Shown: positions 1 to 64,000, numbered from the stretch's first letter. The stretch is DNA of 64,000 nt from Pseudomonadota bacterium (GCA_009924135.1 RFSE01000008.1:2131-66130); one strand, 5' to 3'. Numbers and translations: made by a program. Notes: generated by a model not told the origin, from the sequence alone.

Positions 1-897
1 CAAGTTGTCTCTGGCCAGTCAAAGAGTGGTCCTGGTGCCAGCATCATTTACTCACCCGCCTTCGATCGCGATGTCAGTGTCCGTGCCCTGCCCTGCCTCG
101 TGTCGCATGTGATGAATGGTCGCGCGGTCCTGCCCGCCGCGCTCATCATCGAGTGGCTGGCCCATGGCGCGATTCACGGCAACCCGGGCCTGGCCTTCCA
201 TGGCTTCAACCAGTTCAAAGTGCTCAAGGGGCTCGTCCTCGAAGGCGACACCACCGCGCACGTCACGGTCTCCGCTGCACCCCCGCAAGCCCAGGACGGC
301 ATGCTGGTGGTGCCCGTGCAGTTCACCAGCCGCAACCCCGCCGGCAAGACGACCCTCCACGCGACGGCTGAAATCCTCCTCGCCGACTTCATGCCCGCCG
401 CACCCGATGTCGCGCCGGCCGTGAAGCGCAACGGGATTTTGTCGAAGATGGTTTACGGCGACGGACGCCTCTTCCACGGACCCGACTTCCAATGCATCGA
501 GGCGCTTGAAGTCTGCAACGCCGGCAACGCGGCCGCGCTCGTGCGCTCCTCGCCCGCACCGAAGCAGATGATCGCCCAGCCGTTGCGCCCCGCCTGGCTG
601 GCTGATCCGCTCGCGCTCGACGCCGCGTTCCAGCTCATGATCTTGTGGAGCACCGCGCAGCGGTCCGCGCCTTCACTGCCCTGTGCGCTGCGCAGCTTCC
701 GGCAGTTTGCCGCCTTCCCCAAGACCGGCGGCAGCCGCGTGGTCGCCTCCATTACTTCCGCCAACACGCCGGTCGCCGTGGCCGACCTCCAGTTCTTCGA
801 CCGCGACGGCGGCCTGGTCGCGCTGGGCGAAGGTTATGAGTTCGTCGTGGACGCCAACCTCCGCGAAGCCTTCCGCCAGAACCACCTGCCCGCGTGA
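1..897 (+). CDS. 3' end of a PfaA/Pfa2-like PUFA/polyketide synthase subunit (C-terminal PKS-type dehydratase domain); the gene continues upstream of the window
   Basis: Frame 1 is open from nt 1 to TGA 895-897. It carries the HxxxGxxxxP motif (HVMNGRAVLP) and the DAAFQ motif of PKS dehydratases. Its stop overlaps the GTG start of the next gene (GTGA 894-897). Confidence 0.8.
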   Translation, partial: QVVSGQSKSGPGASIIYSPAFDRDVSVRALPCLVSHVMNGRAVLPAALIIEWLAHGAIHGNPGLAFHGFNQFKVLKGLVLEGDTTAHVTVSAAPPQAQDGMLVVPVQFTSRNPAGKTTLHATAEILLADFMPAAPDVAPAVKRNGILSKMVYGDGRLFHGPDFQCIEALEVCNAGNAAALVRSSPAPKQMIAQPLRPAWLADPLALDAAFQLMILWSTAQRSAPSLPCALRSFRQFAAFPKTGGSRVVASITSANTPVAVADLQFFDRDGGLVALGEGYEFVVDANLREAFRQNHLPA

Positions 898-2234
898 AGT
901 TCGGCGAACCTATCGCCATCGTCGGCATGGGCGGCGTCTTTCCCGGCGCCCGCTCGCTGGATGAGTTCTGGCAGATCATCGCCGCCGGTCGTGACACCAG
1001 CCGTCCCGCACCGCCGGGTCGTTGGCGGCTGAATTCCGCCGACATCCTTCACCCCACGCCGGGCACTCCCGACCGTGTTTACACCGACCGCGCCTGTTTC
1101 ATTGAAGGCTTCGCTCTCGACCCGGCCGGACTGGACATCGACCACGAGCTGCTCGCACAGCTTGATCCGGTCGTCCATTTGCTGCTCGCCGCCGGCCGCG
1201 ACGCGTTCACGAGTGCAAAAACGTCCGCGTTGGATCGGAGCCGCGTTGGCATCGTCCTGGGCCACATTGCATTGCCGACGGAAAGCTCCTCCAAGCTTTG
1301 CGAGGAAGCCCTCACGCCGCTGCTAGAACAGGCAACCTTTGGCACCGAAACAGCATTGGCCTGCAAAACCCATCCGCTCAACCGCTACGTCGCGGGCCTG
1401 CCGGCTGGCATCCTCGCCCAGGCGCTCGGCCTTGGCGGGGGCACGCGCACGCTCGATGCCGCATGCGCCTCGTCGCTCTACGCGCTCAAGCTCGCCTGCG
1501 ACGAACTCCACGCCGGCCGCACCGATGCGATGCTCGCGGGCGGCGTCTCGCGCCCTGACTCGCTCTACACGCAGATGGGTTTCGCGCAGCTCCGCGCGCT
1601 GGCGACCACCGGTCGTTGCACCCCGTTTGATGCGGCGGCCAGCGGGTTGATCGTCGGCGAAGGTGCGGGCGTCGTCGTGTTGAAGCGTCTTTCCGATGCC
1701 CTCCGGGACGGCGATGAAATCCACGCGCTCATCCGGGGCATCGGTCTGAGCAACGACCTCGACGGAAACCTTCTCTCCCCCGCGGGCGAAGGGCAGCTTC
1801 GTGCACTCCGCCTCGCTTACGACGCGGCGGGCTGGGAGCCGGAGAGCGTCGAGTTTATCGAGTGCCACGCCACTGGCACACCCGTCGGCGACGCGGTGGA
1901 GTTCTCGAGTCTCAACCAGCTTTGGTCCGACCGCACCTGGCAGCCCGGCCAGTGCACCCTTGGCGCGGTCAAGGCCAACGTCGGCCACCTGCTCACCGGT
2001 GCGGGCGCAGCGGGTTTGCTGAAAGTCCTGCTCTCGCTTCGGCACAACACGCTCCCGCCGGTCGCCAACTTTCAGCGGCCCTCCGACAAAATCCCGCTGG
2101 CGCAAAGTCCCTTCCGCGCGTTGACGCAAAGCCAGCCCTGGCCACGCCGCGCCGATGGCCAGCCCCGCCGGGCCGCCATCAACGGCTTCGGCTTCGGGGG
2201 CATCAACGCGCACGTCCTCATCGAGGAGTGGTGC
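894..2234 (+). other. Ketosynthase (KS) domain of the megasynthase
   Basis: Cys-His-His triad motifs DAACASS / CHATGT / KANVGH; ends near GFGGINAHVLIEEW. Confidence 0.85.
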
Positions 2235-5200
2235 GGCCCCGACGCGGGTAGCAGCCGACGTAAGGAGGCTCCATATAAACTGGGCGTGCGGAATGCGGAA
2301 TGCGGAATGCAATCAGAGCCTCCTCACGTCGGCTGCTACCCAGCGAGTGCGCCCATTGCCATCATCGGCCTCGGCACCCACATCGGCCCGTGGCGCAACC
2401 TCCATTCCTTCGGCGCCCGCGTCCTCGGGGCGGACACCGAGACATCGCCCAAGGCCCGTGAAAAATGGCGCGGACTCACACCAGTCGCGCTCGCTGCGCA
2501 GCCCGGATATTTCGTTGATGACCTGGCCATTCCAGTCAGCCGTTATCGCATTCCCCCGCGCGAACTGGCCGAGCTTTTGCCGCAGCAAGCGCTCATGCTC
2601 GAAGTGGCCCGCGACGCCCTCACCGACGCCAGCGTGAACGAGCCGAACGCCACACGCACCGGTGTGTTCATCGGCCTTGGCCTTGATCTGCGCACGACTG
2701 ACTTTCATTTCCGCTGGTCCATGCTGGACCGTGCCGGCGACTGGGCCAACCGCCTGCCTGCGGACGTTACGGAACACGACCAGGCCGCATGGGCCTCGCG
2801 GGTCGTCGAAGCCGCCGGTCCGCCGCTCAACGCCGACCGCACGATGGGCGCGCTTGCCGGCACCAATGCCAGCCGTATTGCGAAAGAATTCCGCATCGGC
2901 GGGCAGAGCTATACGGTATGCAGCGAGGACACGAGCGGCCTGAGCGCCCTGGAGATCGCCGTGCGTGCACTCCAGCGCGGTGAACTCGATCTTGCCCTGG
3001 CCGGTGGCGTGGAACTGACCGGGGACCTCCGCAGCCGGCTCGCAGAAGCCGCACTAGGCAAAGCAGAAATTCCCGGTGAAGGCGCCGTGGCCATCGTGCT
3101 CAAACGCCTGGCGGATGCCACCCGTGACGGCGACCGCATCTATGCCGTAATTCACGGACTGGGTGTGGGTAATTCCGTCGAACTGGCATCCTCGCGTGGC
3201 TTGGCGGAAGCCAGCTTTGCCAGCGTCCCGGTGATTTCAAGCGCGTCCACTGAGATTGGTCACACCGGCTCCGCGTCCGGCCTAGCTGATCTGGCGAAAG
3301 CCGCGCTCGCGTTGTATGCTGAAATAATTCCAGCCAACACAAACGCCGCCCCGCAGCACTGGCTGCGCGACCGCGCCGACGGTCCCCGCCGCGCCGCCAT
3401 CACCGCGTCCAGTGTAGATGGGAATGCGGTGACCGTGGTGTTGGAGGAATGCGCGCCTAAGGCGTTCGCCGCCGTTCCCCCTCACCCTAACCCTCTCCCG
3501 CCGGGAGAGGGGACAGCCACGGAAGCTACGCGTACTCCTATTGCATCCGGCTCCGACCCAGCGCTGGCTACGTTTCCCTCTCTCCCAGCGGGAGAGGGCC
3601 GGGGTGAGGGAGAACGCGTCCTAATTGCTAACAGGAATCGGAACCACCGCACCTTGATGGCTGCGAAGAAAAGTGAAGCCCTCTTCACCTTCGCGGCCCC
3701 CGACACCGCCGGATTGCTCGCGCAACTTGATGCCGTCCGTCGCCTTGCTGCGGCTGCCCCGCAAGCCTCGCTCGATACGGTTGCCCGCCGGAGCACGGAC
3801 TCGCGGACGTGGGCGTCCGCGCTCCACCGTCTCGCCTTCATTGCCCAGGACCGCGCACAGCTTCACCGCCTCCTCGACGCCGCCACCGCGCTCATCCAGC
3901 AGCCACGCAGTAGCGCGGCCCTACCATCCCCCGACCACCGCGACCGCGACCGGCTCTTCTTCACGCCGCCCGCCGAGCGCGTTTCCGGCAAGGTCGCCTT
4001 TGTCTTCCCCGGCGCGGGCAACCACTTTGCCGACATGGGCCGCGAGTTGGGCCTGCTGTTCCCCGAGGTTCTTCGCGCCCAGGACCGTGAAAACGAACGG
4101 CTCGCAAGCCAGTTGTTTGCCGCGCAGTTTTGGAACGCCACCGGCCCCGTCACCGATCAGCGCGCCTCCATCTGCGGCCAGGTCGCGCTCGGTGCGTTGG
4201 TCAGCGATATCGCGACCTCCCTGGGACTCCGTCCCGATGCCGCCATTGGTTACAGTCTCGGAGAAAGCACCGGCCTGTTCGCCCTCCGCGCCTGGACCGC
4301 ACGCGATGAAATGCTCGCCCGCGTCACGGCTTCGACTCTGTTCACCAAGGACCTCACCGGCGAACCGGCCGCGCTCCGTCGCGCCTGGCAGGTTGCCGAG
4401 GACCAGCCCGTCGCGTGGCTGGCCGGGCTCGTAGATCGGCCCGCCGAAGCGGTCCGGGCGGCGATGACCAGCCTCGATCGCACCTACATCCTGATCGTCA
4501 ACACCCCGGATGAATGCGTCATCGGCGGCGACGCGGCGCAGGTGCGGGAACTCGTGACAAAGCTTGGCTGTCATTTCTTCGTGCTCGACGGGGTGAGCAC
4601 GGTGCATTGCGACCTGCTGAAACCCGTGCTGGAGCCCTATCGCGAGCTGCACCGCTTCCCGACCACGCCGCCGGCCGGAGTGACGTTTTACAGTGGCGGC
4701 TGGGGCCGCAGCTACGTGCCGGACCGCGAGACGGCCGCCGCTGCCATTGTTGCACAGGCCAGTGCCACCATTGATTTTCCGCAGGTTGTTCGCACGGCGT
4801 ACAATGATGGCGTGCGTTTCTTTGTCGAAATGGGACCAGGCGCGTCATGCTCACGCATGATTTCCCAAATTCTCGCCGGGCAACCACACATGGCCCGCTC
4901 TTTGTGCGTCTCGGCCAAGGAGCCGCTGCTGGATGTGCTGCGGGTTTTGGGCGCGCTCTGGGCCGAAGGGTTGCCGGTAAATTTGACTCCGCTGTACGGC
5001 ACGGTTGAAGAGGAGACTACGCCGGAGCCAACCGGCAAGCTGGTCCTCATTCCCATCACCGGTGCGCCGATCGTTCCGCCGCCCCTGCCGAAGGGAAGCG
5101 CACGTATCCCTCAGGTTGATTCAGGGGCAAAGCCTTCGGGGTCTCTTTCACAATCTCAGACTGGATTGCAAACCACCGTCGCGTTCCCCCTCACCCCGGC

Positions 5201-8078
5201 CCTCTCCCCTGGGGAGGGGGAGAACGTCAGCCCGTCTTTCGTAAGTCCGAACGCGTCCGGCTTCAGCCCAGCGCGGGATGCAATCCTCCCTCTCCCGGAG
5301 GGAGAGGGCCGGGGTGAGGGGGAAGGGCGCGGAATTTCCACCCTGGTTGCCGGCTTTACGAATGACTTGCCGGGCGACCCGTTTGAAGCCGAACTGCTCA
5401 CGGCAATGGCGCAGGCGCAGGCAACGACGTTGCAGGCTCATGAAACTTACCTGGCTTTCTCGGAGGGCGTGTTCAAGACCCTGTCCGAAGCGGTGCAGAC
5501 GCAATTCGACTTGCTGCACCGCGCATCACAGGGCGGGATTGAATGGGAATCACTGCCCAGTCCCGATGCATTCGGTTTGAACCCAGCCCAGGATGCATTT
5601 CCCCCTCTCCCCGCAGGACAGGGAGAATGGCGCGGATCAACCGTTGCCAACGAGTCGTTGAGCGGGCATCCAAACCCAGTGCAGCCGCCAGCCACTGTCC
5701 CCCGCGCCCTCACGCGCGAGCAGTGCTTCGAATTTGCCATCGGCAAGATTGGCAATGCCTTGGGCGCGACGTTCGCCGAGGCAGATTCATTTCCCACGCG
5801 GGTACGCCTGCCAGACGCGCCACTGCAACTCGTGGACCGCATCACGGCCATCGAGGGCGAGCCGCGTTCGATGACGCACGGACGGGTCGTGACTGAGCAC
5901 GACATCCACCCCGGCGCTTGGTATCTCGACTGTGGACGCATCCCGACGTGCATCGCAGTCGAGGCGGGGCAGGCGGATCTGTTTCTCTCCGGCTACCTCG
6001 GCATCGATTTTGAGACTCGCGGACTGGCGATGTATCGCCTGCTGGATGCGAAAGTTTGCTTCCATCGCCACCTGCCCGGACCGGGCGAGACGATCCGGTA
6101 CGACATCCGTATCGAACGCTTTTTCCAACAGAGCGGCGTATGGCTCTTCAAGTTCAACTTCGAGTCCACGGTCAACGGCCAGCCGCTGCTCACGATGACC
6201 GAAGGCTGTGCGGGTTTCTTTACACCGCAGGACCTGGCCGCCGGCAAGGGCATCGTGCGCACCTCGCTGCAGCTCAAACCCCAGCCCGGCATGCGCCCGG
6301 CGGATTGGGAAGACTTTGTACCGATGGCGGTCGAGTCGTATTCGGTGGAGCAACTGGACGCTTTGCGCACCGGCAACCTGGCAGCGTGCTTCGGAGAAAA
6401 GTTCGCCGGACTGAAGCTCGCGCAACCGGTCACATTGCCCGGTGGACGAATGCGGCTCGTACATCGCATTGAACGGCTGGAGCCCACGGGCGGGCGTTTC
6501 GGTCTCGGACTGATTCGTGGCGAAGCGGACATTCACCCGGACGACTGGTTCATCACGTGCCATTTCGTGGACGACCGCGTGATGCCGGGCACGTTGATGT
6601 ATGAGTGCTGCCTGCACACGCTGCGGGTGCATCTGCTGCGGCTGGGCTGGGTCGTTGAGGCGCGCCCCGGCGTGGCGCTGGAGCCCGTGCCCGGTGTCGT
6701 GGGCCAGCTCAAGTGCCGCGGACAGGTGCTGGAGACAACGAAGCTCGTGACCTACGAGATCGAGATCAAGGAAATCGGCTACGGACCCGAACCGTACGTG
6801 ATCGCGGACGCGCTGATGTACGCGGATGGCAAGGCCATCGTGGAAATCGGCAACATGAGCCTGCGCTACACGGGCGTGACGCGGGAAGACCTGCGGGCGA
6901 CTTGGAGTGCGGCGGAGCGCCGGGCTCTGACCCGGCGTGGTGAAACCGTCGGACATGAACGCGCCGGGTCGGAGACCGGCGCTCCTAATCCTGCACTCTA
7001 CGGCCCCGAACGCATCCGCGCCTTCGCCGTGGGCAATCCCTCGGAAGCCTTTGGCGAACCGTACCGCATCTTTGATGCCCAACGGCGCATCGCGCGGCTG
7101 CCGGGGCCGCCTTATCAATTCCTCGATCGCGTCACCGAGATACGCGGTTGCGAGGCGTTCAAAATGGTCGCAGGTGGTGAGGTGGCGGCGGATTACGACG
7201 TGCCGGCAGACGAGTGGTGTTTTGCCGCGAACCGCCAAGGCGACATGCCGTTCGCCGTGCTGCTGGAAATCGCGCTCCAACCCTGCGGCTGGCTCTCGGC
7301 CTACCTCGGTTCCGCGCTGACGAGCAGCGATGACCTGTCCTATCGCAATCTCGGCGGCACCGGTACGCAGTTCGCTCCGGTGCGACCGGATGTCGGCACG
7401 CTCACCACCCGCATCAAAAACACCCGCCTCTCGAGTTCGGCCGGGATGATCATCCAATGGTTTGATTTCGAGGTCTGGGCGGGGGCGGAAAAGATCTATC
7501 GCGGCGATACCTACTTTGGATTCTTTCCGAAAGCGGCCTTGGAAAAGCAGGAAGGCATCAAGGGCGCGAAGCTCTACGAACCCACCGCCGCCGAACTGGC
7601 GCGGGCGAAATCACTCCCCTACCCGACCACGGCACCGTTCGCGGACACGATGATGCGGATGGTGGACGACCTCACCGTCTTCGTCGCGGACGGCGGGCCG
7701 AAGCAACTGGGCTTCCTCCGTGGCACCAAGCGCGTGAACCCCGACGAGTGGTTCTTCAAGGCCCATTTTTACCAGGACCCCGTGGTGCCCGGCTCGCTCG
7801 GTTTGGAATCCTTCCTGCAACTGCTTAAGTTCGCTGCGGTGGAACGCTGGGGCCACACCCCGGGCACGCGTTGGGAGGCCGTGGCCACCAATACAAAACA
7901 CGAGTGGACCTATCGTGGCCAGGTCATCCCTCGGGACTCCCTCGTGACCGTGGAGGCAGCGGTCGTGGCGGTAAACGACGCGGAGAAGACCTTGACCGGG
8001 GAAGGCTTCCTGAGCGTGGATGGCCGGGTGATTTACGGAATGAAAAACTTTGTCGTGCGCGGCGTGCCCGAAAACTGA
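894..8078 (+). CDS. PUFA-synthase type megasynthase, KS-CLF-AT-DH-DH (PfaB/PfaC-like, myxobacterial Pfa3-like layout without an AGPAT domain)
   Basis: Single 2394-aa ORF. Motifs: KS (DAACASS, CHATGT, KANVGH), a second KS-like domain lacking the active Cys (TVCSEDTSG), AT (GYSLGE), and two FabA-type hot-dog didomains (HPDDWFITCHFVDDRVMPG; NPDEWFFKAHFYQDPVVPG). Confidence 0.9.
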   Translation: MKFGEPIAIVGMGGVFPGARSLDEFWQIIAAGRDTSRPAPPGRWRLNSADILHPTPGTPDRVYTDRACFIEGFALDPAGLDIDHELLAQLDPVVHLLLAAGRDAFTSAKTSALDRSRVGIVLGHIALPTESSSKLCEEALTPLLEQATFGTETALACKTHPLNRYVAGLPAGILAQALGLGGGTRTLDAACASSLYALKLACDELHAGRTDAMLAGGVSRPDSLYTQMGFAQLRALATTGRCTPFDAAASGLIVGEGAGVVVLKRLSDALRDGDEIHALIRGIGLSNDLDGNLLSPAGEGQLRALRLAYDAAGWEPESVEFIECHATGTPVGDAVEFSSLNQLWSDRTWQPGQCTLGAVKANVGHLLTGAGAAGLLKVLLSLRHNTLPPVANFQRPSDKIPLAQSPFRALTQSQPWPRRADGQPRRAAINGFGFGGINAHVLIEEWCGPDAGSSRRKEAPYKLGVRNAECGMQSEPPHVGCYPASAPIAIIGLGTHIGPWRNLHSFGARVLGADTETSPKAREKWRGLTPVALAAQPGYFVDDLAIPVSRYRIPPRELAELLPQQALMLEVARDALTDASVNEPNATRTGVFIGLGLDLRTTDFHFRWSMLDRAGDWANRLPADVTEHDQAAWASRVVEAAGPPLNADRTMGALAGTNASRIAKEFRIGGQSYTVCSEDTSGLSALEIAVRALQRGELDLALAGGVELTGDLRSRLAEAALGKAEIPGEGAVAIVLKRLADATRDGDRIYAVIHGLGVGNSVELASSRGLAEASFASVPVISSASTEIGHTGSASGLADLAKAALALYAEIIPANTNAAPQHWLRDRADGPRRAAITASSVDGNAVTVVLEECAPKAFAAVPPHPNPLPPGEGTATEATRTPIASGSDPALATFPSLPAGEGRGEGERVLIANRNRNHRTLMAAKKSEALFTFAAPDTAGLLAQLDAVRRLAAAAPQASLDTVARRSTDSRTWASALHRLAFIAQDRAQLHRLLDAATALIQQPRSSAALPSPDHRDRDRLFFTPPAERVSGKVAFVFPGAGNHFADMGRELGLLFPEVLRAQDRENERLASQLFAAQFWNATGPVTDQRASICGQVALGALVSDIATSLGLRPDAAIGYSLGESTGLFALRAWTARDEMLARVTASTLFTKDLTGEPAALRRAWQVAEDQPVAWLAGLVDRPAEAVRAAMTSLDRTYILIVNTPDECVIGGDAAQVRELVTKLGCHFFVLDGVSTVHCDLLKPVLEPYRELHRFPTTPPAGVTFYSGGWGRSYVPDRETAAAAIVAQASATIDFPQVVRTAYNDGVRFFVEMGPGASCSRMISQILAGQPHMARSLCVSAKEPLLDVLRVLGALWAEGLPVNLTPLYGTVEEETTPEPTGKLVLIPITGAPIVPPPLPKGSARIPQVDSGAKPSGSLSQSQTGLQTTVAFPLTPALSPGEGENVSPSFVSPNASGFSPARDAILPLPEGEGRGEGEGRGISTLVAGFTNDLPGDPFEAELLTAMAQAQATTLQAHETYLAFSEGVFKTLSEAVQTQFDLLHRASQGGIEWESLPSPDAFGLNPAQDAFPPLPAGQGEWRGSTVANESLSGHPNPVQPPATVPRALTREQCFEFAIGKIGNALGATFAEADSFPTRVRLPDAPLQLVDRITAIEGEPRSMTHGRVVTEHDIHPGAWYLDCGRIPTCIAVEAGQADLFLSGYLGIDFETRGLAMYRLLDAKVCFHRHLPGPGETIRYDIRIERFFQQSGVWLFKFNFESTVNGQPLLTMTEGCAGFFTPQDLAAGKGIVRTSLQLKPQPGMRPADWEDFVPMAVESYSVEQLDALRTGNLAACFGEKFAGLKLAQPVTLPGGRMRLVHRIERLEPTGGRFGLGLIRGEADIHPDDWFITCHFVDDRVMPGTLMYECCLHTLRVHLLRLGWVVEARPGVALEPVPGVVGQLKCRGQVLETTKLVTYEIEIKEIGYGPEPYVIADALMYADGKAIVEIGNMSLRYTGVTREDLRATWSAAERRALTRRGETVGHERAGSETGAPNPALYGPERIRAFAVGNPSEAFGEPYRIFDAQRRIARLPGPPYQFLDRVTEIRGCEAFKMVAGGEVAADYDVPADEWCFAANRQGDMPFAVLLEIALQPCGWLSAYLGSALTSSDDLSYRNLGGTGTQFAPVRPDVGTLTTRIKNTRLSSSAGMIIQWFDFEVWAGAEKIYRGDTYFGFFPKAALEKQEGIKGAKLYEPTAAELARAKSLPYPTTAPFADTMMRMVDDLTVFVADGGPKQLGFLRGTKRVNPDEWFFKAHFYQDPVVPGSLGLESFLQLLKFAAVERWGHTPGTRWEAVATNTKHEWTYRGQVIPRDSLVTVEAAVVAVNDAEKTLTGEGFLSVDGRVIYGMKNFVVRGVPEN
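2246..2341. repeat. 96-nt hairpin element (26-nt arms, 25/26 complementary) lying in frame in the KS-CLF linker
   Basis: Arms GGGTAGCAGCCGACGTAAGGAGGCTC (2246-2271) and GAGCCTCCTCACGTCGGCTGCTACCC (2316-2341). The loop contains GCGGAAT x3 (2288-2308). Confidence 0.85.
2352..3449 (+). other. Chain-length-factor-like (CLF) KS-homologous domain
   Basis: KS fold (PIAIIGLG ... NAVTVVLEE), but the position aligned to the catalytic Cys reads CSEDTSG (Asp instead of Cys). Confidence 0.75.
3471..3618. repeat. Inverted pair of REP-like units (CCCTCTCCC-N3-GGGAGAGGG hairpin plus GGTGAGGGAGAACGCG tail) inside the CLF-AT linker
   Basis: The right unit 3573-3618 is near-identical to the intergenic unit 46783-46826. 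Confidence 0.85.
3987..4885 (+). other. Acyltransferase (AT) domain
   Basis: VAFVFPGAGNHF start and GYSLGE nucleophile motif; typical PfaB-like AT length. Confidence 0.8.
5180..5331. repeat. Second inverted pair of the same REP-like family inside the AT-DH linker
   Basis: CGCGTTCCCCCTCACCCCGGCCCTCTCCCCTGGGGAGGGGG ... CCCTCTCCCGGAGGGAGAGGGCCGGGGTGAGGGGG. Confidence 0.8.
5570..5634. repeat. Degenerate half element of the same family inside the AT-DH linker
   Basis: AACCCAGCCCAGGATGCATTTCCCCCTCTCCCCGCAGGACAGGGAG parallels the spacer-plus-hairpin of 3548-3600 and 5258-5310. Confidence 0.6.
5700..6900 (+). other. First FabA-like dehydratase/isomerase didomain
   Basis: Hot-dog pair ending with the canonical FabA motif HPDDWFITCHFVDDRVMPG (about nt 6534-6590). 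Confidence 0.8.
6914..6985. repeat. 72-nt hairpin element (24-nt arms, 22/24 complementary) in frame between the two DH didomains
   Basis: Arms GGAGCGCCGGGCTCTGACCCGGCG and CGCCGGGTCGGAGACCGGCGCTCC. The same arm sequence recurs intergenically at 44342-44367 and 44643-44668. Confidence 0.8.
6992..8075 (+). other. Second FabA-like dehydratase didomain
   Basis: Second hot-dog pair with NPDEWFFKAHFYQDPVVPG (about nt 7737-7795). The protein ends here with no further domain. Confidence 0.8.
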
Positions 8079-8080
8079 AC

Positions 8081-9133
8081 ATGATGCCCAGCTATCAACG
8101 CGTCTTCCTGTCCGCCCTCGGCTATGAGCTGGGACCGGTTGTCGTCACCACCGCAGAACTGGAGGAACGCCTTGCCCCTGCCTTCACCCGCCTCGGCATC
8201 CAGCCCGGACAACTCGAGGCATGGACCGGCATCTGTGAGCGACGCTGGTGGCAGCCCAACACTCCTCTCTCGCGCGGAGCCACGGCCGCCGCCCAGAAGG
8301 CCTTGCAGAAGGCCGGGCTCAGTGCGGGTGCGCTGGGGATGCTGCTCTACTGTGGCGTGTGTAGAGAAAACTTCGAGCCGGCCACCGCCTGCGCGGTCGC
8401 GGATGGCATCGGATTGCGCGGCGGGGCATTTGTGTACGACATCAGCAACGCCTGTCTGGGCGTGCTTAATGGAGTGATCGAGGTCGCCAACCGGATTGAA
8501 CTGGGCCAGATCAAAGCCGGACTGGTCGTCTCGTGCGAAAGCTCACGGGAGATCAACGAAATCGCCCTGGCAAAGATGCTCGGCGGCACCGGCGGCATGA
8601 GCGAATTCGCCCCGGCCCTGGCCACCTTCACCGGCGGCTCGGGAGCCGTGGCCGTGTTGCTGACCGATGGTTCGTTTCCTGGACTGGACAATCATCGCCT
8701 CTTCGGTGCGGTCTCGGAAACCGCACCGGAGTTTCACGAGTTGTGCCAGTGGGGCACCAAGCCAACCCCGCAGGGCCACTTCGAACAGTTCATGCTCACC
8801 GATTCCGTTGCCGTGCTGAAGAACGGCACAGCCCTCGGAGCCAAGACCTGGCGCGAATTCTTGCAGGCGATGAGCTGGACTCAGAGCTCCGTGGACCGGC
8901 TGATATGCCACCAAGTTGGCAGCCAGCATCAGGACTCGTTTCTGAAACTCACCGGACTGCCGCGCTCGAAGGATTTCACAACCTTTCGCCATCTCGGCAA
9001 CATGGGCACCGCCGCGTTGCCGGTGACCGCCGCGATCGCGGATGAACGCGGCATTCTCAAACCCGGTCAAAACGTCGCCTTTCTCGGAATCGGCAGCGGT
9101 CTGAGCTGCATCATGATGGGACTCAAATGGTAA
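8081..9133 (+). CDS. oleA: OleA-type thiolase-fold condensing enzyme (FabH-like)
   Basis: ATG lies 2 nt after the megasynthase stop. OleA-like motifs FEPATA, DISNACLGVLNG, ICHQVG and C-terminal LGIGSGLSC..KW. Sits directly upstream of oleBCD homologues. Confidence 0.8.
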   Translation: MMPSYQRVFLSALGYELGPVVVTTAELEERLAPAFTRLGIQPGQLEAWTGICERRWWQPNTPLSRGATAAAQKALQKAGLSAGALGMLLYCGVCRENFEPATACAVADGIGLRGGAFVYDISNACLGVLNGVIEVANRIELGQIKAGLVVSCESSREINEIALAKMLGGTGGMSEFAPALATFTGGSGAVAVLLTDGSFPGLDNHRLFGAVSETAPEFHELCQWGTKPTPQGHFEQFMLTDSVAVLKNGTALGAKTWREFLQAMSWTQSSVDRLICHQVGSQHQDSFLKLTGLPRSKDFTTFRHLGNMGTAALPVTAAIADERGILKPGQNVAFLGIGSGLSCIMMGLKW

Positions 9134-10023
9134 ATTTTCGTCGCGAACACTATCCCTTTGTCGGCCACTTTCTGGACCGCGATGGCGTTGCCATGCACTA
9201 CCTCGACGAGGGCAGTGGCGAAGCGGTCGTGATGCTCCATGGCAACCCGACCTGGTCCTTCTACTACCGCCGGCTCGTGCTCGGCCTGCGCGCCCAGTGC
9301 CGGATCATCGTGCCGGACCACATCGGGTGTGGCTTCTCGGACAAGCCGGACGACGCGCATTACGAGTTCACGCTTGAACGGCGCGTGCAGGATTTGGATG
9401 CCCTCATCAAACACCTGAATCTGCCGCCGAAAATCACCCTCGTGCTGCACGACTGGGGCGGCATGATTGGCATGACTTGGGCCGCGCGAAACCCCCACCG
9501 CATCGCCCGGCTCGTCCTGTTGAACACCGCGGCGTTTCACCTGCCCAAGACCAAGAAGCTCCCGCCTTCGCTCTGGGTTTGCCGCAACACCCCGCTCGAC
9601 GCCCTGCTCGTGCGCAAGACCGGTCTGTTTGTGCGCCTGGTCACGCGCTGGGGCGTGCGCACCCGCGTGCTCTCCCCCTCTGAACGCGACGCCTATCTCA
9701 CCCCGCACGCCGCCAAGGCGAGCCGGCTCGCGCAACTGCGCTTCGTGCAGGACATTCCCCTCACGCCCGACCACCCGACCTACGCCCTGATCAGCGATGT
9801 GCAAGCCAAGCTGGGCCAGTTCCGCGCCACGCCGACGCTGATTTGCTGGGGCGACCAGGACTGGGTGTTCGACCAGCACTTTCTCGCCGAATGGCAGCGC
9901 ATCCTGCCGACTGCCGAAGTCCACCGGTTCCCCGACGCCGGCCACTTGGTGCTCGAAGACAAGCCGGACGAAATCCAGTCGCTGGTGAAACAGTTCTTCG
10001 CCCGGCATCCGAACCAGCAGTGA
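9127..10023 (+). CDS. oleB: OleB-type alpha/beta hydrolase (haloalkane-dehalogenase-like; beta-lactone decarboxylase family)
   Basis: HGNPTWSFYYR and HDWGG nucleophile elbow. Its start overlaps the oleA stop (ATGGTAA). Confidence 0.8.
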   Translation: MVNFRREHYPFVGHFLDRDGVAMHYLDEGSGEAVVMLHGNPTWSFYYRRLVLGLRAQCRIIVPDHIGCGFSDKPDDAHYEFTLERRVQDLDALIKHLNLPPKITLVLHDWGGMIGMTWAARNPHRIARLVLLNTAAFHLPKTKKLPPSLWVCRNTPLDALLVRKTGLFVRLVTRWGVRTRVLSPSERDAYLTPHAAKASRLAQLRFVQDIPLTPDHPTYALISDVQAKLGQFRATPTLICWGDQDWVFDQHFLAEWQRILPTAEVHRFPDAGHLVLEDKPDEIQSLVKQFFARHPNQQ

Positions 10024-11708
10024 ACGTGTCCGCCACGGTCACATCGAACATCGCCTCGCATCTCTCCGCGATGGCTGCCCAGCAGCCGGGGACGCCCGCC
10101 GTCATTGCGCCGCATCGCGATCGGGCCGGGCGGCTCCATTACTCGCAACTCACCTTTCGCGAACTCGACGACACCAGCAGCCAGCTGGCACGGGGCTTCG
10201 AGCGGTTGGGCATCCGGCGTGGCGTACGCACGGCGCTCATGGTGCCACCAAGTCTCGACTTTTTCGCCGTCACCTTCGCGCTGTTCAAACTGGGCGCAGT
10301 GCCGGTGCTCATCGATCCGGGCATCGGCCTGAAGAACTTTGGCAACTGCTTGAACGAGGCGGAGCCAACCGGCTTCATCGGCATTCCCAAGGCCCATGCT
10401 GCCCGTGTGGTTCTGGGCTGGGGACAAAAACCCATCAAAATCCCAATTACTGTCGGCACGAAGTGGTTTTGGGGTGGTCACTCGTTGGCTCAAGTTCTGT
10501 CGCTCGGCGGCACGGGGACACCCGATTCGAGGCCGGAGGAAGCGGCAACAAACTATCCTTCGCAACCAGACGAAACCGCCGCCATTCTTTTCACCAGTGG
10601 CAGCACGGGCGCGCCCAAGGGAGTCGTTTACACGCACGCAATTTTTTCCGCCCAGGTTGAACAAGTGCGCCAGCTCTACGGCATACAACCCGGCGAAATT
10701 GATCTGCCAACCTTTCCCCTCTTCGCTCTTTTCGGCCCCGCGCTGGGCATGACCGAAGTGCTGCCGGAAATGGACTTCACCCGCCCGGCACAAGCCGACC
10801 CGGTGAAACTGGTCGCCACCATCGAACGCTTCCGTGTGACCAACATGTTCGGCTCGCCAGCCCTCATCAACCGGCTCGGACGGCATGGCGAGGGACACGG
10901 AATCAAGCTGCCCACCCTCCGCCGTGCCATCTCCGCCGGCGCCCCCGTGCCGGCCAAAGTACTCGCGCGATTTGCCCGGATGCTTCCGTCCGACGCCCAG
11001 GTATTCACGCCCTACGGAGCAACCGAATGCCTGCCGGTCGCGAGCATCGGGAGCAATGAGATCGTTGGAGAAACCCGTGTCCAGACCGAACTGGGCAAAG
11101 GCGTTTGCGTCGGCCGACCCGTGCCGGGACTCACCCTGAAGATCCTTCGCATCACGGACGAAGCCCTCGCCGCGTGGAGTGATGATCTCGAACTGCCACC
11201 CGGTGAAATCGGCGAGATCGCCGTGCAAGCACCCCAAGCCTCGCGTGCGTACTTCAATCGCGAGCAGTCCACGGCACTCGCAAAAATCACGACCCGTGAC
11301 AGCGGCTTCTTCCACCGCATGGGTGACGTTGGCTATCGCGACGCGCGCGGGCGCATCTGGTTTTGTGGTCGCAAATCACACCGGGTCATCACGCGGGCCG
11401 GTACGCTGTTCACGATTCCCTGCGAAGCCATCTTCAACACGCACCCGGCAGTCTTCCGGTCCGCCCTGGTCGGCGTACCACGGGGTGATGATACCGAGCC
11501 GGTCATCTGCATCGAATTGGAAGCGGAGGCACGTAATCTTGAGGAGACCAAGCTACGCGCGGAGCTGCTGGCCCTCGGTGCGAAATTCCCACATACTCAG
11601 GCGATTCGCACCGTGTTGTTTCATCCCGCCTTCCCGGTGGATATCCGGCATAACGCGAAAATCTTCCGCGAGAAACTGGCCGTGTGGGCAAAGGACCAAC
11701 GCGGATGA
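10020..11708 (+). CDS. oleC: OleC-type AMP-dependent synthetase (beta-lactone synthetase family)
   Basis: FTSGSTGAPKGV and YGATE motifs. GTG 10020 overlaps the oleB stop (GTGA). The ORF-track start 9843 lies inside oleB. Alternative ATG at 10071. Confidence 0.8.
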   Translation: MNVSATVTSNIASHLSAMAAQQPGTPAVIAPHRDRAGRLHYSQLTFRELDDTSSQLARGFERLGIRRGVRTALMVPPSLDFFAVTFALFKLGAVPVLIDPGIGLKNFGNCLNEAEPTGFIGIPKAHAARVVLGWGQKPIKIPITVGTKWFWGGHSLAQVLSLGGTGTPDSRPEEAATNYPSQPDETAAILFTSGSTGAPKGVVYTHAIFSAQVEQVRQLYGIQPGEIDLPTFPLFALFGPALGMTEVLPEMDFTRPAQADPVKLVATIERFRVTNMFGSPALINRLGRHGEGHGIKLPTLRRAISAGAPVPAKVLARFARMLPSDAQVFTPYGATECLPVASIGSNEIVGETRVQTELGKGVCVGRPVPGLTLKILRITDEALAAWSDDLELPPGEIGEIAVQAPQASRAYFNREQSTALAKITTRDSGFFHRMGDVGYRDARGRIWFCGRKSHRVITRAGTLFTIPCEAIFNTHPAVFRSALVGVPRGDDTEPVICIELEAEARNLEETKLRAELLALGAKFPHTQAIRTVLFHPAFPVDIRHNAKIFREKLAVWAKDQRG

Positions 11709-12697
11709 ACGCGCTCGTAACCGGCGGCGGCGGCTTTCTCGGGCTCGCGATCGTACGGGCGCTGCGGGCGCGTGGCGATAAGGTGCGCAGCTTGTCGCGG
11801 CAGGAACACCCGGCCCTGCAAGCCCTCGGCGCAGAGCATGTGCGCGGCGATGTCGGCGACCCGGTCGCCGTCAGCGCGGCGGTTCGGGGCTGCGACATAG
11901 TGTTCCACGTTGCGGCAAAAGCCGGGTTGTGGGGGCCTTACGAGGACTACCACCGGGCCAATGTGCTCGGCACCGAAAACGTCCTGTCAGCGTGCCGGCA
12001 GCAGGGCATCCGCAAACTCGTTCACACCAGTTCACCGAGTGTCGTGTTCAACGGTCAGGACATGGAAGGCGTGAACGAATCCGTCCCCTACCCTCTGCAC
12101 TTCGAGGCTCATTACCCGCACACGAAGGCCCTCGCGGAACGGCTGGTCCTTGAAGCCAATTCTCCGCCCCTCGCAACCGTTGCGCTTCGTCCGCACCTCA
12201 TCTGGGGACCGGGGGACAACCATTTGCTGCCCCGGCTCATCGCACGGGCAAGGTCTGGTCAGCTCCGCCGCATCGGCTCGCAACAGAACCGCGTGGACAC
12301 CGTGTACATCGACAACGCAGCAGAAGCCCACCTCCTCGCTGCCGACGCGCTCCAACCCGGAGCCGCGTGCGCCGGCAAGGCCTACTTCATCTCAAACGGT
12401 GAACCGGTTCCGCTGTGGGACATGGTCAACCAGTTGCTCGCGGCTGCCGGCCTGCCACCGGTGACGCGCACGGTGCCCGTGTCCGTCGCGCTGGCGCTCG
12501 CGTGGTCCTTGGAGACCTTTGCCCGCGTAACTGGCAGCACGCGCGAGCCGAGGCTGACCCGTTTCATGGCGCGCGAAATGTCCACGGCCCACTGGTTCGA
12601 CATCTCGGCGGCCAAGCGCGACTTCGGCTATTTGCCCCGCGTCACCACCGAGGAAGGGCTGCGGCGACTCGCGGCCCACCTGAAGCAAGGCGACTGA
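11705..12697 (+). CDS. oleD: OleD-type NAD(P)-dependent reductase (3-beta-HSD/epimerase family)
   Basis: VTGGGGFLG Rossmann motif and YPHTK (YxxxK). ATG 11705 overlaps the oleC stop (ATGA). GTG 11684 is an alternative start. Confidence 0.8.
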   Translation: MNALVTGGGGFLGLAIVRALRARGDKVRSLSRQEHPALQALGAEHVRGDVGDPVAVSAAVRGCDIVFHVAAKAGLWGPYEDYHRANVLGTENVLSACRQQGIRKLVHTSSPSVVFNGQDMEGVNESVPYPLHFEAHYPHTKALAERLVLEANSPPLATVALRPHLIWGPGDNHLLPRLIARARSGQLRRIGSQQNRVDTVYIDNAAEAHLLAADALQPGAACAGKAYFISNGEPVPLWDMVNQLLAAAGLPPVTRTVPVSVALALAWSLETFARVTGSTREPRLTRFMAREMSTAHWFDISAAKRDFGYLPRVTTEEGLRRLAAHLKQGD

Positions 12698-13485
12698 TGC
12701 TGCGCGACTGGCAAACCCTTTTCGCGCCGCGCCCCCTCGCGACGCGGGCGCTGTGTTTGCAGTTGGACGGACTGGCTTTTCCCTTGTGGTTTGCGAGCAC
12801 CGACGCTGCGGACTTGAAGGAAGTGCTCCCGGTCGATTTTCTGACGGCGGCGGAGCAGGCGCGGGCGGGTGAGTTCAAGTTTGGCCAGCCACGCGAGAAT
12901 TTCACGCTGGGCCGGCTGGCAGGAAAACTGGCACTGACCGGGGCAATGGACGCACGCCCCCCACAAACACCGGGCCTCTCCCCCGACGGGACTGCGGGAG
13001 AAGCACTGGAGCGGAAGTTGCGCGCCTTTGACATTCACAACGGCGAACGCGGTGAGCCGTTGGTGCGTGCTGGCGACGACAAGTTACCGACCCTGGCGGT
13101 AAGTCTCAGTCACGTGAATGGGTTGGGCACGGCAGTGGCGTTTCCGGCAGGCGAGCGGGTTGGGATGGACTTAGAATTGATTGATGCCCAGCGGGCTGAG
13201 ACCGTGCGAAGAGGAGTGCCGTTGTCCGTGGAGGAAGAGGCTTGGTTGAGGATCACTTCACTTCCGGAAGCAACCGCGCTGCTGTTGCTGTGGACGGCGC
13301 GGGAAGCCTTGGGCAAGGCACTCGGCTGCGGGCTGGCCTGTCAGTGGGAAACACTGGCGCTCCGGGAAATCGAAGCGGCGGGTGACGGTGTCTGGCGGGG
13401 CCGCTTCCGGCATCATCCGGAGTTCAGTTGCCTTTGCTGGGTAGGACCCGCAGCGGTGATATCGACCGCGTTTACGGCGCGTTGA
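12697..13485 (+). CDS. Sfp/PfaE-type 4'-phosphopantetheinyl transferase
   Basis: GMDLELI and WTAREALGKA motifs. The ATG overlaps the oleD stop (TGATG). The ORF-track start 12415 lies inside oleD. Confidence 0.8.
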   Translation: MLRDWQTLFAPRPLATRALCLQLDGLAFPLWFASTDAADLKEVLPVDFLTAAEQARAGEFKFGQPRENFTLGRLAGKLALTGAMDARPPQTPGLSPDGTAGEALERKLRAFDIHNGERGEPLVRAGDDKLPTLAVSLSHVNGLGTAVAFPAGERVGMDLELIDAQRAETVRRGVPLSVEEEAWLRITSLPEATALLLLWTAREALGKALGCGLACQWETLALREIEAAGDGVWRGRFRHHPEFSCLCWVGPAAVISTAFTAR

Positions 13486-13501
13486 GCTCTGCCAGTAAGC
13501 A

Positions 13502-13521
13502 AGCTGGACGACCGTCCAGCT
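13502..13521. terminator. Short hairpin between the convergent PPTase and pheA genes (possible bidirectional terminator, no T tract)
   Basis: AGCTGGACG-AC-CGTCCAGCT, partly overlapping the pheA stop codon. Confidence 0.3.
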
Positions 13522-14581
13522 ACTCTGCGTTGGGGTACGAACCGAGCACCTTCACGAAGCTGCACTGGGAGCCCAGTTGAGCAATGGCCTTGGCCACTTT
13601 GGTGTCGTTCGAGTGGCCGTCGCAGTCCACGAAGAAGAAATACTCCCAGGCGCGGCGCTTGCTCGGGCGGCTCTCGATCTTAGTCATGTTCAGCCGGTAT
13701 TTCCGGAACGGAGCGAGCGCGCGGTGCAACGCGCCCACCTCATCCGCGATGCTGAACATGAGGCTGGTCCGATCGTGGCCGGTGGGCGGGCTGCACTTGC
13801 GACCGAGCACGAGGAAACGGGTGGCGTTGGCGGCATTGTCCTGAATGTCGTGTTCGAGCACGGGCACGCCGTATTTCTCGGCGGCAAGCAAGCCGGCGAT
13901 GGCGGCAGAATGCTTCTCCTGCGCGGCCAGCTCAGCACTGCGGGCGTTGGAAGACGTTTCCACAATTTCCGCCCCGGCAAGGTTCTTGTGCACCCATGCG
14001 CGGCACTGCGCAAGTGACTGCGGGTGGACGTAGAGCTTCTTGATGCGCTCGCGGCGGGACTTGCTCACGAGGCAGTGCGAAATGGGCAGGACGATCTGGG
14101 AGACGATCTTCAGGTCGCTGTCCACGAACATGTCGAGCGTGTGCGTGACGACGCCCTCGGTCGAATTCTCGACCGGCACCACGCCATAATCGGCGCGGCC
14201 CTTGGCAACCTCATTGAAGACATCGGCGATGGTCTTCTGCGCCGCGTAGAGCAGGCTGGAGCCGAACCGCTGGATGGCCGCCTGATGCGTGAACGTCGCC
14301 TCCGGTCCGAGGTAGGCGATGGTCATGGACTTCTCCAACGCGAGCGCGCTGGACATGATCTCGCGGTAGATCGCCCGGAGCGAGGCATCGGTGATGGGCC
14401 CCGTGTTCTTCTTGATGATGCGCTGGAAGACCTGGCGCTCACGGGAGGGAACGTAGATTTCCTCGCCGGCCTTGCGTTTGATTTCGCCGATGCCCAGCAC
14501 GTGTTTCGTGCGCTCGTTCAGCAGCGCGACGAGCTTGGCATCCAGCTCATCAATGGCCTTGCGGTGGTCGGTGATCGTCAT
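13520..14581 (-). CDS. pheA: Bifunctional chorismate mutase / prephenate dehydratase (P-protein)
   Basis: N-terminal CM helix region (IDELDAKLVALLNERT), PDT domain and C-terminal ACT domain (ESRPSKRRAWEYFFFVD). ATG 14581 is preferred; TTG 14596 is an alternative. Confidence 0.9.
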   Translation of the reverse strand: MTITDHRKAIDELDAKLVALLNERTKHVLGIGEIKRKAGEEIYVPSRERQVFQRIIKKNTGPITDASLRAIYREIMSSALALEKSMTIAYLGPEATFTHQAAIQRFGSSLLYAAQKTIADVFNEVAKGRADYGVVPVENSTEGVVTHTLDMFVDSDLKIVSQIVLPISHCLVSKSRRERIKKLYVHPQSLAQCRAWVHKNLAGAEIVETSSNARSAELAAQEKHSAAIAGLLAAEKYGVPVLEHDIQDNAANATRFLVLGRKCSPPTGHDRTSLMFSIADEVGALHRALAPFRKYRLNMTKIESRPSKRRAWEYFFFVDCDGHSNDTKVAKAIAQLGSQCSFVKVLGSYPNAE

Positions 14582-14592
14582 GGGCGTGGCGT

Positions 14593-15333
14593 TCAAGCGC
14601 GGGAAGACGGTTCGGTCGGAGGCTCGGTGGGTGAAGTTTCGCGGGGCTCGGGACTAGCCGGCTCAGCCGGAGTTGACTCCTTTTCCGCCACTTCCTGCAT
14701 TGCCAGTTGCTCCGGTGGAGCGGTGGCCAGCCCCGGTTCGACGGTAAGCAGCGACTCGGGCTTCTTCACGGGAATCTTCCGCAGCTCGTCGGCGGCCGGA
14801 AGGTCCTCCAGCCCGCGCAGGCCAAAGTACTCGAGGAAGGCCGGAGTCGTGCCGTAAAGCGCCGGTCGCCCGACCACTTCGGCCCGGCCGGTTTGTTCCA
14901 CGATGCCCCGCTCCAGCAGCGTCTGCATGACACCGTCCACCGCCACGCCACGAATCTGCTCGATCTCCGCCCGCGTGAGCGGCTGGCGATAGGCAATGAT
15001 GGCCAGCGTCTCAAGGGCGGGCTGGGAAAGGCGACCCGGACGGCTCTTCTCCCCGACCAGCGTCTTGATCCACGGCGCATATTCAGGCTGGCTGACAAAT
15101 TGCCAGGCCCCGGCCACGCAGACGAGGCGGAAGGTCCGGGCAGCGGCATCGTGCTCCTTCGCCAGTTCATCCAACAGGGCGATGATTTCCTCGTCCTTGA
15201 TCTTCTTGAAAGACTTGGCGAGCAGGTCCTCCGAGTTGTCGGCGGTCTGCGAGAACACATCGCGGAGGTCTTTCGGACTCAGCGGCTTCTGGGCGTTGAA
15301 GAGGATAGCCTCGATGATGGACTTCAGTTCCAT
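14593..15333 (-). CDS. scpB: Segregation and condensation protein B
   Basis: IIEAILFNAQKPLSPKDL and ITRAEIEQIRGV winged-helix motifs; sits downstream of scpA. Has a Pro/Glu-rich C-terminal tail. Confidence 0.85.
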   Translation of the reverse strand: MELKSIIEAILFNAQKPLSPKDLRDVFSQTADNSEDLLAKSFKKIKDEEIIALLDELAKEHDAAARTFRLVCVAGAWQFVSQPEYAPWIKTLVGEKSRPGRLSQPALETLAIIAYRQPLTRAEIEQIRGVAVDGVMQTLLERGIVEQTGRAEVVGRPALYGTTPAFLEYFGLRGLEDLPAADELRKIPVKKPESLLTVEPGLATAPPEQLAMQEVAEKESTPAEPASPEPRETSPTEPPTEPSSRA

Positions 15334-15347
15334 GGGGACTGGGGAAG

Positions 15348-15417
15348 AATAAGATTACGATTAAGATTAAGAGCCGGCGGCACGCACCCGCGCCTGCTCT
15401 TAATCGTAATCTTAATC
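15348..15417. repeat. Tandem-hexamer-armed hairpin in the scpA-scpB intercistronic gap
   Basis: Left arm AATAAGATTACGATTAAGATTAAGAG, 23-nt GC-rich loop, right arm CTCTTAATCGTAATCTTAATC. Confidence 0.8.
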
Positions 15418-15432
15418 CGGCTCCTCTTCATT

Positions 15433-16230
15433 TTAGTTCATCCGCAGGTTCAGTTCCGGAGCGGGACCGGGAGGATTTTCGGCTGCCGGTTCGGGGGGCG
15501 GCCCAACGGGTTGCGGCGGTGCCTGGGCAATTTCAATTTCCGAAAAGGCTTCAGACTGGGCGATGACAATCTGCTTGAGGCGGATCAGTTCCAGCATCGC
15601 CAGGAACGTGACGACCACCTCGGTACGGCTGGTGGCAGCGGCGAACAGCTCGGAAAACTTCACGGCTGGCCGTTCGCGGATAAGGTTGACGATGGCCTCA
15701 ATCTTCTCGCTGACGGTCCACTTGTCCTCGAAAATATCGCGCGTATCGGCCGGCGTGAAGCGCTTGAGGATGACGTTGACGGCATTGACCAGGTCGAAAA
15801 TCGAAATCTGCAGCCGCTGGGCCGGAGCATCAAATTCCAGCTTGGGCGCAGTGCGGCGGTAAACGTTCTCCTGCGTGGACTCCATTTCTTGCAAGCGGCC
15901 GGCAGCGTCCTTGAACTTCTTGTACTCGACCAGCTGGCGGATGAGTTCCCAGCGCGGGTCTTCGCCCTCTTCCTCGCCTTCCACGACCACCTGCTGGTCC
16001 TTGGGCAGCAGCTCGCGGCTCTTGATGTACATGAGCGTGGAGGCCATCACGAGGAATTCACCGGCGATATCGAGGTCCAGTTCGCGCAGCAGGTCCACGT
16101 AAGCGATGAACTCGGTGGCCAGCTTCGTGAGGTTGACCTCATAAATGTCCACCTCCTCCTTCTTGACGAGGTAAAGAAGGAGATCGAGCGGACCCTCGAA
16201 AATCTCAAACTGGACTTTAAATTCGGACAT
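15433..16230 (-). CDS. scpA: Segregation and condensation protein A
   Basis: FEGPLDLLLYLVKKEEVDIYEVNLTKL motif. Start taken at MSEFKV (ATG 16230). Confidence 0.85.
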   Translation of the reverse strand: MSEFKVQFEIFEGPLDLLLYLVKKEEVDIYEVNLTKLATEFIAYVDLLRELDLDIAGEFLVMASTLMYIKSRELLPKDQQVVVEGEEEGEDPRWELIRQLVEYKKFKDAAGRLQEMESTQENVYRRTAPKLEFDAPAQRLQISIFDLVNAVNVILKRFTPADTRDIFEDKWTVSEKIEAIVNLIRERPAVKFSELFAAATSRTEVVVTFLAMLELIRLKQIVIAQSEAFSEIEIAQAPPQPVGPPPEPAAENPPGPAPELNLRMN

Positions 16231-16310
16231 TAAATGCGCGGCGCGCGGTTGTTCACGGGCTGGCGGAGCATAACGGCAGAGCGGGAAGTTTGGCAACGCT
16301 TTCGCGCCGG

Positions 16311-17462
16311 TCAGGCCGACGCGGCAACGGTCTCCCGGAAGAGCGACCGCTCTGTCAGGGTGCGGAAGATCTCCACATCCGCCTCGAATTCCGTCGCCGG
16401 CAACCCCAGGGTTTCGCGCAGTTTTTGGACAAAAACGCCCGCCTCAGGAACGGGCGCGCCCTGAAAATAGGCCTCACCCAGGACATTAAGCACCAGGCAC
16501 CGGCGCTGGGCGGGATTGAGCATGTGCGGCAACATGGCGAGCAACCCATCGGCCTCGAGCTGATCGAGATACGTCTGTCCGGAGTTGATGGCATCCGTGG
16601 CATCGATGCGGCGTTCAAGGTTTTTGACGCGCCGCGCGTATATTTCCGGCCGGTGACGGATCACGGACAAGAGGCAGGCGCAAAGCACGTTCATGGGCAG
16701 CCAGTCCGGGCCAGATGGCGTTTCGTCCACCATCACATTGAGCGTGGCCCTCGCCACCAGGGCTTCAAACGCACCCCCATAGCGTTCCTCACTGATCCCA
16801 AAGGCCAGGCGGCATTCCTCGGCTCTGGCCCGCTCGATCCGCGAGAAGGCGTTATCCGCCAGCCCCAGATCAACCAGGTTAAAAAGCAACCCTTCCTTCT
16901 GCACGAGAGAAAGCATGGCGTTCGCCTCGGTGAGCAGCGCCGCAAAACCATGGCGGGTCACCCACGCCCCGCCGCGCCGGAACGTGTTCAAGCTGCCAAA
17001 CCGGGCCACGACCCAGTCCAGCTCCGCGTTGGCCTGGTCACCATCAGCCTGGGCCATGGCATATATCGCTGCACCGCAAACGAGATTGGGTGTGAGCACC
17101 GCCGGAGCGGGCACGTTTTCCAAAGACTCGGAGGACGGGTGGAGGACGGACAGTTTGGTCAGGCTGACAATCTCATCCGCCGGCAACCGCAGCTCAAACT
17201 CCCCCTCCGGAAAACGGGCCTGAAATATGACGCGGGAATCCCGCTCGGTAATTTTGAGCGTGGAGGCCTCCGCGATGCAAAAATCTGTCCGCGAAAACTC
17301 TCCCCCGGACGGATGGGAATAGCAGACCAAGGTCGTCCCATCGCAGGCCAGCCAGGTCAGCCCCGTCCCACCGGAAAGATCACAGGTCGCGCGGGCCACC
17401 ATCAGCGGCTCGCGCTTGAAATCGGTCAGGAAATCTTCCTGCAACTGTTTGGGCAGACCCAT
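16311..17462 (-). CDS. Hypothetical protein (possible N-terminal PH/GRAM-like module plus two TerB-like helical modules)
   Basis: 383-aa ORF with normal amino-acid composition, opposite an Arg/Gly-rich shadow ORF. First gene of the scpA-scpB-pheA string. The domain guess is weak. Confidence 0.55.
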   Translation of the reverse strand: MGLPKQLQEDFLTDFKREPLMVARATCDLSGGTGLTWLACDGTTLVCYSHPSGGEFSRTDFCIAEASTLKITERDSRVIFQARFPEGEFELRLPADEIVSLTKLSVLHPSSESLENVPAPAVLTPNLVCGAAIYAMAQADGDQANAELDWVVARFGSLNTFRRGGAWVTRHGFAALLTEANAMLSLVQKEGLLFNLVDLGLADNAFSRIERARAEECRLAFGISEERYGGAFEALVARATLNVMVDETPSGPDWLPMNVLCACLLSVIRHRPEIYARRVKNLERRIDATDAINSGQTYLDQLEADGLLAMLPHMLNPAQRRCLVLNVLGEAYFQGAPVPEAGVFVQKLRETLGLPATEFEADVEIFRTLTERSLFRETVAASA

Positions 17463-17529
17463 ACAAGGCGGCGGAAGCTAGCAGAGGTACGGCAGATTTC
17501 CATCTGGAAATCAGGTTGGTCTGGTCACT

Positions 17530-17723
17530 GGGCGCATCTCGACACTGCCCCGGAGCGCGGCTGTGTCCCGCTCGGCGCGGGATCAGCCGCAGCAACGTTG
17601 GAATACCGAGTGGGTGGAACGCATCAACGCCTCCGGCCAGGCGCAGCCGCTGCGGCTGGTCTCCGCGACACAGCCGCGCTCCGGAAGTTTTCGTTCCTCG
17701 GGGGCAGTGGCAAGATACGCCCC
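17530..17723 (+). mobile_element. MITE-like element, copy 1 (about 194 bp, terminal inverted repeats, 8-bp direct flanks)
   Basis: TIRs GGGCGCATCTCGACACTGCC / GGCAGTGGCAAGATACGCCCC (17/20 complementary). TGGTCACT is present immediately on both sides. A second copy at 40778-40974 is in the opposite orientation. Confidence 0.75.
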
Positions 17724-17733
17724 TGGTCACTGG

Positions 17734-18510
17734 TCACTGGTCCAACTCGTATTTCCGCAGCCCGCTCAACTGGCCCAGCACCCGCAGGGCAAACAGCGGG
17801 TTGTTCTTCAAGTAGCGCGGCCCCAGCCGGCGCGGCTCCTGGCACAAACGGTAAAACCACTCCAAACCGCTGCGCTGCATCCAGCGCGGAGCTTGTGCTT
17901 TCGTGCCCGCGAGCATGTCAAACGCGGCCCCGACCCCGAACATGAGCGTGGTGTCCAGCCGCGCGAGATTCGCCGCAATGAAGCGCTCCTGCTTCGGCGT
18001 GCTGAGGCCGACCCAGAACATATCTGGCTTCGCGGCGGCCACCTGTGTCGTGAGTGCTGCCTGCTCCGTATCGTTCAAGGGACGGAACGGCGGTTCGTAG
18101 GTGCCGGTGATTTGCAGGCCCGGATACTTCTCCGTGAGGACGGTCCGTAACCGCTCCGCCGTGCCGTTGGCCCCGCCGTAGAAGAAGTGCCGCCAGCCAC
18201 GCGCTGCGGATTCGCGCATCACCAACGTCATCAGGTCTGGCCCATAAACCCGGCCCATCGCTCGATGGCCAGCCCGCCGGCCCAACCAGACCATCGGCAT
18301 CCCATCGGGGGTGTTGAGGAAAGACCGGTTCAGGATGCGACGGAACTCCGGATCCTCCTGCGCCTCGCTCACGCCGTGGACACCAGTGACACACACATAG
18401 CCCTTGCGCCGCTCCACCACCGCGCGCGTGATGGCGTCCAGCGCCGTCGTCAGGTTTAAGACGCTGACACCGACGCCGAGAATGTTTACACGGGTTGAAC
18501 CAGTTTGCAT
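17734..18510 (-). CDS. WecB/TagA/CpsF-family glycosyltransferase
   Basis: VNILGVGVS..L, VTGVHGVSEA, FFYGG, MFWVGLSTPKQE and GVGAAFD motifs. ATG 18510 is preferred over 18543. Confidence 0.8.
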   Translation of the reverse strand: MQTGSTRVNILGVGVSVLNLTTALDAITRAVVERRKGYVCVTGVHGVSEAQEDPEFRRILNRSFLNTPDGMPMVWLGRRAGHRAMGRVYGPDLMTLVMRESAARGWRHFFYGGANGTAERLRTVLTEKYPGLQITGTYEPPFRPLNDTEQAALTTQVAAAKPDMFWVGLSTPKQERFIAANLARLDTTLMFGVGAAFDMLAGTKAQAPRWMQRSGLEWFYRLCQEPRRLGPRYLKNNPLFALRVLGQLSGLRKYELDQ

Positions 18511-18827
18511 TGCGAGAGTGTCACACCGCATTCGATTACCCAATCAAAGAGTAAGCCCTCAATTTCAATAAGGGGCACCGCCTCAAACACCCTGCGCTGA
18601 GTCTTTGCCTTCAGTTCGGACTCATCGTCCAGAAAGCAAATCAGCGGAACCACCTCTCCGGTTGCATCCTGAAATTGACTTTTCAAATAGGGACTGCCTT
18701 GCCCGTTCCCCGCAATGACTACGAGAAATTTATCGAGCTTGAGACGAAGGGGTACGCGAAACTCCGAATATTCGTGGAAGTGAAACGCTTGACCGAGTGC
18801 AGAAACCTTTATCTGCTCAAGTTTCAT
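18486..18827 (-). CDS. Small hypothetical protein in an AT-richer pocket
   Basis: 113 aa counted from MKLEQIK. No family recognised. By eye the segment is clearly more AT-rich than its flanks (not computed). Confidence 0.4.
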   Translation of the reverse strand: MKLEQIKVSALGQAFHFHEYSEFRVPLRLKLDKFLVVIAGNGQGSPYLKSQFQDATGEVVPLICFLDDESELKAKTQRRVFEAVPLIEIEGLLFDWVIECGVTLSQCKLVQPV

Positions 18828-18873
18828 CGGTGTGAAAGGCCTGCGGCCCGTTCGCCGGTGAGCTAATGTTAGC

Positions 18874-20175
18874 TCACCAGCAAAACCCTTCATACTTCGC
18901 CGGCAGTTCCTTCAGATCCGTCCAGCCGTTCACGTCCAGCACGTGGTGTTTCGCGGTGACGAGTTTCTTTAACTCGGCGAGCGGTGCGCACTTCTGCGCA
19001 GCGACGATAAGGCCGTGTGAGCCGATGGCCGTGGCAAGGTCGGTGTGCAGGAGGCTCGCGAGGTGGGGCATCTTGGTGTCGATCACGCGCTTGTTCGCAC
19101 CAACGAGGGCGGCGAGGTTCAGGGCGGGATCGTAGATGCGCAGCTTGTAACCGCGGCCCAGCAACGCCTGCGCCACATCGACCATCGGGCTTTCGCGCAG
19201 GTCATCGGTGTTGGATTTGAACGAGAGGCCAAGGATGACGACTTCGCGGTGCTCGGTCTCGGTGATGAGATGCAGGAGGCTGCTGAGATGCCGCTCGTTG
19301 CTGACCAGCAGGTTTTCGAGCATCGGCAGGCTCAGGCCATTGGTGCGTCCCAGGTTCGTAAGGGCGCGCACGTCCTTGGGCAGGCAGGAGCCGCCGAAGG
19401 GGTTGCCCGGCTTCATGTAATAGCTGGAGATGTTGAGCCGCGTGTCCTGGCAGAGCAGCGACATCACCGCGCGGGCATCCACCTCCACGGATTTGCCGAC
19501 CCGTCCGACTTCATTCGCGAAGGTGATCTTCGCCGCATGGAAGGCATTGCAGGCGTATTTGACCATCTCGGCGGTCGGCCAGTTCACAACGGCGGCCTTT
19601 TCGCCAAAAAGGTTCTTCATCAACTCCGCCGGTGGTGCCGAGCCATCGTGCGAACCGACCACCGCGAGCGATGGGGTCTCGAAGTCCGCCACGGCCGTGC
19701 TCTCACGGAGGAACTCCGGGTAATAATACACGCGCAACGTCCCGGCCTTCTCCAGATCACCAAGGAGTTCGCCAACCAGCTTGGCGGTGCTGCCGGGCAG
19801 CATCGTGCTGCGGAAGACGAGCGTGTGCGGCTTGGGCGACCTGCGGAGCGTGTCACCGATTTCCCGGGCGACCCCGCGCACGAAGCTGAGATCGAGCCCG
19901 CCGGCCGCGTTGGACGGCGTGCCGACGCAGATGATGGACAGCTCGGTGGCCGCGATGGCATCGGCACAATCGCGCGTGGCGCGCAGAAGGCCCTTGATCT
20001 TGGCGTCCTGGAGCAACTGATCCAAGCCGGGCTCGACGATCGGCGGGATGCCCTTGTTGAAATCGTCCACCTTTTGCGGGTGCACATCCACGCCGACGAC
20101 GGAGTGTCCATGGCTGGACAGGCACCCTGCCGTGACCGCGCCCACGTAACCCAAGCCGAAGATGCTGATTCTCAT
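18874..20175 (-). CDS. GDP-mannose 6-dehydrogenase-like nucleotide-sugar dehydrogenase (UDP-glucose/GDP-mannose dehydrogenase family)
   Basis: MRISIFGLGYVGAVTAGCLS N-terminus, GGSCLPKDV catalytic Cys motif and C-terminal ..GFCW; strongly AlgD-like from memory. Confidence 0.8.
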   Translation of the reverse strand: MRISIFGLGYVGAVTAGCLSSHGHSVVGVDVHPQKVDDFNKGIPPIVEPGLDQLLQDAKIKGLLRATRDCADAIAATELSIICVGTPSNAAGGLDLSFVRGVAREIGDTLRRSPKPHTLVFRSTMLPGSTAKLVGELLGDLEKAGTLRVYYYPEFLRESTAVADFETPSLAVVGSHDGSAPPAELMKNLFGEKAAVVNWPTAEMVKYACNAFHAAKITFANEVGRVGKSVEVDARAVMSLLCQDTRLNISSYYMKPGNPFGGSCLPKDVRALTNLGRTNGLSLPMLENLLVSNERHLSSLLHLITETEHREVVILGLSFKSNTDDLRESPMVDVAQALLGRGYKLRIYDPALNLAALVGANKRVIDTKMPHLASLLHTDLATAIGSHGLIVAAQKCAPLAELKKLVTAKHHVLDVNGWTDLKELPAKYEGFCW

Positions 20176-20310
20176 GCGTCGGGCGAGGCTAGGAAATGGC
20201 AGGCGAAATGCAAGGCTGGGCACGGGCGGGGCATCATTCCGTCGCGCCGGCAGTGGAAAAGAATTTTTGGCGCTTGGAAGGGTCCGCGTTCTTGGCCTTC
20301 AATCCCCGCC

Positions 20311-23300
20311 GTGCAACGAAACCCATGGCGCGAGGCGGTCGCCAGTTCCGCTGACCCCAAACGGGTGCAGCGCGGGCTGGAGGCACTCGGAGCCGTGCTG
20401 GGCGAGGCGGCGGTTCGCCGGCTGGCCGCCGAGCAGATGCGTGTGTTGCTCGCCCTGTTCGCCGGCGCGCCGGCCTGTGGCGACGCGCTGGTGGCGCATC
20501 CGGAGTGGTTGGGGACGGTACTCGCTCCGGACCAGCTGGACACCCCGCATCGGGAGGAGCATCTGCGGCGCGAGGTGGGGGAGTTCCTACGGATCGGCCT
20601 GAAGAAGCGCGATTACACCGGGGCGTTGGGGCAGCTCCGCCAGTTCAAACAGCGCGAACATCTGCGCATAGTGGCTCGCGAACTGGCCCGGCTGGTGACC
20701 GTGGCAGAGATTGCCCGTGAACTGGCCGACCTCGCGGATGCCTGCCTGAACGCCGTGCTGCAAATCTGCCGCGCCCGCCTCACCGGCCAGGTCGGGTCGC
20801 CCTGGCACCGGGATGCCAATGAGCGCTGGCAGCCCACACCATTCTGCGTGCTGGGTGCGGGCCGGCTCGGGGGGCTGGAAATGGATCACGACTCCGAGCT
20901 CGAGTTGCTCTTCGTTTACGCCGAGGAGGGCGAGGTCGGCGAAACCACCCCGGACGACACCACCCGTAGCGGTCTGTCGAACCACGCCTTCTTCCAACGG
21001 CTGGCGGGCGAATTCATTGGCGAGCTCACCCGCCTCACTCCGGAGGGGACACTCTATCGGGTCAATTCACAGCCGCGTGTGGAAGGCGACACAACCCCGC
21101 TGGCCCGCTCCCTCACCCGCTACGAAAACTTCTACTCGCAGCACGGTCAGGCCCAGGACCGCCTGATGCTGATCCGGGCCCGGACCGTGGCGGGCGACCC
21201 GGCGCTGGGTGCGGAATTCCTCGCCATGGTGCAGCCGTTCCGCCATCCCCGTTATCTCAGCGAACGGGTGTTCGTTGAACTGGCCGCCCACAAACAACAA
21301 CTTCTGGCCGAGACAGCCCGGCAGAGCCGGGGCGAGCGCGACGTACGATATGTACGCGGCGGCACGTCCGAGATCGAATTCATCGTCCAGGCGTTGCAAT
21401 TGCTGCACGGTGGCAAAACGCCCTTCCTGCAAACGGGCCAGACGCTGTCGGCGCTGGAGCGCCTGGTGCGGTACCGGCTGCTGACGGCTGACGAGTCACT
21501 CGGACTCACCGAGGCCTGGTGTTTCCTGCGCGAACTGGAGCATCGGTTGCAACTGGAAGGCCAGCCACCCACGCTGACGCTTCCGGCCGAGCGCAAGGCC
21601 CGTGAACGGATCGCCACGCTGATGAACTCACCGCGCCTCAGTGATTTTGAGACCGCCCGGCAACAGCATGGCGAGCGCGTACAGCAGCTCTATGACAAAC
21701 TCCTGAAGATTGAGGAGAGCACCGCCCGGTCCCCGCTGCCCCGCAACTTTGCCGAACATGAACGTGAATGGTTCGAACTGCTCGCCGCCCATTCCTTCCG
21801 CGAACCGGCGAAGGCCATTCAAACCCTGAAGGAATTCATCCATGGCCCCGCCACCGACCGTGCGACGCCGCGCACCCGCGATCTGGCCTGGGACCTGGTG
21901 CCCCGGCTGTTCGCGTTATGCCCCGATCCGCAAGGCGAGTCGCGTCGGAAGTCCTCCACGCACAAACCAGCGGCGTCCCAAGCTGGCCGGCTGGCCGCTG
22001 CCGTGCTCTCGGACCCGGATCGCGTGCTAGCTCGGCTCACCACCTTCACCACCGCCTACGGAGCGCGCACCTCGCTATTCAAGGCCTGGTCGCATCACCC
22101 GAAGGTGTTCGATCTCCTGCTCTGGCTCTTCGACCGATCGGAATTCCTCGCCGAACTGGCCATCCGCACGCCGGACCTGGTCGAAGATTTGGAAGAAAGC
22201 GACCGCCTGCGGCACGCCAAGACCACCGCCGAAATTCTCACGGAACTACGCCATGGTCTGAACGACGAGGACCAGCACGACTGGCTGCGCCGCTACTTTC
22301 AGACCGAGTTCATGCGGATCGGGCTGCGCGGCATCCTCGGCCTCGCCGACTTTGAGGAGCACTTGACCGAACTCAGCGCATTGGCCGGAGCCTGTCTCCA
22401 ATACGTGCTGGAGATCGTCCTGCGCCGACACCATTTGCGCTCGGCTCCGCTGACCATCATCGGTTTCGGCAAGCTCGGCGGCGCGGAGCTCACCTACGGC
22501 TCCGCCCTCGAACTCGCTTTCGTCACGGATGACAAGGCCCGCGATCTCGTCGCCCTGTCGGGGCTGGCGGGTGAAGTGCTGGACCTGCTTGCAGCCAATG
22601 CAGATCTGGCCAAGGTCTTCCCGGCTGAAATACGGCTACGTCCCGACACTGTATCCCTCGTCCACCCGCTCGCCGCGTATGAACGGTTTTTCCTGCAACG
22701 CGCTTCGCTGAAGGAGATTCTCTCATTGAGCCGCGCGAACGTCATCGCCGGCGACACGGAGATTGGCCGCGAGTTCGTCCAGCTTAGCATTGAACTGTGC
22801 GACTTCCGTCCCGATGCCCAGCGCGCAGCGCGCCCCACTCAAGGTCTCGGAGCCACCTCTGACACGGTCCGCATCGCCGGCCGGGTGGCGTTGGACACGG
22901 GTTTGCAAAACCTGCCGCGTGCGCGCCCCGCTTGCTTCACAGCAGAATGGATGCGCGACCTGGCCCGGCTGCGCCGGCAAACTGAAACTGCCGACCCTCC
23001 GGCGGCAAATGATATACTGGCGTTCAAAACCGGGGCGGGCGGAGTCCTGGACGCCGAACTCATCGCCCGGGCGTTTTGTCTCGCCCGCGGCTGGCACGAA
23101 CCGGGCACCCTGCGGGCGCTGGAACGGTCCCGGCAGGCCAACGCGCTGCCGCCGAAGGACGGCGAGATCCTGGTCGCCAGCTACCGGCAACTCCGCCGGC
23201 TGGAAGCCATCCTCTGCCGCTGGAGCCACGCGGCCGAAATGCGCCTGCCCGAGGACTTGGCGGCCCAGCGTCGCGTCGCGTTGCGCTGCGGCTTCACGAG

Positions 23301-23385
23301 CGCTGCGGCCCTGTTGAAAGCATTGGCTGGCTGGCGGTTAGAAGTGCGGCGGGTGTACGATGCGGTACTCCCCGCAGCCGGTTGA
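20311..23385 (+). CDS. glnE: Glutamine synthetase adenylyltransferase/adenylyl-removing enzyme
   Basis: Two nucleotidyltransferase halves (VLGAGRLGGLEMDHDSELELLFVY; IIGFGKLGGAELTYGSALELAFV). GTG 20311 is proposed as the start. The ORF-track 5' extension is antisense to the dehydrogenase gene. Confidence 0.8.
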   Translation: MQRNPWREAVASSADPKRVQRGLEALGAVLGEAAVRRLAAEQMRVLLALFAGAPACGDALVAHPEWLGTVLAPDQLDTPHREEHLRREVGEFLRIGLKKRDYTGALGQLRQFKQREHLRIVARELARLVTVAEIARELADLADACLNAVLQICRARLTGQVGSPWHRDANERWQPTPFCVLGAGRLGGLEMDHDSELELLFVYAEEGEVGETTPDDTTRSGLSNHAFFQRLAGEFIGELTRLTPEGTLYRVNSQPRVEGDTTPLARSLTRYENFYSQHGQAQDRLMLIRARTVAGDPALGAEFLAMVQPFRHPRYLSERVFVELAAHKQQLLAETARQSRGERDVRYVRGGTSEIEFIVQALQLLHGGKTPFLQTGQTLSALERLVRYRLLTADESLGLTEAWCFLRELEHRLQLEGQPPTLTLPAERKARERIATLMNSPRLSDFETARQQHGERVQQLYDKLLKIEESTARSPLPRNFAEHEREWFELLAAHSFREPAKAIQTLKEFIHGPATDRATPRTRDLAWDLVPRLFALCPDPQGESRRKSSTHKPAASQAGRLAAAVLSDPDRVLARLTTFTTAYGARTSLFKAWSHHPKVFDLLLWLFDRSEFLAELAIRTPDLVEDLEESDRLRHAKTTAEILTELRHGLNDEDQHDWLRRYFQTEFMRIGLRGILGLADFEEHLTELSALAGACLQYVLEIVLRRHHLRSAPLTIIGFGKLGGAELTYGSALELAFVTDDKARDLVALSGLAGEVLDLLAANADLAKVFPAEIRLRPDTVSLVHPLAAYERFFLQRASLKEILSLSRANVIAGDTEIGREFVQLSIELCDFRPDAQRAARPTQGLGATSDTVRIAGRVALDTGLQNLPRARPACFTAEWMRDLARLRRQTETADPPAANDILAFKTGAGGVLDAELIARAFCLARGWHEPGTLRALERSRQANALPPKDGEILVASYRQLRRLEAILCRWSHAAEMRLPEDLAAQRRVALRCGFTSAAALLKALAGWRLEVRRVYDAVLPAAG

Positions 23386-23720
23386 AACCCGTCCTTGCCG
23401 TGTCGCCATTTGGCCGGATTGGAGATTTTTCCGCAGTGTGAGCGCTGGGTAAGTGACGCCCATGGTCAATCACCAGCGAGCGTTGCGTGCCCTTCCCTGC
23501 CTTCGGCTACCAGACAAGATCAATCTGACCACGTAAACCATGTGATCACAAAATGGATTGCTGACGTCCGCAACTCGATTTCATCAGCGTAATGCTCTTG
23601 ATTGGGCTGGCTGGCATACGGCTGGCTGCCTGCCGGCATTGTGGGCCGGCTTGTAAAATAATCGTTGACAAGCACCCCGCACGGGCAAACGGTCGACCCT
23701 GACACCAAAAAAGGCATCCT

Positions 23721-24476
23721 GTGAAAACGCGATCTTCCTGGGCTTTTACTCTGATTGAACTTCTTGTCGTCATCGCAATCATCGCCATCCTCGCCGGGAT
23801 GCTGTTGCCCGCCTTGGGCAAGGCAAAGGAAAAAGCCAAGATGTCACGATGCCTCAGCAACCGGAAGCAGGTGGTGCTCGGGCTCACGCTCTACGCTGGC
23901 GACAATGACGACCAGTTGCCGCCTTACGCATACAACATGGCCGGCACCCCGCTGGCAGGGCTGACGCAGTTCCCTGAATGGCGCGAATCCATGGCAATCT
24001 ACATCGGCATGACCACCGGAAACGTCGTGGCCGAGTTCGAAGGGCGGCTAGGCTGCCCGTCGCTCCTGAACAAACAGGCCTTCATCAGCATCACTACCGC
24101 TCCGAACTACAATCGCGTCATCGGCTACTACAATGTCACTGCTCAATCCGGCGGATCGGCGCGGCTGGGGCAGTTGTCAGCCAGCACGTTCCTCGTGGGC
24201 GAGTCCACCAACCAAGTCATCTACTCGCCATCGGCATTTCCCTTCGACACCGACACGGACGGAGACGGCATCAAGGACAGTGACTCCGCGCTATTTGCCG
24301 GAGTCACCCGCTGCAACAACTTCATCTTCCATCACAACCGCCAAAACGCCGCCGCCCTGCCCAACGCCAATCCCAAAATGTCCGACCAAGGCAACGCCTG
24401 CTTTGTTGACGGCTCCGCCCGTCTCATCACACGTGAACAATGGCTGGTGACGAACACCAACATGTGGGGGCCATAG
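23721..24476 (+). CDS. Prepilin-type N-terminal cleavage/methylation domain protein (pseudopilin-like)
   Basis: [26 protein letters not shown]-terminus and C-terminal FVDGSA motif. Confidence 0.8.
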
Positions 24477-24576
24477 CCAGTCCAGGTGCTGCCAGCCTCC
24501 TGGCCCTTTTACTTTCCTTCCACTTGCCAGCGGGCGGTTTTGCTGGTGTCCTAGCGACGTCAGACCGGCACCCCGT

Positions 24577-25935
24577 GTGAATACCGCCCTCGTCATTGAC
24601 GATGATCCTGTCGTGCGCACCCTGCTCGTGCACACGCTGCGGGATGCCAATTGGACGGTGCTGGAGGCCGACGACGGCGACCGGGGCGTCGAACTGGCCA
24701 TTCAACACCGTCCCGACGTCATCATCTGCGATCTGTTGATGCCCCGGTTCAACGGCTACCAGCTCTGCCGTGCCATCCGTTCCAACCAGTCCTTCTTCCC
24801 GCAGCCGCGCATCATTGTCATTTCCAGCAGCAACTACGCAGCAGACCGCACGAACTCCATCGAGGCTGGCGCGGACGATTTTCTCCTCAAGCCTGTCAAA
24901 CCGGTGGAACTGCTCCACCTGCTCGAACTGGAGAGCGGCACCACCTTCATCCGCAAGACCCCGGCTATCAGCAAAGGGGCCACGCCGCCTGACACCACCT
25001 ACTTCCGCCGCGCCATCGGCAGCCCGCCCACCGTCCGCTTCTGGGGCGTCCGCGGCTCCATCGCCACGCCGGGCGAATCCACGCTCAAGTACGGCGGCAA
25101 CACCACCTGCATCGAGGTCCGCGCCGATGGCGAACTCATCGTGCTCGATGCCGGCACGGGCATCCGCAACCTCGGTCGCAAGCTCGCCGCCGAATTCAAG
25201 ACGCAGCCCATCGAGCTCACCATTCTCATCTCGCACACGCACTGGGATCACATCCAGGGCTTCCCCTTTTTCATTCCCGCCTACAACCCGCAGAACCAGG
25301 TCCGTATCAAGGGCTACGAGGGGGCCCGCGTCGGCCTCCAAAGCGTCCTGAGCAGCCAGATGGAAAGCCCGTATTTCCCGGTCTCGATGCAGCAGTTGTC
25401 CGGCTACCTGAAGATCGAGGAACTCAAGGAGATGCAGTTCAACATCGGCAAGGTGAAGGTCACCGTCGCCTTCATGAATCACCCCGGCATCTGCGTCGGC
25501 TACCGGCTCGACACCAGCGGCGGCTCCATCGCCTTCCTCCCGGACAACGAGCCTCACTCCCGGTTGCGCATGGCGCCCGTGACTGACAGCGCGCAATCCT
25601 ACGAAGTCCTCGCCTTCGCCCAGAAGCAGGACGAGAAGCTCATCGAGTTCATCCGTGACTGTGACATCGTCATCATGGACTCCCAGTACGACGCGGCGGA
25701 ATACCGTTCGCACATCGGCTGGGGCCACACCTGCGTGGATGACGCCGTCGCGCTGGCCGTCATCGCCAAGGTGAAGAAGCTCTACCTGTTCCACCACGAC
25801 CCCGATCACGACGACGCCAAGGTGGACAGCATGCAGGACTGGGCGCGGGAACTGGCCGCCATCCACGGCAGCCCCCTTCAGGTCGAGGCCGCCCGCGAAG
25901 GGGTGGAAGTGGTGCTGAACCGCGCGGCCAAGTAA
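24577..25935 (+). CDS. Response-regulator receiver domain fused to an MBL-fold metallo-hydrolase
   Basis: REC motifs (VIDDD, DVIICDLLMP, KP) followed by HTHWDHIQG and the HHDP MBL signature. Confidence 0.8.
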   Translation: MNTALVIDDDPVVRTLLVHTLRDANWTVLEADDGDRGVELAIQHRPDVIICDLLMPRFNGYQLCRAIRSNQSFFPQPRIIVISSSNYAADRTNSIEAGADDFLLKPVKPVELLHLLELESGTTFIRKTPAISKGATPPDTTYFRRAIGSPPTVRFWGVRGSIATPGESTLKYGGNTTCIEVRADGELIVLDAGTGIRNLGRKLAAEFKTQPIELTILISHTHWDHIQGFPFFIPAYNPQNQVRIKGYEGARVGLQSVLSSQMESPYFPVSMQQLSGYLKIEELKEMQFNIGKVKVTVAFMNHPGICVGYRLDTSGGSIAFLPDNEPHSRLRMAPVTDSAQSYEVLAFAQKQDEKLIEFIRDCDIVIMDSQYDAAEYRSHIGWGHTCVDDAVALAVIAKVKKLYLFHHDPDHDDAKVDSMQDWARELAAIHGSPLQVEAAREGVEVVLNRAAK

Positions 25936-26069
25936 GGTTGGTCACCCGCGTAACAGTTCAACTACGGACCGCAGGGAAATTGCTGTTGTGGTCCCGATAA
26001 ACGGGGTCATTTCGTCCAGAAAGGGTACACCCAGAGACGCTCCCGACACTCATCCACCCGCCTGCCTGG

Positions 26070-26567
26070 CTATTCGCCGGCCTTCGGGTGGTTTCCAGGC
26101 AAAACAAAGTCCGTCTCCCACAGCTCGTAGTGCGTGGCCTTGAGGCCCAACCGCGCATAAACCTCCTTCGCCTTCGTGTTGTGGTCATCCACGTAAAGGC
26201 GCAGGCCGCAGACATCCTTCCGTTTGCGCGCGAGCTGTTCGATGTGCGCATGGAGCGCCTTGAACACTCCCCGGCCCCGCCACTCCGGCGTGACATACAC
26301 ACTCTGAATCCACCAGAAATTTCCGTTCCGCCAGTCGCTCCATTCGTAGGTGATGAGGAGCTGGCCGATGACCGCGCCGTCCGCCTCCGCGACGTAATAG
26401 GTGCCCTTGGCCGCATCCGCAAGCAACGCCCTCACCCCGCGCAGCACGCGCGGGGGACTCAGCTTGCGCCCTTCGGTCTCCAGGGCCATCGCGCGGTTGA
26501 AACGCGCGATGACGGCGGCATCAACAACTACGGCGGAGCGAATCGGAATTGGCAGGGACTTACTCAT
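26070..26567 (-). CDS. GNAT-family N-acetyltransferase
   Basis: IQSVYVTPEWRGRGVFKALH acetyl-CoA-binding motif. Start at MSKSLP. Confidence 0.75.
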   Translation of the reverse strand: MSKSLPIPIRSAVVVDAAVIARFNRAMALETEGRKLSPPRVLRGVRALLADAAKGTYYVAEADGAVIGQLLITYEWSDWRNGNFWWIQSVYVTPEWRGRGVFKALHAHIEQLARKRKDVCGLRLYVDDHNTKAKEVYARLGLKATHYELWETDFVLPGNHPKAGE

Positions 26568-26664
26568 CCTTTTCCTCATCCGCCCCATGGCTGAAGGCCA
26601 GCCAGCAACCAACGGCGATTCCTGCCAAGATGACCAATCCTAGAAGCGAAATGCCCAGGCCTGA

Positions 26665-27513
26665 TCACGACTTGATATCCCGCATGTGAAAGTGCGTCAC
26701 CCCGATGATGAAGGCCGTCACGTTCACGGCCACCAGCACGCACAAGGACTCCGCAATCTGCGCCACCTGCATCGGCTTGCTGAACACCAGAATCCACGCC
26801 CGGAAATGATGCGTGATGGCGAACTCCTTCCAGTCCGCGAAGAACGGCATCCCTTCCATCACCACACTGAGCATCAGAAAAGAAAGCGCGAGGATCGTCG
26901 CCGCCGCCGGCTTCATGTTGAAGCACGAGAACATGAACGCGAGACTGAGCATCGTACAGGCGTTGATGGCGAGTACCACATGCGCCAATGCGTATAACTT
27001 TAAGCCCTCCGAAGCATCCAAAACGCTGAAAATCGTCTGCGCGCCCGGCACGGGAATGAAGATGAACATCCCCTTCCACTCGAACCAGCACCGCGCGAAA
27101 AAAAGCGCCATCACGCCCAGCGAGATGACGAGAATTGCCGCGAAAATCACTCCCGTAAGCCACTTGGTGAAGAGCAGCCGGAAACGAGAAATGGGCCGCG
27201 AAAGGATCATCCGCAGCGTGCCATCCTCGGCCTCTTTCGCCACGAGGTCGCCGCCCACGAGCATCACATAAAGCGGCATGAGCAGGATGATTTGCGGGAT
27301 CAACATCAGCACGGCCACAGTCAGCGCCGAGATGAAGTCGCGCGCATCATAACCATTGCCTTCGAGCAAGTGCGCCGTGCCCTTGCTCCAGTTCGAGTAG
27401 CGGAAGGCCAGCAGCATCGCATTCTGCGCGATCAGGAAGACGCCAAAGCCGATGTACGTGCGCTTCTTGCCGAAGAGCTTGGCCAGTTCGCTGCGGAGTT
27501 GGAGGAAAAACAT
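26665..27513 (-). CDS. ABC-2 type transporter permease
   Basis: Six hydrophobic segments plus the AKEAEDGTLRMILSRPISR motif typical of ABC-2 permeases. Downstream of the ATPase. Confidence 0.75.
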   Translation of the reverse strand: MFFLQLRSELAKLFGKKRTYIGFGVFLIAQNAMLLAFRYSNWSKGTAHLLEGNGYDARDFISALTVAVLMLIPQIILLMPLYVMLVGGDLVAKEAEDGTLRMILSRPISRFRLLFTKWLTGVIFAAILVISLGVMALFFARCWFEWKGMFIFIPVPGAQTIFSVLDASEGLKLYALAHVVLAINACTMLSLAFMFSCFNMKPAAATILALSFLMLSVVMEGMPFFADWKEFAITHHFRAWILVFSKPMQVAQIAESLCVLVAVNVTAFIIGVTHFHMRDIKS

Positions 27514-27545
27514 GACGCGGATATCGAGGGTCGCGGGTCGAGGGA

Positions 27546-28451
27546 CTAGGGCTTCGGGGCCCGGCTGTCCTGCATCAGATTTAGATAGAAGTTCTCCAAG
27601 GTCTCCTCTTCCGGCGCAATCTCGAAGACCGGGATGTCCAGTGCCACGAGCCGGCGGACGAGGGCATCGGTCTTCACGCCGTCGGACAACGCGACGAGCG
27701 AACCGTTGCGCGTGTCGGTGATCAGCTTTTCGGATTGCAGGCTCGCGGTGGCCCGGGTGAAGTCGCCGACCTTGAGCCGCACCCACTGCTTGGTCTGCTT
27801 CGCCTCCGCCAGCGTCCCCTCAAAGACCTTGCGACCCTGGTTGACGACTGCGATGCGGGTGCAGAGCTGTTCGACTTCGTTGAGCAAGTGCGAGGAGAGC
27901 AGGATGGTGAGGCCGAGTTCCTTTTGCAGCCTTTGAATGGTCAGGCGCATCTCGTGGATGCCCTCGGGATCAAGACCGTCACTGGGCTCATCAAGGATGA
28001 GCAGCTCGGGATCGGGCAGAAGCGCCTGCGCGAGGGCGAGCCGCGTCCGCATGCCGTGGGAATACTTGCTGACCTTGTCGCGCTCGCGCCCGGTGAGCCC
28101 GACCCATTCGACGATCTTTTTGATGCGTGCGGGCGGCGTGGGGGCGGTGTAGTGACTGAGGATTTCCAAGTTCTTCCAACCGCTGAGATAGTCATAGAAG
28201 ACCGGCGTCTCGAAGATCGCTCCGACGCGGTGCAGGGCTTTGGCGCGATGCCGCGTGATGTCGTGCCCGCAGATGCGCAGCTCCCCCGTCGTGGGCCAGA
28301 CCTGCCCCAGCATCATGCCGATGCTCGTGCTTTTGCCGGCGCCGTTGTGACCGAGGAGGCCGAAGATTTCGCCCCGCGGAACCACCAGATCGAGGTCCCG
28401 CACCGCCCATCGTTCGCCAAAGATTTTGCTGACACCCCGCAGCTCAATCAC
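27546..28451 (-). CDS. ABC transporter ATP-binding protein
   Basis: Walker [10 protein letters not shown], signature SHGMRTRL and Walker B LLILDEP. GTG start (V83 of the track ORF) overlaps the upstream stop as GTGA. Confidence 0.85.
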
Positions 28452-29032
28452 AGCGTGCCCCCCATTTCGAGGAGCTTGTTGATGTGGCCGTCGGCGTAGA
28501 TGAAGTTCACTTCCTTGCCCACGCCCCGGTCCCGGTGGAAGTTGTCCTTGTCGTAGAAGACTGGGATCACGTGCTGGCCGAAGGCGATGTTCATTACCAC
28601 GAGCCGGTCGGCATCCTGGCCATTGAGCAGGGAGTTCCACGCGTAGCTCGTACCGGTTTGGAGGAAAATGTCGAGCCGGTCCGAGGGACACCGCCAAACG
28701 TTCGAGTTGCCGCCCGTGTAGGTCATGAGCACGGCATCCGGGGCCGGCAACGGTACGGTATTCGTCGCCGGCACGGAGTTGTTGCCGAGCAAGGCATCGC
28801 GCATGAAGGGCAGGCGGTTGTTGTTGTCCTGCACGTATAGCTGGAGGCCCGTGCCGAGCTGGCGTAGGTTGTTCAAACAGACGGTGCCGCGTCCGCCTTC
28901 CTTGGCCTTGCTCATCACCGGCAGCAACAGCCCGGCCAGAATGGCGATGATGGCGATGACGACGAGCAGTTCAATCAGGGTAAACGCCGCAGGGGCGGGG
29001 CGGACCGAAGGGCGACCAGTGAAGTAACGCAT
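28448..29032 (-). CDS. Prepilin-type N-terminal cleavage/methylation domain protein (pseudopilin-like)
   Basis: [25 protein letters not shown]-terminus and C-terminal YADGH motif. Confidence 0.8.
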
Positions 29033-29035
29033 AAC

Positions 29036-29653
29036 TCACCTTACCGGGCGCATATGACGCCCGCTTTCCATCTGCCGTTGAATCTCTTCCAAAAGGGGGG
29101 CCAGCTCGGCCTTGGTCTGCGCCGAGCTTTGCGAATAGAATGCCCCCAGTCCGGCGGCGGCGGCCCGCTTTTCCAGCTCGGGACTGAGCGGCGGTGGCGC
29201 ATCCCCACCGGGACCGCGTCCGCCATTGGCCGGATCGTCGCGTGCTTCCCGCAGGCGCTTCACGCTGTCGGTGATGGCCTTCTGCCGCTTCTCCGGAGGC
29301 AGCTGCTCAAACGCGGTGAGCATCTGTTTCACGCCCGTCGGCAGGGTGGCCGCAATGAAATCGCCCTTTTCCTGGTCGTTCATTTCCTTGAACCACCGGT
29401 CCCACTCGCGGTCCATGCGCGCATTGCGGCGGTCTTCGGGGGACAACTGGTTCAGGTCATCGGCCAGCTTTCTGAGGGCCTTGGCGCGCGCGTCACCTTG
29501 CAGTTTGGCCAGATCTGTTTTCGCCAGGTAGGCCCGTACTTTTTCGCTCGTTACCTTGGCGTTCTTGGCGATGAGATAGCCGCCAAACGCCAGCACCCAG
29601 ACCCCGACCAGCACAGCGGCGGCGATCACCAGTGGTTTTTGACGCGGATTCAT
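29036..29653 (-). CDS. Membrane-anchored hypothetical protein (one N-terminal TM helix, charged helical remainder)
   Basis: PLVIAAAVLVGVWVLAFGGYLI TM segment. Its stop lies 3 nt before the pseudopilin start. Confidence 0.55.
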   Translation of the reverse strand: MNPRQKPLVIAAAVLVGVWVLAFGGYLIAKNAKVTSEKVRAYLAKTDLAKLQGDARAKALRKLADDLNQLSPEDRRNARMDREWDRWFKEMNDQEKGDFIAATLPTGVKQMLTAFEQLPPEKRQKAITDSVKRLREARDDPANGGRGPGGDAPPPLSPELEKRAAAAGLGAFYSQSSAQTKAELAPLLEEIQRQMESGRHMRPVR

Positions 29654-29873
29654 GGCTGGCGGGAGCGTACCGGACCCCGGTCGGTTAGCCAAGTTTGTTT
29701 CACGCAGGCCTTTTTTGGAAAGTTATTCACAGGGGGTGACATGCAAAAAACCAGTATCCACTGCGTTTTTCTGCTTGCGCCCCCCTGCCCTGATGGCTTC
29801 CATTACCAATAAGTCGCAAGTCGGACTAGCTAACCAGTTAAGATAAACATTCAACACAACCAAAAACACACGT

Positions 29874-30191
29874 ATGGCCAAAGCCCTCTCCAAGTCCCAA
29901 ATCGCCTCTGAAGTCGCCACGAAAGCCGAGATTTCCAAGAAACAGGCCGCTGGCATCCTCGAGCACCTTGCCGAACTCGCCTACAAGAACGCGAAGAACA
30001 GCTTCACGCTCCCCGGCATCGGCAAGCTCGTCCTCGTCAACCGCAAGGCCCGCGTGGGTCGTAATCCCGCCACCGGTGCGACGATCAACATCCCGGCCAA
30101 GAAGGTCGTGAAGTTCCGCGTGGCCAAGGCCGCGAAGGACGCGATCCTCGGACCTAAGGCTGCCGCGAAGGCACCCGCCGCGAAGAAGTAA
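29874..30191 (+). CDS. hup: HU/IHF-family DNA-binding protein with a short Lys/Ala-rich tail
   Basis: GIGKLVLVNRKARVGRNPATGATINIPAKKVVKFRVAKAAKDAI is the HU arm signature. Confidence 0.85.
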   Translation: MAKALSKSQIASEVATKAEISKKQAAGILEHLAELAYKNAKNSFTLPGIGKLVLVNRKARVGRNPATGATINIPAKKVVKFRVAKAAKDAILGPKAAAKAPAAKK

Positions 30192-30209
30192 TTGATCCCT
30201 TCCCCCAAA

Positions 30210-30238
30210 GCACCCCGGTTCGCCGGGGTGCTTTTTTA
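30210..30238 (+). terminator. Rho-independent terminator after hup
   Basis: GCACCCCGG-TTCG-CCGGGGTGC followed by TTTTTT. Confidence 0.8.
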
Positions 30239-30257
30239 TTGCCCCGATTGACCGCGC

Positions 30258-31088
30258 TCAGGCTTTGAGCCGGTAAAACTCGGTCGCGTTCCCACCAAAA
30301 AACTTCGTCCTCACCTCCGTCGGCAGACTGCGCACGTAGTCGTCTGCGAGCCGGTGCACCTGCCCGTAGTTGCCCGCCAGGGTGCAGACCGGCCAGTCCG
30401 TCCCGAACATTAATCGTTCGGGACCAAAGCTCGTAAAAACCACATCAAGATAAGGCCGGAAATCCTCCGCCTGCCAGCCGTCCCACTTCGCTTCCGTGAC
30501 CATGCCGGAAACCTTGCACCACACGTTGGGGGCCAGCGCCAGTTCCCGGATTTGCTCGCGCCAGGGGGAGATCGTGCCGTCCCGGATGAACGGCTTGGCG
30601 ATGTGATCGAGCACGAAGCGTTGGTCCGGGAAATTCGCCGCGAGCCGGATGGCGGCGGGCAACTGCTTGGGAAAAACCAGCAGGTCGTACGCGAGATTGA
30701 ACTGCCGCAGCTTTCCGATGCCCCGCTGAAACGCAGGCCGCAGCATGAAGTTGTCATCCGGCTCATCCTGCACGACATGCCGCACACCAACGAAACGCGG
30801 GTGCTTCGCGAGTTCCCCGAGCTGTTCCTCCACCCGCTCGCTCTGCAAATCCACCCAGCCCACCACGCCCTTGACGTACGGATAAGCGTCGGCCAGCGAA
30901 AGCAGCCACTGCGCTTCGGCGACCGTCTGCTGGGCCTGCACAGCCACGCAGCCATCCAAGCCGACCTTGGCCATCTCGCGCTCCAGATCAGGCGGGAGAT
31001 AGTCGCGGCGGATGGGCCACTCGGGTTTCATCCACGGGTACTCGGCAGCGGTGTAACGCCAGAAATGCTGATGGGAATCTATGTTCAT
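30258..31088 (-). CDS. Amidohydrolase-2 family protein (sugar-lactonase-like, e.g. L-fucono-lactonase type)
   Basis: IDSHQHFW metal-binding start, VLDHIAKP and MFGTDWP motifs. Start at MNIDSHQH. Confidence 0.7.
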   Translation of the reverse strand: MNIDSHQHFWRYTAAEYPWMKPEWPIRRDYLPPDLEREMAKVGLDGCVAVQAQQTVAEAQWLLSLADAYPYVKGVVGWVDLQSERVEEQLGELAKHPRFVGVRHVVQDEPDDNFMLRPAFQRGIGKLRQFNLAYDLLVFPKQLPAAIRLAANFPDQRFVLDHIAKPFIRDGTISPWREQIRELALAPNVWCKVSGMVTEAKWDGWQAEDFRPYLDVVFTSFGPERLMFGTDWPVCTLAGNYGQVHRLADDYVRSLPTEVRTKFFGGNATEFYRLKA

Positions 31089-31483
31089 GTCTATTTGAGG
31101 ACAAACTCCACGTCGCACCGGTAGCCCGGCGTCAGGTCCAGTTCGCGCCGGTGTGCGCGGGCCGCAGGGTCGTGCCAACGGCCGAACTGAAGCAGTTCCT
31201 CCAACGACGCCCGGCGCACGCGCCGCCACTCCGGCGGCAGCACGGGCAGGTCGAGGTCGAGGTCAGGAACAAGATTCACAGGAGCACGAATTCCACGGGA
31301 CATTGGGCGGCACGTCGCTGCCGGACGCGTTCGGGAGAGGAGTTGCGGAACCGCAAATTCGCCTCGCACCGGAGCAGCATCGCCTCCGGTCCTACCAGCG
31401 TTTGTGGCCAGTTGGCGTCGGAGTTCACGGGGAACTCCAGCTCGGGTGCCGGAAACGGCATTGGATCGACTGCCGCCCCGTTA

Positions 31484-32014
31484 TCAGGAGCAGGCGAGAA
31501 GAACTTTTCGATGCATGTCAGGCGGTCCATATTGGGCAAACAATGTGTGCATTTCGGGGCTGTTCAAGTCCAGCCGTTGCCGTTGCACCAATTCTACCAC
31601 ATCCAGAAAATCGCGGATCTGCCGGTGTTTCCCGCCGTGCTTCAATGCGTGCAGCTTTAACGCCACCAGGTGTGCAGGGCTCGGGATGCGCCACTGCTCA
31701 CCCCACAGCTCAATTGACTGGCTTGCCGCGCGCATTTTTCCAAAGGTCGGGTCGTTCACAATCATGACATCCACTGCCCACGCATCGTCTGCCGGCGGAT
31801 TGAACTGCATGAAGTTCCCACCGTCGTGGAACACTGTATATCCGTGGCACTTTAGCAGTTCCTGCCACTTTGCAAGTTGTTCGCGCCGCACCATCAAATC
31901 CAAGTCCGCCGTCTCGCGCTCGACACCATAGGCAATGATCGCATTGCCACCAATGAGCAGGAACTCAAGCCCCTGCACAGCGGCGTCATCCCGTATGGCG
32001 GCTAGCTGGCTCAT
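31484..32014 (-). CDS. Minimal nucleotidyltransferase-fold protein
   Basis: GGNAIIAYGVERETADLDLMV (G-x-n-D-x-D NTase motif). The segment is more AT-rich than its flanks. The start lies 9 nt after the aldo/keto reductase stop. Confidence 0.55.
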   Translation of the reverse strand: MSQLAAIRDDAAVQGLEFLLIGGNAIIAYGVERETADLDLMVRREQLAKWQELLKCHGYTVFHDGGNFMQFNPPADDAWAVDVMIVNDPTFGKMRAASQSIELWGEQWRIPSPAHLVALKLHALKHGGKHRQIRDFLDVVELVQRQRLDLNSPEMHTLFAQYGPPDMHRKVLLACS

Positions 32015-32023
32015 GTATCCGCG

Positions 32024-32977
32024 TTACAGCCCCGCATCCCAGTCCACATTGTTCTCCTGCTTGCCCACGCGCCACAGCACATTTTTCGTCGGCTCCAACA
32101 ACTGCATCACCTCGGCGATCAGCGCGAGGTCCACCGGCTCGTTCATCCACTGGAGTTGCTTGGCCATGTTGTCCGGGTTCGCCGTGCCGGGGACGGTCGT
32201 GGCGATGTCCACGTTTTGCAGGCAGAACTGCAACGCCAGCTTGGCGATGTCCACGCCCTTCGCATCGCAGAATTCCACGGCCTTGCGGCATTGCGCCTTG
32301 AGCGACTCCGGCGCGTGATGCCACGTCGGCAACGGCTGGCGCGTGAGCAGCCGCTCGCTGAAGGGCGACGCGCTCATGATGCCCACACCCTTGGCCTTCA
32401 GATAGGGAATCAGGCCCAGCAACGACGTGTTGTTCATCGAGTAGTGGCAGTAGCTCAACATGCAGTCCAGCTCGGTACGGTCGAGGATATAACGAAAGAT
32501 GTTCAGCGGAAACCCGGTCACGCCGATGAATCGGATCTTCCCCTGCTCGCGAGCCTTGCGCAGCGCGGGCAGCGCCTCGTCCACCACCTGCTGCATGTCA
32601 CCAAACTCGATGTCATGGCACTGCATGATGTCAATGTGATCCACGCCCATGCGTTGCAGGCTCTCGTCCACGCTGCGCAGGATGCGGTCGTAGCTGAAGT
32701 CAAAGCCCGCGACATCGTACCGCCCGCACTTCGTTCCGAGGATGAACCGGTCGCGCGCAATGTCCTTGAACGCCCGGCCCAGCACCTGCTCGGACAACGT
32801 GCGCCCGTAGTAAGGTGACGTGTCGATGAAGTTCACGCCGCCATCCAACGCCACATGCAACGAGCGGATGGCCCGCGCCTCGTCCGTGGCATTGCCGTAT
32901 TCGTTGCCGAGCGACGCCGCGCCGTAGCTGACGACGGAGAGGTTCAGGCCGGTCTGGCCAAGGGGGCGGTATTGCAT
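32024..32977 (-). CDS. Aldo/keto reductase, L-galactose / L-fucose (D-threo-aldose) 1-dehydrogenase-like
   Basis: GVNFIDTSPYYGRTLSEQVLG and ILGTKCGRY closely resemble L-galactose dehydrogenase-type AKRs (from memory). Confidence 0.7.
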   Translation of the reverse strand: MQYRPLGQTGLNLSVVSYGAASLGNEYGNATDEARAIRSLHVALDGGVNFIDTSPYYGRTLSEQVLGRAFKDIARDRFILGTKCGRYDVAGFDFSYDRILRSVDESLQRMGVDHIDIMQCHDIEFGDMQQVVDEALPALRKAREQGKIRFIGVTGFPLNIFRYILDRTELDCMLSYCHYSMNNTSLLGLIPYLKAKGVGIMSASPFSERLLTRQPLPTWHHAPESLKAQCRKAVEFCDAKGVDIAKLALQFCLQNVDIATTVPGTANPDNMAKQLQWMNEPVDLALIAEVMQLLEPTKNVLWRVGKQENNVDWDAGL

Positions 32978-33104
32978 GGAAGGAATTTGGTTTGTTGTTG
33001 CGCCGAAATTCTAGGCGGCGTTTCCCCGCTGGTGCAACGCAAACTTCCACTCGCGGCCCGGAGCGCGACCGTGTCGCAGGCCAGTCGCAGCAACGTACGG
33101 GGCG

Positions 33105-33544
33105 CTTTCCTCTCCCTCTCCCCCATCGGGGGAGAGGGCCTGGGTTAGGGGCAAGACTTCCAACAGCTCGGCACTTTTAGGAATTCAATCATGGTTTACG
33201 TCCGCGCGAAACCACTCCCCGCTACGACTACTTCGCAGCACACCCCATCCCCATGAACCGAGGTTTTGGCAGGAAAATTAGGGGCAGGAAAATTGGGAGT
33301 AAAAATCTGCCTGCCCTTAATTTTCCAGCCCTCAATCCAGCTCGTCCGCCGTGGTTCAAGGGTTCAAAGCGCGAACTTTTCGTTAGGAGAATTCTCACTC
33401 TAACCCTCTCCTCCGATGGGGGAGAGGAAACTCGCGTTCGTACTTCAGAACCGTTCGCCCAACTGAGAAGCTTTTGTGGCCAGGTTCGATCTAGAATACG
33501 CTTCACGTCTGTCCCACCTCTGCGCCTTTCCCGTCTCTGCGGTG
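33105..33544. repeat. Repeat-dense intergenic region: two GGGAGAGGG-type REP units (33105-33152, 33389-33436), a GGCAGGAAAATT-armed hairpin (33268-33331) and a half CACCGCAGAG-type hairpin (33500-33544)
   Basis: Direct sequence comparison with the families listed elsewhere in this window. Confidence 0.7.
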
Positions 33545-33623
33545 CTTCCCCCCAAGGGCTCCGCAGAGTTTCAAGAACTCCCCTTGATGGCCGGCTCACG
33601 TACTCACGTCAGACCCTGAGCAC

Positions 33624-35048
33624 ATGAACCTCCCGTTGTTCTCGCCAGCCATGAGCCGGCGCTCGTTCATCACGGCCTCCACCACGGGGCTGGCGGGCTT
33701 GAGCTTTGGGAATGCGGCCTTCGGTTCCACCAACGCCACACCGCGCAAGCGTCCGGCGAAGTCCACCATCCTCTTCTTCCTCTGTGGCGGCTCCTCCCAC
33801 ATCGACATGTGGGACATGAAACCCGACGCGCCGAGGGAGTATCGCGGCGACTTCAAACCCATCGCGACCTCCGCCCCCGGCGTGAACATCTGCGAGCACC
33901 TGCCGCTCACCGCCAAGCAGGGCCATCACCTCGCCATCGTCAACGGCCTCACGGACTACGGCCGCGCCACCGGCGATCACCACGCCGGTTACTACTACAA
34001 TCTCACCGGCCACGCGCCCGACGACACCTTCCGCCGCGAGGGCAACGACCGCCGACCCTACCCTACCGACTGGCCGCACATAGGCTGCGTCATCGGCACG
34101 AAACGCCCGCCGCACCCGAAGATGCCGCAGGTCATCACCCTGCCCTACCGGCCGAGCAAGGCCCCTTACACGCGGCCCGGCCAGTTCGCCGGCCGGCTCG
34201 GCATGGAGTTCGATCCCTTCTTCGTCGCCGGCAGCCGCGATCAACCCCTGCGCTTCACCGCGCCCACGTTGACAATGGATGCCGGCGTCTCCGCCGGACG
34301 CATGGGCGACCGGCGGGCGTTGCTCGATGCCGTCAACGCCGCGCGACGCGACCTGGACCACGAGGCCATCGTCAATAACTACGTCCGCCAACAGGAGAAG
34401 GCCTTCTCCCTCCTCGCCTCCAGCGCGGCAGCGGGCGCGTTTGACATCGCCACGGAAAAGCCCGCGACCCTGGAGCGCTACGGCCAGACCATCAACGGCA
34501 CCAGCCTCGTGATGGCCCGGCGGCTCGTCGAAGCGGGTGTGCCCTTCGTGACCGTTTTCTGGGCGGAGGACGACGAATCCGTGGCCCAAAAGTGCCTCAG
34601 CGGTGGCGGCTGGGACACGCACGGCAACAACTTCGCCTGCCTCAAGGAAAACTTGCTTCCGGAATTCGACCGGGGCTTCTCCGCCCTCGTGGAGGATTTA
34701 CACCAGCGCGGCCTGCTCGACTCCACGCTGCTGCTGGTGACCAGCGAGATGGGCCGCAAACCCAAGATCGGCGACCCGCGCACGCGCGGAAAAGTTGCCG
34801 CTGGACGCGACCACTGGACCGCCTGCATGAGCGTGGTGATGGCTGGCGGCGGCATCCAGGGCGGCCAAGTGTACGGCAAGACGGACCCGCTGGGCCAGTA
34901 TCCCGCCGAGAATCCCGTCGGCCCCGAGGACATCGCCAAGACCGTCTATCACGCCATGGGCATCGACAACCTCGAAGCCATGGACCTCCAAGGCCGGCCC
35001 TACAACCTCCTCGAAGACGGCCGCGCGCTGACCTCACTGTTCGGCTAG
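33624..35048 (+). CDS. DUF1501 domain protein (sulfatase-like fold, Tat signal)
   Basis: MSRRSFITASTTGLAGLSFG twin-arginine signal, FLCGGSSHIDMWDMKPDAP and GRDHW motifs. Alternative ATG at 33651. Confidence 0.8.
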   Translation: MNLPLFSPAMSRRSFITASTTGLAGLSFGNAAFGSTNATPRKRPAKSTILFFLCGGSSHIDMWDMKPDAPREYRGDFKPIATSAPGVNICEHLPLTAKQGHHLAIVNGLTDYGRATGDHHAGYYYNLTGHAPDDTFRREGNDRRPYPTDWPHIGCVIGTKRPPHPKMPQVITLPYRPSKAPYTRPGQFAGRLGMEFDPFFVAGSRDQPLRFTAPTLTMDAGVSAGRMGDRRALLDAVNAARRDLDHEAIVNNYVRQQEKAFSLLASSAAAGAFDIATEKPATLERYGQTINGTSLVMARRLVEAGVPFVTVFWAEDDESVAQKCLSGGGWDTHGNNFACLKENLLPEFDRGFSALVEDLHQRGLLDSTLLLVTSEMGRKPKIGDPRTRGKVAAGRDHWTACMSVVMAGGGIQGGQVYGKTDPLGQYPAENPVGPEDIAKTVYHAMGIDNLEAMDLQGRPYNLLEDGRALTSLFG

Positions 35049-35169
35049 TGGGGCAGGCTTCCAGCCTGTCTCAGCGGGGATCTTGCCGGGACCCAGCGAA
35101 TCGGCCTCATTCGTAATTTGCGCAGCAGCGCGTGCGACCGTCGTGGCCTGCTGAAGTAGTTCTCCAACA

Positions 35170-35345
35170 CGTACCGGGGCGACGGGACGCGCGTCAGCGT
35201 CTTGGACTGCGGCGGCCCTCCGCCGCTTTTGATGGCACCGGAGAACTCCACGCCACGGCGAAAACGCCAGCGGACTGCGTACTCCAAGACCTCGCGGACG
35301 CCCACAACGCGGGAGTTGTCCGTATCGAGGAGCGAACCAAGTTCG
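35170..35345 (-). repeat. Long palindromic repeat, family B, copy 1 (reverse orientation)
   Basis: GTCTTGGACTGCGGCGGCCCTCCGCCGCTTTT ... GAAAACGCCAGCGGACTGCGTACTCCAAGAC matches the reverse complement of 57506-57716 and 58402-58604. Confidence 0.75.
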
Positions 35346-35404
35346 CTGACACTGCACCTCGCTGTTAGATTGTACCCCGCACCAAAATCGCCACACTCCC
35401 GCCG

Positions 35405-36214
35405 ATGCAACTCAACCTAACGGACCATGTCGCTGTCATCACCGGCGGAGCCAGCGGCATCGGGCGCTCCATTGCCGAACTCTTCGCCAGCGAAGGCTGC
35501 AAGGTCGCGCTGTGGGACGTCTCACCGGGCGTCAGTGACGTTGCCCGCGAACTCGCCGCCACGCACCAAACCACGGCGTTGGGCTGCGTCGTGGATGTGA
35601 CACGGCGCGAGACCATCGAAGCCGCGCGGCTGGCTACTGAAGCGCAGCTTGGCCCCATCGAGCACATTATCCACGCCGCTGCCATCGGTTCCGGCAAGTT
35701 CGGCTTTCCCTTCACCAACCTCACGCCGGCCGACTGGCCGCGCGTCTTCGAAGTGAACGTCATGGGCATGGTAAACCTCGCGCATGTGGTCGCGCCGGGG
35801 CTCATGGAGCGACGGCGTGGCACGCTGGTCTTCCTGGCGTCCGTGGCCGGTCAGATCGGGTCGCAGACCGACCCGCCCTACAGCGCGTCGAAGGCGGCGA
35901 ACATCAACTTCGCCCAATGCCTTGCCAAGGACCTCGCCCCGCACGGCGTCCGCGTGAACACCGTCTGTCCTGGCATGGTGAAAACGCCCTTGAACGAATC
36001 CGTCTGGCGCGCGTGGCACGACCAGCAGCCCCCGGACAAACGCCGCACCTATGAGGAATGGGCCGGCGACAAAATCCGCGCGATCATCCCGCTGGGCCGC
36101 TGGCAATCCCCCGAGGACATCGCGAACATGGTGGTCTTCCTCTCCTCCGACCGCACCGCCCAGGTCACCGGCCAGACCCTCAACGTGGACGGCGGGTTTG
36201 TGATGCACTGGTAG
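35405..36214 (+). CDS. SDR-family oxidoreductase
   Basis: TGGASGIG cofactor motif and the YSASK catalytic motif. Confidence 0.85.
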   Translation: MQLNLTDHVAVITGGASGIGRSIAELFASEGCKVALWDVSPGVSDVARELAATHQTTALGCVVDVTRRETIEAARLATEAQLGPIEHIIHAAAIGSGKFGFPFTNLTPADWPRVFEVNVMGMVNLAHVVAPGLMERRRGTLVFLASVAGQIGSQTDPPYSASKAANINFAQCLAKDLAPHGVRVNTVCPGMVKTPLNESVWRAWHDQQPPDKRRTYEEWAGDKIRAIIPLGRWQSPEDIANMVVFLSSDRTAQVTGQTLNVDGGFVMHW

Positions 36215-36305
36215 CAGCGAGCCCAAAAGCAGTATGCTGGCTGGCAGGGCGAGAAGGCAGATAGAAACCCAGAAAGGCGGCCAGTAACCGAGGCGAGGGA
36301 GTTGA

Positions 36306-36382
36306 CACCGCAGAGGCGGGACGGACGCAGAGAAATGCCCGACGCAGGTTGCGATCTCTGCGCTTTTCCCGTCTCTGCGGTG
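36306..36382. repeat. Hairpin repeat, family C (CACCGCAGAGGCGGGACGGACGCAGAG arms)
   Basis: Arms at 36306-36332 and 36356-36382. Lies between the convergent SDR and DUF1501 stops. Confidence 0.8.
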
Positions 36383-36403
36383 CCAATTTCTCGCAACCTC
36401 GGA

Positions 36404-37840
36404 TCAGGCAAAAATGTCGTTCACCACATGGCCCGCGACATCCGTGAGCCGGAAATCACGACCGGCCTGGCGGAAGGTGAGGCGTTCGTGGTCCATGCCC
36501 AGCAGGGCAAGGAGCGTGGCGTGCAGGTCGTGGATGTGAATCTTGTTCTCGGCGGCGAACCAGCCGTAGTCGTCGGTCGCGCCGTAGGCGATGCCGGGCT
36601 TCACGCCGCCACCGGCCAGCCACATGGTGAAGCCTTCAGGGTTGTGATCGCGCCCGTCGCGTCCGCCTTGCGCGGCGGGGGTGCGGCCAAACTCGCCCCC
36701 CCAGAGGACGAGCGTGTCCTGCAACAGGCCACGGGCTTTCAAGTCTTTCAACAGCCCGGCGATGGGACGGTCCACCTCGGCAGCATTCTTCGAGTGGCCT
36801 TTGCGCAGGTTGCCGTGCTGGTCCCATTGCACGTCGGCATCGCTATGGGAGACCTGAATGAAGCGCACGCCGCGCTCGGCGAACCGCCGGGCCATGAGGC
36901 ATTGGCGGCCAAAGTTTTCGGTCACCTTGTCATCCAGGCCGTAGAGCCGCTTCGTCGCCTCGGTCTCGCGGGACAAGTCCTGCGCCTCGGGCATGGCCAT
37001 CTGCATGCGGAAGGCCAGTTCGAAGGAGTTGAGCCGGCCTTCGAGCGCCTGGTTCGGGCCGGACTGCGCCAGGTGGTCGCGGTTCATCGCGGCGAGCAGG
37101 TCGAGCTGCTGGCGTTGTTCACCGGGCGCGAGGCGCGGGGTGATGTAGCGCACCAATGCCTTGTCCGAGGGAACGGCGGCATTGCCAATGGGCGTGCCCT
37201 GCGTCCACGCAGGCAGGAAGGCCGCGCCCCAGTTGTTCACGCCGCCGTGCGCGAGCGTGGGGCAGATGGTGATGAAGCCGGGCAGGTTCTGGTTCTCCGA
37301 GCCGAGCCCGTAGTTAACCCAGGCCCCCATGCTGGGGCGGACAAAGTTGTCACTGCCGGTGTGGAGCTTGAGCAGCGCGCCGCCATGAGCGGGGTTCGTT
37401 CCATGGCAGGAGCGGAGGATGCAGAGGTCGTCAATGCACTGCGCGACGTGGGGGAACAACTCGCTGACCGGCAGGCCGGATTGACCGTAGTTCTGGAACT
37501 TCCACGGAGACTTGAGCAGCTCGGCGGTGGGCGCAAACTGCACGCGGGGTTTGGCCCCGGGAAAGGGTTTGCCGTCGTCGCGGTCCAGCAGCGGCTTGGG
37601 ATCGAAACTGTCCACCTGCGACGGCCCGCCCTTCATGAACAGGAAGATGACGCGTTTGGCGCGCGGGACGATGTGCGGCTCCTTGGCGGCCGAAGGGTTG
37701 GAAACCGTTTCGGGTTTGGAGTTTGGAGTTTGGAGTTGCTCCGCCAGCAGGGACGATGCGGCGAGCCAGCCGAAGCCGACCGCCGAACGCTGGAGCGCGG
37801 CGCGGCGGCTGAAGAGGGCTGGTTGGATCGCAGGCTTCAT
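36404..37840 (-). CDS. DUF1501 domain protein (second copy, Tat-like signal)
   Basis: SRRAALQRSAVGFGWLAA signal, FMKGGPSQVDSFDPKP and GRDHNPEGFTMWLAGGG, paralleling the 33624 protein. Confidence 0.8.
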   Translation of the reverse strand: MKPAIQPALFSRRAALQRSAVGFGWLAASSLLAEQLQTPNSKPETVSNPSAAKEPHIVPRAKRVIFLFMKGGPSQVDSFDPKPLLDRDDGKPFPGAKPRVQFAPTAELLKSPWKFQNYGQSGLPVSELFPHVAQCIDDLCILRSCHGTNPAHGGALLKLHTGSDNFVRPSMGAWVNYGLGSENQNLPGFITICPTLAHGGVNNWGAAFLPAWTQGTPIGNAAVPSDKALVRYITPRLAPGEQRQQLDLLAAMNRDHLAQSGPNQALEGRLNSFELAFRMQMAMPEAQDLSRETEATKRLYGLDDKVTENFGRQCLMARRFAERGVRFIQVSHSDADVQWDQHGNLRKGHSKNAAEVDRPIAGLLKDLKARGLLQDTLVLWGGEFGRTPAAQGGRDGRDHNPEGFTMWLAGGGVKPGIAYGATDDYGWFAAENKIHIHDLHATLLALLGMDHERLTFRQAGRDFRLTDVAGHVVNDIFA

Positions 37841-37917
37841 GAACGAACAGTACCACTAAAGCTGACGCGGCCAAGGCGGGCTGTCATTCGATGGGAGTTT
37901 TACCACCCGCCGATTTG

Positions 37918-37987
37918 CACCGCAGAGGCGGGACGGACGCAGAGCAAGCACCGGAATAAATTCTGCGTCCTTCCCGTCTCTGCGGTG
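37918..37987. repeat. Hairpin repeat, family C, second full copy
   Basis: CACCGCAGAGGCGGGACGGACGCAGAG ... TCTGCGTCCTTCCCGTCTCTGCGGTG, located immediately downstream of the aminotransferase stop. Confidence 0.8.
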
Positions 37988-37992
37988 TATTT

Positions 37993-38832
37993 TCATGCCG
38001 ACTCTTCCCGCCACGAAGCCAGCAGCGCAGTGTGAAGGCGCGTGAAGAGTGGAACGGAAGACATCACCGCTCCGTCCAGTTCAGTCACCGCGACCACCCC
38101 CACAGCACTTGATGTGAGAAAACAACCGTCGGCCCGGCAAAGGCGGGCCAAGTCCGCCACGGTTTCGTTGGCGGTGACGCCGAGCGCACGGCACAAGGCC
38201 AGCACGTCGGCCCGCGTCACGCCCGGCAACGCACCGGTCGTGAGCGGCGTCGTGTGCACGGTGTCGCCCTCGATCCAGAAGAGGTTCGCACTGGTGGCTT
38301 CGGTCACTTCGTCGCGGGGATTTAGGAGCAGGGCTTCATCGGCTCCGGCGGCTTCGGCTTCGGCGCGGGCAACGACTTGGAGGAGTTTGTTCGCGGTTTT
38401 GCACCCCGAGAGCCAGTCGCCGACGGGCAGGCGGAGCGAAGCCGTGCGGAGTTTGACGCACTTGGGCTCGGCGGTCAGAACGGGCGCGGGGTGCAGCGAC
38501 ATGATGAAGGTCGGCGCATCGGCCCCGCGCGGCGAGTAACCGCGTTCCCCGACACCCCGCGAAATGGTCAGGCGCAGGAGGGCGTCGGGCAATTGGTTGT
38601 GGTGGCTGAGATTGGCCGCGTTGGCGCGGAGGTATTCCGGCAGCCACGGCACGGTGAGATCAAGCCGCTGCAGGCCCAGAGCGAACCGCCGCCAGTGCGC
38701 GTCCCACCGCAGGGGCACGCCATTCATCACGCGCAACGTCTCGAACAGCCCGTCGCCGTAAAGAAACCCGCGGTCAAAGGCGGATACCACCGCCTGCTCT
38801 GCGGGCACAAACCGGCCATTAAAGAAGACCAT
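37993..38832 (-). CDS. Class IV aminotransferase (branched-chain aminotransferase / aminodeoxychorismate lyase family)
   Basis: FDRGFLYGDGLFETLR, a CKT.NKL-type Lys region and LPGVTR motifs. Start at MVFFNG. Confidence 0.8.
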   Translation of the reverse strand: MVFFNGRFVPAEQAVVSAFDRGFLYGDGLFETLRVMNGVPLRWDAHWRRFALGLQRLDLTVPWLPEYLRANAANLSHHNQLPDALLRLTISRGVGERGYSPRGADAPTFIMSLHPAPVLTAEPKCVKLRTASLRLPVGDWLSGCKTANKLLQVVARAEAEAAGADEALLLNPRDEVTEATSANLFWIEGDTVHTTPLTTGALPGVTRADVLALCRALGVTANETVADLARLCRADGCFLTSSAVGVVAVTELDGAVMSSVPLFTRLHTALLASWREESA

Positions 38833-38892
38833 CACGCGCCGTTTGTCCCGCAGGACCGGGGCGTTGGCAAGGGCGCAGGTTGCCACTCGGCT

Positions 38893-39038
38893 GGTAGGGC
38901 GAGACTCTGTCGAACCGTCGAAACCGCTCAGCGGTGCGAGCGAAGCGAGATTCCGGTTCAGGCACGGGCGTTGAGGATGCTCGCTTCGCTCGCGCCGACT
39001 CCCTCGGCAAATGGGGCTCGACGGAGTCTCGCCCTACC
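38893..39038. repeat. Nested hairpin repeat, family E (GGTAGGGCGAGACTC arms)
   Basis: Outer arms at 38893-38916 and 39014-39038. Inner arms GCGAGCGAAGCGAG / CTCGCTTCGCTCGC. Confidence 0.75.
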
Positions 39039-39125
39039 GGCGGCACCCGTCCGCCGAATGGTGTTTGACGCCGCCCCGTCGAAACGGTGCAATCGCGGCG
39101 AATTCCGATTGCTAAGAACACCGAG

Positions 39126-39755
39126 ATGAATACGAACCGCCTGTCCCAACTTCTCCGCGTGAGCGCCGCCCTGCTCTGCCTCGCCGGGGCCGCCTCCGCC
39201 CAGACCCTCGTCCGTTACGAGTCGCAGCCCGGCAGCAAAATGCGCATCGACGGCACCTCGACCATTCACGACTGGCACTCCGAAAGCCAGCTCATCGGCG
39301 GCTTCATCGAACTGGACGCCGCATTGGTGGAAGCCCCGGACAAGGCCAAGCCCGGCAAGGTCGTTGCCAAGGGGGAGACCTTCGTGGCCGTCCGTTCGCT
39401 CAAGTGCAGCAGCGGCAAGGCCATGGACGCCGTGATGCAGGAAGCCATGAAGGAGAAGGAAAATCCGCGCATCGTCTTCAAGCTCGTCGAACTGACGCTC
39501 AAGGACGTGAAGGGCACGAGCGTCAACTTCGAGGCCAAAGGCACCCTGACCGTCTCCGGAGTGACGAAGGAAATCACCTTTCCCGTCACGATGCTCCGGC
39601 GGGTGGACCCGTCCCACGCCAGCTTCTCCGGCACGACGTCCGTGAAGATGACTGACTTCAAGATCACCCCGCCCGCCCCGACCGCCGCCATCGGCCTGAT
39701 CAAAACCGGAGACGACGTGAAGCTGACCTTCGAGTGGGCCGTGGCCAAGAAATAA
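39126..39755 (+). CDS. YceI-like domain protein (secreted)
   Basis: Signal peptide followed by SKMRIDGTSTIHDW and TFPVT/SVKMTDF motifs of YceI-family proteins. Confidence 0.75.
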   Translation: MNTNRLSQLLRVSAALLCLAGAASAQTLVRYESQPGSKMRIDGTSTIHDWHSESQLIGGFIELDAALVEAPDKAKPGKVVAKGETFVAVRSLKCSSGKAMDAVMQEAMKEKENPRIVFKLVELTLKDVKGTSVNFEAKGTLTVSGVTKEITFPVTMLRRVDPSHASFSGTTSVKMTDFKITPPAPTAAIGLIKTGDDVKLTFEWAVAKK

Positions 39756-39803
39756 GCCGGCAAGGCATTGGCAGGACGCTTTCGGCGTGTTATTATACAG
39801 TTG

Positions 39804-40571
39804 ATGAAAGCCCTCCTCGCAGCCCTGTGCGTCGTTTTGTCATCGGTGGTCTGGGATGCCCAGGCTCAGCCGGCCGTCGGCCTTCCGGCAATCAATACCC
39901 AGGCCCCCTTCCTCGCCGCCTCGCTTTCCGAGTTCTTCAGCGACACCCGGGCCTTCACCGCCGGGGTGGAATTGACCTTGCCCGCGCAGGAAGGCTCTGC
40001 CCCCATGAAACTGCCGTTCGGCGTCGCCATGGCGGACGGCAAAATGCGCTGGGAACTGAACCTCGCCAACGTCAAGAGTGCCGAACTGCCGCCGGAGTCG
40101 ATCAAGGGTGTCCAAGACATGGGGCTGGACCGGATGTTCTTCATCTACCTGCCCGGCAAACCGCTCACGCTCGTATTCCCGGGCATGAAGTCCTACCTTG
40201 ACCTGGCGTTGCCGAAGACCGACGGGGTGCAACAAGCGGCGCAGGAGAAAATCGGCCGGTTGGAAAAAAAAGAAGTAGGCCGGGAAATCATCGCCGGACA
40301 GCCGACGGTGAAATATGCCGTCAAGGTCCCTGGTGACGATGGCTCGGCCACCGTCTGGCAGGCCACCAATCTACAGAACCTGCCCATTAAAATCGGCATC
40401 ACCAAGGACAAGCAGACCTACCAGCTTCAGTTGAGCAACGTTCGTCTCGGCCAGCCGAACGCGGCGTATTTTCAAGTGCCCGCCGGCCTGACCAAACAGA
40501 CCGACATGAACGCAATTATGCAGGCAGCGGCCCTGAAATCCTTCGGCGGGATCACTGGCGGTTTGAAGTAG
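39804..40571 (+). CDS. Secreted hypothetical protein (possibly a LolA-like / DUF4412-like beta fold)
   Basis: MKALLAALCVVLSSVVWDAQA signal peptide. Normal composition. The family assignment is weak. Confidence 0.5.
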   Translation: MKALLAALCVVLSSVVWDAQAQPAVGLPAINTQAPFLAASLSEFFSDTRAFTAGVELTLPAQEGSAPMKLPFGVAMADGKMRWELNLANVKSAELPPESIKGVQDMGLDRMFFIYLPGKPLTLVFPGMKSYLDLALPKTDGVQQAAQEKIGRLEKKEVGREIIAGQPTVKYAVKVPGDDGSATVWQATNLQNLPIKIGITKDKQTYQLQLSNVRLGQPNAAYFQVPAGLTKQTDMNAIMQAAALKSFGGITGGLK

Positions 40572-40777
40572 CTGGAACGCCAAACTGGACACAGGGCGCG
40601 CTCCCCTGCCCCTGGACCGTGGTTGATGGACCTCGGACGCCCACGTCCGCAGCGAATGTTGAGGTTGTACCGCAGGCGTCCTCGGCTGCGGACGTGGGCG
40701 CCCGAGCTCCTGCCGAAAGGCTGGTTCAAGGGCTGCAACCGCGAGGTTTGGTAACCCGTGGTTTCTCTCCCTGAAAT

Positions 40778-40974
40778 GGGCGCATCTCGACACTGCCGCC
40801 GAGGAGCGAAAACTTCCGGAGCGCGGCTGTGTCGCGGAGACCAGCCGCAGCGGCTGCGTCTGGCCGGTGGCGTTGGGGCGTTCCACCCCCTCGGTATTCC
40901 AACGTTGCTGCGGCTGATTCCGCGCCGAGCGGGACACAGCCGCGCTCCGGGGGCTGTGGCAAGATACGCCCCCC
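40778..40974 (-). mobile_element. MITE-like element, copy 2 (inverted relative to copy 1)
   Basis: Same TIRs as copy 1. The internal roughly 150 bp is the reverse complement of copy 1 with a few substitutions. Flanks are CCTGAAAT / CCTGGAAC (6/8). Confidence 0.75.
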
Positions 40975-41035
40975 CCTGGAACAACCGCACCGCGTTATTC
41001 TTGCCCACATGCGACCAAGCAGGCATTAACACCAC

Positions 41036-41401
41036 ATGAATTATGTCATGGCGGCGGTTATCGGCATCATCGGCGGAGTGACGAGCGGACTCTTTGGCGT
41101 CGGTGGCGGTGTGGTGATGGTCCCGGCCATGTTGTTTCTGCTCGGCTCGCAGGTCACGGACATCAAGCAAGCCATCGGCACCTCGCTCGCAGTCATTGTG
41201 CCCACGGCCATCGTCGGCTCCTGGCAGCACAACACGCGCGGCAACGTCATCTGGCCCGTGGTGTTCACCCTCATACCGACGGCGTTGATCGGCGGTTTCG
41301 CCGGTGCGTGGCTCACGACGAAGATTCCCGCTGACGACCTTAAGAAGATGTTCGGTGGTTTCCTCCTGCTGGTGGGCGGCAAACTGCTCTTCTTCAAGTG
41401 A
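41036..41401 (+). CDS. TauE/SafE (TSUP) family membrane protein, half-size
   Basis: GIIGGVTSGLFGVGGGVVMVPAM motif. Only 121 aa, i.e. one of the two repeats of the usual protein. Confidence 0.65.
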   Translation: MNYVMAAVIGIIGGVTSGLFGVGGGVVMVPAMLFLLGSQVTDIKQAIGTSLAVIVPTAIVGSWQHNTRGNVIWPVVFTLIPTALIGGFAGAWLTTKIPADDLKKMFGGFLLLVGGKLLFFK

Positions 41402-43221
41402 AACCTGTTCCCATCATCCGGCAGACAGCCTGGGGCTTGGCCTTGGCGTGCGGCGGCCTGATGATGAGCGGCCAATCCTTCGCGGCCCCGGGGATCAAGG
41501 CGGCCGACTGCGCCTTCTTCTTCGACTTCCAATCGCTGTCGGCCGACGTACGTCTGGAACACGGAGCCCGCCACGTTCCGCGTCCCGGCGGGGGCGCGCT
41601 GGAGTTCACCACCGCCCTCCAGTTTGCCGAAATCACCCGGCCGCTGAAACTCGACGGCGTTACTTCCGCCTCGGTCGGTGGCTGGTTTTTCCTGCGCCGA
41701 AGCGGCGAGCAGTGCTTCTTCTTTCGCGGTTTACCGGAGACCGGTTCACAGGGAGAACGCCTTTTTCGGCCGGCCACGAACTGGGTCAACTTCCTGCTCG
41801 GCACCGACCAGCATGGTTTCTTCATGGGCACGATCAATGGCAACGGCTCCATGCCCTTCCCACACGTAGCGCTAATCGAGCCGGTAATCAACGCATGGCA
41901 TCAACTGGTCGTGACCAAGACAGCGGACGGGTTTCAAAAGTTCCACCACAACGGCGTGCTGGTGCATTCCGATCATGCCTCGGCCTGGGCCCCAAAGGTC
42001 TGGCCGTTTCGCGATACCGAGCCCGGCGCGCCGGTGCGCCTCGCGATGCCGCTGGGCGGCCTCATCGGCGAGGCGTGGGTGTTGTCGCGCGAAGTGACAG
42101 AAGCGGAGGTGCAAGCCGACTTCGAGACCAAGCGGGGGCGTTACCATCCGGCGCTGCCGGGCACTCCAGTGGAACTACGGACGATGAACGCGCATCACGC
42201 GGCGGGCCTGTGGCGTGAGCCGGTCACGGCGCAGACCTGGCCCAAGGAACAAGCCCGCATCCAAGCGGGCGTGATGAAAGTACTCGGTCCTTTCCCTACG
42301 GAGAAAGTTCCATTGGAACCACTGACCTTGTCGGAAGAAGATTGCGGGACCTATGTCCGACGGAAGGTTTCGTTTCAGGTGCAGCCGGATGACCGCATGC
42401 CGGCCTGGTTGCTGGTGCCCAAGTCCCTGTTGAATCGCCCAACATCGGCAAAAGCTCCGGCGATCATCTGCTTCTACGGCACGACCAGCGGGGCCGGCAA
42501 GGACACCACCGTCGGCTTGAGCGGACCGAAGCCGGGCACGCCGCCGCTGAAGAACCGGGCGTTCGCCCTGGACATGGTTGCGGCCGGCTTCGTGGCTCTG
42601 GCACCGGATTATCTGCGCGACGGCGAACGCGTGCCGAAGAGCGGACGGCCTTACGACACGACGGACTTCTACGCGCAGTTCCCCGACTGGAGCATCCACG
42701 GCAAGGACACCTGGGACACGCAACGCGCCGTGGACTACCTGCAAACCCTCCCGTTCGTGGATGGCTCATCCATTGGCATGGTTGGGCACAGCTACGGCGG
42801 GCACAGCACCATTTTCACAACTGCACTGGAGCCGCGCATCAAGGCCGCCGTCGCGAGCGGTCCCGTCTCGGACTTTCTCCAACACGGCCAGCACTGGGCC
42901 GTGCCCAAGGGCGGCGGTAGCAGCCAGTCGCTGCCCGCCATGAGGCCGTATGTGCTCGACCCCACGCTGCCGCTGCCGGTGACCTTTTACGAGTGGACCA
43001 CGCTGATCGCGCCCCGGCCGTTGCTGGTCTTCCAGGCGGTCGGCGAGCGGCGGCCCATGGAGGAGGAGAACCATGCGGCCGTCGCAACGGTCTATGGGGA
43101 CTTGGGCGCAAGTGACCGGGTACGGTACCTGTGGTGCGCCGGCGATCACGACTTTCCCCCGGTGGCCAGGCAGACGGCGGTGGAGTGGTTTCGCCAGTGG
43201 CTGAGGCCGGGGGAGAAATGA
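41398..43221 (+). CDS. Secreted LamG/concanavalin-like domain fused to an alpha/beta hydrolase (esterase/peptidase-like)
   Basis: Signal peptide; WHQLVVTKTADGFQKFHHNGVLV LamG-like core; GHSYGG nucleophile elbow. The GTG start overlaps the upstream stop (GTGA). Confidence 0.65.
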   Translation: MKPVPIIRQTAWGLALACGGLMMSGQSFAAPGIKAADCAFFFDFQSLSADVRLEHGARHVPRPGGGALEFTTALQFAEITRPLKLDGVTSASVGGWFFLRRSGEQCFFFRGLPETGSQGERLFRPATNWVNFLLGTDQHGFFMGTINGNGSMPFPHVALIEPVINAWHQLVVTKTADGFQKFHHNGVLVHSDHASAWAPKVWPFRDTEPGAPVRLAMPLGGLIGEAWVLSREVTEAEVQADFETKRGRYHPALPGTPVELRTMNAHHAAGLWREPVTAQTWPKEQARIQAGVMKVLGPFPTEKVPLEPLTLSEEDCGTYVRRKVSFQVQPDDRMPAWLLVPKSLLNRPTSAKAPAIICFYGTTSGAGKDTTVGLSGPKPGTPPLKNRAFALDMVAAGFVALAPDYLRDGERVPKSGRPYDTTDFYAQFPDWSIHGKDTWDTQRAVDYLQTLPFVDGSSIGMVGHSYGGHSTIFTTALEPRIKAAVASGPVSDFLQHGQHWAVPKGGGSSQSLPAMRPYVLDPTLPLPVTFYEWTTLIAPRPLLVFQAVGERRPMEEENHAAVATVYGDLGASDRVRYLWCAGDHDFPPVARQTAVEWFRQWLRPGEK

Positions 43222-43267
43222 ACCCGCGCTCTTGTCAAACGCCCGGTCCACGGACAGACTGGCTGCA

Positions 43268-44242
43268 ATGAAGAATGCTCCATTGATAGTTGGCTGTATC
43301 ATCGGCGCTGTGCTGGCGATGGGAGCGCTTTTCTTTGTCCGGGTCAGCGTCACTCCTACTCCGGTGGCTCCGCCGGCACCGGTCGTCACTACTTCTCCCA
43401 TCGCGCCTGCGCCGGCGAACACCAACCGCCAGGTCTTCTTCGTCAAAGGCTTCGTGAAGGAACTCAAGCCCGACGGCCGCACTGTGGTCGTGGACCACGA
43501 GGAAATCCCCAATTACATGGCGAAGATGACCATGCCGTTCAAGGTGCGCACCACCAACGAACTCGCCGGCCTGGGCACCAACGACCAGATCCACTTCCGT
43601 CTGAACGTCGCCGAGTACGAGAGCTGGATCGACCAGGTGACGAAGACCGGCAAGGCCGCCACTCCGGCCGCCGACCCTACTCGCAAGGATTTCCGCCTCG
43701 TGCGCGAAGTGGAGGTGCTGAAAGTGGGCGACGCGCTGCCCGACTACCCGCTCACCAACCACCTTGGCCAGCCGTTCCACACTTCACAATTCAAGGGCCA
43801 GGCCCTCGCCCTCACCTTCATCTTCACGCTGTGTCCCATGCCGGACTTCTGCCCGCGCATGAGCCTGCGCTTCGCCGAGGCCACGAAACTGCTGAGACAA
43901 CTCCCCAACGCCCCGACCAACTATCACCTGCTGTCCGTTTCCTTCGATGTCCAGCGCGACACGCCCGCCGTCCTGCAAAATTACGCGAACATGGTGAAAG
44001 CCCAGCACGGGGCCGACCTGAGCCGCTGGACCTTCGCCACCGGGGCGCTGATTGAGATCGACGATCTCACCGAGCGTTTCGGCCTGACCTTCGCGCGTGA
44101 CAAAGACAGCTTCATGTTCAACCACAACCTCCGCACCGTGGTCATCGACGCCTCCGGCAAGGTGCACAAGATCTTCATCGGCAACGACTGGAAAGCCGAC
44201 GCCCTCGTGGAGGAACTGGTCAAAGCCGCGCAGGTGAAGTGA
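43268..44242 (+). CDS. CusF-like copper-binding domain fused to an SCO1/SenC thioredoxin-fold protein
   Basis: VVDHEEIPNYMAKMTMPF (CusF-like) followed by FIFTLCPMPDFCP (CxxxC) of SCO1/SenC. Confidence 0.75.
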   Translation: MKNAPLIVGCIIGAVLAMGALFFVRVSVTPTPVAPPAPVVTTSPIAPAPANTNRQVFFVKGFVKELKPDGRTVVVDHEEIPNYMAKMTMPFKVRTTNELAGLGTNDQIHFRLNVAEYESWIDQVTKTGKAATPAADPTRKDFRLVREVEVLKVGDALPDYPLTNHLGQPFHTSQFKGQALALTFIFTLCPMPDFCPRMSLRFAEATKLLRQLPNAPTNYHLLSVSFDVQRDTPAVLQNYANMVKAQHGADLSRWTFATGALIEIDDLTERFGLTFARDKDSFMFNHNLRTVVIDASGKVHKIFIGNDWKADALVEELVKAAQVK

Positions 44243-44289
44243 CCCCGCGCTCCCACGGTCGCTGACGCTGCGCTAGCACATAGCCACCC

Positions 44290-44668
44290 CGTGTGACTCG
44301 CAACCCGAAGGTTGCGACTACGATGCCGCTCGCCTCGTACCGGAACGCCGGTCTCCGACCCGGCGCGTTCAGGCCCGAACCAGTAGCCCAACGGTAGAGA
44401 AGCGCACTGAGCAATTCGCAGCGAAACCGCCTCATCCCCTGCGCTCCAGAAGCCCGACACTCATTTCCACAATTGGACCGGTGAACGCCAAGACGCAAGG
44501 GCGCAGAGACGCAAAGCCGAGTGGCGTTGTACAATCACCTGCGGTTATCGAAACGCTCAACTAGCTTCGCAACTCATCCCGCTTTTCTCCGCGTCTTAGC
44601 GCCCTTGCGTCTTGGCGTCAAAAACGGGGTCCTGACTACCAGCGCGCCGGGTCGGAGACCGACGCTCC
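44290..44668. repeat. Nested composite of three hairpin families between the SCO1-like gene and aspS
   Basis: Small hairpin TCGCAACC-CGAA-GGTTGCGA (44297-44318). Outer arms 44342-44367 / 44643-44668 (GGTCTCCGACCCGGCGCG type). Inner hairpin 44483-44517 / 44581-44619 (GCCAAGACGCAAGGGCGCAGAGACGC type). Confidence 0.75.
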
Positions 44669-44671
44669 AGT

Positions 44672-46501
44672 TCAGGCGGCGGGCGCGCCGGGTGCCGGCG
44701 TTTCCTTCTTCACCGCCGCCTTCACTTCGATGTGCAGGTCGCGGAGTTGCCGGGCGGAGACGGCGCTCGGCGAATCGGTCATCAAGCAGACGCCCTTGGC
44801 GGTCTTCGGGAAGGCGATGACGTCGCGGATGCTCGAGGTGCCGCAGAGGATCGCGATCAGGCGGTCGAAGCCCAGGGCGATGCCGCCGTGCGGAGGCGCG
44901 CCGTACTTGAAGGCTTCCAGCATGTAGCCGAAGCGCAGCTTGGTCTCGTCGGGCGGAATCGCGAGCAGTTCCTCGAAGATGGTCTTCTGCACGTCGGGCT
45001 GGTGGATGCGGATGGAGCCGCCGCCGAGTTCCACGCCGTTGACCACGATGTCGTAGTGCTGGCCGCGCACCTTCTTCGGATCGGACTTGAGGAGCGGGAT
45101 GTCCTCGGTCACGGGCGCGGTGAAGGGATGGTGGCTGGAGTACCAGCGGTTCAGCTCGCGGTCGAAGCCCAGCAGCGGGAACTCGATGACCCAGAGGAAG
45201 TTGAACTGGTCGGCCGGGATGACGAGCTTGCCCTGCGTCTTGAGCACGTCGGCGCAGTAGAGGCGGATCTTGCCGAGAATTTCGCAGGCGTTGAGCCACT
45301 GGTCGGCGGCGAAGAGGATCAAGTCGCCTTCCTCGATCGCCAGCTTGGTCTTGAGCGCGGTCTTTTCGGCCTCGCTGAAGAACTTCACGATGGGTGATTT
45401 CCAGTCGCCGTTCTCCACCTTGATGTAGGCCAGGCCCTTCGCGCCAAAGCTCTTGGCGTACTCGGTCATGGTCTCGATCTGGCCCTGCGTCGCGCCGGCC
45501 ATGCCCTTGGCGTTCATGGCCTTGACCACGCCGCCGTTGGCGATGGCCCCGGAGAACACCTTGAACGTGCTCGCGCGGAAGTCCTCGGTGAAGTCCACGA
45601 GTTCCATGCCGAAACGCGTGTCCGGCTTGTCGATGCCGTAGCGGTTGAGGGCTTCCTCGAAGCTGATGCGCTTGAAGGGCGTGGGGATGTCGATGTTGAG
45701 CGCGGTCTTCCACACGCGCTTGAGCAGGCCCTCGATGAGCGCGTAGATGTCCTCGCGCTCGATGAAGCTCATCTCGATGTCCACCTGCGTGAACTCGGGC
45801 TGGCGGTCGGCGCGGAGGTCCTCGTCGCGGTAGCAGCGGGCGAGCTGGAAGTACCGCTCAATGCCGCTGACCATGAGGATCTGCTTGAACTGCTGGGGCG
45901 ACTGCGGCAGCGCGTAGAACGTGCCGGGCTCGCGGCGGTTCGGCACGAGGAACTCGCGCGCACCCTCGGGCGTGGACTTGAAGAGCGTGGGGGTCTCGAC
46001 TTCGAGGAAGCCCTGCTCGTCCATGAACACGCGCGTGGCCGTGGCGACCTTCGAGCGGACGCGGAGGTTGCGGGCCATCTCGGGCCGGCGAAGATCAAGG
46101 TAACGGTACTGGAGACGCAGCTCCTCGTTGACCTTGTTGGCGACCTCGGGATCGTCCACGGGGAACGGAAGGACCTCCGCGTGGTTGAGCACGGTGAGTT
46201 GCTTCACGAGCACTTCCACCTGGCCGGTGGCGATCTTGTCGTTGTTCGTGCCGGCGGGCCGGGCGCGGACCTTGCCGACGACCTCGATGACGGATTCGGC
46301 GTGCAGGTGCGTGGCGGTGTCAAAGACCTCCTTGGACAAGTCCTGGGGGTCGAACACCGTCTGCGTGCGGCCCTCGCGGTCGCGCAGGTCAATGAAGAGG
46401 ACGCCGCCGAGATCGCGGCGGGAGTGGCACCAGCCGGTCAAAGTGACGGTCTGCCCGGCGTGCTCCGGGCGCAATTCGTTGCAGTGATGCGTGCGTTTCA
46501 T
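44672..46501 (-). CDS. aspS: Aspartate--tRNA ligase
   Basis: 609 aa. N-terminal OB fold (GWCHSRRDLGGVLFIDLRDREG) and class II motifs (FRDEDLRADRQPEFTQ, GGGSIRIH, GFDRL). Confidence 0.92.
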   Translation of the reverse strand: MKRTHHCNELRPEHAGQTVTLTGWCHSRRDLGGVLFIDLRDREGRTQTVFDPQDLSKEVFDTATHLHAESVIEVVGKVRARPAGTNNDKIATGQVEVLVKQLTVLNHAEVLPFPVDDPEVANKVNEELRLQYRYLDLRRPEMARNLRVRSKVATATRVFMDEQGFLEVETPTLFKSTPEGAREFLVPNRREPGTFYALPQSPQQFKQILMVSGIERYFQLARCYRDEDLRADRQPEFTQVDIEMSFIEREDIYALIEGLLKRVWKTALNIDIPTPFKRISFEEALNRYGIDKPDTRFGMELVDFTEDFRASTFKVFSGAIANGGVVKAMNAKGMAGATQGQIETMTEYAKSFGAKGLAYIKVENGDWKSPIVKFFSEAEKTALKTKLAIEEGDLILFAADQWLNACEILGKIRLYCADVLKTQGKLVIPADQFNFLWVIEFPLLGFDRELNRWYSSHHPFTAPVTEDIPLLKSDPKKVRGQHYDIVVNGVELGGGSIRIHQPDVQKTIFEELLAIPPDETKLRFGYMLEAFKYGAPPHGGIALGFDRLIAILCGTSSIRDVIAFPKTAKGVCLMTDSPSAVSARQLRDLHIEVKAAVKKETPAPGAPAA

Positions 46502-46639
46502 GTGCGGTCAAAGGTCCGATCCAGCGGCCGACCGGCCACTGAAAGACGCTCACTTTGGCGGGAAGCAGGGCGCTTATCAAAGGAAAAAGCCGGGGAACGG
46601 GAAGGCTGGGAGGTCAGCTCAGTTTCGTGCACTCCGGAA

Positions 46640-46975
46640 TGCCACTTGGGGAGCCTTCTCCCTTTGCGGAGCAAGGGGAGAAGGTGGCCGGAGGCCGGAT
46701 GAGGGGTGAGGTAAGGCAAAAGGCAAACGTGCCGGTCCATGTCCACCCGGTGCGTGCGGGTTCACGGACGGGCCACGAAGCGCTTCCCTCTCCCAGCGGG
46801 AGAGGGTCAGGGTGAGGGAGAACGCGTACGAACAGACTGAACGCGACGGAAGACCAAAGAACACCGCCGCCGTTCTCCCTCACCTCAATGCTCTCCCGCT
46901 GGGAGAGGAGGCCCACTCGCCCGCGCCACATCCACCCGGTGCGTGCGGGTTTACGGGCAGGTCACGAAGCGATAG
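46640..46975. repeat. Composite repeat block: three GGGAGAGGG-type REP units plus a 45-bp direct repeat
   Basis: REP units at 46655-46705, 46783-46826 and 46866-46912. Direct repeats TCCACCCGGTGCGTGCGGGTT.ACGG.C.GG.CACGAAGCG at 46738-46782 and 46927-46971. Confidence 0.75.
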
Positions 46976-47002
46976 TGTCGGCAGGCATGGAGGACTCACA
47001 CT

Positions 47003-47380
47003 TCAGTATTCGGTGTTCAGTGTAGTTTCGCCATCAATCCCGCCCCGGCTTACGGCTCCAGCGGCGGCTGGCTTGGTCTCGCCGAGCTTGCGTTTCTTGC
47101 CGCTAAAAACCCTGGACCCAACGTGCGCCAAAAGACTCAGCATCACGGTCGTCGTACCCATGGCCAGGAGCGGGTAGATGTTGGAGGAATCCCTTACGAA
47201 GCATCCGGCCAGCCAGGTTCCGGGCAAATGAATGACATAAACGAAGCCGGTAACATTGCGAACTGGACCGCAGGGGCCGAAGGGGCCGCTCACGACGTAA
47301 ACCACGGTAATCAAACACAACAGGAATTCGACGATCAACCCGGTCCTGATCGCCCGCCAAATGGTTTCAAAATCAGCCAT
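47003..47380 (-). CDS. Small hypothetical membrane protein
   Basis: About 125 aa from MADFETIW with 3-4 hydrophobic segments. No family recognised. Confidence 0.45.
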   Translation of the reverse strand: MADFETIWRAIRTGLIVEFLLCLITVVYVVSGPFGPCGPVRNVTGFVYVIHLPGTWLAGCFVRDSSNIYPLLAMGTTTVMLSLLAHVGSRVFSGKKRKLGETKPAAAGAVSRGGIDGETTLNTEY

Positions 47381-47538
47381 AAGCCAGCCCTTGGCCGCCT
47401 TGGCCGTAAGTCGGCTGCCATACCTCACAGAATCCATGGCTGCAAATTAATCCCGGTTACCGCTTCCATCAAGAGTGGTTTCGGAAGCGCGATTTCTGCC
47501 TTTTCGGTTCCTTTCGATTCGAAAGTTAAAAACAGCGC

Positions 47539-47566
47539 TTGCCAAGTGGCCGCCCGTTTGTAAGCT
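47539..47566 (+). promoter_or_regulatory. Candidate sigma-70-like promoter for rpmE
   Basis: TTGCCA, 16 nt, TAAGCT, ending 15 nt before the rpmE ATG. Sequence resemblance only. Confidence 0.25.
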
Positions 47567-47580
47567 ACGCGCCCTTTGAC

Positions 47581-47838
47581 ATGAAAACGGAACTGCATCC
47601 GAAATACGAAGCCGCCGAATTCCGCTGCGCCTGTGGCAACGTGGTTCACACCCGCTCCACCCGCAAAAGCGTCCTGCTGGGCATCTGCAACGTCTGCCAC
47701 CCGTTCTACACGGGCCAGCAGAAGTTCGTCGATACCGCCGGTCGCGTGGACAAATTCCAACAACGTGCCGCCAAGACGCAGGCTGCCCAGGCCGCCGTGG
47801 CCGACGCCGCCGCCGCGAAAAAGAAGAAGAAAATTTAG
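47581..47838 (+). CDS. rpmE: 50S ribosomal protein L31 (Cys-containing type) with an Ala/Lys-rich tail
   Basis: [13 protein letters not shown] ... [24 protein letters not shown]. Confidence 0.9.
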
Positions 47839-47852
47839 CTTCCCGGCCCGCC

Positions 47853-47892
47853 ATCGCCCGCCTGGTCCACGCCCGGCGGGCGATTGCTTTTT
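47853..47892 (+). terminator. Rho-independent terminator after rpmE
   Basis: Perfect 10-bp stem ATCGCCCGCC / GGCGGGCGAT, 12-nt loop, then TGCTTTTT. Confidence 0.7.
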
Positions 47893-47900
47893 GCAAGGCA

Positions 47901-47990
47901 AGTTGATGGTTGGGGAGTTGATAGTTGATAGTGGCGTTCGCCGCTCGGCCACCGACTCTCAACTCTCAACTCCCCAACTCTCAACTCCCC
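47901..47990. repeat. Tandem-heptamer-armed hairpin abutting the prfA start codon
   Basis: Left arm AGTTGATGGTTGGGGAGTTGATAGTTGATAGT. The loop starts with GGCGTTCG. Right arm ACTCTCAACTCTCAACTCCCCAACTCTCAACTCCCC ends 1 nt before ATG 47992. Confidence 0.85.
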
Positions 47991-47991
47991 C

Positions 47992-49071
<1,080 letters not shown>

Positions 49072-49073
49072 AT

Positions 49074-49164
49074 GGTCCAAAGTCCAAAGTCCAAGGTCCA
49101 AAGTCCAAAGTCGGCGTCCGGCTGCCATACCCGACTTTGGACTTTAGACTTTGGCCCTTGGACT
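49074..49164. repeat. Tandem-heptamer-armed hairpin immediately after the prfA stop
   Basis: (CCAAAGT)n left arm, loop GGCGTCCGGCTGCCATAC, (ACTTTGG)n right arm. Confidence 0.85.
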
Positions 49165-49171
49165 ACACGTT

Positions 49172-49744
49172 ATGATTAAGGCTTTGATCTTCGATTGCGA
49201 CGGCACCCTCGCCGATACCATGCCCCTGCACTGGCAGGCGTGGCGGGTGATTGCGGAACGGCACGGCATCCACTTCACCGAGGATCGCTTCTATTCGCTG
49301 GGCGGCGTACCTTCCCGGGACATTCTCAAGACGCTGCGCGAGGAGCAGGGCTTGAACTACGATCACCACGTGGTGTCGGTGGAGAAAGAACATGCCTTCA
49401 TGCCGTTTCTCCCGACCGTGCGCAGCATCCCCGAAGTGGTGGCCATTGCGCGCGAACATCACGGGAAGCTGCCGATGGCCGTGGCCAGCGGCGGCAAGAA
49501 GCGCGTGGTCGAGGAGGTGCTGCGCCACCTCGACATCCACCACTGGTTTGGGGCCATCGTCACCAGCGAGGACGTGATCCGGCAGAAGCCGGCCCCGGAC
49601 ATCTTCCTGGAAGCCGCGCGCCGGCTGGGCGTGGAGCCGCAGTTCTGCCGGGCTTACGAGGACACCGATCTGGGCATGGAATCCATCCGCTCGGCGGGCA
49701 TGGAAGCGGTGGACGTCCGGGCGTTCGTCAGCGCCGTTCGTTGA
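49172..49744 (+). CDS. HAD-superfamily hydrolase (beta-phosphoglucomutase-like subfamily IA)
   Basis: IFDCDGTLADT motif I, ASGG motif II and a C-terminal YEDTDLG motif. Confidence 0.8.
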   Translation: MIKALIFDCDGTLADTMPLHWQAWRVIAERHGIHFTEDRFYSLGGVPSRDILKTLREEQGLNYDHHVVSVEKEHAFMPFLPTVRSIPEVVAIAREHHGKLPMAVASGGKKRVVEEVLRHLDIHHWFGAIVTSEDVIRQKPAPDIFLEAARRLGVEPQFCRAYEDTDLGMESIRSAGMEAVDVRAFVSAVR

Positions 49745-52411
49745 GCATTTTCTGGGCGCGGTCGATCTTCTCCTGCAGCGGCCGGCGCAGCGCGGGAAAC
49801 ATCTCCTGCATCCGCAGGTAAATCTGGCGGGCGGCGGCCCAGTCGCCCTGGCTTTCCCGGAGTTTGGCCAGGAAGAGGCCGGCCTCCCGGATCGCTCCCA
49901 GATTGCGGGATTCACCCGGTCGCAAATTCTTCTGATAAAAGACGTTGCTCCAGTTTTCCACCGCCTCCACCGGCCGGTTCTGCTTGGCCCGGACATCGCC
50001 CAACGCCACTTCAGCCAGCGAACGCGCTTCCGCCTCGGCCCCCGGCCAGTTCATGGCCTTCAGATAGGCCCCGGCCGCCAGTTCGAGTTCCTTGGCGTCC
50101 CCGTTTTTTGCCGCCCGTTGCAGATGACAGTTGCCGATCTGGCCCATCGCGTAGGCCGCCTGCCGGCTCGTCGGAAAATTGTTGGTGATGCGGTTGTAGG
50201 CGTTGATGGCGTCACCAAACGGGTCCACGCCAATGTTCACTCCGCCCTGGCTGGAACTCAAATACGTGTCACCCAGCGCAAAAAATGCTTCCGCCAGAAT
50301 GTCCTTGGGAGTGCGCTGGTCATTGACCAGGCCAACGAAGTAGTTGGTCGCAGCCTGATAGCCCTGCTGTTCCCCCCGCGCCAGGGCCGCCCGGCCGGCG
50401 GACAACCGCGCCCGGTATTTCAACTCCCCATCCGGCCAGTTGGTATTTTGGAACACCAGTTGGTAACTGGCTTCCGCCTTGTCGTAGGCGTCCCCCTGGC
50501 TGAAGTAGTAGTCGCCCACGCGGTACTGCGCCCGCGGCGCGTTGACATGTGCCGGGAAGCGGACGACAAAATTGGTGAACAATGACAGGGCATTGGTTCC
50601 ACCCGTCAAATCCGTGAACTCCGCCCGCAGGTATTCCACCTCCGCCCGCGCACTGTTTGTGGGGAACAGGAGCACCCACTCGTCGAGCGTGCGCACGGCG
50701 TTCGTCCAGTCGGACTCCTTATGGTAGGAGCTGGCGATGCCCAGATGGGCGTCCGGCGCGAAAGCGGAGTTGGGAAAGCGGTCGAGCAGCATCTGGAACT
50801 TGCTCCGCGCCGCCACCGGTTTCGTCATGCGGTTCAATTCAGTGCCGAACAGCAGCAGCACCTTCTCGCTGTCATTCCCGGCGGGAAACCATTGCAGGAT
50901 GCGTGCCACGGCATCCTCGGCCACCGTGAGATTCGTCACGGCCAGGGCGACCCTCATTTGCTGTTCGAGCGCCTTGTCCAGGTAGTTGGTCCGCACCCGC
51001 CCGTCATCCGCATACTGCTCGACCACGAGGGCGAAATTCCGCAGGGCGTTCGTATAGTCCTTGAGCTGCGCCAGCGCCTCCCCGAGCTTGATGCGGGCGA
51101 CGGCCTGGTCCTCGGACTTGGGCAGCCGTTGCGCCGCCATCTCAAAATCAGCCGCCGCCTCGGCCGGCTGACGCAGGTGCCAGAAGCACCAGCCGCGCTG
51201 GTAGAACGCCTCGTTGCGCAACGGGCTGTTCGTGTAAGTCAGCACGACCTGGTTCAAATTTGTCAGGGCGGCCAGCAGAATGTTTGTCCGGCCCACGGTG
51301 CCGTTGGTGCCGGTGGTACCGCCAGGGTGATGAACGAACTCCCACAGCCGCAACTCCCCCATTTTGAGCTGTGCGAAGTCCAGCGACGGGTCCGTCGGAT
51401 ACTGGGTCGAGAACAACTCCAGCAGGGCCACCGTCTGGGGCTCGTGGTTGGGCTGCGCCAGGCTGAGGTCAACCGACTTGACCAGCGCCCGGCGGCGAAG
51501 TTCCGCCGGGGCGTTGGTCGCGAAATTGTTCGTCAGCGAATCCACCGCCCGCGACAGCAAACCCAGCTTTTCCAGCACCAACCCTTGCAACGCGTAGGAT
51601 TCCGCCCGCATCACCGGCTCCGCCAGCACCTCGGCCTGGTGGACCAAATTCGTGGTTTCGGGCAACGCCTCCGCCGGGCGGCCAGCCTCGATCAACGTCC
51701 GCCCCAACAGGAACCGCCGCCGCCAGTCGTCCTCCTTTTCCAGTCGCAATCCATCGAGCACTCGGGCGGCCCGCTCGGCCCCGGGGTAATCATGGATTGC
51801 CAGCAGGGATTCGCCCAGCAACAGGTGTCCGCTGACGGCGAGGCTGTTGGTCGGCGACGCCTTGGCCGCAACTTGGAAGGCCCGGTCCGGTCCGCGCAGG
51901 AGGGCCACGACGTTGGAGTGCTGCCCGAGCCGGAACCGGGCGAGCGCCTCGTGGTGGGCGGCGGCAAACAGGTGCGGCGAGTTGGTGAAATCCCGGACCA
52001 GATGCCCATAGGCTTCGGCGGCCTTCTCATACTGCTTCGCCTCGAAACGCGCTTCGCCCAGCCAGAACTGGTACTGGTCCGCGAGCTTGCCTGCCTGCGG
52101 CAACCCGGTGGTCAGCAAGTCGATGGCCCCGACGGCATTGGTACGGGAGTACCTGGCCCGCGCCTGCAACAGGACGGCTTCGCTGCGCAAGGAAGATTCC
52201 GGAAAGGTGCGGGCGAACTGGCCGAACTCACGCTCGGCCCGCTCGAAGTTCAAGTCTTGAAACGCCTTGGCCGCCGCGTCGAACGCCCCCTGCTCTGCCG
52301 GGTCGGTGACTTCCTGGGCGGTGGCCCGCAACAGCATCATCAGGGCAAGGGCAAGCAACCAGATCCACGGGCGGGGCCCGTGATGGCGGAAGCTGGATTG
52401 AAGCACGCGGC

Positions 52412-52415
<4 letters not shown>
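49728..52415 (-). CDS. Large secreted tetratricopeptide-repeat protein
   Basis: Signal peptide ([18 protein letters not shown]) and many TPR-like A/Y/L repeats across 895 aa. The GTG start overlaps the uvrA stop (GTGA). Confidence 0.7.
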
Positions 52416-55480
<3,065 letters not shown>

Positions 55481-55617
55481 GTCGCTAAATCTCGCGTTCC
55501 GAGTGAGGAACAAGCTTAACGGCGACGCCGCCGGATGCAAAGCCTGTGAACAGAACCCGGCGTCATCGCTGCTTTTTTTTCGACATCCGGGGCGTTTCGG
55601 CATTACAACGCAGTCCA

Positions 55618-56364
55618 ATGAAAGTCCTCATCCTTGGTGCCGGCTATGCGACCCGACTGTATCCGTTGACTCTCACGCAGCCGAAACCGCTGTTGAGCGT
55701 GGCGGGCAAGCCCATGATCGACTATGTCATGGACAACCTCGCGGCCATCGCGGGGATCGACCGCGTTTATGTTGTGACCAACGACAAGTTCGCTGGCCAT
55801 TTCCAGAAATGGGCGGACGAATATGCCAACCGCGCGCCCTTCGCCTTCACCATCATCAACGACGGCTCGACCGATGATTCCAACAAGCTCGGGGCCATCG
55901 GGGATCTGAATCTGGTGCTGCAACGCGAACACGTGGACGACGATCTGATCGTCGTAGCGGGCGACAACCTCTTCAGCGAGAAGCTCTCGGCCTTCGGTGA
56001 GTTCTGCCGGGCAAAGAACGCCCCCGTGCTGGGCGTGTATGACGTCGGCAGCCTTGAATCAGCCAAAAAATACGGCGTCGTGGCGGTGAACCGCGACGGA
56101 GTCATCGAAGACTTCAAGGAAAAGCCCGCGCAGCCCGCCAGCACGCTCATTGGCATCGCGCTGTATTATTATCCCCGCGCCACCCTGCCGCTCGTGGCGC
56201 AATACCTCGCCGAGGGCAACAACCCCGACCAGCCCGGCCGGCTCATCCAGTGGCTCTACCCCCGCACGCCGGTTTACACTTGGGCAGTGCCGGGCATCTG
56301 GTACGACATCGGGTCCAAGGAAACCCTCGACGAGGCCAACCGCATTTTTGCCCGGAAGCATTAG
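55618..56364 (+). CDS. Sugar-phosphate nucleotidyltransferase (NTP_transferase family)
   Basis: [27 protein letters not shown]-terminal signature. Confidence 0.8.
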
Positions 56365-56382
56365 TTCGCACCGACTGTTGTC

Positions 56383-57258
56383 ATGAAAACCTCCGCCTTG
56401 TTCCTGGCCGTACTGCTCAGCGCCCGGTCCCTCCTCCTTGCGGCCGAACTCCCGGCGGAAATCCCCCTGTGGCCCGGTGGCGCGCCCGGTTCCGAAGGTA
56501 AAACGGAGAAGGAATTGCAGGTGAAGAACGCCGCCGGTGATGTCACCAGCGTCTCCCGCATCCATAACCCCAGCCTCACGCCCTACCTGCCCGCGCCCGG
56601 CAAGGCCAACGGCTGCGCGGTGCTCGTCATCCCCGGCGGCGGCCACCGCGTGCTGGCCATCGCCCACGAGGGCTACAACGTCGGCGAATGGCTGCGTGAC
56701 CACGGCATCGCCGCCTTTGTGCTCAAGCACCGGCTCGCGCGGGAGACCAACTCCACCTACCAGATCGAAGTGGAATCGCTCGCGGACACCCAGCGCGCCA
56801 TGCGCCTCATCCGCAGCCGCGCGACGGAGTGGCATGTGGACCCCGCGCGCCTGGGCGTGACGGGTTTCAGTGCCGGGGGCGAACTCGCCTGGCTCGTGAG
56901 CGCCCGCAATGACAACGGCCTGCCCGACGCCAAGGATGCCGTGGACAAGCAAGGCTGCCGCCCCGCCTTCCAAGCCCTGATCTATCCCGGCCGCTCCGCC
57001 ACGATCCTGCCGACCAAAGAAGTCCCGCCCGTCTTCCTCTGCGCCGGCTACGGCGACCGCCAGGACATTTCGGAAGGCTTGGCCGAAGCCTACCTGCGCT
57101 TCAAGAAAGCCGGCGTCCCGGCCGAGCTGCACATGTATTCCAACGCCGGCCACGGCTTCGGCCACCGCGCCGGCAACACGGGTCCGCATGGCGCATGGCT
57201 GGAGCGGTTGCAGGAGTGGCTGACAGCGCAGGGGATGTTGACCGTAAAAAAGCCTTAA
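56383..57258 (+). CDS. Secreted alpha/beta hydrolase (esterase/lipase-like)
   Basis: Signal peptide, VLVIPGGG oxyanion region, GFSAGG nucleophile elbow and a C-terminal GHGF. Confidence 0.75.
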   Translation: MKTSALFLAVLLSARSLLLAAELPAEIPLWPGGAPGSEGKTEKELQVKNAAGDVTSVSRIHNPSLTPYLPAPGKANGCAVLVIPGGGHRVLAIAHEGYNVGEWLRDHGIAAFVLKHRLARETNSTYQIEVESLADTQRAMRLIRSRATEWHVDPARLGVTGFSAGGELAWLVSARNDNGLPDAKDAVDKQGCRPAFQALIYPGRSATILPTKEVPPVFLCAGYGDRQDISEGLAEAYLRFKKAGVPAELHMYSNAGHGFGHRAGNTGPHGAWLERLQEWLTAQGMLTVKKP

Positions 57259-57309
57259 TTCCGATCTTTGCCCGTCGTCCGCGTGCGCTGCGAATGGTCT
57301 GCGACGCCG

Positions 57310-57505
57310 CCGCGCTCCCCTGCTCTCCCCAATCCCAACGGGATTGCGCCCCTCAGCCCAGGGTTGGCGGAGCCCCGCGACGCCAACCCTGGGTCAGCCG
57401 TCGCAAAACCGGCGAACCCTGAGGAGGTTCTGGCGCATCGGGCCGGAGAGCCGCAACCCTTTCAGGGTTGGAGGCATCCTTCCCACTCACACCCAAGATA
57501 GCCTC
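57310..57505. repeat. Cluster of short hairpins (family I)
   Basis: AATCCC-AAC-GGGATT; CCCAGGGTTGGCG-N11-CGCCAACCCTGGG (57357-57393); CAACCCT-TTC-AGGGTTG. Confidence 0.6.
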
Positions 57506-57716
57506 GTCTGACTCGGCAACCTTGGGCTGAAGGCCGCAGCCCCGTTGGGGCAGGCAAGTCAAGCACTCCACACCTCAATCGTCGTGTGCGTCCGCAAGGT
57601 CTTGGACTGCGCCAGCCCTCTGGCGCTTTTCGCCCGGACGTGGAAAGTCATCGGTTGCTCTGAAAAGCGACGGAGGGCCGCCGCGCTCCAGGACGCTGGT
57701 GCGAGGTCGGTTGCCC
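57506..57716 (+). repeat. Long palindromic repeat, family B, copy 2
   Basis: Aligns along its length with 58402-58604. The internal halves GTCTTGGACTGCGCCAGCCCTCTGGCGCTTTTC and GAAAAGCGACGGAGGGCCGCCGCGCTCCAGGAC are mutually inverted. Confidence 0.8.
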
Positions 57717-57796
57717 GTGTTGCGCCGGTTTTTACCGCGGGCACTTGATTTGTCTTGCCATGCGGGGCCGGGGCCAGAAATTTCACCCCTACCTGT

Positions 57797-58180
57797 ATGA
57801 AGATCACCGTTGTTCAGGCTGGGGCCACGACGATTTATGTCTACGACGCCCCCGATCTCGTCATCGGGCGGGCCGCGAAAGGTTCCAACGCCCAGGTGCA
57901 AATCGAAAACGATCCCAGCATTTCACGCCGTCACCTGCGCGCGTGGATGCAAGGGCTGGAGTTGTGGGTGGAGGATTTGGGCAGCACCTGGGGCACCCGG
58001 ATCAACGGGCAGGCAATCGAAAAGCCGACCCGCGCTTTTGCCACCGACTACATTCAAATCGGCGACTCCGTCCTTACGATCAGTGCCGACCCCGCTGAAG
58101 GCCGAAATGGCGTAGCCAAGCCTGACGGGCAGGCGGAAGCGACGCAACTGCCCGACTTCCTCCGGCGACGGGATGAGTAA
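57797..58180 (+). CDS. Small stand-alone FHA-domain protein
   Basis: LVIGRA...ISRRHLRAWMQGLELWVEDLGSTWGTRINGQAI..IQIGDSVL matches the FHA core (G-R ... S-x-x-H ... N-G). Confidence 0.75.
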   Translation: MKITVVQAGATTIYVYDAPDLVIGRAAKGSNAQVQIENDPSISRRHLRAWMQGLELWVEDLGSTWGTRINGQAIEKPTRAFATDYIQIGDSVLTISADPAEGRNGVAKPDGQAEATQLPDFLRRRDE

Positions 58181-58260
58181 TACCAACTGCGGGAATAGTT
58201 TGGTAAGAGGCCGCGAGCAGTGGCTGGCGCAGCCCTGCTCCCTCCCCATGAACCAGGATC

Positions 58261-58346
58261 GGTAGGGCGCGCCTGTCCTCAGCGCGCCGCCGGCCACCCG
58301 GACGCCACCAGACTTCGGCGGCGCGGTGAGGACATCGCGCCCTACC
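58261..58346. repeat. Hairpin repeat, family E-like (GGTAGGGCGCG arms)
   Basis: GGTAGGGCGCGCCTGTCCTCAGCGCGCCGCC ... GGCGGCGCGGTGAGGACATCGCGCCCTACC. Confidence 0.75.
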
Positions 58347-58401
58347 CGTCGCAGGTTCAGGGGTTCAAACCGGGGATTCGGCCAGCGTATTCCAGTAGTT
58401 G

Positions 58402-58604
58402 GTCTGTCTCGGCAACCGCGGACTGAAGGCCGCTGCCCCGTTCAAGCCAAGCACTCGGCAGCTCAATCGTGGTGGAAGTCCGCGAGGTCTTGGAGTGCGC
58501 CAGTCCTCTGGCGCTTTTCGCCTGACGTGGAAAGTCGTCGGGCGGTCTGAAAAGCGGCGGAGGGCCGCCGCAGTCCAGGACGCTGGCGCGAGGTCGGTTG
58601 CCCC
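58402..58604 (+). repeat. Long palindromic repeat, family B, copy 3
   Basis: Same orientation and organisation as 57506-57716. Confidence 0.8.
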
Positions 58605-58751
58605 CGGAGCAAGGCGCTGCACGTCTGACCCTCAATTGTCCTGCCCACCGCAATTCCTGACTAGACCGGAAGGCGGCGAGGCCGCATTGTTTCCCGGCAG
58701 CCGAGATTTTGACTGACTTCACGTCGGCCAACGTCCAACGCCGCAACTTTT

Positions 58752-60554
58752 ATGACTGAGACCATCGCTTTCAAGCCGCCGGGCAGCTACACGTCCGCCA
58801 CGGTTCCCAAGCACGTTGTCCAGCAGCGCTTCCGCACGCCGAAGAAAAACATTCCGCAGACGCCCATCGAGCGGAACCACTTCCTCCACGTGATCCGCAA
58901 CTACGTGGCCGAGTTCAACCCCGTGCCGCCCATGCCGGCGGACGAGTTGAAGATCCACGCCGACCGCGTGATCGGGATGCTCAAGTGCGACGCGATCTAC
59001 CGCGACTACATCGGCGTGCTCATCAACAACGAGATGTGGCGCGAACAGATCGCCGCCGTGCCGTTCGAGCGCCGGTTGCTGCTCCTGCCCAAGTGCCTGC
59101 GCGTCGAGAGCAAGTGCCCGGCCCCGTTCGATGAGTTCGGCCTGTTGTGCAAGCAGTGCGGCCTCTGCACCATTCAGGACCTGCAAGCCGAGGCGGAAAA
59201 ACTCGGCTATGCAACGCTCGTGGCGGAAGGTTCGGCCATCGTCATGTCGCTCATCCAGACCGGCAAGATCGAGGCGATCGTCGGCGTTAGCTGCCTCAGC
59301 GTGCTGGAGCGGGCGTTCCCGTACATGGAAGCGGCGGCGATTCCCGGCGTGGCCATCCCGTTGCTGCAGGATGATTGCATCGACACCACCGTGGACCTCG
59401 ACTGGGTCTGGGATTACATCCATTTGACGAGCGATGACCAGACGCGCCGGCTCGACCTGGGCGCATTGCGGGACGAGGTGGACTTCTGGTTCAGCCCCGT
59501 GGCGCTGGACACGATCATGGGCAACGCCGAGGGCGAGTCTGAACGCATCGCGCGGGACTGGCTCATGCGCGCCGGCAAGCGCTGGCGGCCCTTCCTCGTC
59601 GTCTCGGCTTATCAGGCGCTCCGTCGTGATACTGGCAAGCCCCTGCCCGAGGACATCAAGAAGGTGGCCGTGGCGGTCGAATGCTTCCACAAGGCCTCGC
59701 TCATCCATGATGACATCGAGGACAACGACGCGCTGCGCTACGGCGAAAAGACGTTGCACGAGGAATACGGCACCGCCGTGGCATTGAACGTGGGCGATCT
59801 GCTGATCGGCGAAGGCTACCGGCTGCTCGCCGCCTGCAAGGCCAGTCCCGAAGCCAAGGCCGCGATGGTCCGCGTGGCCAGCGAAGGCCAGCGCGAACTC
59901 TGCCGTGGCCAGGGTGCGGAACTCTGCTGGGCCCGCAACCCGCAGTCGCTCACGCAGCACCAGGTGCTGGACATCTTCCGCAAGAAGACCGCGCCGGCCT
60001 TCGAGGTCGCGCTGCGCGTCGGCGCGCTCTACGCGGGCGTGGACCAGCACGAGGAAGTCGAAGATGTGCTGCACGTTTACAGCGAGGCGCTCGGAATCGC
60101 CTACCAGATTCGCGACGACCTCAGCGACCTCGGCGACACCGGCGAGACGAACGACATCGCGGGCCTGCGCCCGAGCCTGTTGCTCGCCGTCGCGCACGAG
60201 AAGGCGAAGGACGCGCAGAAGGAACTGCTCGCGAGCGTGTGGCGTCGCCAGTTGCCCGCCGGGGTCAGCGTGAAGGACATCGAGGCGCTCTACACCGCCG
60301 TCGGAGCGGACCTCCGGGCCAAGACCCTCCTTGAAACCTACAAGGAAGAGGCCATCCGGTGCCTGCAAGACCTGGAGAATCCGAACCTCAAGGGTCTCCT
60401 GCGCCGCGTGCTGGGCAAGATCTTCAACGACGTCGAGATCAAGGGCTGGTGCAAGGAACAGGAACAGGCCAACGGCGTGCGCGATGGCGTGCGCATGGAA
60501 AATGGCACCCCGGAAGCCGCCCCGCGCGAGCTGGACGTGGTGATGGCTAAGTAA
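58752..60554 (+). CDS. Fusion protein: N-terminal Cys-rich DUF116-like domain plus C-terminal trans-polyprenyl diphosphate synthase
   Basis: LLLLPKCLRVESKCPAPFDEFGLLCKQCGLCTIQDL...IVGVSCLSVLE (DUF116-like). GKRWRP, FARM LIHDDIEDND and SARM YQIRDDLSD. Confidence 0.75.
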   Translation: MTETIAFKPPGSYTSATVPKHVVQQRFRTPKKNIPQTPIERNHFLHVIRNYVAEFNPVPPMPADELKIHADRVIGMLKCDAIYRDYIGVLINNEMWREQIAAVPFERRLLLLPKCLRVESKCPAPFDEFGLLCKQCGLCTIQDLQAEAEKLGYATLVAEGSAIVMSLIQTGKIEAIVGVSCLSVLERAFPYMEAAAIPGVAIPLLQDDCIDTTVDLDWVWDYIHLTSDDQTRRLDLGALRDEVDFWFSPVALDTIMGNAEGESERIARDWLMRAGKRWRPFLVVSAYQALRRDTGKPLPEDIKKVAVAVECFHKASLIHDDIEDNDALRYGEKTLHEEYGTAVALNVGDLLIGEGYRLLAACKASPEAKAAMVRVASEGQRELCRGQGAELCWARNPQSLTQHQVLDIFRKKTAPAFEVALRVGALYAGVDQHEEVEDVLHVYSEALGIAYQIRDDLSDLGDTGETNDIAGLRPSLLLAVAHEKAKDAQKELLASVWRRQLPAGVSVKDIEALYTAVGADLRAKTLLETYKEEAIRCLQDLENPNLKGLLRRVLGKIFNDVEIKGWCKEQEQANGVRDGVRMENGTPEAAPRELDVVMAK

Positions 60555-60569
60555 CGCCCGCTGGGCCGC

Positions 60570-61304
60570 GTGAGAAAACTCTGGCAGCACCTGGCTTCGC
60601 AACCGGCACTTCTGCTCCTGCTCTTGCTCGTGCCCTCGTTGACGGGCTGCCGGTCTTTTTCCGTTAACACCAGGAGCACCGCTGATTTCCATCGGAGTGC
60701 ACTGGCGACGCAAGGCGTGATGGTAGGTGGCATCACGGCCTTGGGTGGTGGCGAATACGCGCTGGCGGATCAAATCAGCCTGCGATTCGTCGAAGCGATG
60801 GCGAGGATCGCGCCCACCGGAGCCGTGGTAAGCCTGCCGATGGTGCAGGAGCGGATGGGCGTGACGCGGCATCGCGAACTGGAGAAACGGTTCAGTGAGG
60901 AGGAGACCTTGCGGCCGGCGGATTTGAAGGTTTTCAGCGACCTGCCGGGCCGGTCTCGCTACCTGCTTTGGGTGGATGCGCGGGGAAACAGTTCGTTAAA
61001 CTCCCACACGTACCAAGTCGGGCGTCGGCAACGCTATCAGGACCCCATCTCCGGGGTGGTCTGGTGGGGAGAGCCGCATTTGATGCAGGAGACTTTCCTC
61101 ACCATTACCGACCTGTCCACCACCTTTGTGATCTGGGATTTGCGCACGGGTGAAACCGTCTGGACTTGCCGCATCTCGGGTACGGAATCGTTGCGGGAAA
61201 GGATGACGCGCCCCTCAGGTGACGCGCGCGTGGACGCGGCGGCGGGAGCGCATGGGACGTTCGAGCAGATGGTCGAACGCGCGGTGGCCGCGCTGCCGCC
61301 TTGA
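60570..61304 (+). CDS. Hypothetical lipoprotein
   Basis: Lipobox LLLLLLVPSLTGC after a GTG start, 15 nt downstream of the previous gene. Confidence 0.55.
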   Translation: MRKLWQHLASQPALLLLLLLVPSLTGCRSFSVNTRSTADFHRSALATQGVMVGGITALGGGEYALADQISLRFVEAMARIAPTGAVVSLPMVQERMGVTRHRELEKRFSEEETLRPADLKVFSDLPGRSRYLLWVDARGNSSLNSHTYQVGRRQRYQDPISGVVWWGEPHLMQETFLTITDLSTTFVIWDLRTGETVWTCRISGTESLRERMTRPSGDARVDAAAGAHGTFEQMVERAVAALPP

Positions 61305-61315
61305 GCCGGGGCGAA

Positions 61316-62185
61316 CTACTTCAGTTCCGCGTTGTCGATCAGCCGCGTCTTACCGATGAACACCGCCAAGGCCAGATGCGTGCCGCGCGTGACGGCGGTG
61401 GCGGGTTGGAGCGTTTCGCTGTCGAAAAACTCCACGTAATCCAAACGCGCGGCCGGCTGGGTGGCGATCAACGCGGCGAGTTCCTTCTTCAGCACGTCGG
61501 CGTAGTTCGGCGAGCGGGAGCTGAGCACGACTTCCTTCGCCAGTTTCAAGGCCCGATAGAGGATCGTCGCCTGCGGACGTTCCTCGGCGGAGAGATATTT
61601 GTTCCGTGAACTCATGGCTAGGCCGTCCTTCTCGCGGCGCGTGGGGGCCACCACGAGTTTGAGCGGGAAGTTCAGGTCGCGGGTCATGCGGCCCAGAACC
61701 GCAGCCTGCTGCCAGTCCTTCGCACCAAACACGGCCACATCCGGCAGCACGAGATTGAAGAGCTTGGCCACGATGGTGGTAACGCCCCGGAAATGCGTCG
61801 GGCGCGAGCCGCCTTCCATGCCTTGCGAAAGCCTCTCCTCGACGACGTAGGTGCTGTAGCCACCCGCCTCGCGGCCCGGATACATCTCGGCATCGGAGGG
61901 CAGGAACAGCACATCCACGCCGGCCTTGGCGCACAGCTTCTTATCGCGATCCAGATCGCGCGGGTAGGCGGACAGGTCTTCGGTCGGCGCGAACTGCGTG
62001 GGGTTCACGTAGATGCTGGCGACCACGACACCTTTCTTGCCCGCGAGCCGGCGCGCCCGTTGCACGAGACTCAGGTGCCCCTCATGCAGGTATCCCATCG
62101 TGGGCACGAAACCGACCCGCGTACCAGCCCGTCGCCAGCGGAGGGCGAGCTTTTGCATGGCAGCGGCGGAAGTGATGATGCGCAT
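61316..62185 (-). CDS. panC: Pantoate--beta-alanine ligase
   Basis: VPTMGYLHEGHLSL, NPTQF, FRGVTTIV and SSRN motifs. Confidence 0.92.
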   Translation of the reverse strand: MRIITSAAAMQKLALRWRRAGTRVGFVPTMGYLHEGHLSLVQRARRLAGKKGVVVASIYVNPTQFAPTEDLSAYPRDLDRDKKLCAKAGVDVLFLPSDAEMYPGREAGGYSTYVVEERLSQGMEGGSRPTHFRGVTTIVAKLFNLVLPDVAVFGAKDWQQAAVLGRMTRDLNFPLKLVVAPTRREKDGLAMSSRNKYLSAEERPQATILYRALKLAKEVVLSSRSPNYADVLKKELAALIATQPAARLDYVEFFDSETLQPATAVTRGTHLALAVFIGKTRLIDNAELK

Positions 62186-62685
62186 GGGGGTAGCTTAGTC
62201 GGAGCGGGGGTTGTGTGTCCAACCCTCCTCCACTCAGTTTCCACCTCCTACTCCTCATCACCCACTCCTACTCAATACCGCCCTGCTCTTGCTCTTGCTC
62301 GTAATCTTACTCTTACTCCGGTGACGCACACCCTAAATTCGAATCCCGAACGGGCTTTCCTACCTTTTGCCCGCTGGAATCAAGGGTCGCCGGGAAAACC
62401 GTTGATCGTTTTAGATCCGCCCGAACGATGCTTGCCACCCAAGCACGGAGGTTCAGTATCAGCAATAATGAACCCGGCACAAAAGCGATTATCCCTTATC
62501 CGCGTCGCAACAAGACAGACAATTGCTTTCAGTTCCCCGCTGCTAGCCGCAGGCTTCCCCGCAGCATTTTCGCGTCAGCACTGTGCCATGCCTTGCAATG
62601 TTCAGCAACCATCGGGCGGATGTGTTTTGCAAAAACCGTCACCCTCAAACGGACTTTGAGCGCGCCCCGGTTCAAACCACCCAAA

Positions 62686-64000
62686 ATGCAGTTCTGCGGA
62701 AACACCTCCTGGCGGTCGAAATGGCTTGTCGCGTTGGCTGCAAACACGTTGCTGCTGATCTTGTGCACGAATTCCTCTGGCGAGGATTGGCCGCATCCGC
62801 GCGGGCCAGGGTTTGATGGCGTTTTCACGAACGCTTCCATTGCTTTGCCGTGGCCGACAAATGGGTTGCCGCTCCTTTGGGAGCGGCCCATCGGCCAGGG
62901 ATTTTCCGGCCTGGCGGTGCAGGCGGGACGGATTTTCACCCAGGCGCAGTCGCTGGGCGGGCAGGAGGTGATTTCGTTGTCGCTGGAAACCGGCGAGGTT
63001 TTGTGGCGCACGCGCCACGCCATTCCCTGGGAAGTGGATGGTCTCTATCCCGGACCGTACGGCACGCCCGCCGTGGATAGTGGACGCGTTTTCGTTGGGG
63101 ACTGTTACGGCACGATTCAATGTTTTGACGCGCAGAAAGGCACGCGGCTCTGGACGTTCGACGCCGTGCGCAAATTGAATCCTGCCGGAGTGGATTTTGG
63201 CTACGCGGCGACGCCCCTGGTCTTGGACGGCCAGGTGTTTGCTCCGTCGCCGGCGGGGGATTCAAAAACGACTGCATTTTCACTCGAGGCTGCGACCGGC
63301 CGGTTGCTGTGGAGTTCGGGCACCAACTTTCCCAGCTATGCCTCATTCCTGCCGATCCAGGTGCAGGGCCAGCGCCAACTCGTTTTGCTCCTGCGCAACG
63401 GCATCTCCGCATTCGATCCCAAAACCGGCGCGGAACTCTGGCATGACGAGTGGACCCACGGGTACGACGAACACGCGACATGGCCGGTTTACCGGGAGCC
63501 ATTCCTTCTCTGCTCCTCGGCATTCAAACGCGGCTCGCGACTGTATCGGCTGTCAATTGAAGCAGGCCGGCCGCGCGCCGAACTGATCTGGCAGGAAAAG
63601 GTCCTTTCGAACGATGTTTTTTCTTCCGTACTCGTGGACGGCTTCGTTTACGGCTTCGATCTGCTGTCATCACAAGCTGAGTATCACGGCCGCACGCGCG
63701 GCAGTTTGAAATGCCTCGAATTCATGACCGGCCAGGTCAGATGGACCAATCAGGAGATGGCCCATTGTTCCGTGTCCATCGTCGGTAAACATCTGCTCCT
63801 GCTGGATGATGCCGGGCGACTCGCCGTGGCGAACCCGGACCCGGCCGGCTACCGCGAACTCGCCAGCATGAGCCTGCCGGCGCGCGGAAAATATTGGACC
63901 GCCCCGGTCGTGGTCGGGAACCGACTGCTCGTGCGCAGCCGCGATACCGTTGCGTGCTATGGCCTGGGCGGCAGCGAAACGGCGGTGGCGGCCAGTGGGC
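62686..64000 (+). CDS. PQQ-like beta-propeller repeat protein (BamB-like fold), 3' end outside the window
   Basis: Frame 1 is open from ATG 62686 to the window end (absent from the ORF track because there is no stop). Signal-like WLVALAANTLLLILC. Repeated G..LW / V.G..V.. propeller motifs (GEVLWRT, GTRLWTF, GRLLWSS, GAELWHD, GQVRWTN). Confidence 0.7.
   Translation, partial: MQFCGNTSWRSKWLVALAANTLLLILCTNSSGEDWPHPRGPGFDGVFTNASIALPWPTNGLPLLWERPIGQGFSGLAVQAGRIFTQAQSLGGQEVISLSLETGEVLWRTRHAIPWEVDGLYPGPYGTPAVDSGRVFVGDCYGTIQCFDAQKGTRLWTFDAVRKLNPAGVDFGYAATPLVLDGQVFAPSPAGDSKTTAFSLEAATGRLLWSSGTNFPSYASFLPIQVQGQRQLVLLLRNGISAFDPKTGAELWHDEWTHGYDEHATWPVYREPFLLCSSAFKRGSRLYRLSIEAGRPRAELIWQEKVLSNDVFSSVLVDGFVYGFDLLSSQAEYHGRTRGSLKCLEFMTGQVRWTNQEMAHCSVSIVGKHLLLLDDAGRLAVANPDPAGYRELASMSLPARGKYWTAPVVVGNRLLVRSRDTVACYGLGGSETAVAASG

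Follow-up and report, generated by a model that had tools for sequence, protein, structure and literature searches.

Does the run of genes in which a Pfa-type polyunsaturated synthase is directly followed by oleABCD encode one pathway, and what would that pathway make? The window, by which we mean the whole 64,000-nucleotide stretch of DNA analysed, contains the 3′ two-thirds of an intact operon, pfaD–pfaA–pfaBC–oleA–oleB–oleC–oleD–PPTase, with eight genes, seven junctions and a length of about 21 kb. The operon begins with pfaD, about 7.5 kb before the window (L001:1564 on the extended contig). The sequence-only reading, which took the locus for a Pfa–Ole assembly line for a polyunsaturated hydrocarbon, is supported by the upstream pfaD and pfaA genes, the identity of OleA and the adjacency of pfaBC and oleA. 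The features are as follows.

L001:1564–3087, outside the window, same strand as the operon: pfaD (ER); TIGR02814 630 bits, cut-off 449
L001:3090–10004, window part 1–897, plus strand: pfaA, 2304 aa, KS-MAT-ACP×4-KR-DH; TIGR02813 1693 bits, cut-off 1010
894–8078, plus strand: pfaBC fusion, 2394 aa; called from Pfam, NCBIfam and PDB matches with motif and self-alignment checks
8081–9133, plus strand: oleA, predicted acyl-CoA:acyl-CoA alkyltransferase-type thiolase, 350 aa; NF006720 445 bits, cut-off 285
9127–10023, plus strand: oleB, haloalkane-dehalogenase-like alpha/beta hydrolase, predicted beta-lactone decarboxylase, 298 aa; Pfam Abhydrolase_1 117 bits
10020–11708, plus strand: oleC, predicted olefin beta-lactone synthetase of the AMP-dependent ligase family, 562 aa; NF045786, NF045785, NF006754
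11705–12697, plus strand: oleD, predicted 2-alkyl-3-oxoalkanoate reductase, extended SDR, 330 aa; NF042422, NF042423
12697–13485, plus strand: divergent 4′-phosphopantetheinyl transferase (PPTase) in the pfaE position, 262 aa; Pfam ACPS PF01648
13502–13521, no strand assigned: perfect 8-bp inverted repeat, AGCTGGAC-GACC-GTCCAGCT, read directly from the sequence
13520–14596, minus strand: pheA, convergent to the operon

The extended contig bears out the expectation that an ER and a KS-MAT-ACPn-KR subunit would lie upstream, in the form of PfaD and PfaA. PfaA has four PP-binding stretches, that is, tandem ACPs, and its 3′ end, inside the window, encodes a PS-DH pseudo-dehydratase tail (Pfam PS-DH and PKS_DH_N; TIGR02813 positions 2300–2581). 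In PfaBC, a KS (aa 5–456, Cys191) is followed by a CLF that reaches to about aa 1000 and has Thr679 in place of the Cys, an AT (aa about 1029–1367, with Ser1121 in GYS1121LG) and a FabA-like region (aa about 1400–2394) made of four hot-dog stretches, i.e. two DH. The second of these forms the C-terminus, and Pfam finds no AGPAT or other acyltransferase domain beyond the AT in PfaBC; within the window there is no PfaT-type thioesterase. Among solved structures the top match is 6RIW (chain molecule ‘ORF10’, 368 bits over aa 5–714), which we take to be the Moritella PfaC KS-CLF didomain. The domain calls made earlier (a PKS-type DH tail, KS-CLF-AT-(FabA DH)×2 with no AGPAT, OleABCD and a PPTase) all hold. 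A pfaBC fusion defines the Type I secondary lipid synthases (Shulse & Allen 2011, PMC3098273), and the genes here encode a PfaA with tandem ACPs, a PfaD enoyl reductase and a KS-CLF-AT-DH2 PfaBC fusion, as in that type.

The 350-aa thiolase is a predicted OleA of the non-decarboxylative condensing type. On NF006720, where it clears the cut-off, the X. campestris OleA used as a control scores 475 bits, and among PDB chains that same protein is its best match (185 bits). FabH is excluded, as are other KAS III identities, by the NF006720 and PDB scores (best FabH chain 76 bits) and by FabH models that give 77–105 bits against cut-offs of 249–292; the earlier choice of OleA over FabH stands on these scores and on the retained active site. 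Glu99, Cys125, His277 and Asn307 correspond to Glu117, Cys143, His285 and Asn315 of X. campestris, where Cys, His and Asn are catalytic and Glu117 is supplied by the partner subunit, and this tetrad is invariant in an alignment of 12 homologues. JGI labels close homologues ‘acyl-CoA:acyl-CoA alkyltransferase’. One published criterion for OleA asks that two or more of oleB, oleC and oleD lie nearby (PMC7064751); here all three lie directly downstream.

How well OleB, OleC and OleD pass family thresholds, failure of which had been named as refuting the original assignment, has a mixed answer. OleC passes the broader NF006754 (741 bits, cut-off 478) and falls short of the equivalog cut-offs (NF045786, 686 against 900 bits; NF045785, 662 against 850), and OleD likewise stays under its cut-offs of 580 (NF042422, 455 bits; NF042423, 413 bits). 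These equivalog cut-offs are narrow, tuned to Xanthomonas-like and Shewanella-like clades. The shortfall does not refute the assignments, because both are full-length best matches (model positions 2–543 of 544 for OleC) that score 2.5 to 4 times any non-Ole family (187 bits for the next family in OleC, 169 bits for HpnA in OleD), because OleC passes NF006754 and because the oleABCD order is canonical. OleC has the motifs TSGSTGAPKG and YGATE; OleD has the glycine-rich SDR nucleotide motif GGGGFLG and a YxxxK motif, YPHTK. OleB, whose family has no specific HMM, was called by its likeness to haloalkane dehalogenases (HLDs), its Asp–His pair and its position between oleA and oleC. Its top named matches are haloalkane dehalogenases, all under cut-offs (NCBIfam 140–172 bits, PDB 100–120 bits), and the pair consists of the nucleophile Asp109 in HDWG and His273 in GH273L. 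It thereby resembles X. campestris OleB, itself an HLD-III-like enzyme with such a pair (PMC10503415).

The last gene encodes, as judged by its ACPS domain and WTAREALGK motif, an Sfp-type (group II) PPTase of two-domain size. Members of that group are two-lobed proteins of about 230–260 aa that contain an ACPS domain and a W/F-x-x-K/R-E-A motif. The ACPS match (39.5 bits, cut-off 25) covers aa 154–248, the C-terminal half; the N-terminal lobe has no Pfam match. The protein has a weak HetI match, and no PDB sequence matches it. Besides WTAREALGK it contains RGEP, VSLSH and GMDLE. PUFA-type motifs P0 (hRxhLS), P1a (x[G/D]xP) and P1b ([F/S]NxSH) have been reported for Type I PPTases. By regex test alone, this set is incomplete here: P1a is present (RGEP), no P0 was found and VSLSH occupies the P1b position, which agrees with hShxH (P1b′), the form seen in the other, PKS/NRPS-like group. 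The protein evolves fast, with 56–67% identity where OleA has 79–87%. A similar PPTase lies 3′ of oleD in 22 of 55 loci, and a canonical Sfp-type one takes that place in three (L061, L062 and L080).

Taken together with characterized systems, these assignments suggest that the operon very probably encodes a Pfa synthase feeding OleABCD to yield a very-long-chain polyene, most likely C31:9. The trailing PPTase would convert the four PfaA ACP domains to the holo form, and the iterative synthase (PfaA, PfaBC and PfaD) would use malonyl units to build a polyunsaturated acyl chain with methylene-interrupted double bonds. OleA would join two such chains by a head-to-head, non-decarboxylative Claisen condensation to a 2-alkyl-3-ketoacid, which OleD would reduce; OleC would close the OleD product to a beta-lactone at the expense of ATP, and decarboxylation of this lactone by OleB would leave a cis-olefin. 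We infer the acyl chain, the way it moves from the Pfa synthase to OleA, and the final compound; the last is expected, on the model of Geobacter bemidjiensis and Shewanella, to be hentriacontanonaene (C31:9) from two 16:4 chains.

The closest described system is that of Geobacter (Citrifermentans) bemidjiensis Bem, a C31:9 producer with “pfaD, A, B, C, oleA, B, C, D and pfaE in tandem” (Yoshida et al. 2016, PMC4882568). As compared through published descriptions, it has the same gene order (pfaD, pfaA, pfaB/C, oleA–D, pfaE) and the same domain sets, namely ER, KS-MAT-ACPn-KR(-DH) and KS-CLF-AT-DH2 (PMC4882568, PMC3098273). It differs in phylum, being a deltaproteobacterium of the Desulfuromonadales type rather than one of the Verrucomicrobiota, and the PPTase here has neither the P0 nor the FNxSH motif that Type I PPTases are reported to carry; OleA is about 57–58% identical to that of survey loci labelled Desulfuromonadales or Desulfuromonadaceae. 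Shewanella oneidensis, S. pealeana and Photobacterium profundum SS9 have the same two pathways, pfaEABCD and oleABCD, and Shewanella genetics show that Pfa gives the 16:4 precursor of the C31:9 made by OleABCD (PMC6463001). Those are Type A systems, however, in which pfaB and pfaC are distinct genes and pfaD comes at the end; they involve the PfaT thioesterase and also place EPA in phospholipids. The pfa and ole loci show no linkage in Shewanella; in P. profundum they form neighbouring operons (PMC6463001). The X. campestris OleABCD enzymes belong to the same four families in the same order, share the OleA tetrad and include an HLD-like OleB, but they have no pfa partner and use FAS II acyl-CoAs; OleA here is 35% identical to theirs, and OleC and OleD fall under the Xanthomonas equivalog cut-offs. 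The olefins of Xanthomonas were reportedly found by Sukovich et al. in 2010 to be C28–C31 with one to three double bonds. Myxobacterial pfa3 (Type L), the comparator chosen in the sequence-only reading, also has KS, CLF, AT and two FabA-type DH in one polypeptide, but orders them KS-CLF-DH2-AT (PMC3098273), carries the extra AGPAT that PfaBC does not have, and yields PUFAs in lipids and no olefins; the Type I pfaBC-fusion cluster joined to oleABCD-pfaE is closer (PMC4882568, PMC3098273).

The same machinery may instead make another polyunsaturated olefin, from a Pfa chain of different length or number of double bonds, a tentative alternative that draws on the modest identity of PfaBC (43–59%) to relatives labelled Planctomycetota, Phycisphaerae, Elusimicrobia, Desulfobacterales and Desulfuromonadales. 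What is said of the 2010 survey by Sukovich et al. counts against it: C31:9 was reportedly found more often than any other olefin in the phyla tested, one verrucomicrobium included. Subtle KS, CLF and AT features set Pfa chain length (PMC3098273), and the literature searched gave no lipid data for Limisphaerales; yet the sole product reported for this gene order, that of G. bemidjiensis, is C31:9, as is that of Shewanella (PMC4882568, PMC3098273). We keep C31:9 as the expected product.

The seven genes in the window are open frames on the plus strand, and their six junctions are exactly as first described: GTGA at 894–897 (pfaA–pfaBC), TGA-AC-ATG at 8076–8083, ATGGTAA at 9127–9133, GTGA at 10020–10023, ATGA at 11705–11708 and TGATG at 12695–12699. 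The largest intergenic gap among these is 2 nt, which is also the pfaD–pfaA gap. The chosen start codons match gene calls made independently for the source contig and fit full-length alignments to family models and homologues. Four-base overlaps also occur at other same-strand gene pairs in the window (for example, 41401/41398 and 52415/52412), so any single junction is ordinary operon packing; the same close spacing is found in 80 related loci (median spacing +7, −1, −4, −4 and −1 nt), so the packing is a conserved property of the cluster and no accident. At the operon end, between the stop codons of the PPTase gene and the convergent pheA, the inverted repeat may form a bidirectional terminator hairpin; as it has no T-run, the terminator scan did not report it. 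Scans for a sigma-70-type promoter and a canonical terminator, which are ill-suited to Verrucomicrobiota, found neither at the operon ends. We infer a single transcript with translational coupling from this packing. Internal promoters that drive ole apart from pfa are unlikely: the pfaBC–oleA and oleA–oleB spacers do widen to 100–200 nt, room enough for a promoter, in the close relatives L004, L005, L011, L013 and L014, but gaps of at most 2 nt in the window would confine such promoters to coding sequence, and all eight genes run in one direction up to a convergent gene.

A single pathway is also indicated by conservation among 80 genomes, each representing a species, that encode close relatives of OleA. 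In 69 of the 78 loci that could be assessed, pfaBC precedes oleA by at most 1 kb, and the stop and start codons often overlap. The labels of these loci come from at least eight groups of phylum or class rank; the adjacency, sought in PVC genomes as had been proposed, is common there and beyond. Complete oleBCD is present in 59 of 61 loci. This breadth makes it quite improbable that the neighbours are merely co-regulated membrane-adaptation genes, with Pfa supplying mainly phospholipid PUFA, Ole drawing mainly on FAS II acyl-CoAs and no substrate channel between them. Such a division would suit the unlinked genes of Shewanella, some relatives with oleABCD and no pfaBC within 10 kb (L053, L054 and L062–L065) and the ordinary C10–C16 acyl-CoAs taken by X. 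campestris OleA (PMC7064751); Shewanella OleA, however, uses only the Pfa-derived chain despite the presence of FAS II (PMC6463001), and the present operon has no AGPAT or thioesterase to send PUFA into lipids. A pathway that stops at a beta-lactone or ketone, with the OleB-like hydrolase acting as, for instance, a dehalogenase or esterase, is very improbable: although oleACD clusters without oleB yield beta-lactones (PMC7064751) and OleB has no dedicated model and sub-cut-off dehalogenase matches, oleB sits in its canonical place between oleA and oleC with 7-nt and 4-nt overlaps, keeps that position in 59 of 61 loci and retains its nucleophile Asp (HDWG) and His, and X. campestris OleB is itself HLD-III-like (PMC10503415).

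Our preferred reading thus remains a Pfa synthase that would feed OleABCD. Whether the fused operon had been reported before was left undecided by the sequence-only reading; frequent linkage of ole genes to pfa-like clusters had been described (Shulse & Allen 2011, PMC3098273), and both the gene order and the C31:9 product have been published for G. bemidjiensis (PMC4882568, PMC3098273). The host is a freshwater member of the Limisphaerales (Verrucomicrobiota) known as a MAG, and the operon is chromosomal; the gene order recurs in many phyla, and what is new here is its verrucomicrobial member.

The pfa and ole genes are joined in one tightly packed operon, whose gene content, order, catalytic residues and conservation are directly observed. 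Its first two genes start outside the window, and the upstream part was recovered from L001, the source contig (a 112.9-kb ENA metagenome scaffold with an exact PfaBC match). There, pfaD and pfaA are the ER and the KS-MAT-ACPn-KR subunit that the sequence-only reading had predicted, so the whole operon comprises eight genes over approximately 21 kb. The spacer before the operon is 216 nt long, and the operon ends at a convergent pheA gene.

Features of the operon and its ends (window positions unless marked L001)
L001:358-1347, same strand as pfaD, 216 nt upstream: alpha/beta-hydrolase, 329 aa
L001:1564-3087: pfaD, TIGR02814 630 bits
L001:3090-10004: pfaA, 2304 aa, KS-MAT-ACPx4-KR-DH, TIGR02813 1693 bits
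894-897, + strand: pfaA/pfaBC junction, GTGA
8076-8083, + strand: pfaBC/oleA junction, TGA-AC-ATG
9127-9133, + strand: oleA/oleB junction, ATGGTAA
10020-10023, + strand: oleB/oleC junction, GTGA
11705-11708, + strand: oleC/oleD junction, ATGA
12695-12699, + strand: oleD/PPTase junction, TGATG
12697-13485, + strand: PPTase, 262 aa, Pfam ACPS 39.5 bits (cut-off 25)
13502-13521: perfect 8-bp inverted repeat (hairpin) with a 4-nt loop, between the stop codons of the PPTase gene and convergent pheA, overlapping the pheA stop codon and without a T-run

The six junctions from pfaA to the PPTase were read in the window sequence and all lie where the sequence-only reading had placed them; the overlap between pfaA and pfaBC is GTGA, and pfaD and pfaA are separated by a 2-nt gap. 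All seven genes of the part inside the window have open frames on the + strand. The start codons used do not give the longest possible ORFs, but agree with genes called independently on the source contig and with alignments over the full length of family models and homologues. A lone overlap is ordinary, because 4-base overlaps also join unrelated same-strand genes of the window; the informative part is the tightness of every junction, which recurs in relatives. The operon is probably transcribed as a single unit with translational coupling. Promoter and terminator scans at its ends yielded nothing useful, and an Rfam search of the window gave no match.

Within the window, gene 1 encodes the PS-DH tail of PfaA and gene 2 a PfaBC fusion of 2394 aa. 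The latter combines a KS with Cys191, a KS-like CLF with Thr where Cys is expected, an AT with the motif GYS1121LG and a FabA-like region of four hot-dog stretches, equivalent to two DH domains. Its top match among solved structures is 6RIW (chain name 'ORF10'), which we take to be the Moritella PfaC KS-CLF didomain. A domain search detected no AGPAT domain in PfaBC.

Model scores, structure matches and catalytic residues agree that the 350-aa thiolase is OleA and not FabH, as proposed from the sequence. On NF006720 (cut-off 285) it reaches 445 bits and the Xanthomonas campestris OleA control 475 bits, whereas FabH models give 77-105 bits, far under their cut-offs. Against the PDB, X. campestris OleA is the top match at 185 bits, compared with 76 for the best FabH. 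The Xanthomonas residues Glu117, Cys143, His285 and Asn315 align with Glu99, Cys125, His277 and Asn307, all four invariant among homologues. OleB is a haloalkane-dehalogenase-like hydrolase with an HDWG Asp109 and His273, features that, at the level of sequence, fit what is published for X. campestris OleB, an HLD-III-like beta-lactone decarboxylase (PMC10503415). For OleC and OleD, the earlier assignment holds in that an Ole-specific NCBIfam pair is the best match over the full length of each (686 and 662 bits for OleC, next unrelated family 187; 455 and 413 bits for OleD, next unrelated family 169), but not at the narrow equivalog cut-offs, where OleC falls under 900/850 and OleD under 580; OleC does exceed the NF006754 cut-off. 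We read this shortfall as probable divergence from the clades behind the cut-offs, those of Xanthomonas and Shewanella, not as non-membership.

The trailing PPTase is divergent. It has motif P1a but lacks P0, and VSLSH stands at its P1b position, whereas the PPTases reported for Type I clusters carry a PUFA-type P0 and FNxSH. A PDB sequence search with this protein found no meaningful match. Its identity to homologues is 56-67% where that of OleA is 79-87%, and 31-38% where that of OleA is 62-73%; the PPTase is evolving much faster than the remaining operon.

Relatives of OleA number more than 7,700 at E <= 1e-30. In species-representative genomes, a scan yielded 264, and the best 80 of these loci were annotated by tblastn with the operon proteins. 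The search for pfaBC-oleA adjacency suggested in the sequence-only reading, PVC genomes included, finds pfaBC on the same strand and at most 1 kb upstream of oleA at 69 of the 78 assessable loci, and complete oleBCD follows oleA at 59 of 61. Median spacings are +7 nt for pfaBC/oleA, -1 for oleA/oleB, -4 for oleB/oleC, -4 for oleC/oleD and -1 for oleD/PPTase. A PPTase lies 3′ of oleD in many loci, window-like in 22 of 55 and of canonical Sfp type in L061, L062 and L080. The fused pfa-ole arrangement is thus common, being present in most of these best 80 of 264 species-level genomes. Their titles name Verrucomicrobiota, Burkholderiales/Nitrosomonadales, Desulfobacterales and Desulfuromonadales, together with Planctomycetota/Phycisphaerae, Elusimicrobiota, Lentisphaeria, an acidobacterial MAG and Xenobia. 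The Burkholderiales, Nitrosomonadales, Xenobia, Lentisphaeria and Phycisphaerae labels fall outside the pfa- or ole-bearing phyla of two surveys (PMC3098273, PMC7158056), as do Elusimicrobia with a pfaBC-type cluster.

Several loci depart from this arrangement. In L077 (a Lentisphaeria chromosome, L077:3022-15634) and L059 (a MAG labelled Verrucomicrobia), oleA directly follows pfaBC and no oleB, oleC or oleD is found within 5-10 kb downstream of oleA; in L077, the genes after oleA encode a prephenate-dehydratase-like protein and a protein with a phosphoglucomutase domain. These two could be a variant with Pfa and OleA only, perhaps making a ketone, or could carry oleBCD elsewhere in the genome. 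Six loci labelled Verrucomicrobiales, Verrucomicrobiota, Desulfuromonadaceae or Desulfuromonadales (L053, L054, L062, L063, L064 and L065) have oleABCD, with OleA 57-61% identical to that of the window, and no pfaBC within 10 kb upstream, so the pfa-ole linkage was lost or never there in some lineages. In two Elusimicrobia MAGs (L067:1-9983 and L081:2-9276), oleA is preceded by a gene that matches PfaBC only in the last third, the DH region, and that itself directly follows a PfaA-like gene, which suggests that the synthase domains are split differently.

The window AspRS is 95-98% identical to proteins of Limisphaerales, Pedosphaera and Verrucomicrobiota MAGs, and the flanking pheA and scpAB genes recur at 80-96% identity in the closest ole loci. 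This makes the cluster a stable part of the chromosome in a freshwater Limisphaerales lineage. Among L002, L003, L005, L006, L013, L014, L018, L030, L036 and L048 are records titled 'uncultured Klebsiella sp.', 'Klebsiella pneumoniae', 'Akkermansia muciniphila' and 'Proteobacteria bacterium'. Where enough downstream flank is available (L002, L003, L005 and L013), pheA/scpAB are 84-96% identical to the window; this synteny and the AspRS matches make the titles unreliable, and the names of those MAG records look wrong. The remainder of the window carries housekeeping genes of the chromosome (scpAB, glnE, aspS, a class-I release factor, uvrA and panC). It also holds two DUF1501 genes (33624-35048 and 36404-37840), and the contig has an HXXSHH-family gene upstream; both families are typical of PVC-superphylum genomes. 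The GlnE-family protein (19045-23385) is unusually long at 1446 aa, and a 600-aa protein (58752-60554) joins DUF116 (aa 76-222) to a polyprenyl synthetase domain (aa 266-500). On the minus strand, an ORF of 176 aa (31484-32014) is shorter than the AbiEii and NTP_transf_5 nucleotidyltransferase profiles that it matches and may resemble the toxin of a type IV toxin-antitoxin system.

It is accepted that bacteria make polyunsaturated hydrocarbons such as C31:9 through the pfa-ole link. By its published description (Yoshida et al. 2016, PMC4882568), the gene order in Geobacter is identical to that of the window operon, so the mechanism proposed in the sequence-only reading is the accepted one, and the myxobacterial pfa3 chosen there as comparator is not the nearest system; Geobacter bemidjiensis is not among the best 80 of the 264 loci surveyed. 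The functional Pfa-Ole link was shown in Shewanella, and the operons are adjacent in Photobacterium profundum (Allemann et al. 2019, PMC6463001). Type I clusters, defined by the pfaBC fusion, are known from Geobacter, Pelobacter, Desulfuromonas and Gemmata; the pfa-bearing genomes of the same study include no verrucomicrobium (Shulse & Allen 2011, PMC3098273), which makes Limisphaerales an addition to the pfa-bearing lineages. The ole genes have been reported in Verrucomicrobia and other PVC bacteria (PMC7158056, PMC10176705). Literature searches found none for oleABCD with pfa in Planctomycetes and only irrelevant matches for pfa or oleA in Verrucomicrobia; PMC10351704 was discarded, having matched through 'pfam' and 'oleaginous'. 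The architecture is already described, and the Limisphaerales locus adds a verrucomicrobial example.

In the proposed pathway, the PPTase would activate the four PfaA ACPs and the Pfa synthase would make a polyunsaturated medium-chain acyl, most likely 16:4. OleA would condense two such chains, OleD would reduce the product, OleC would form the beta-lactone and OleB would decarboxylate it to a polyene, most likely C31:9. We infer both the acyl chain made and its hand-over from Pfa to OleA. A search through the window's small ORFs found no PfaT-type hot-dog thioesterase. The alpha/beta-hydrolase upstream of pfaD was rejected as a ninth operon member or off-loading thioesterase, given the 216-nt gap and the position of its relatives, which in a metagenome scan are only L082 and L083 (45-46% identity), neither beside pfa genes. 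The lack of a detected thioesterase or AGPAT leaves room for direct ACP-to-OleA transfer, as does the finding that OleA works with Pfa in fadD-deficient Escherichia coli (PMC6463001). It is conceivable, though on balance doubtful, that the Pfa synthase serves hydrocarbon synthesis wholly and that OleA takes the chain straight from the PfaA ACPs, with no thioesterase or CoA step, in a physically coupled Pfa-Ole assembly.

The locus leaves the understanding of the pathway unchanged. It shows the arrangement cleanly, completely and in very compact form in a freshwater verrucomicrobial lineage that is abundant and uncultured, and bears on estimates of non-cyanobacterial hydrocarbon production and on the choice of a compact operon of 21 kb for making olefins in heterologous hosts. 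If the Pfa synthase is wholly dedicated to hydrocarbon and hands its chain directly to OleA, the stop/start-overlapped operon would set the stoichiometry of the Pfa-Ole assembly, and polyunsaturated hydrocarbons would be widespread in the membranes of abundant bacteria from fresh water and soil that carry the labels Limisphaerales, Burkholderiales, Elusimicrobia and Xenobia.
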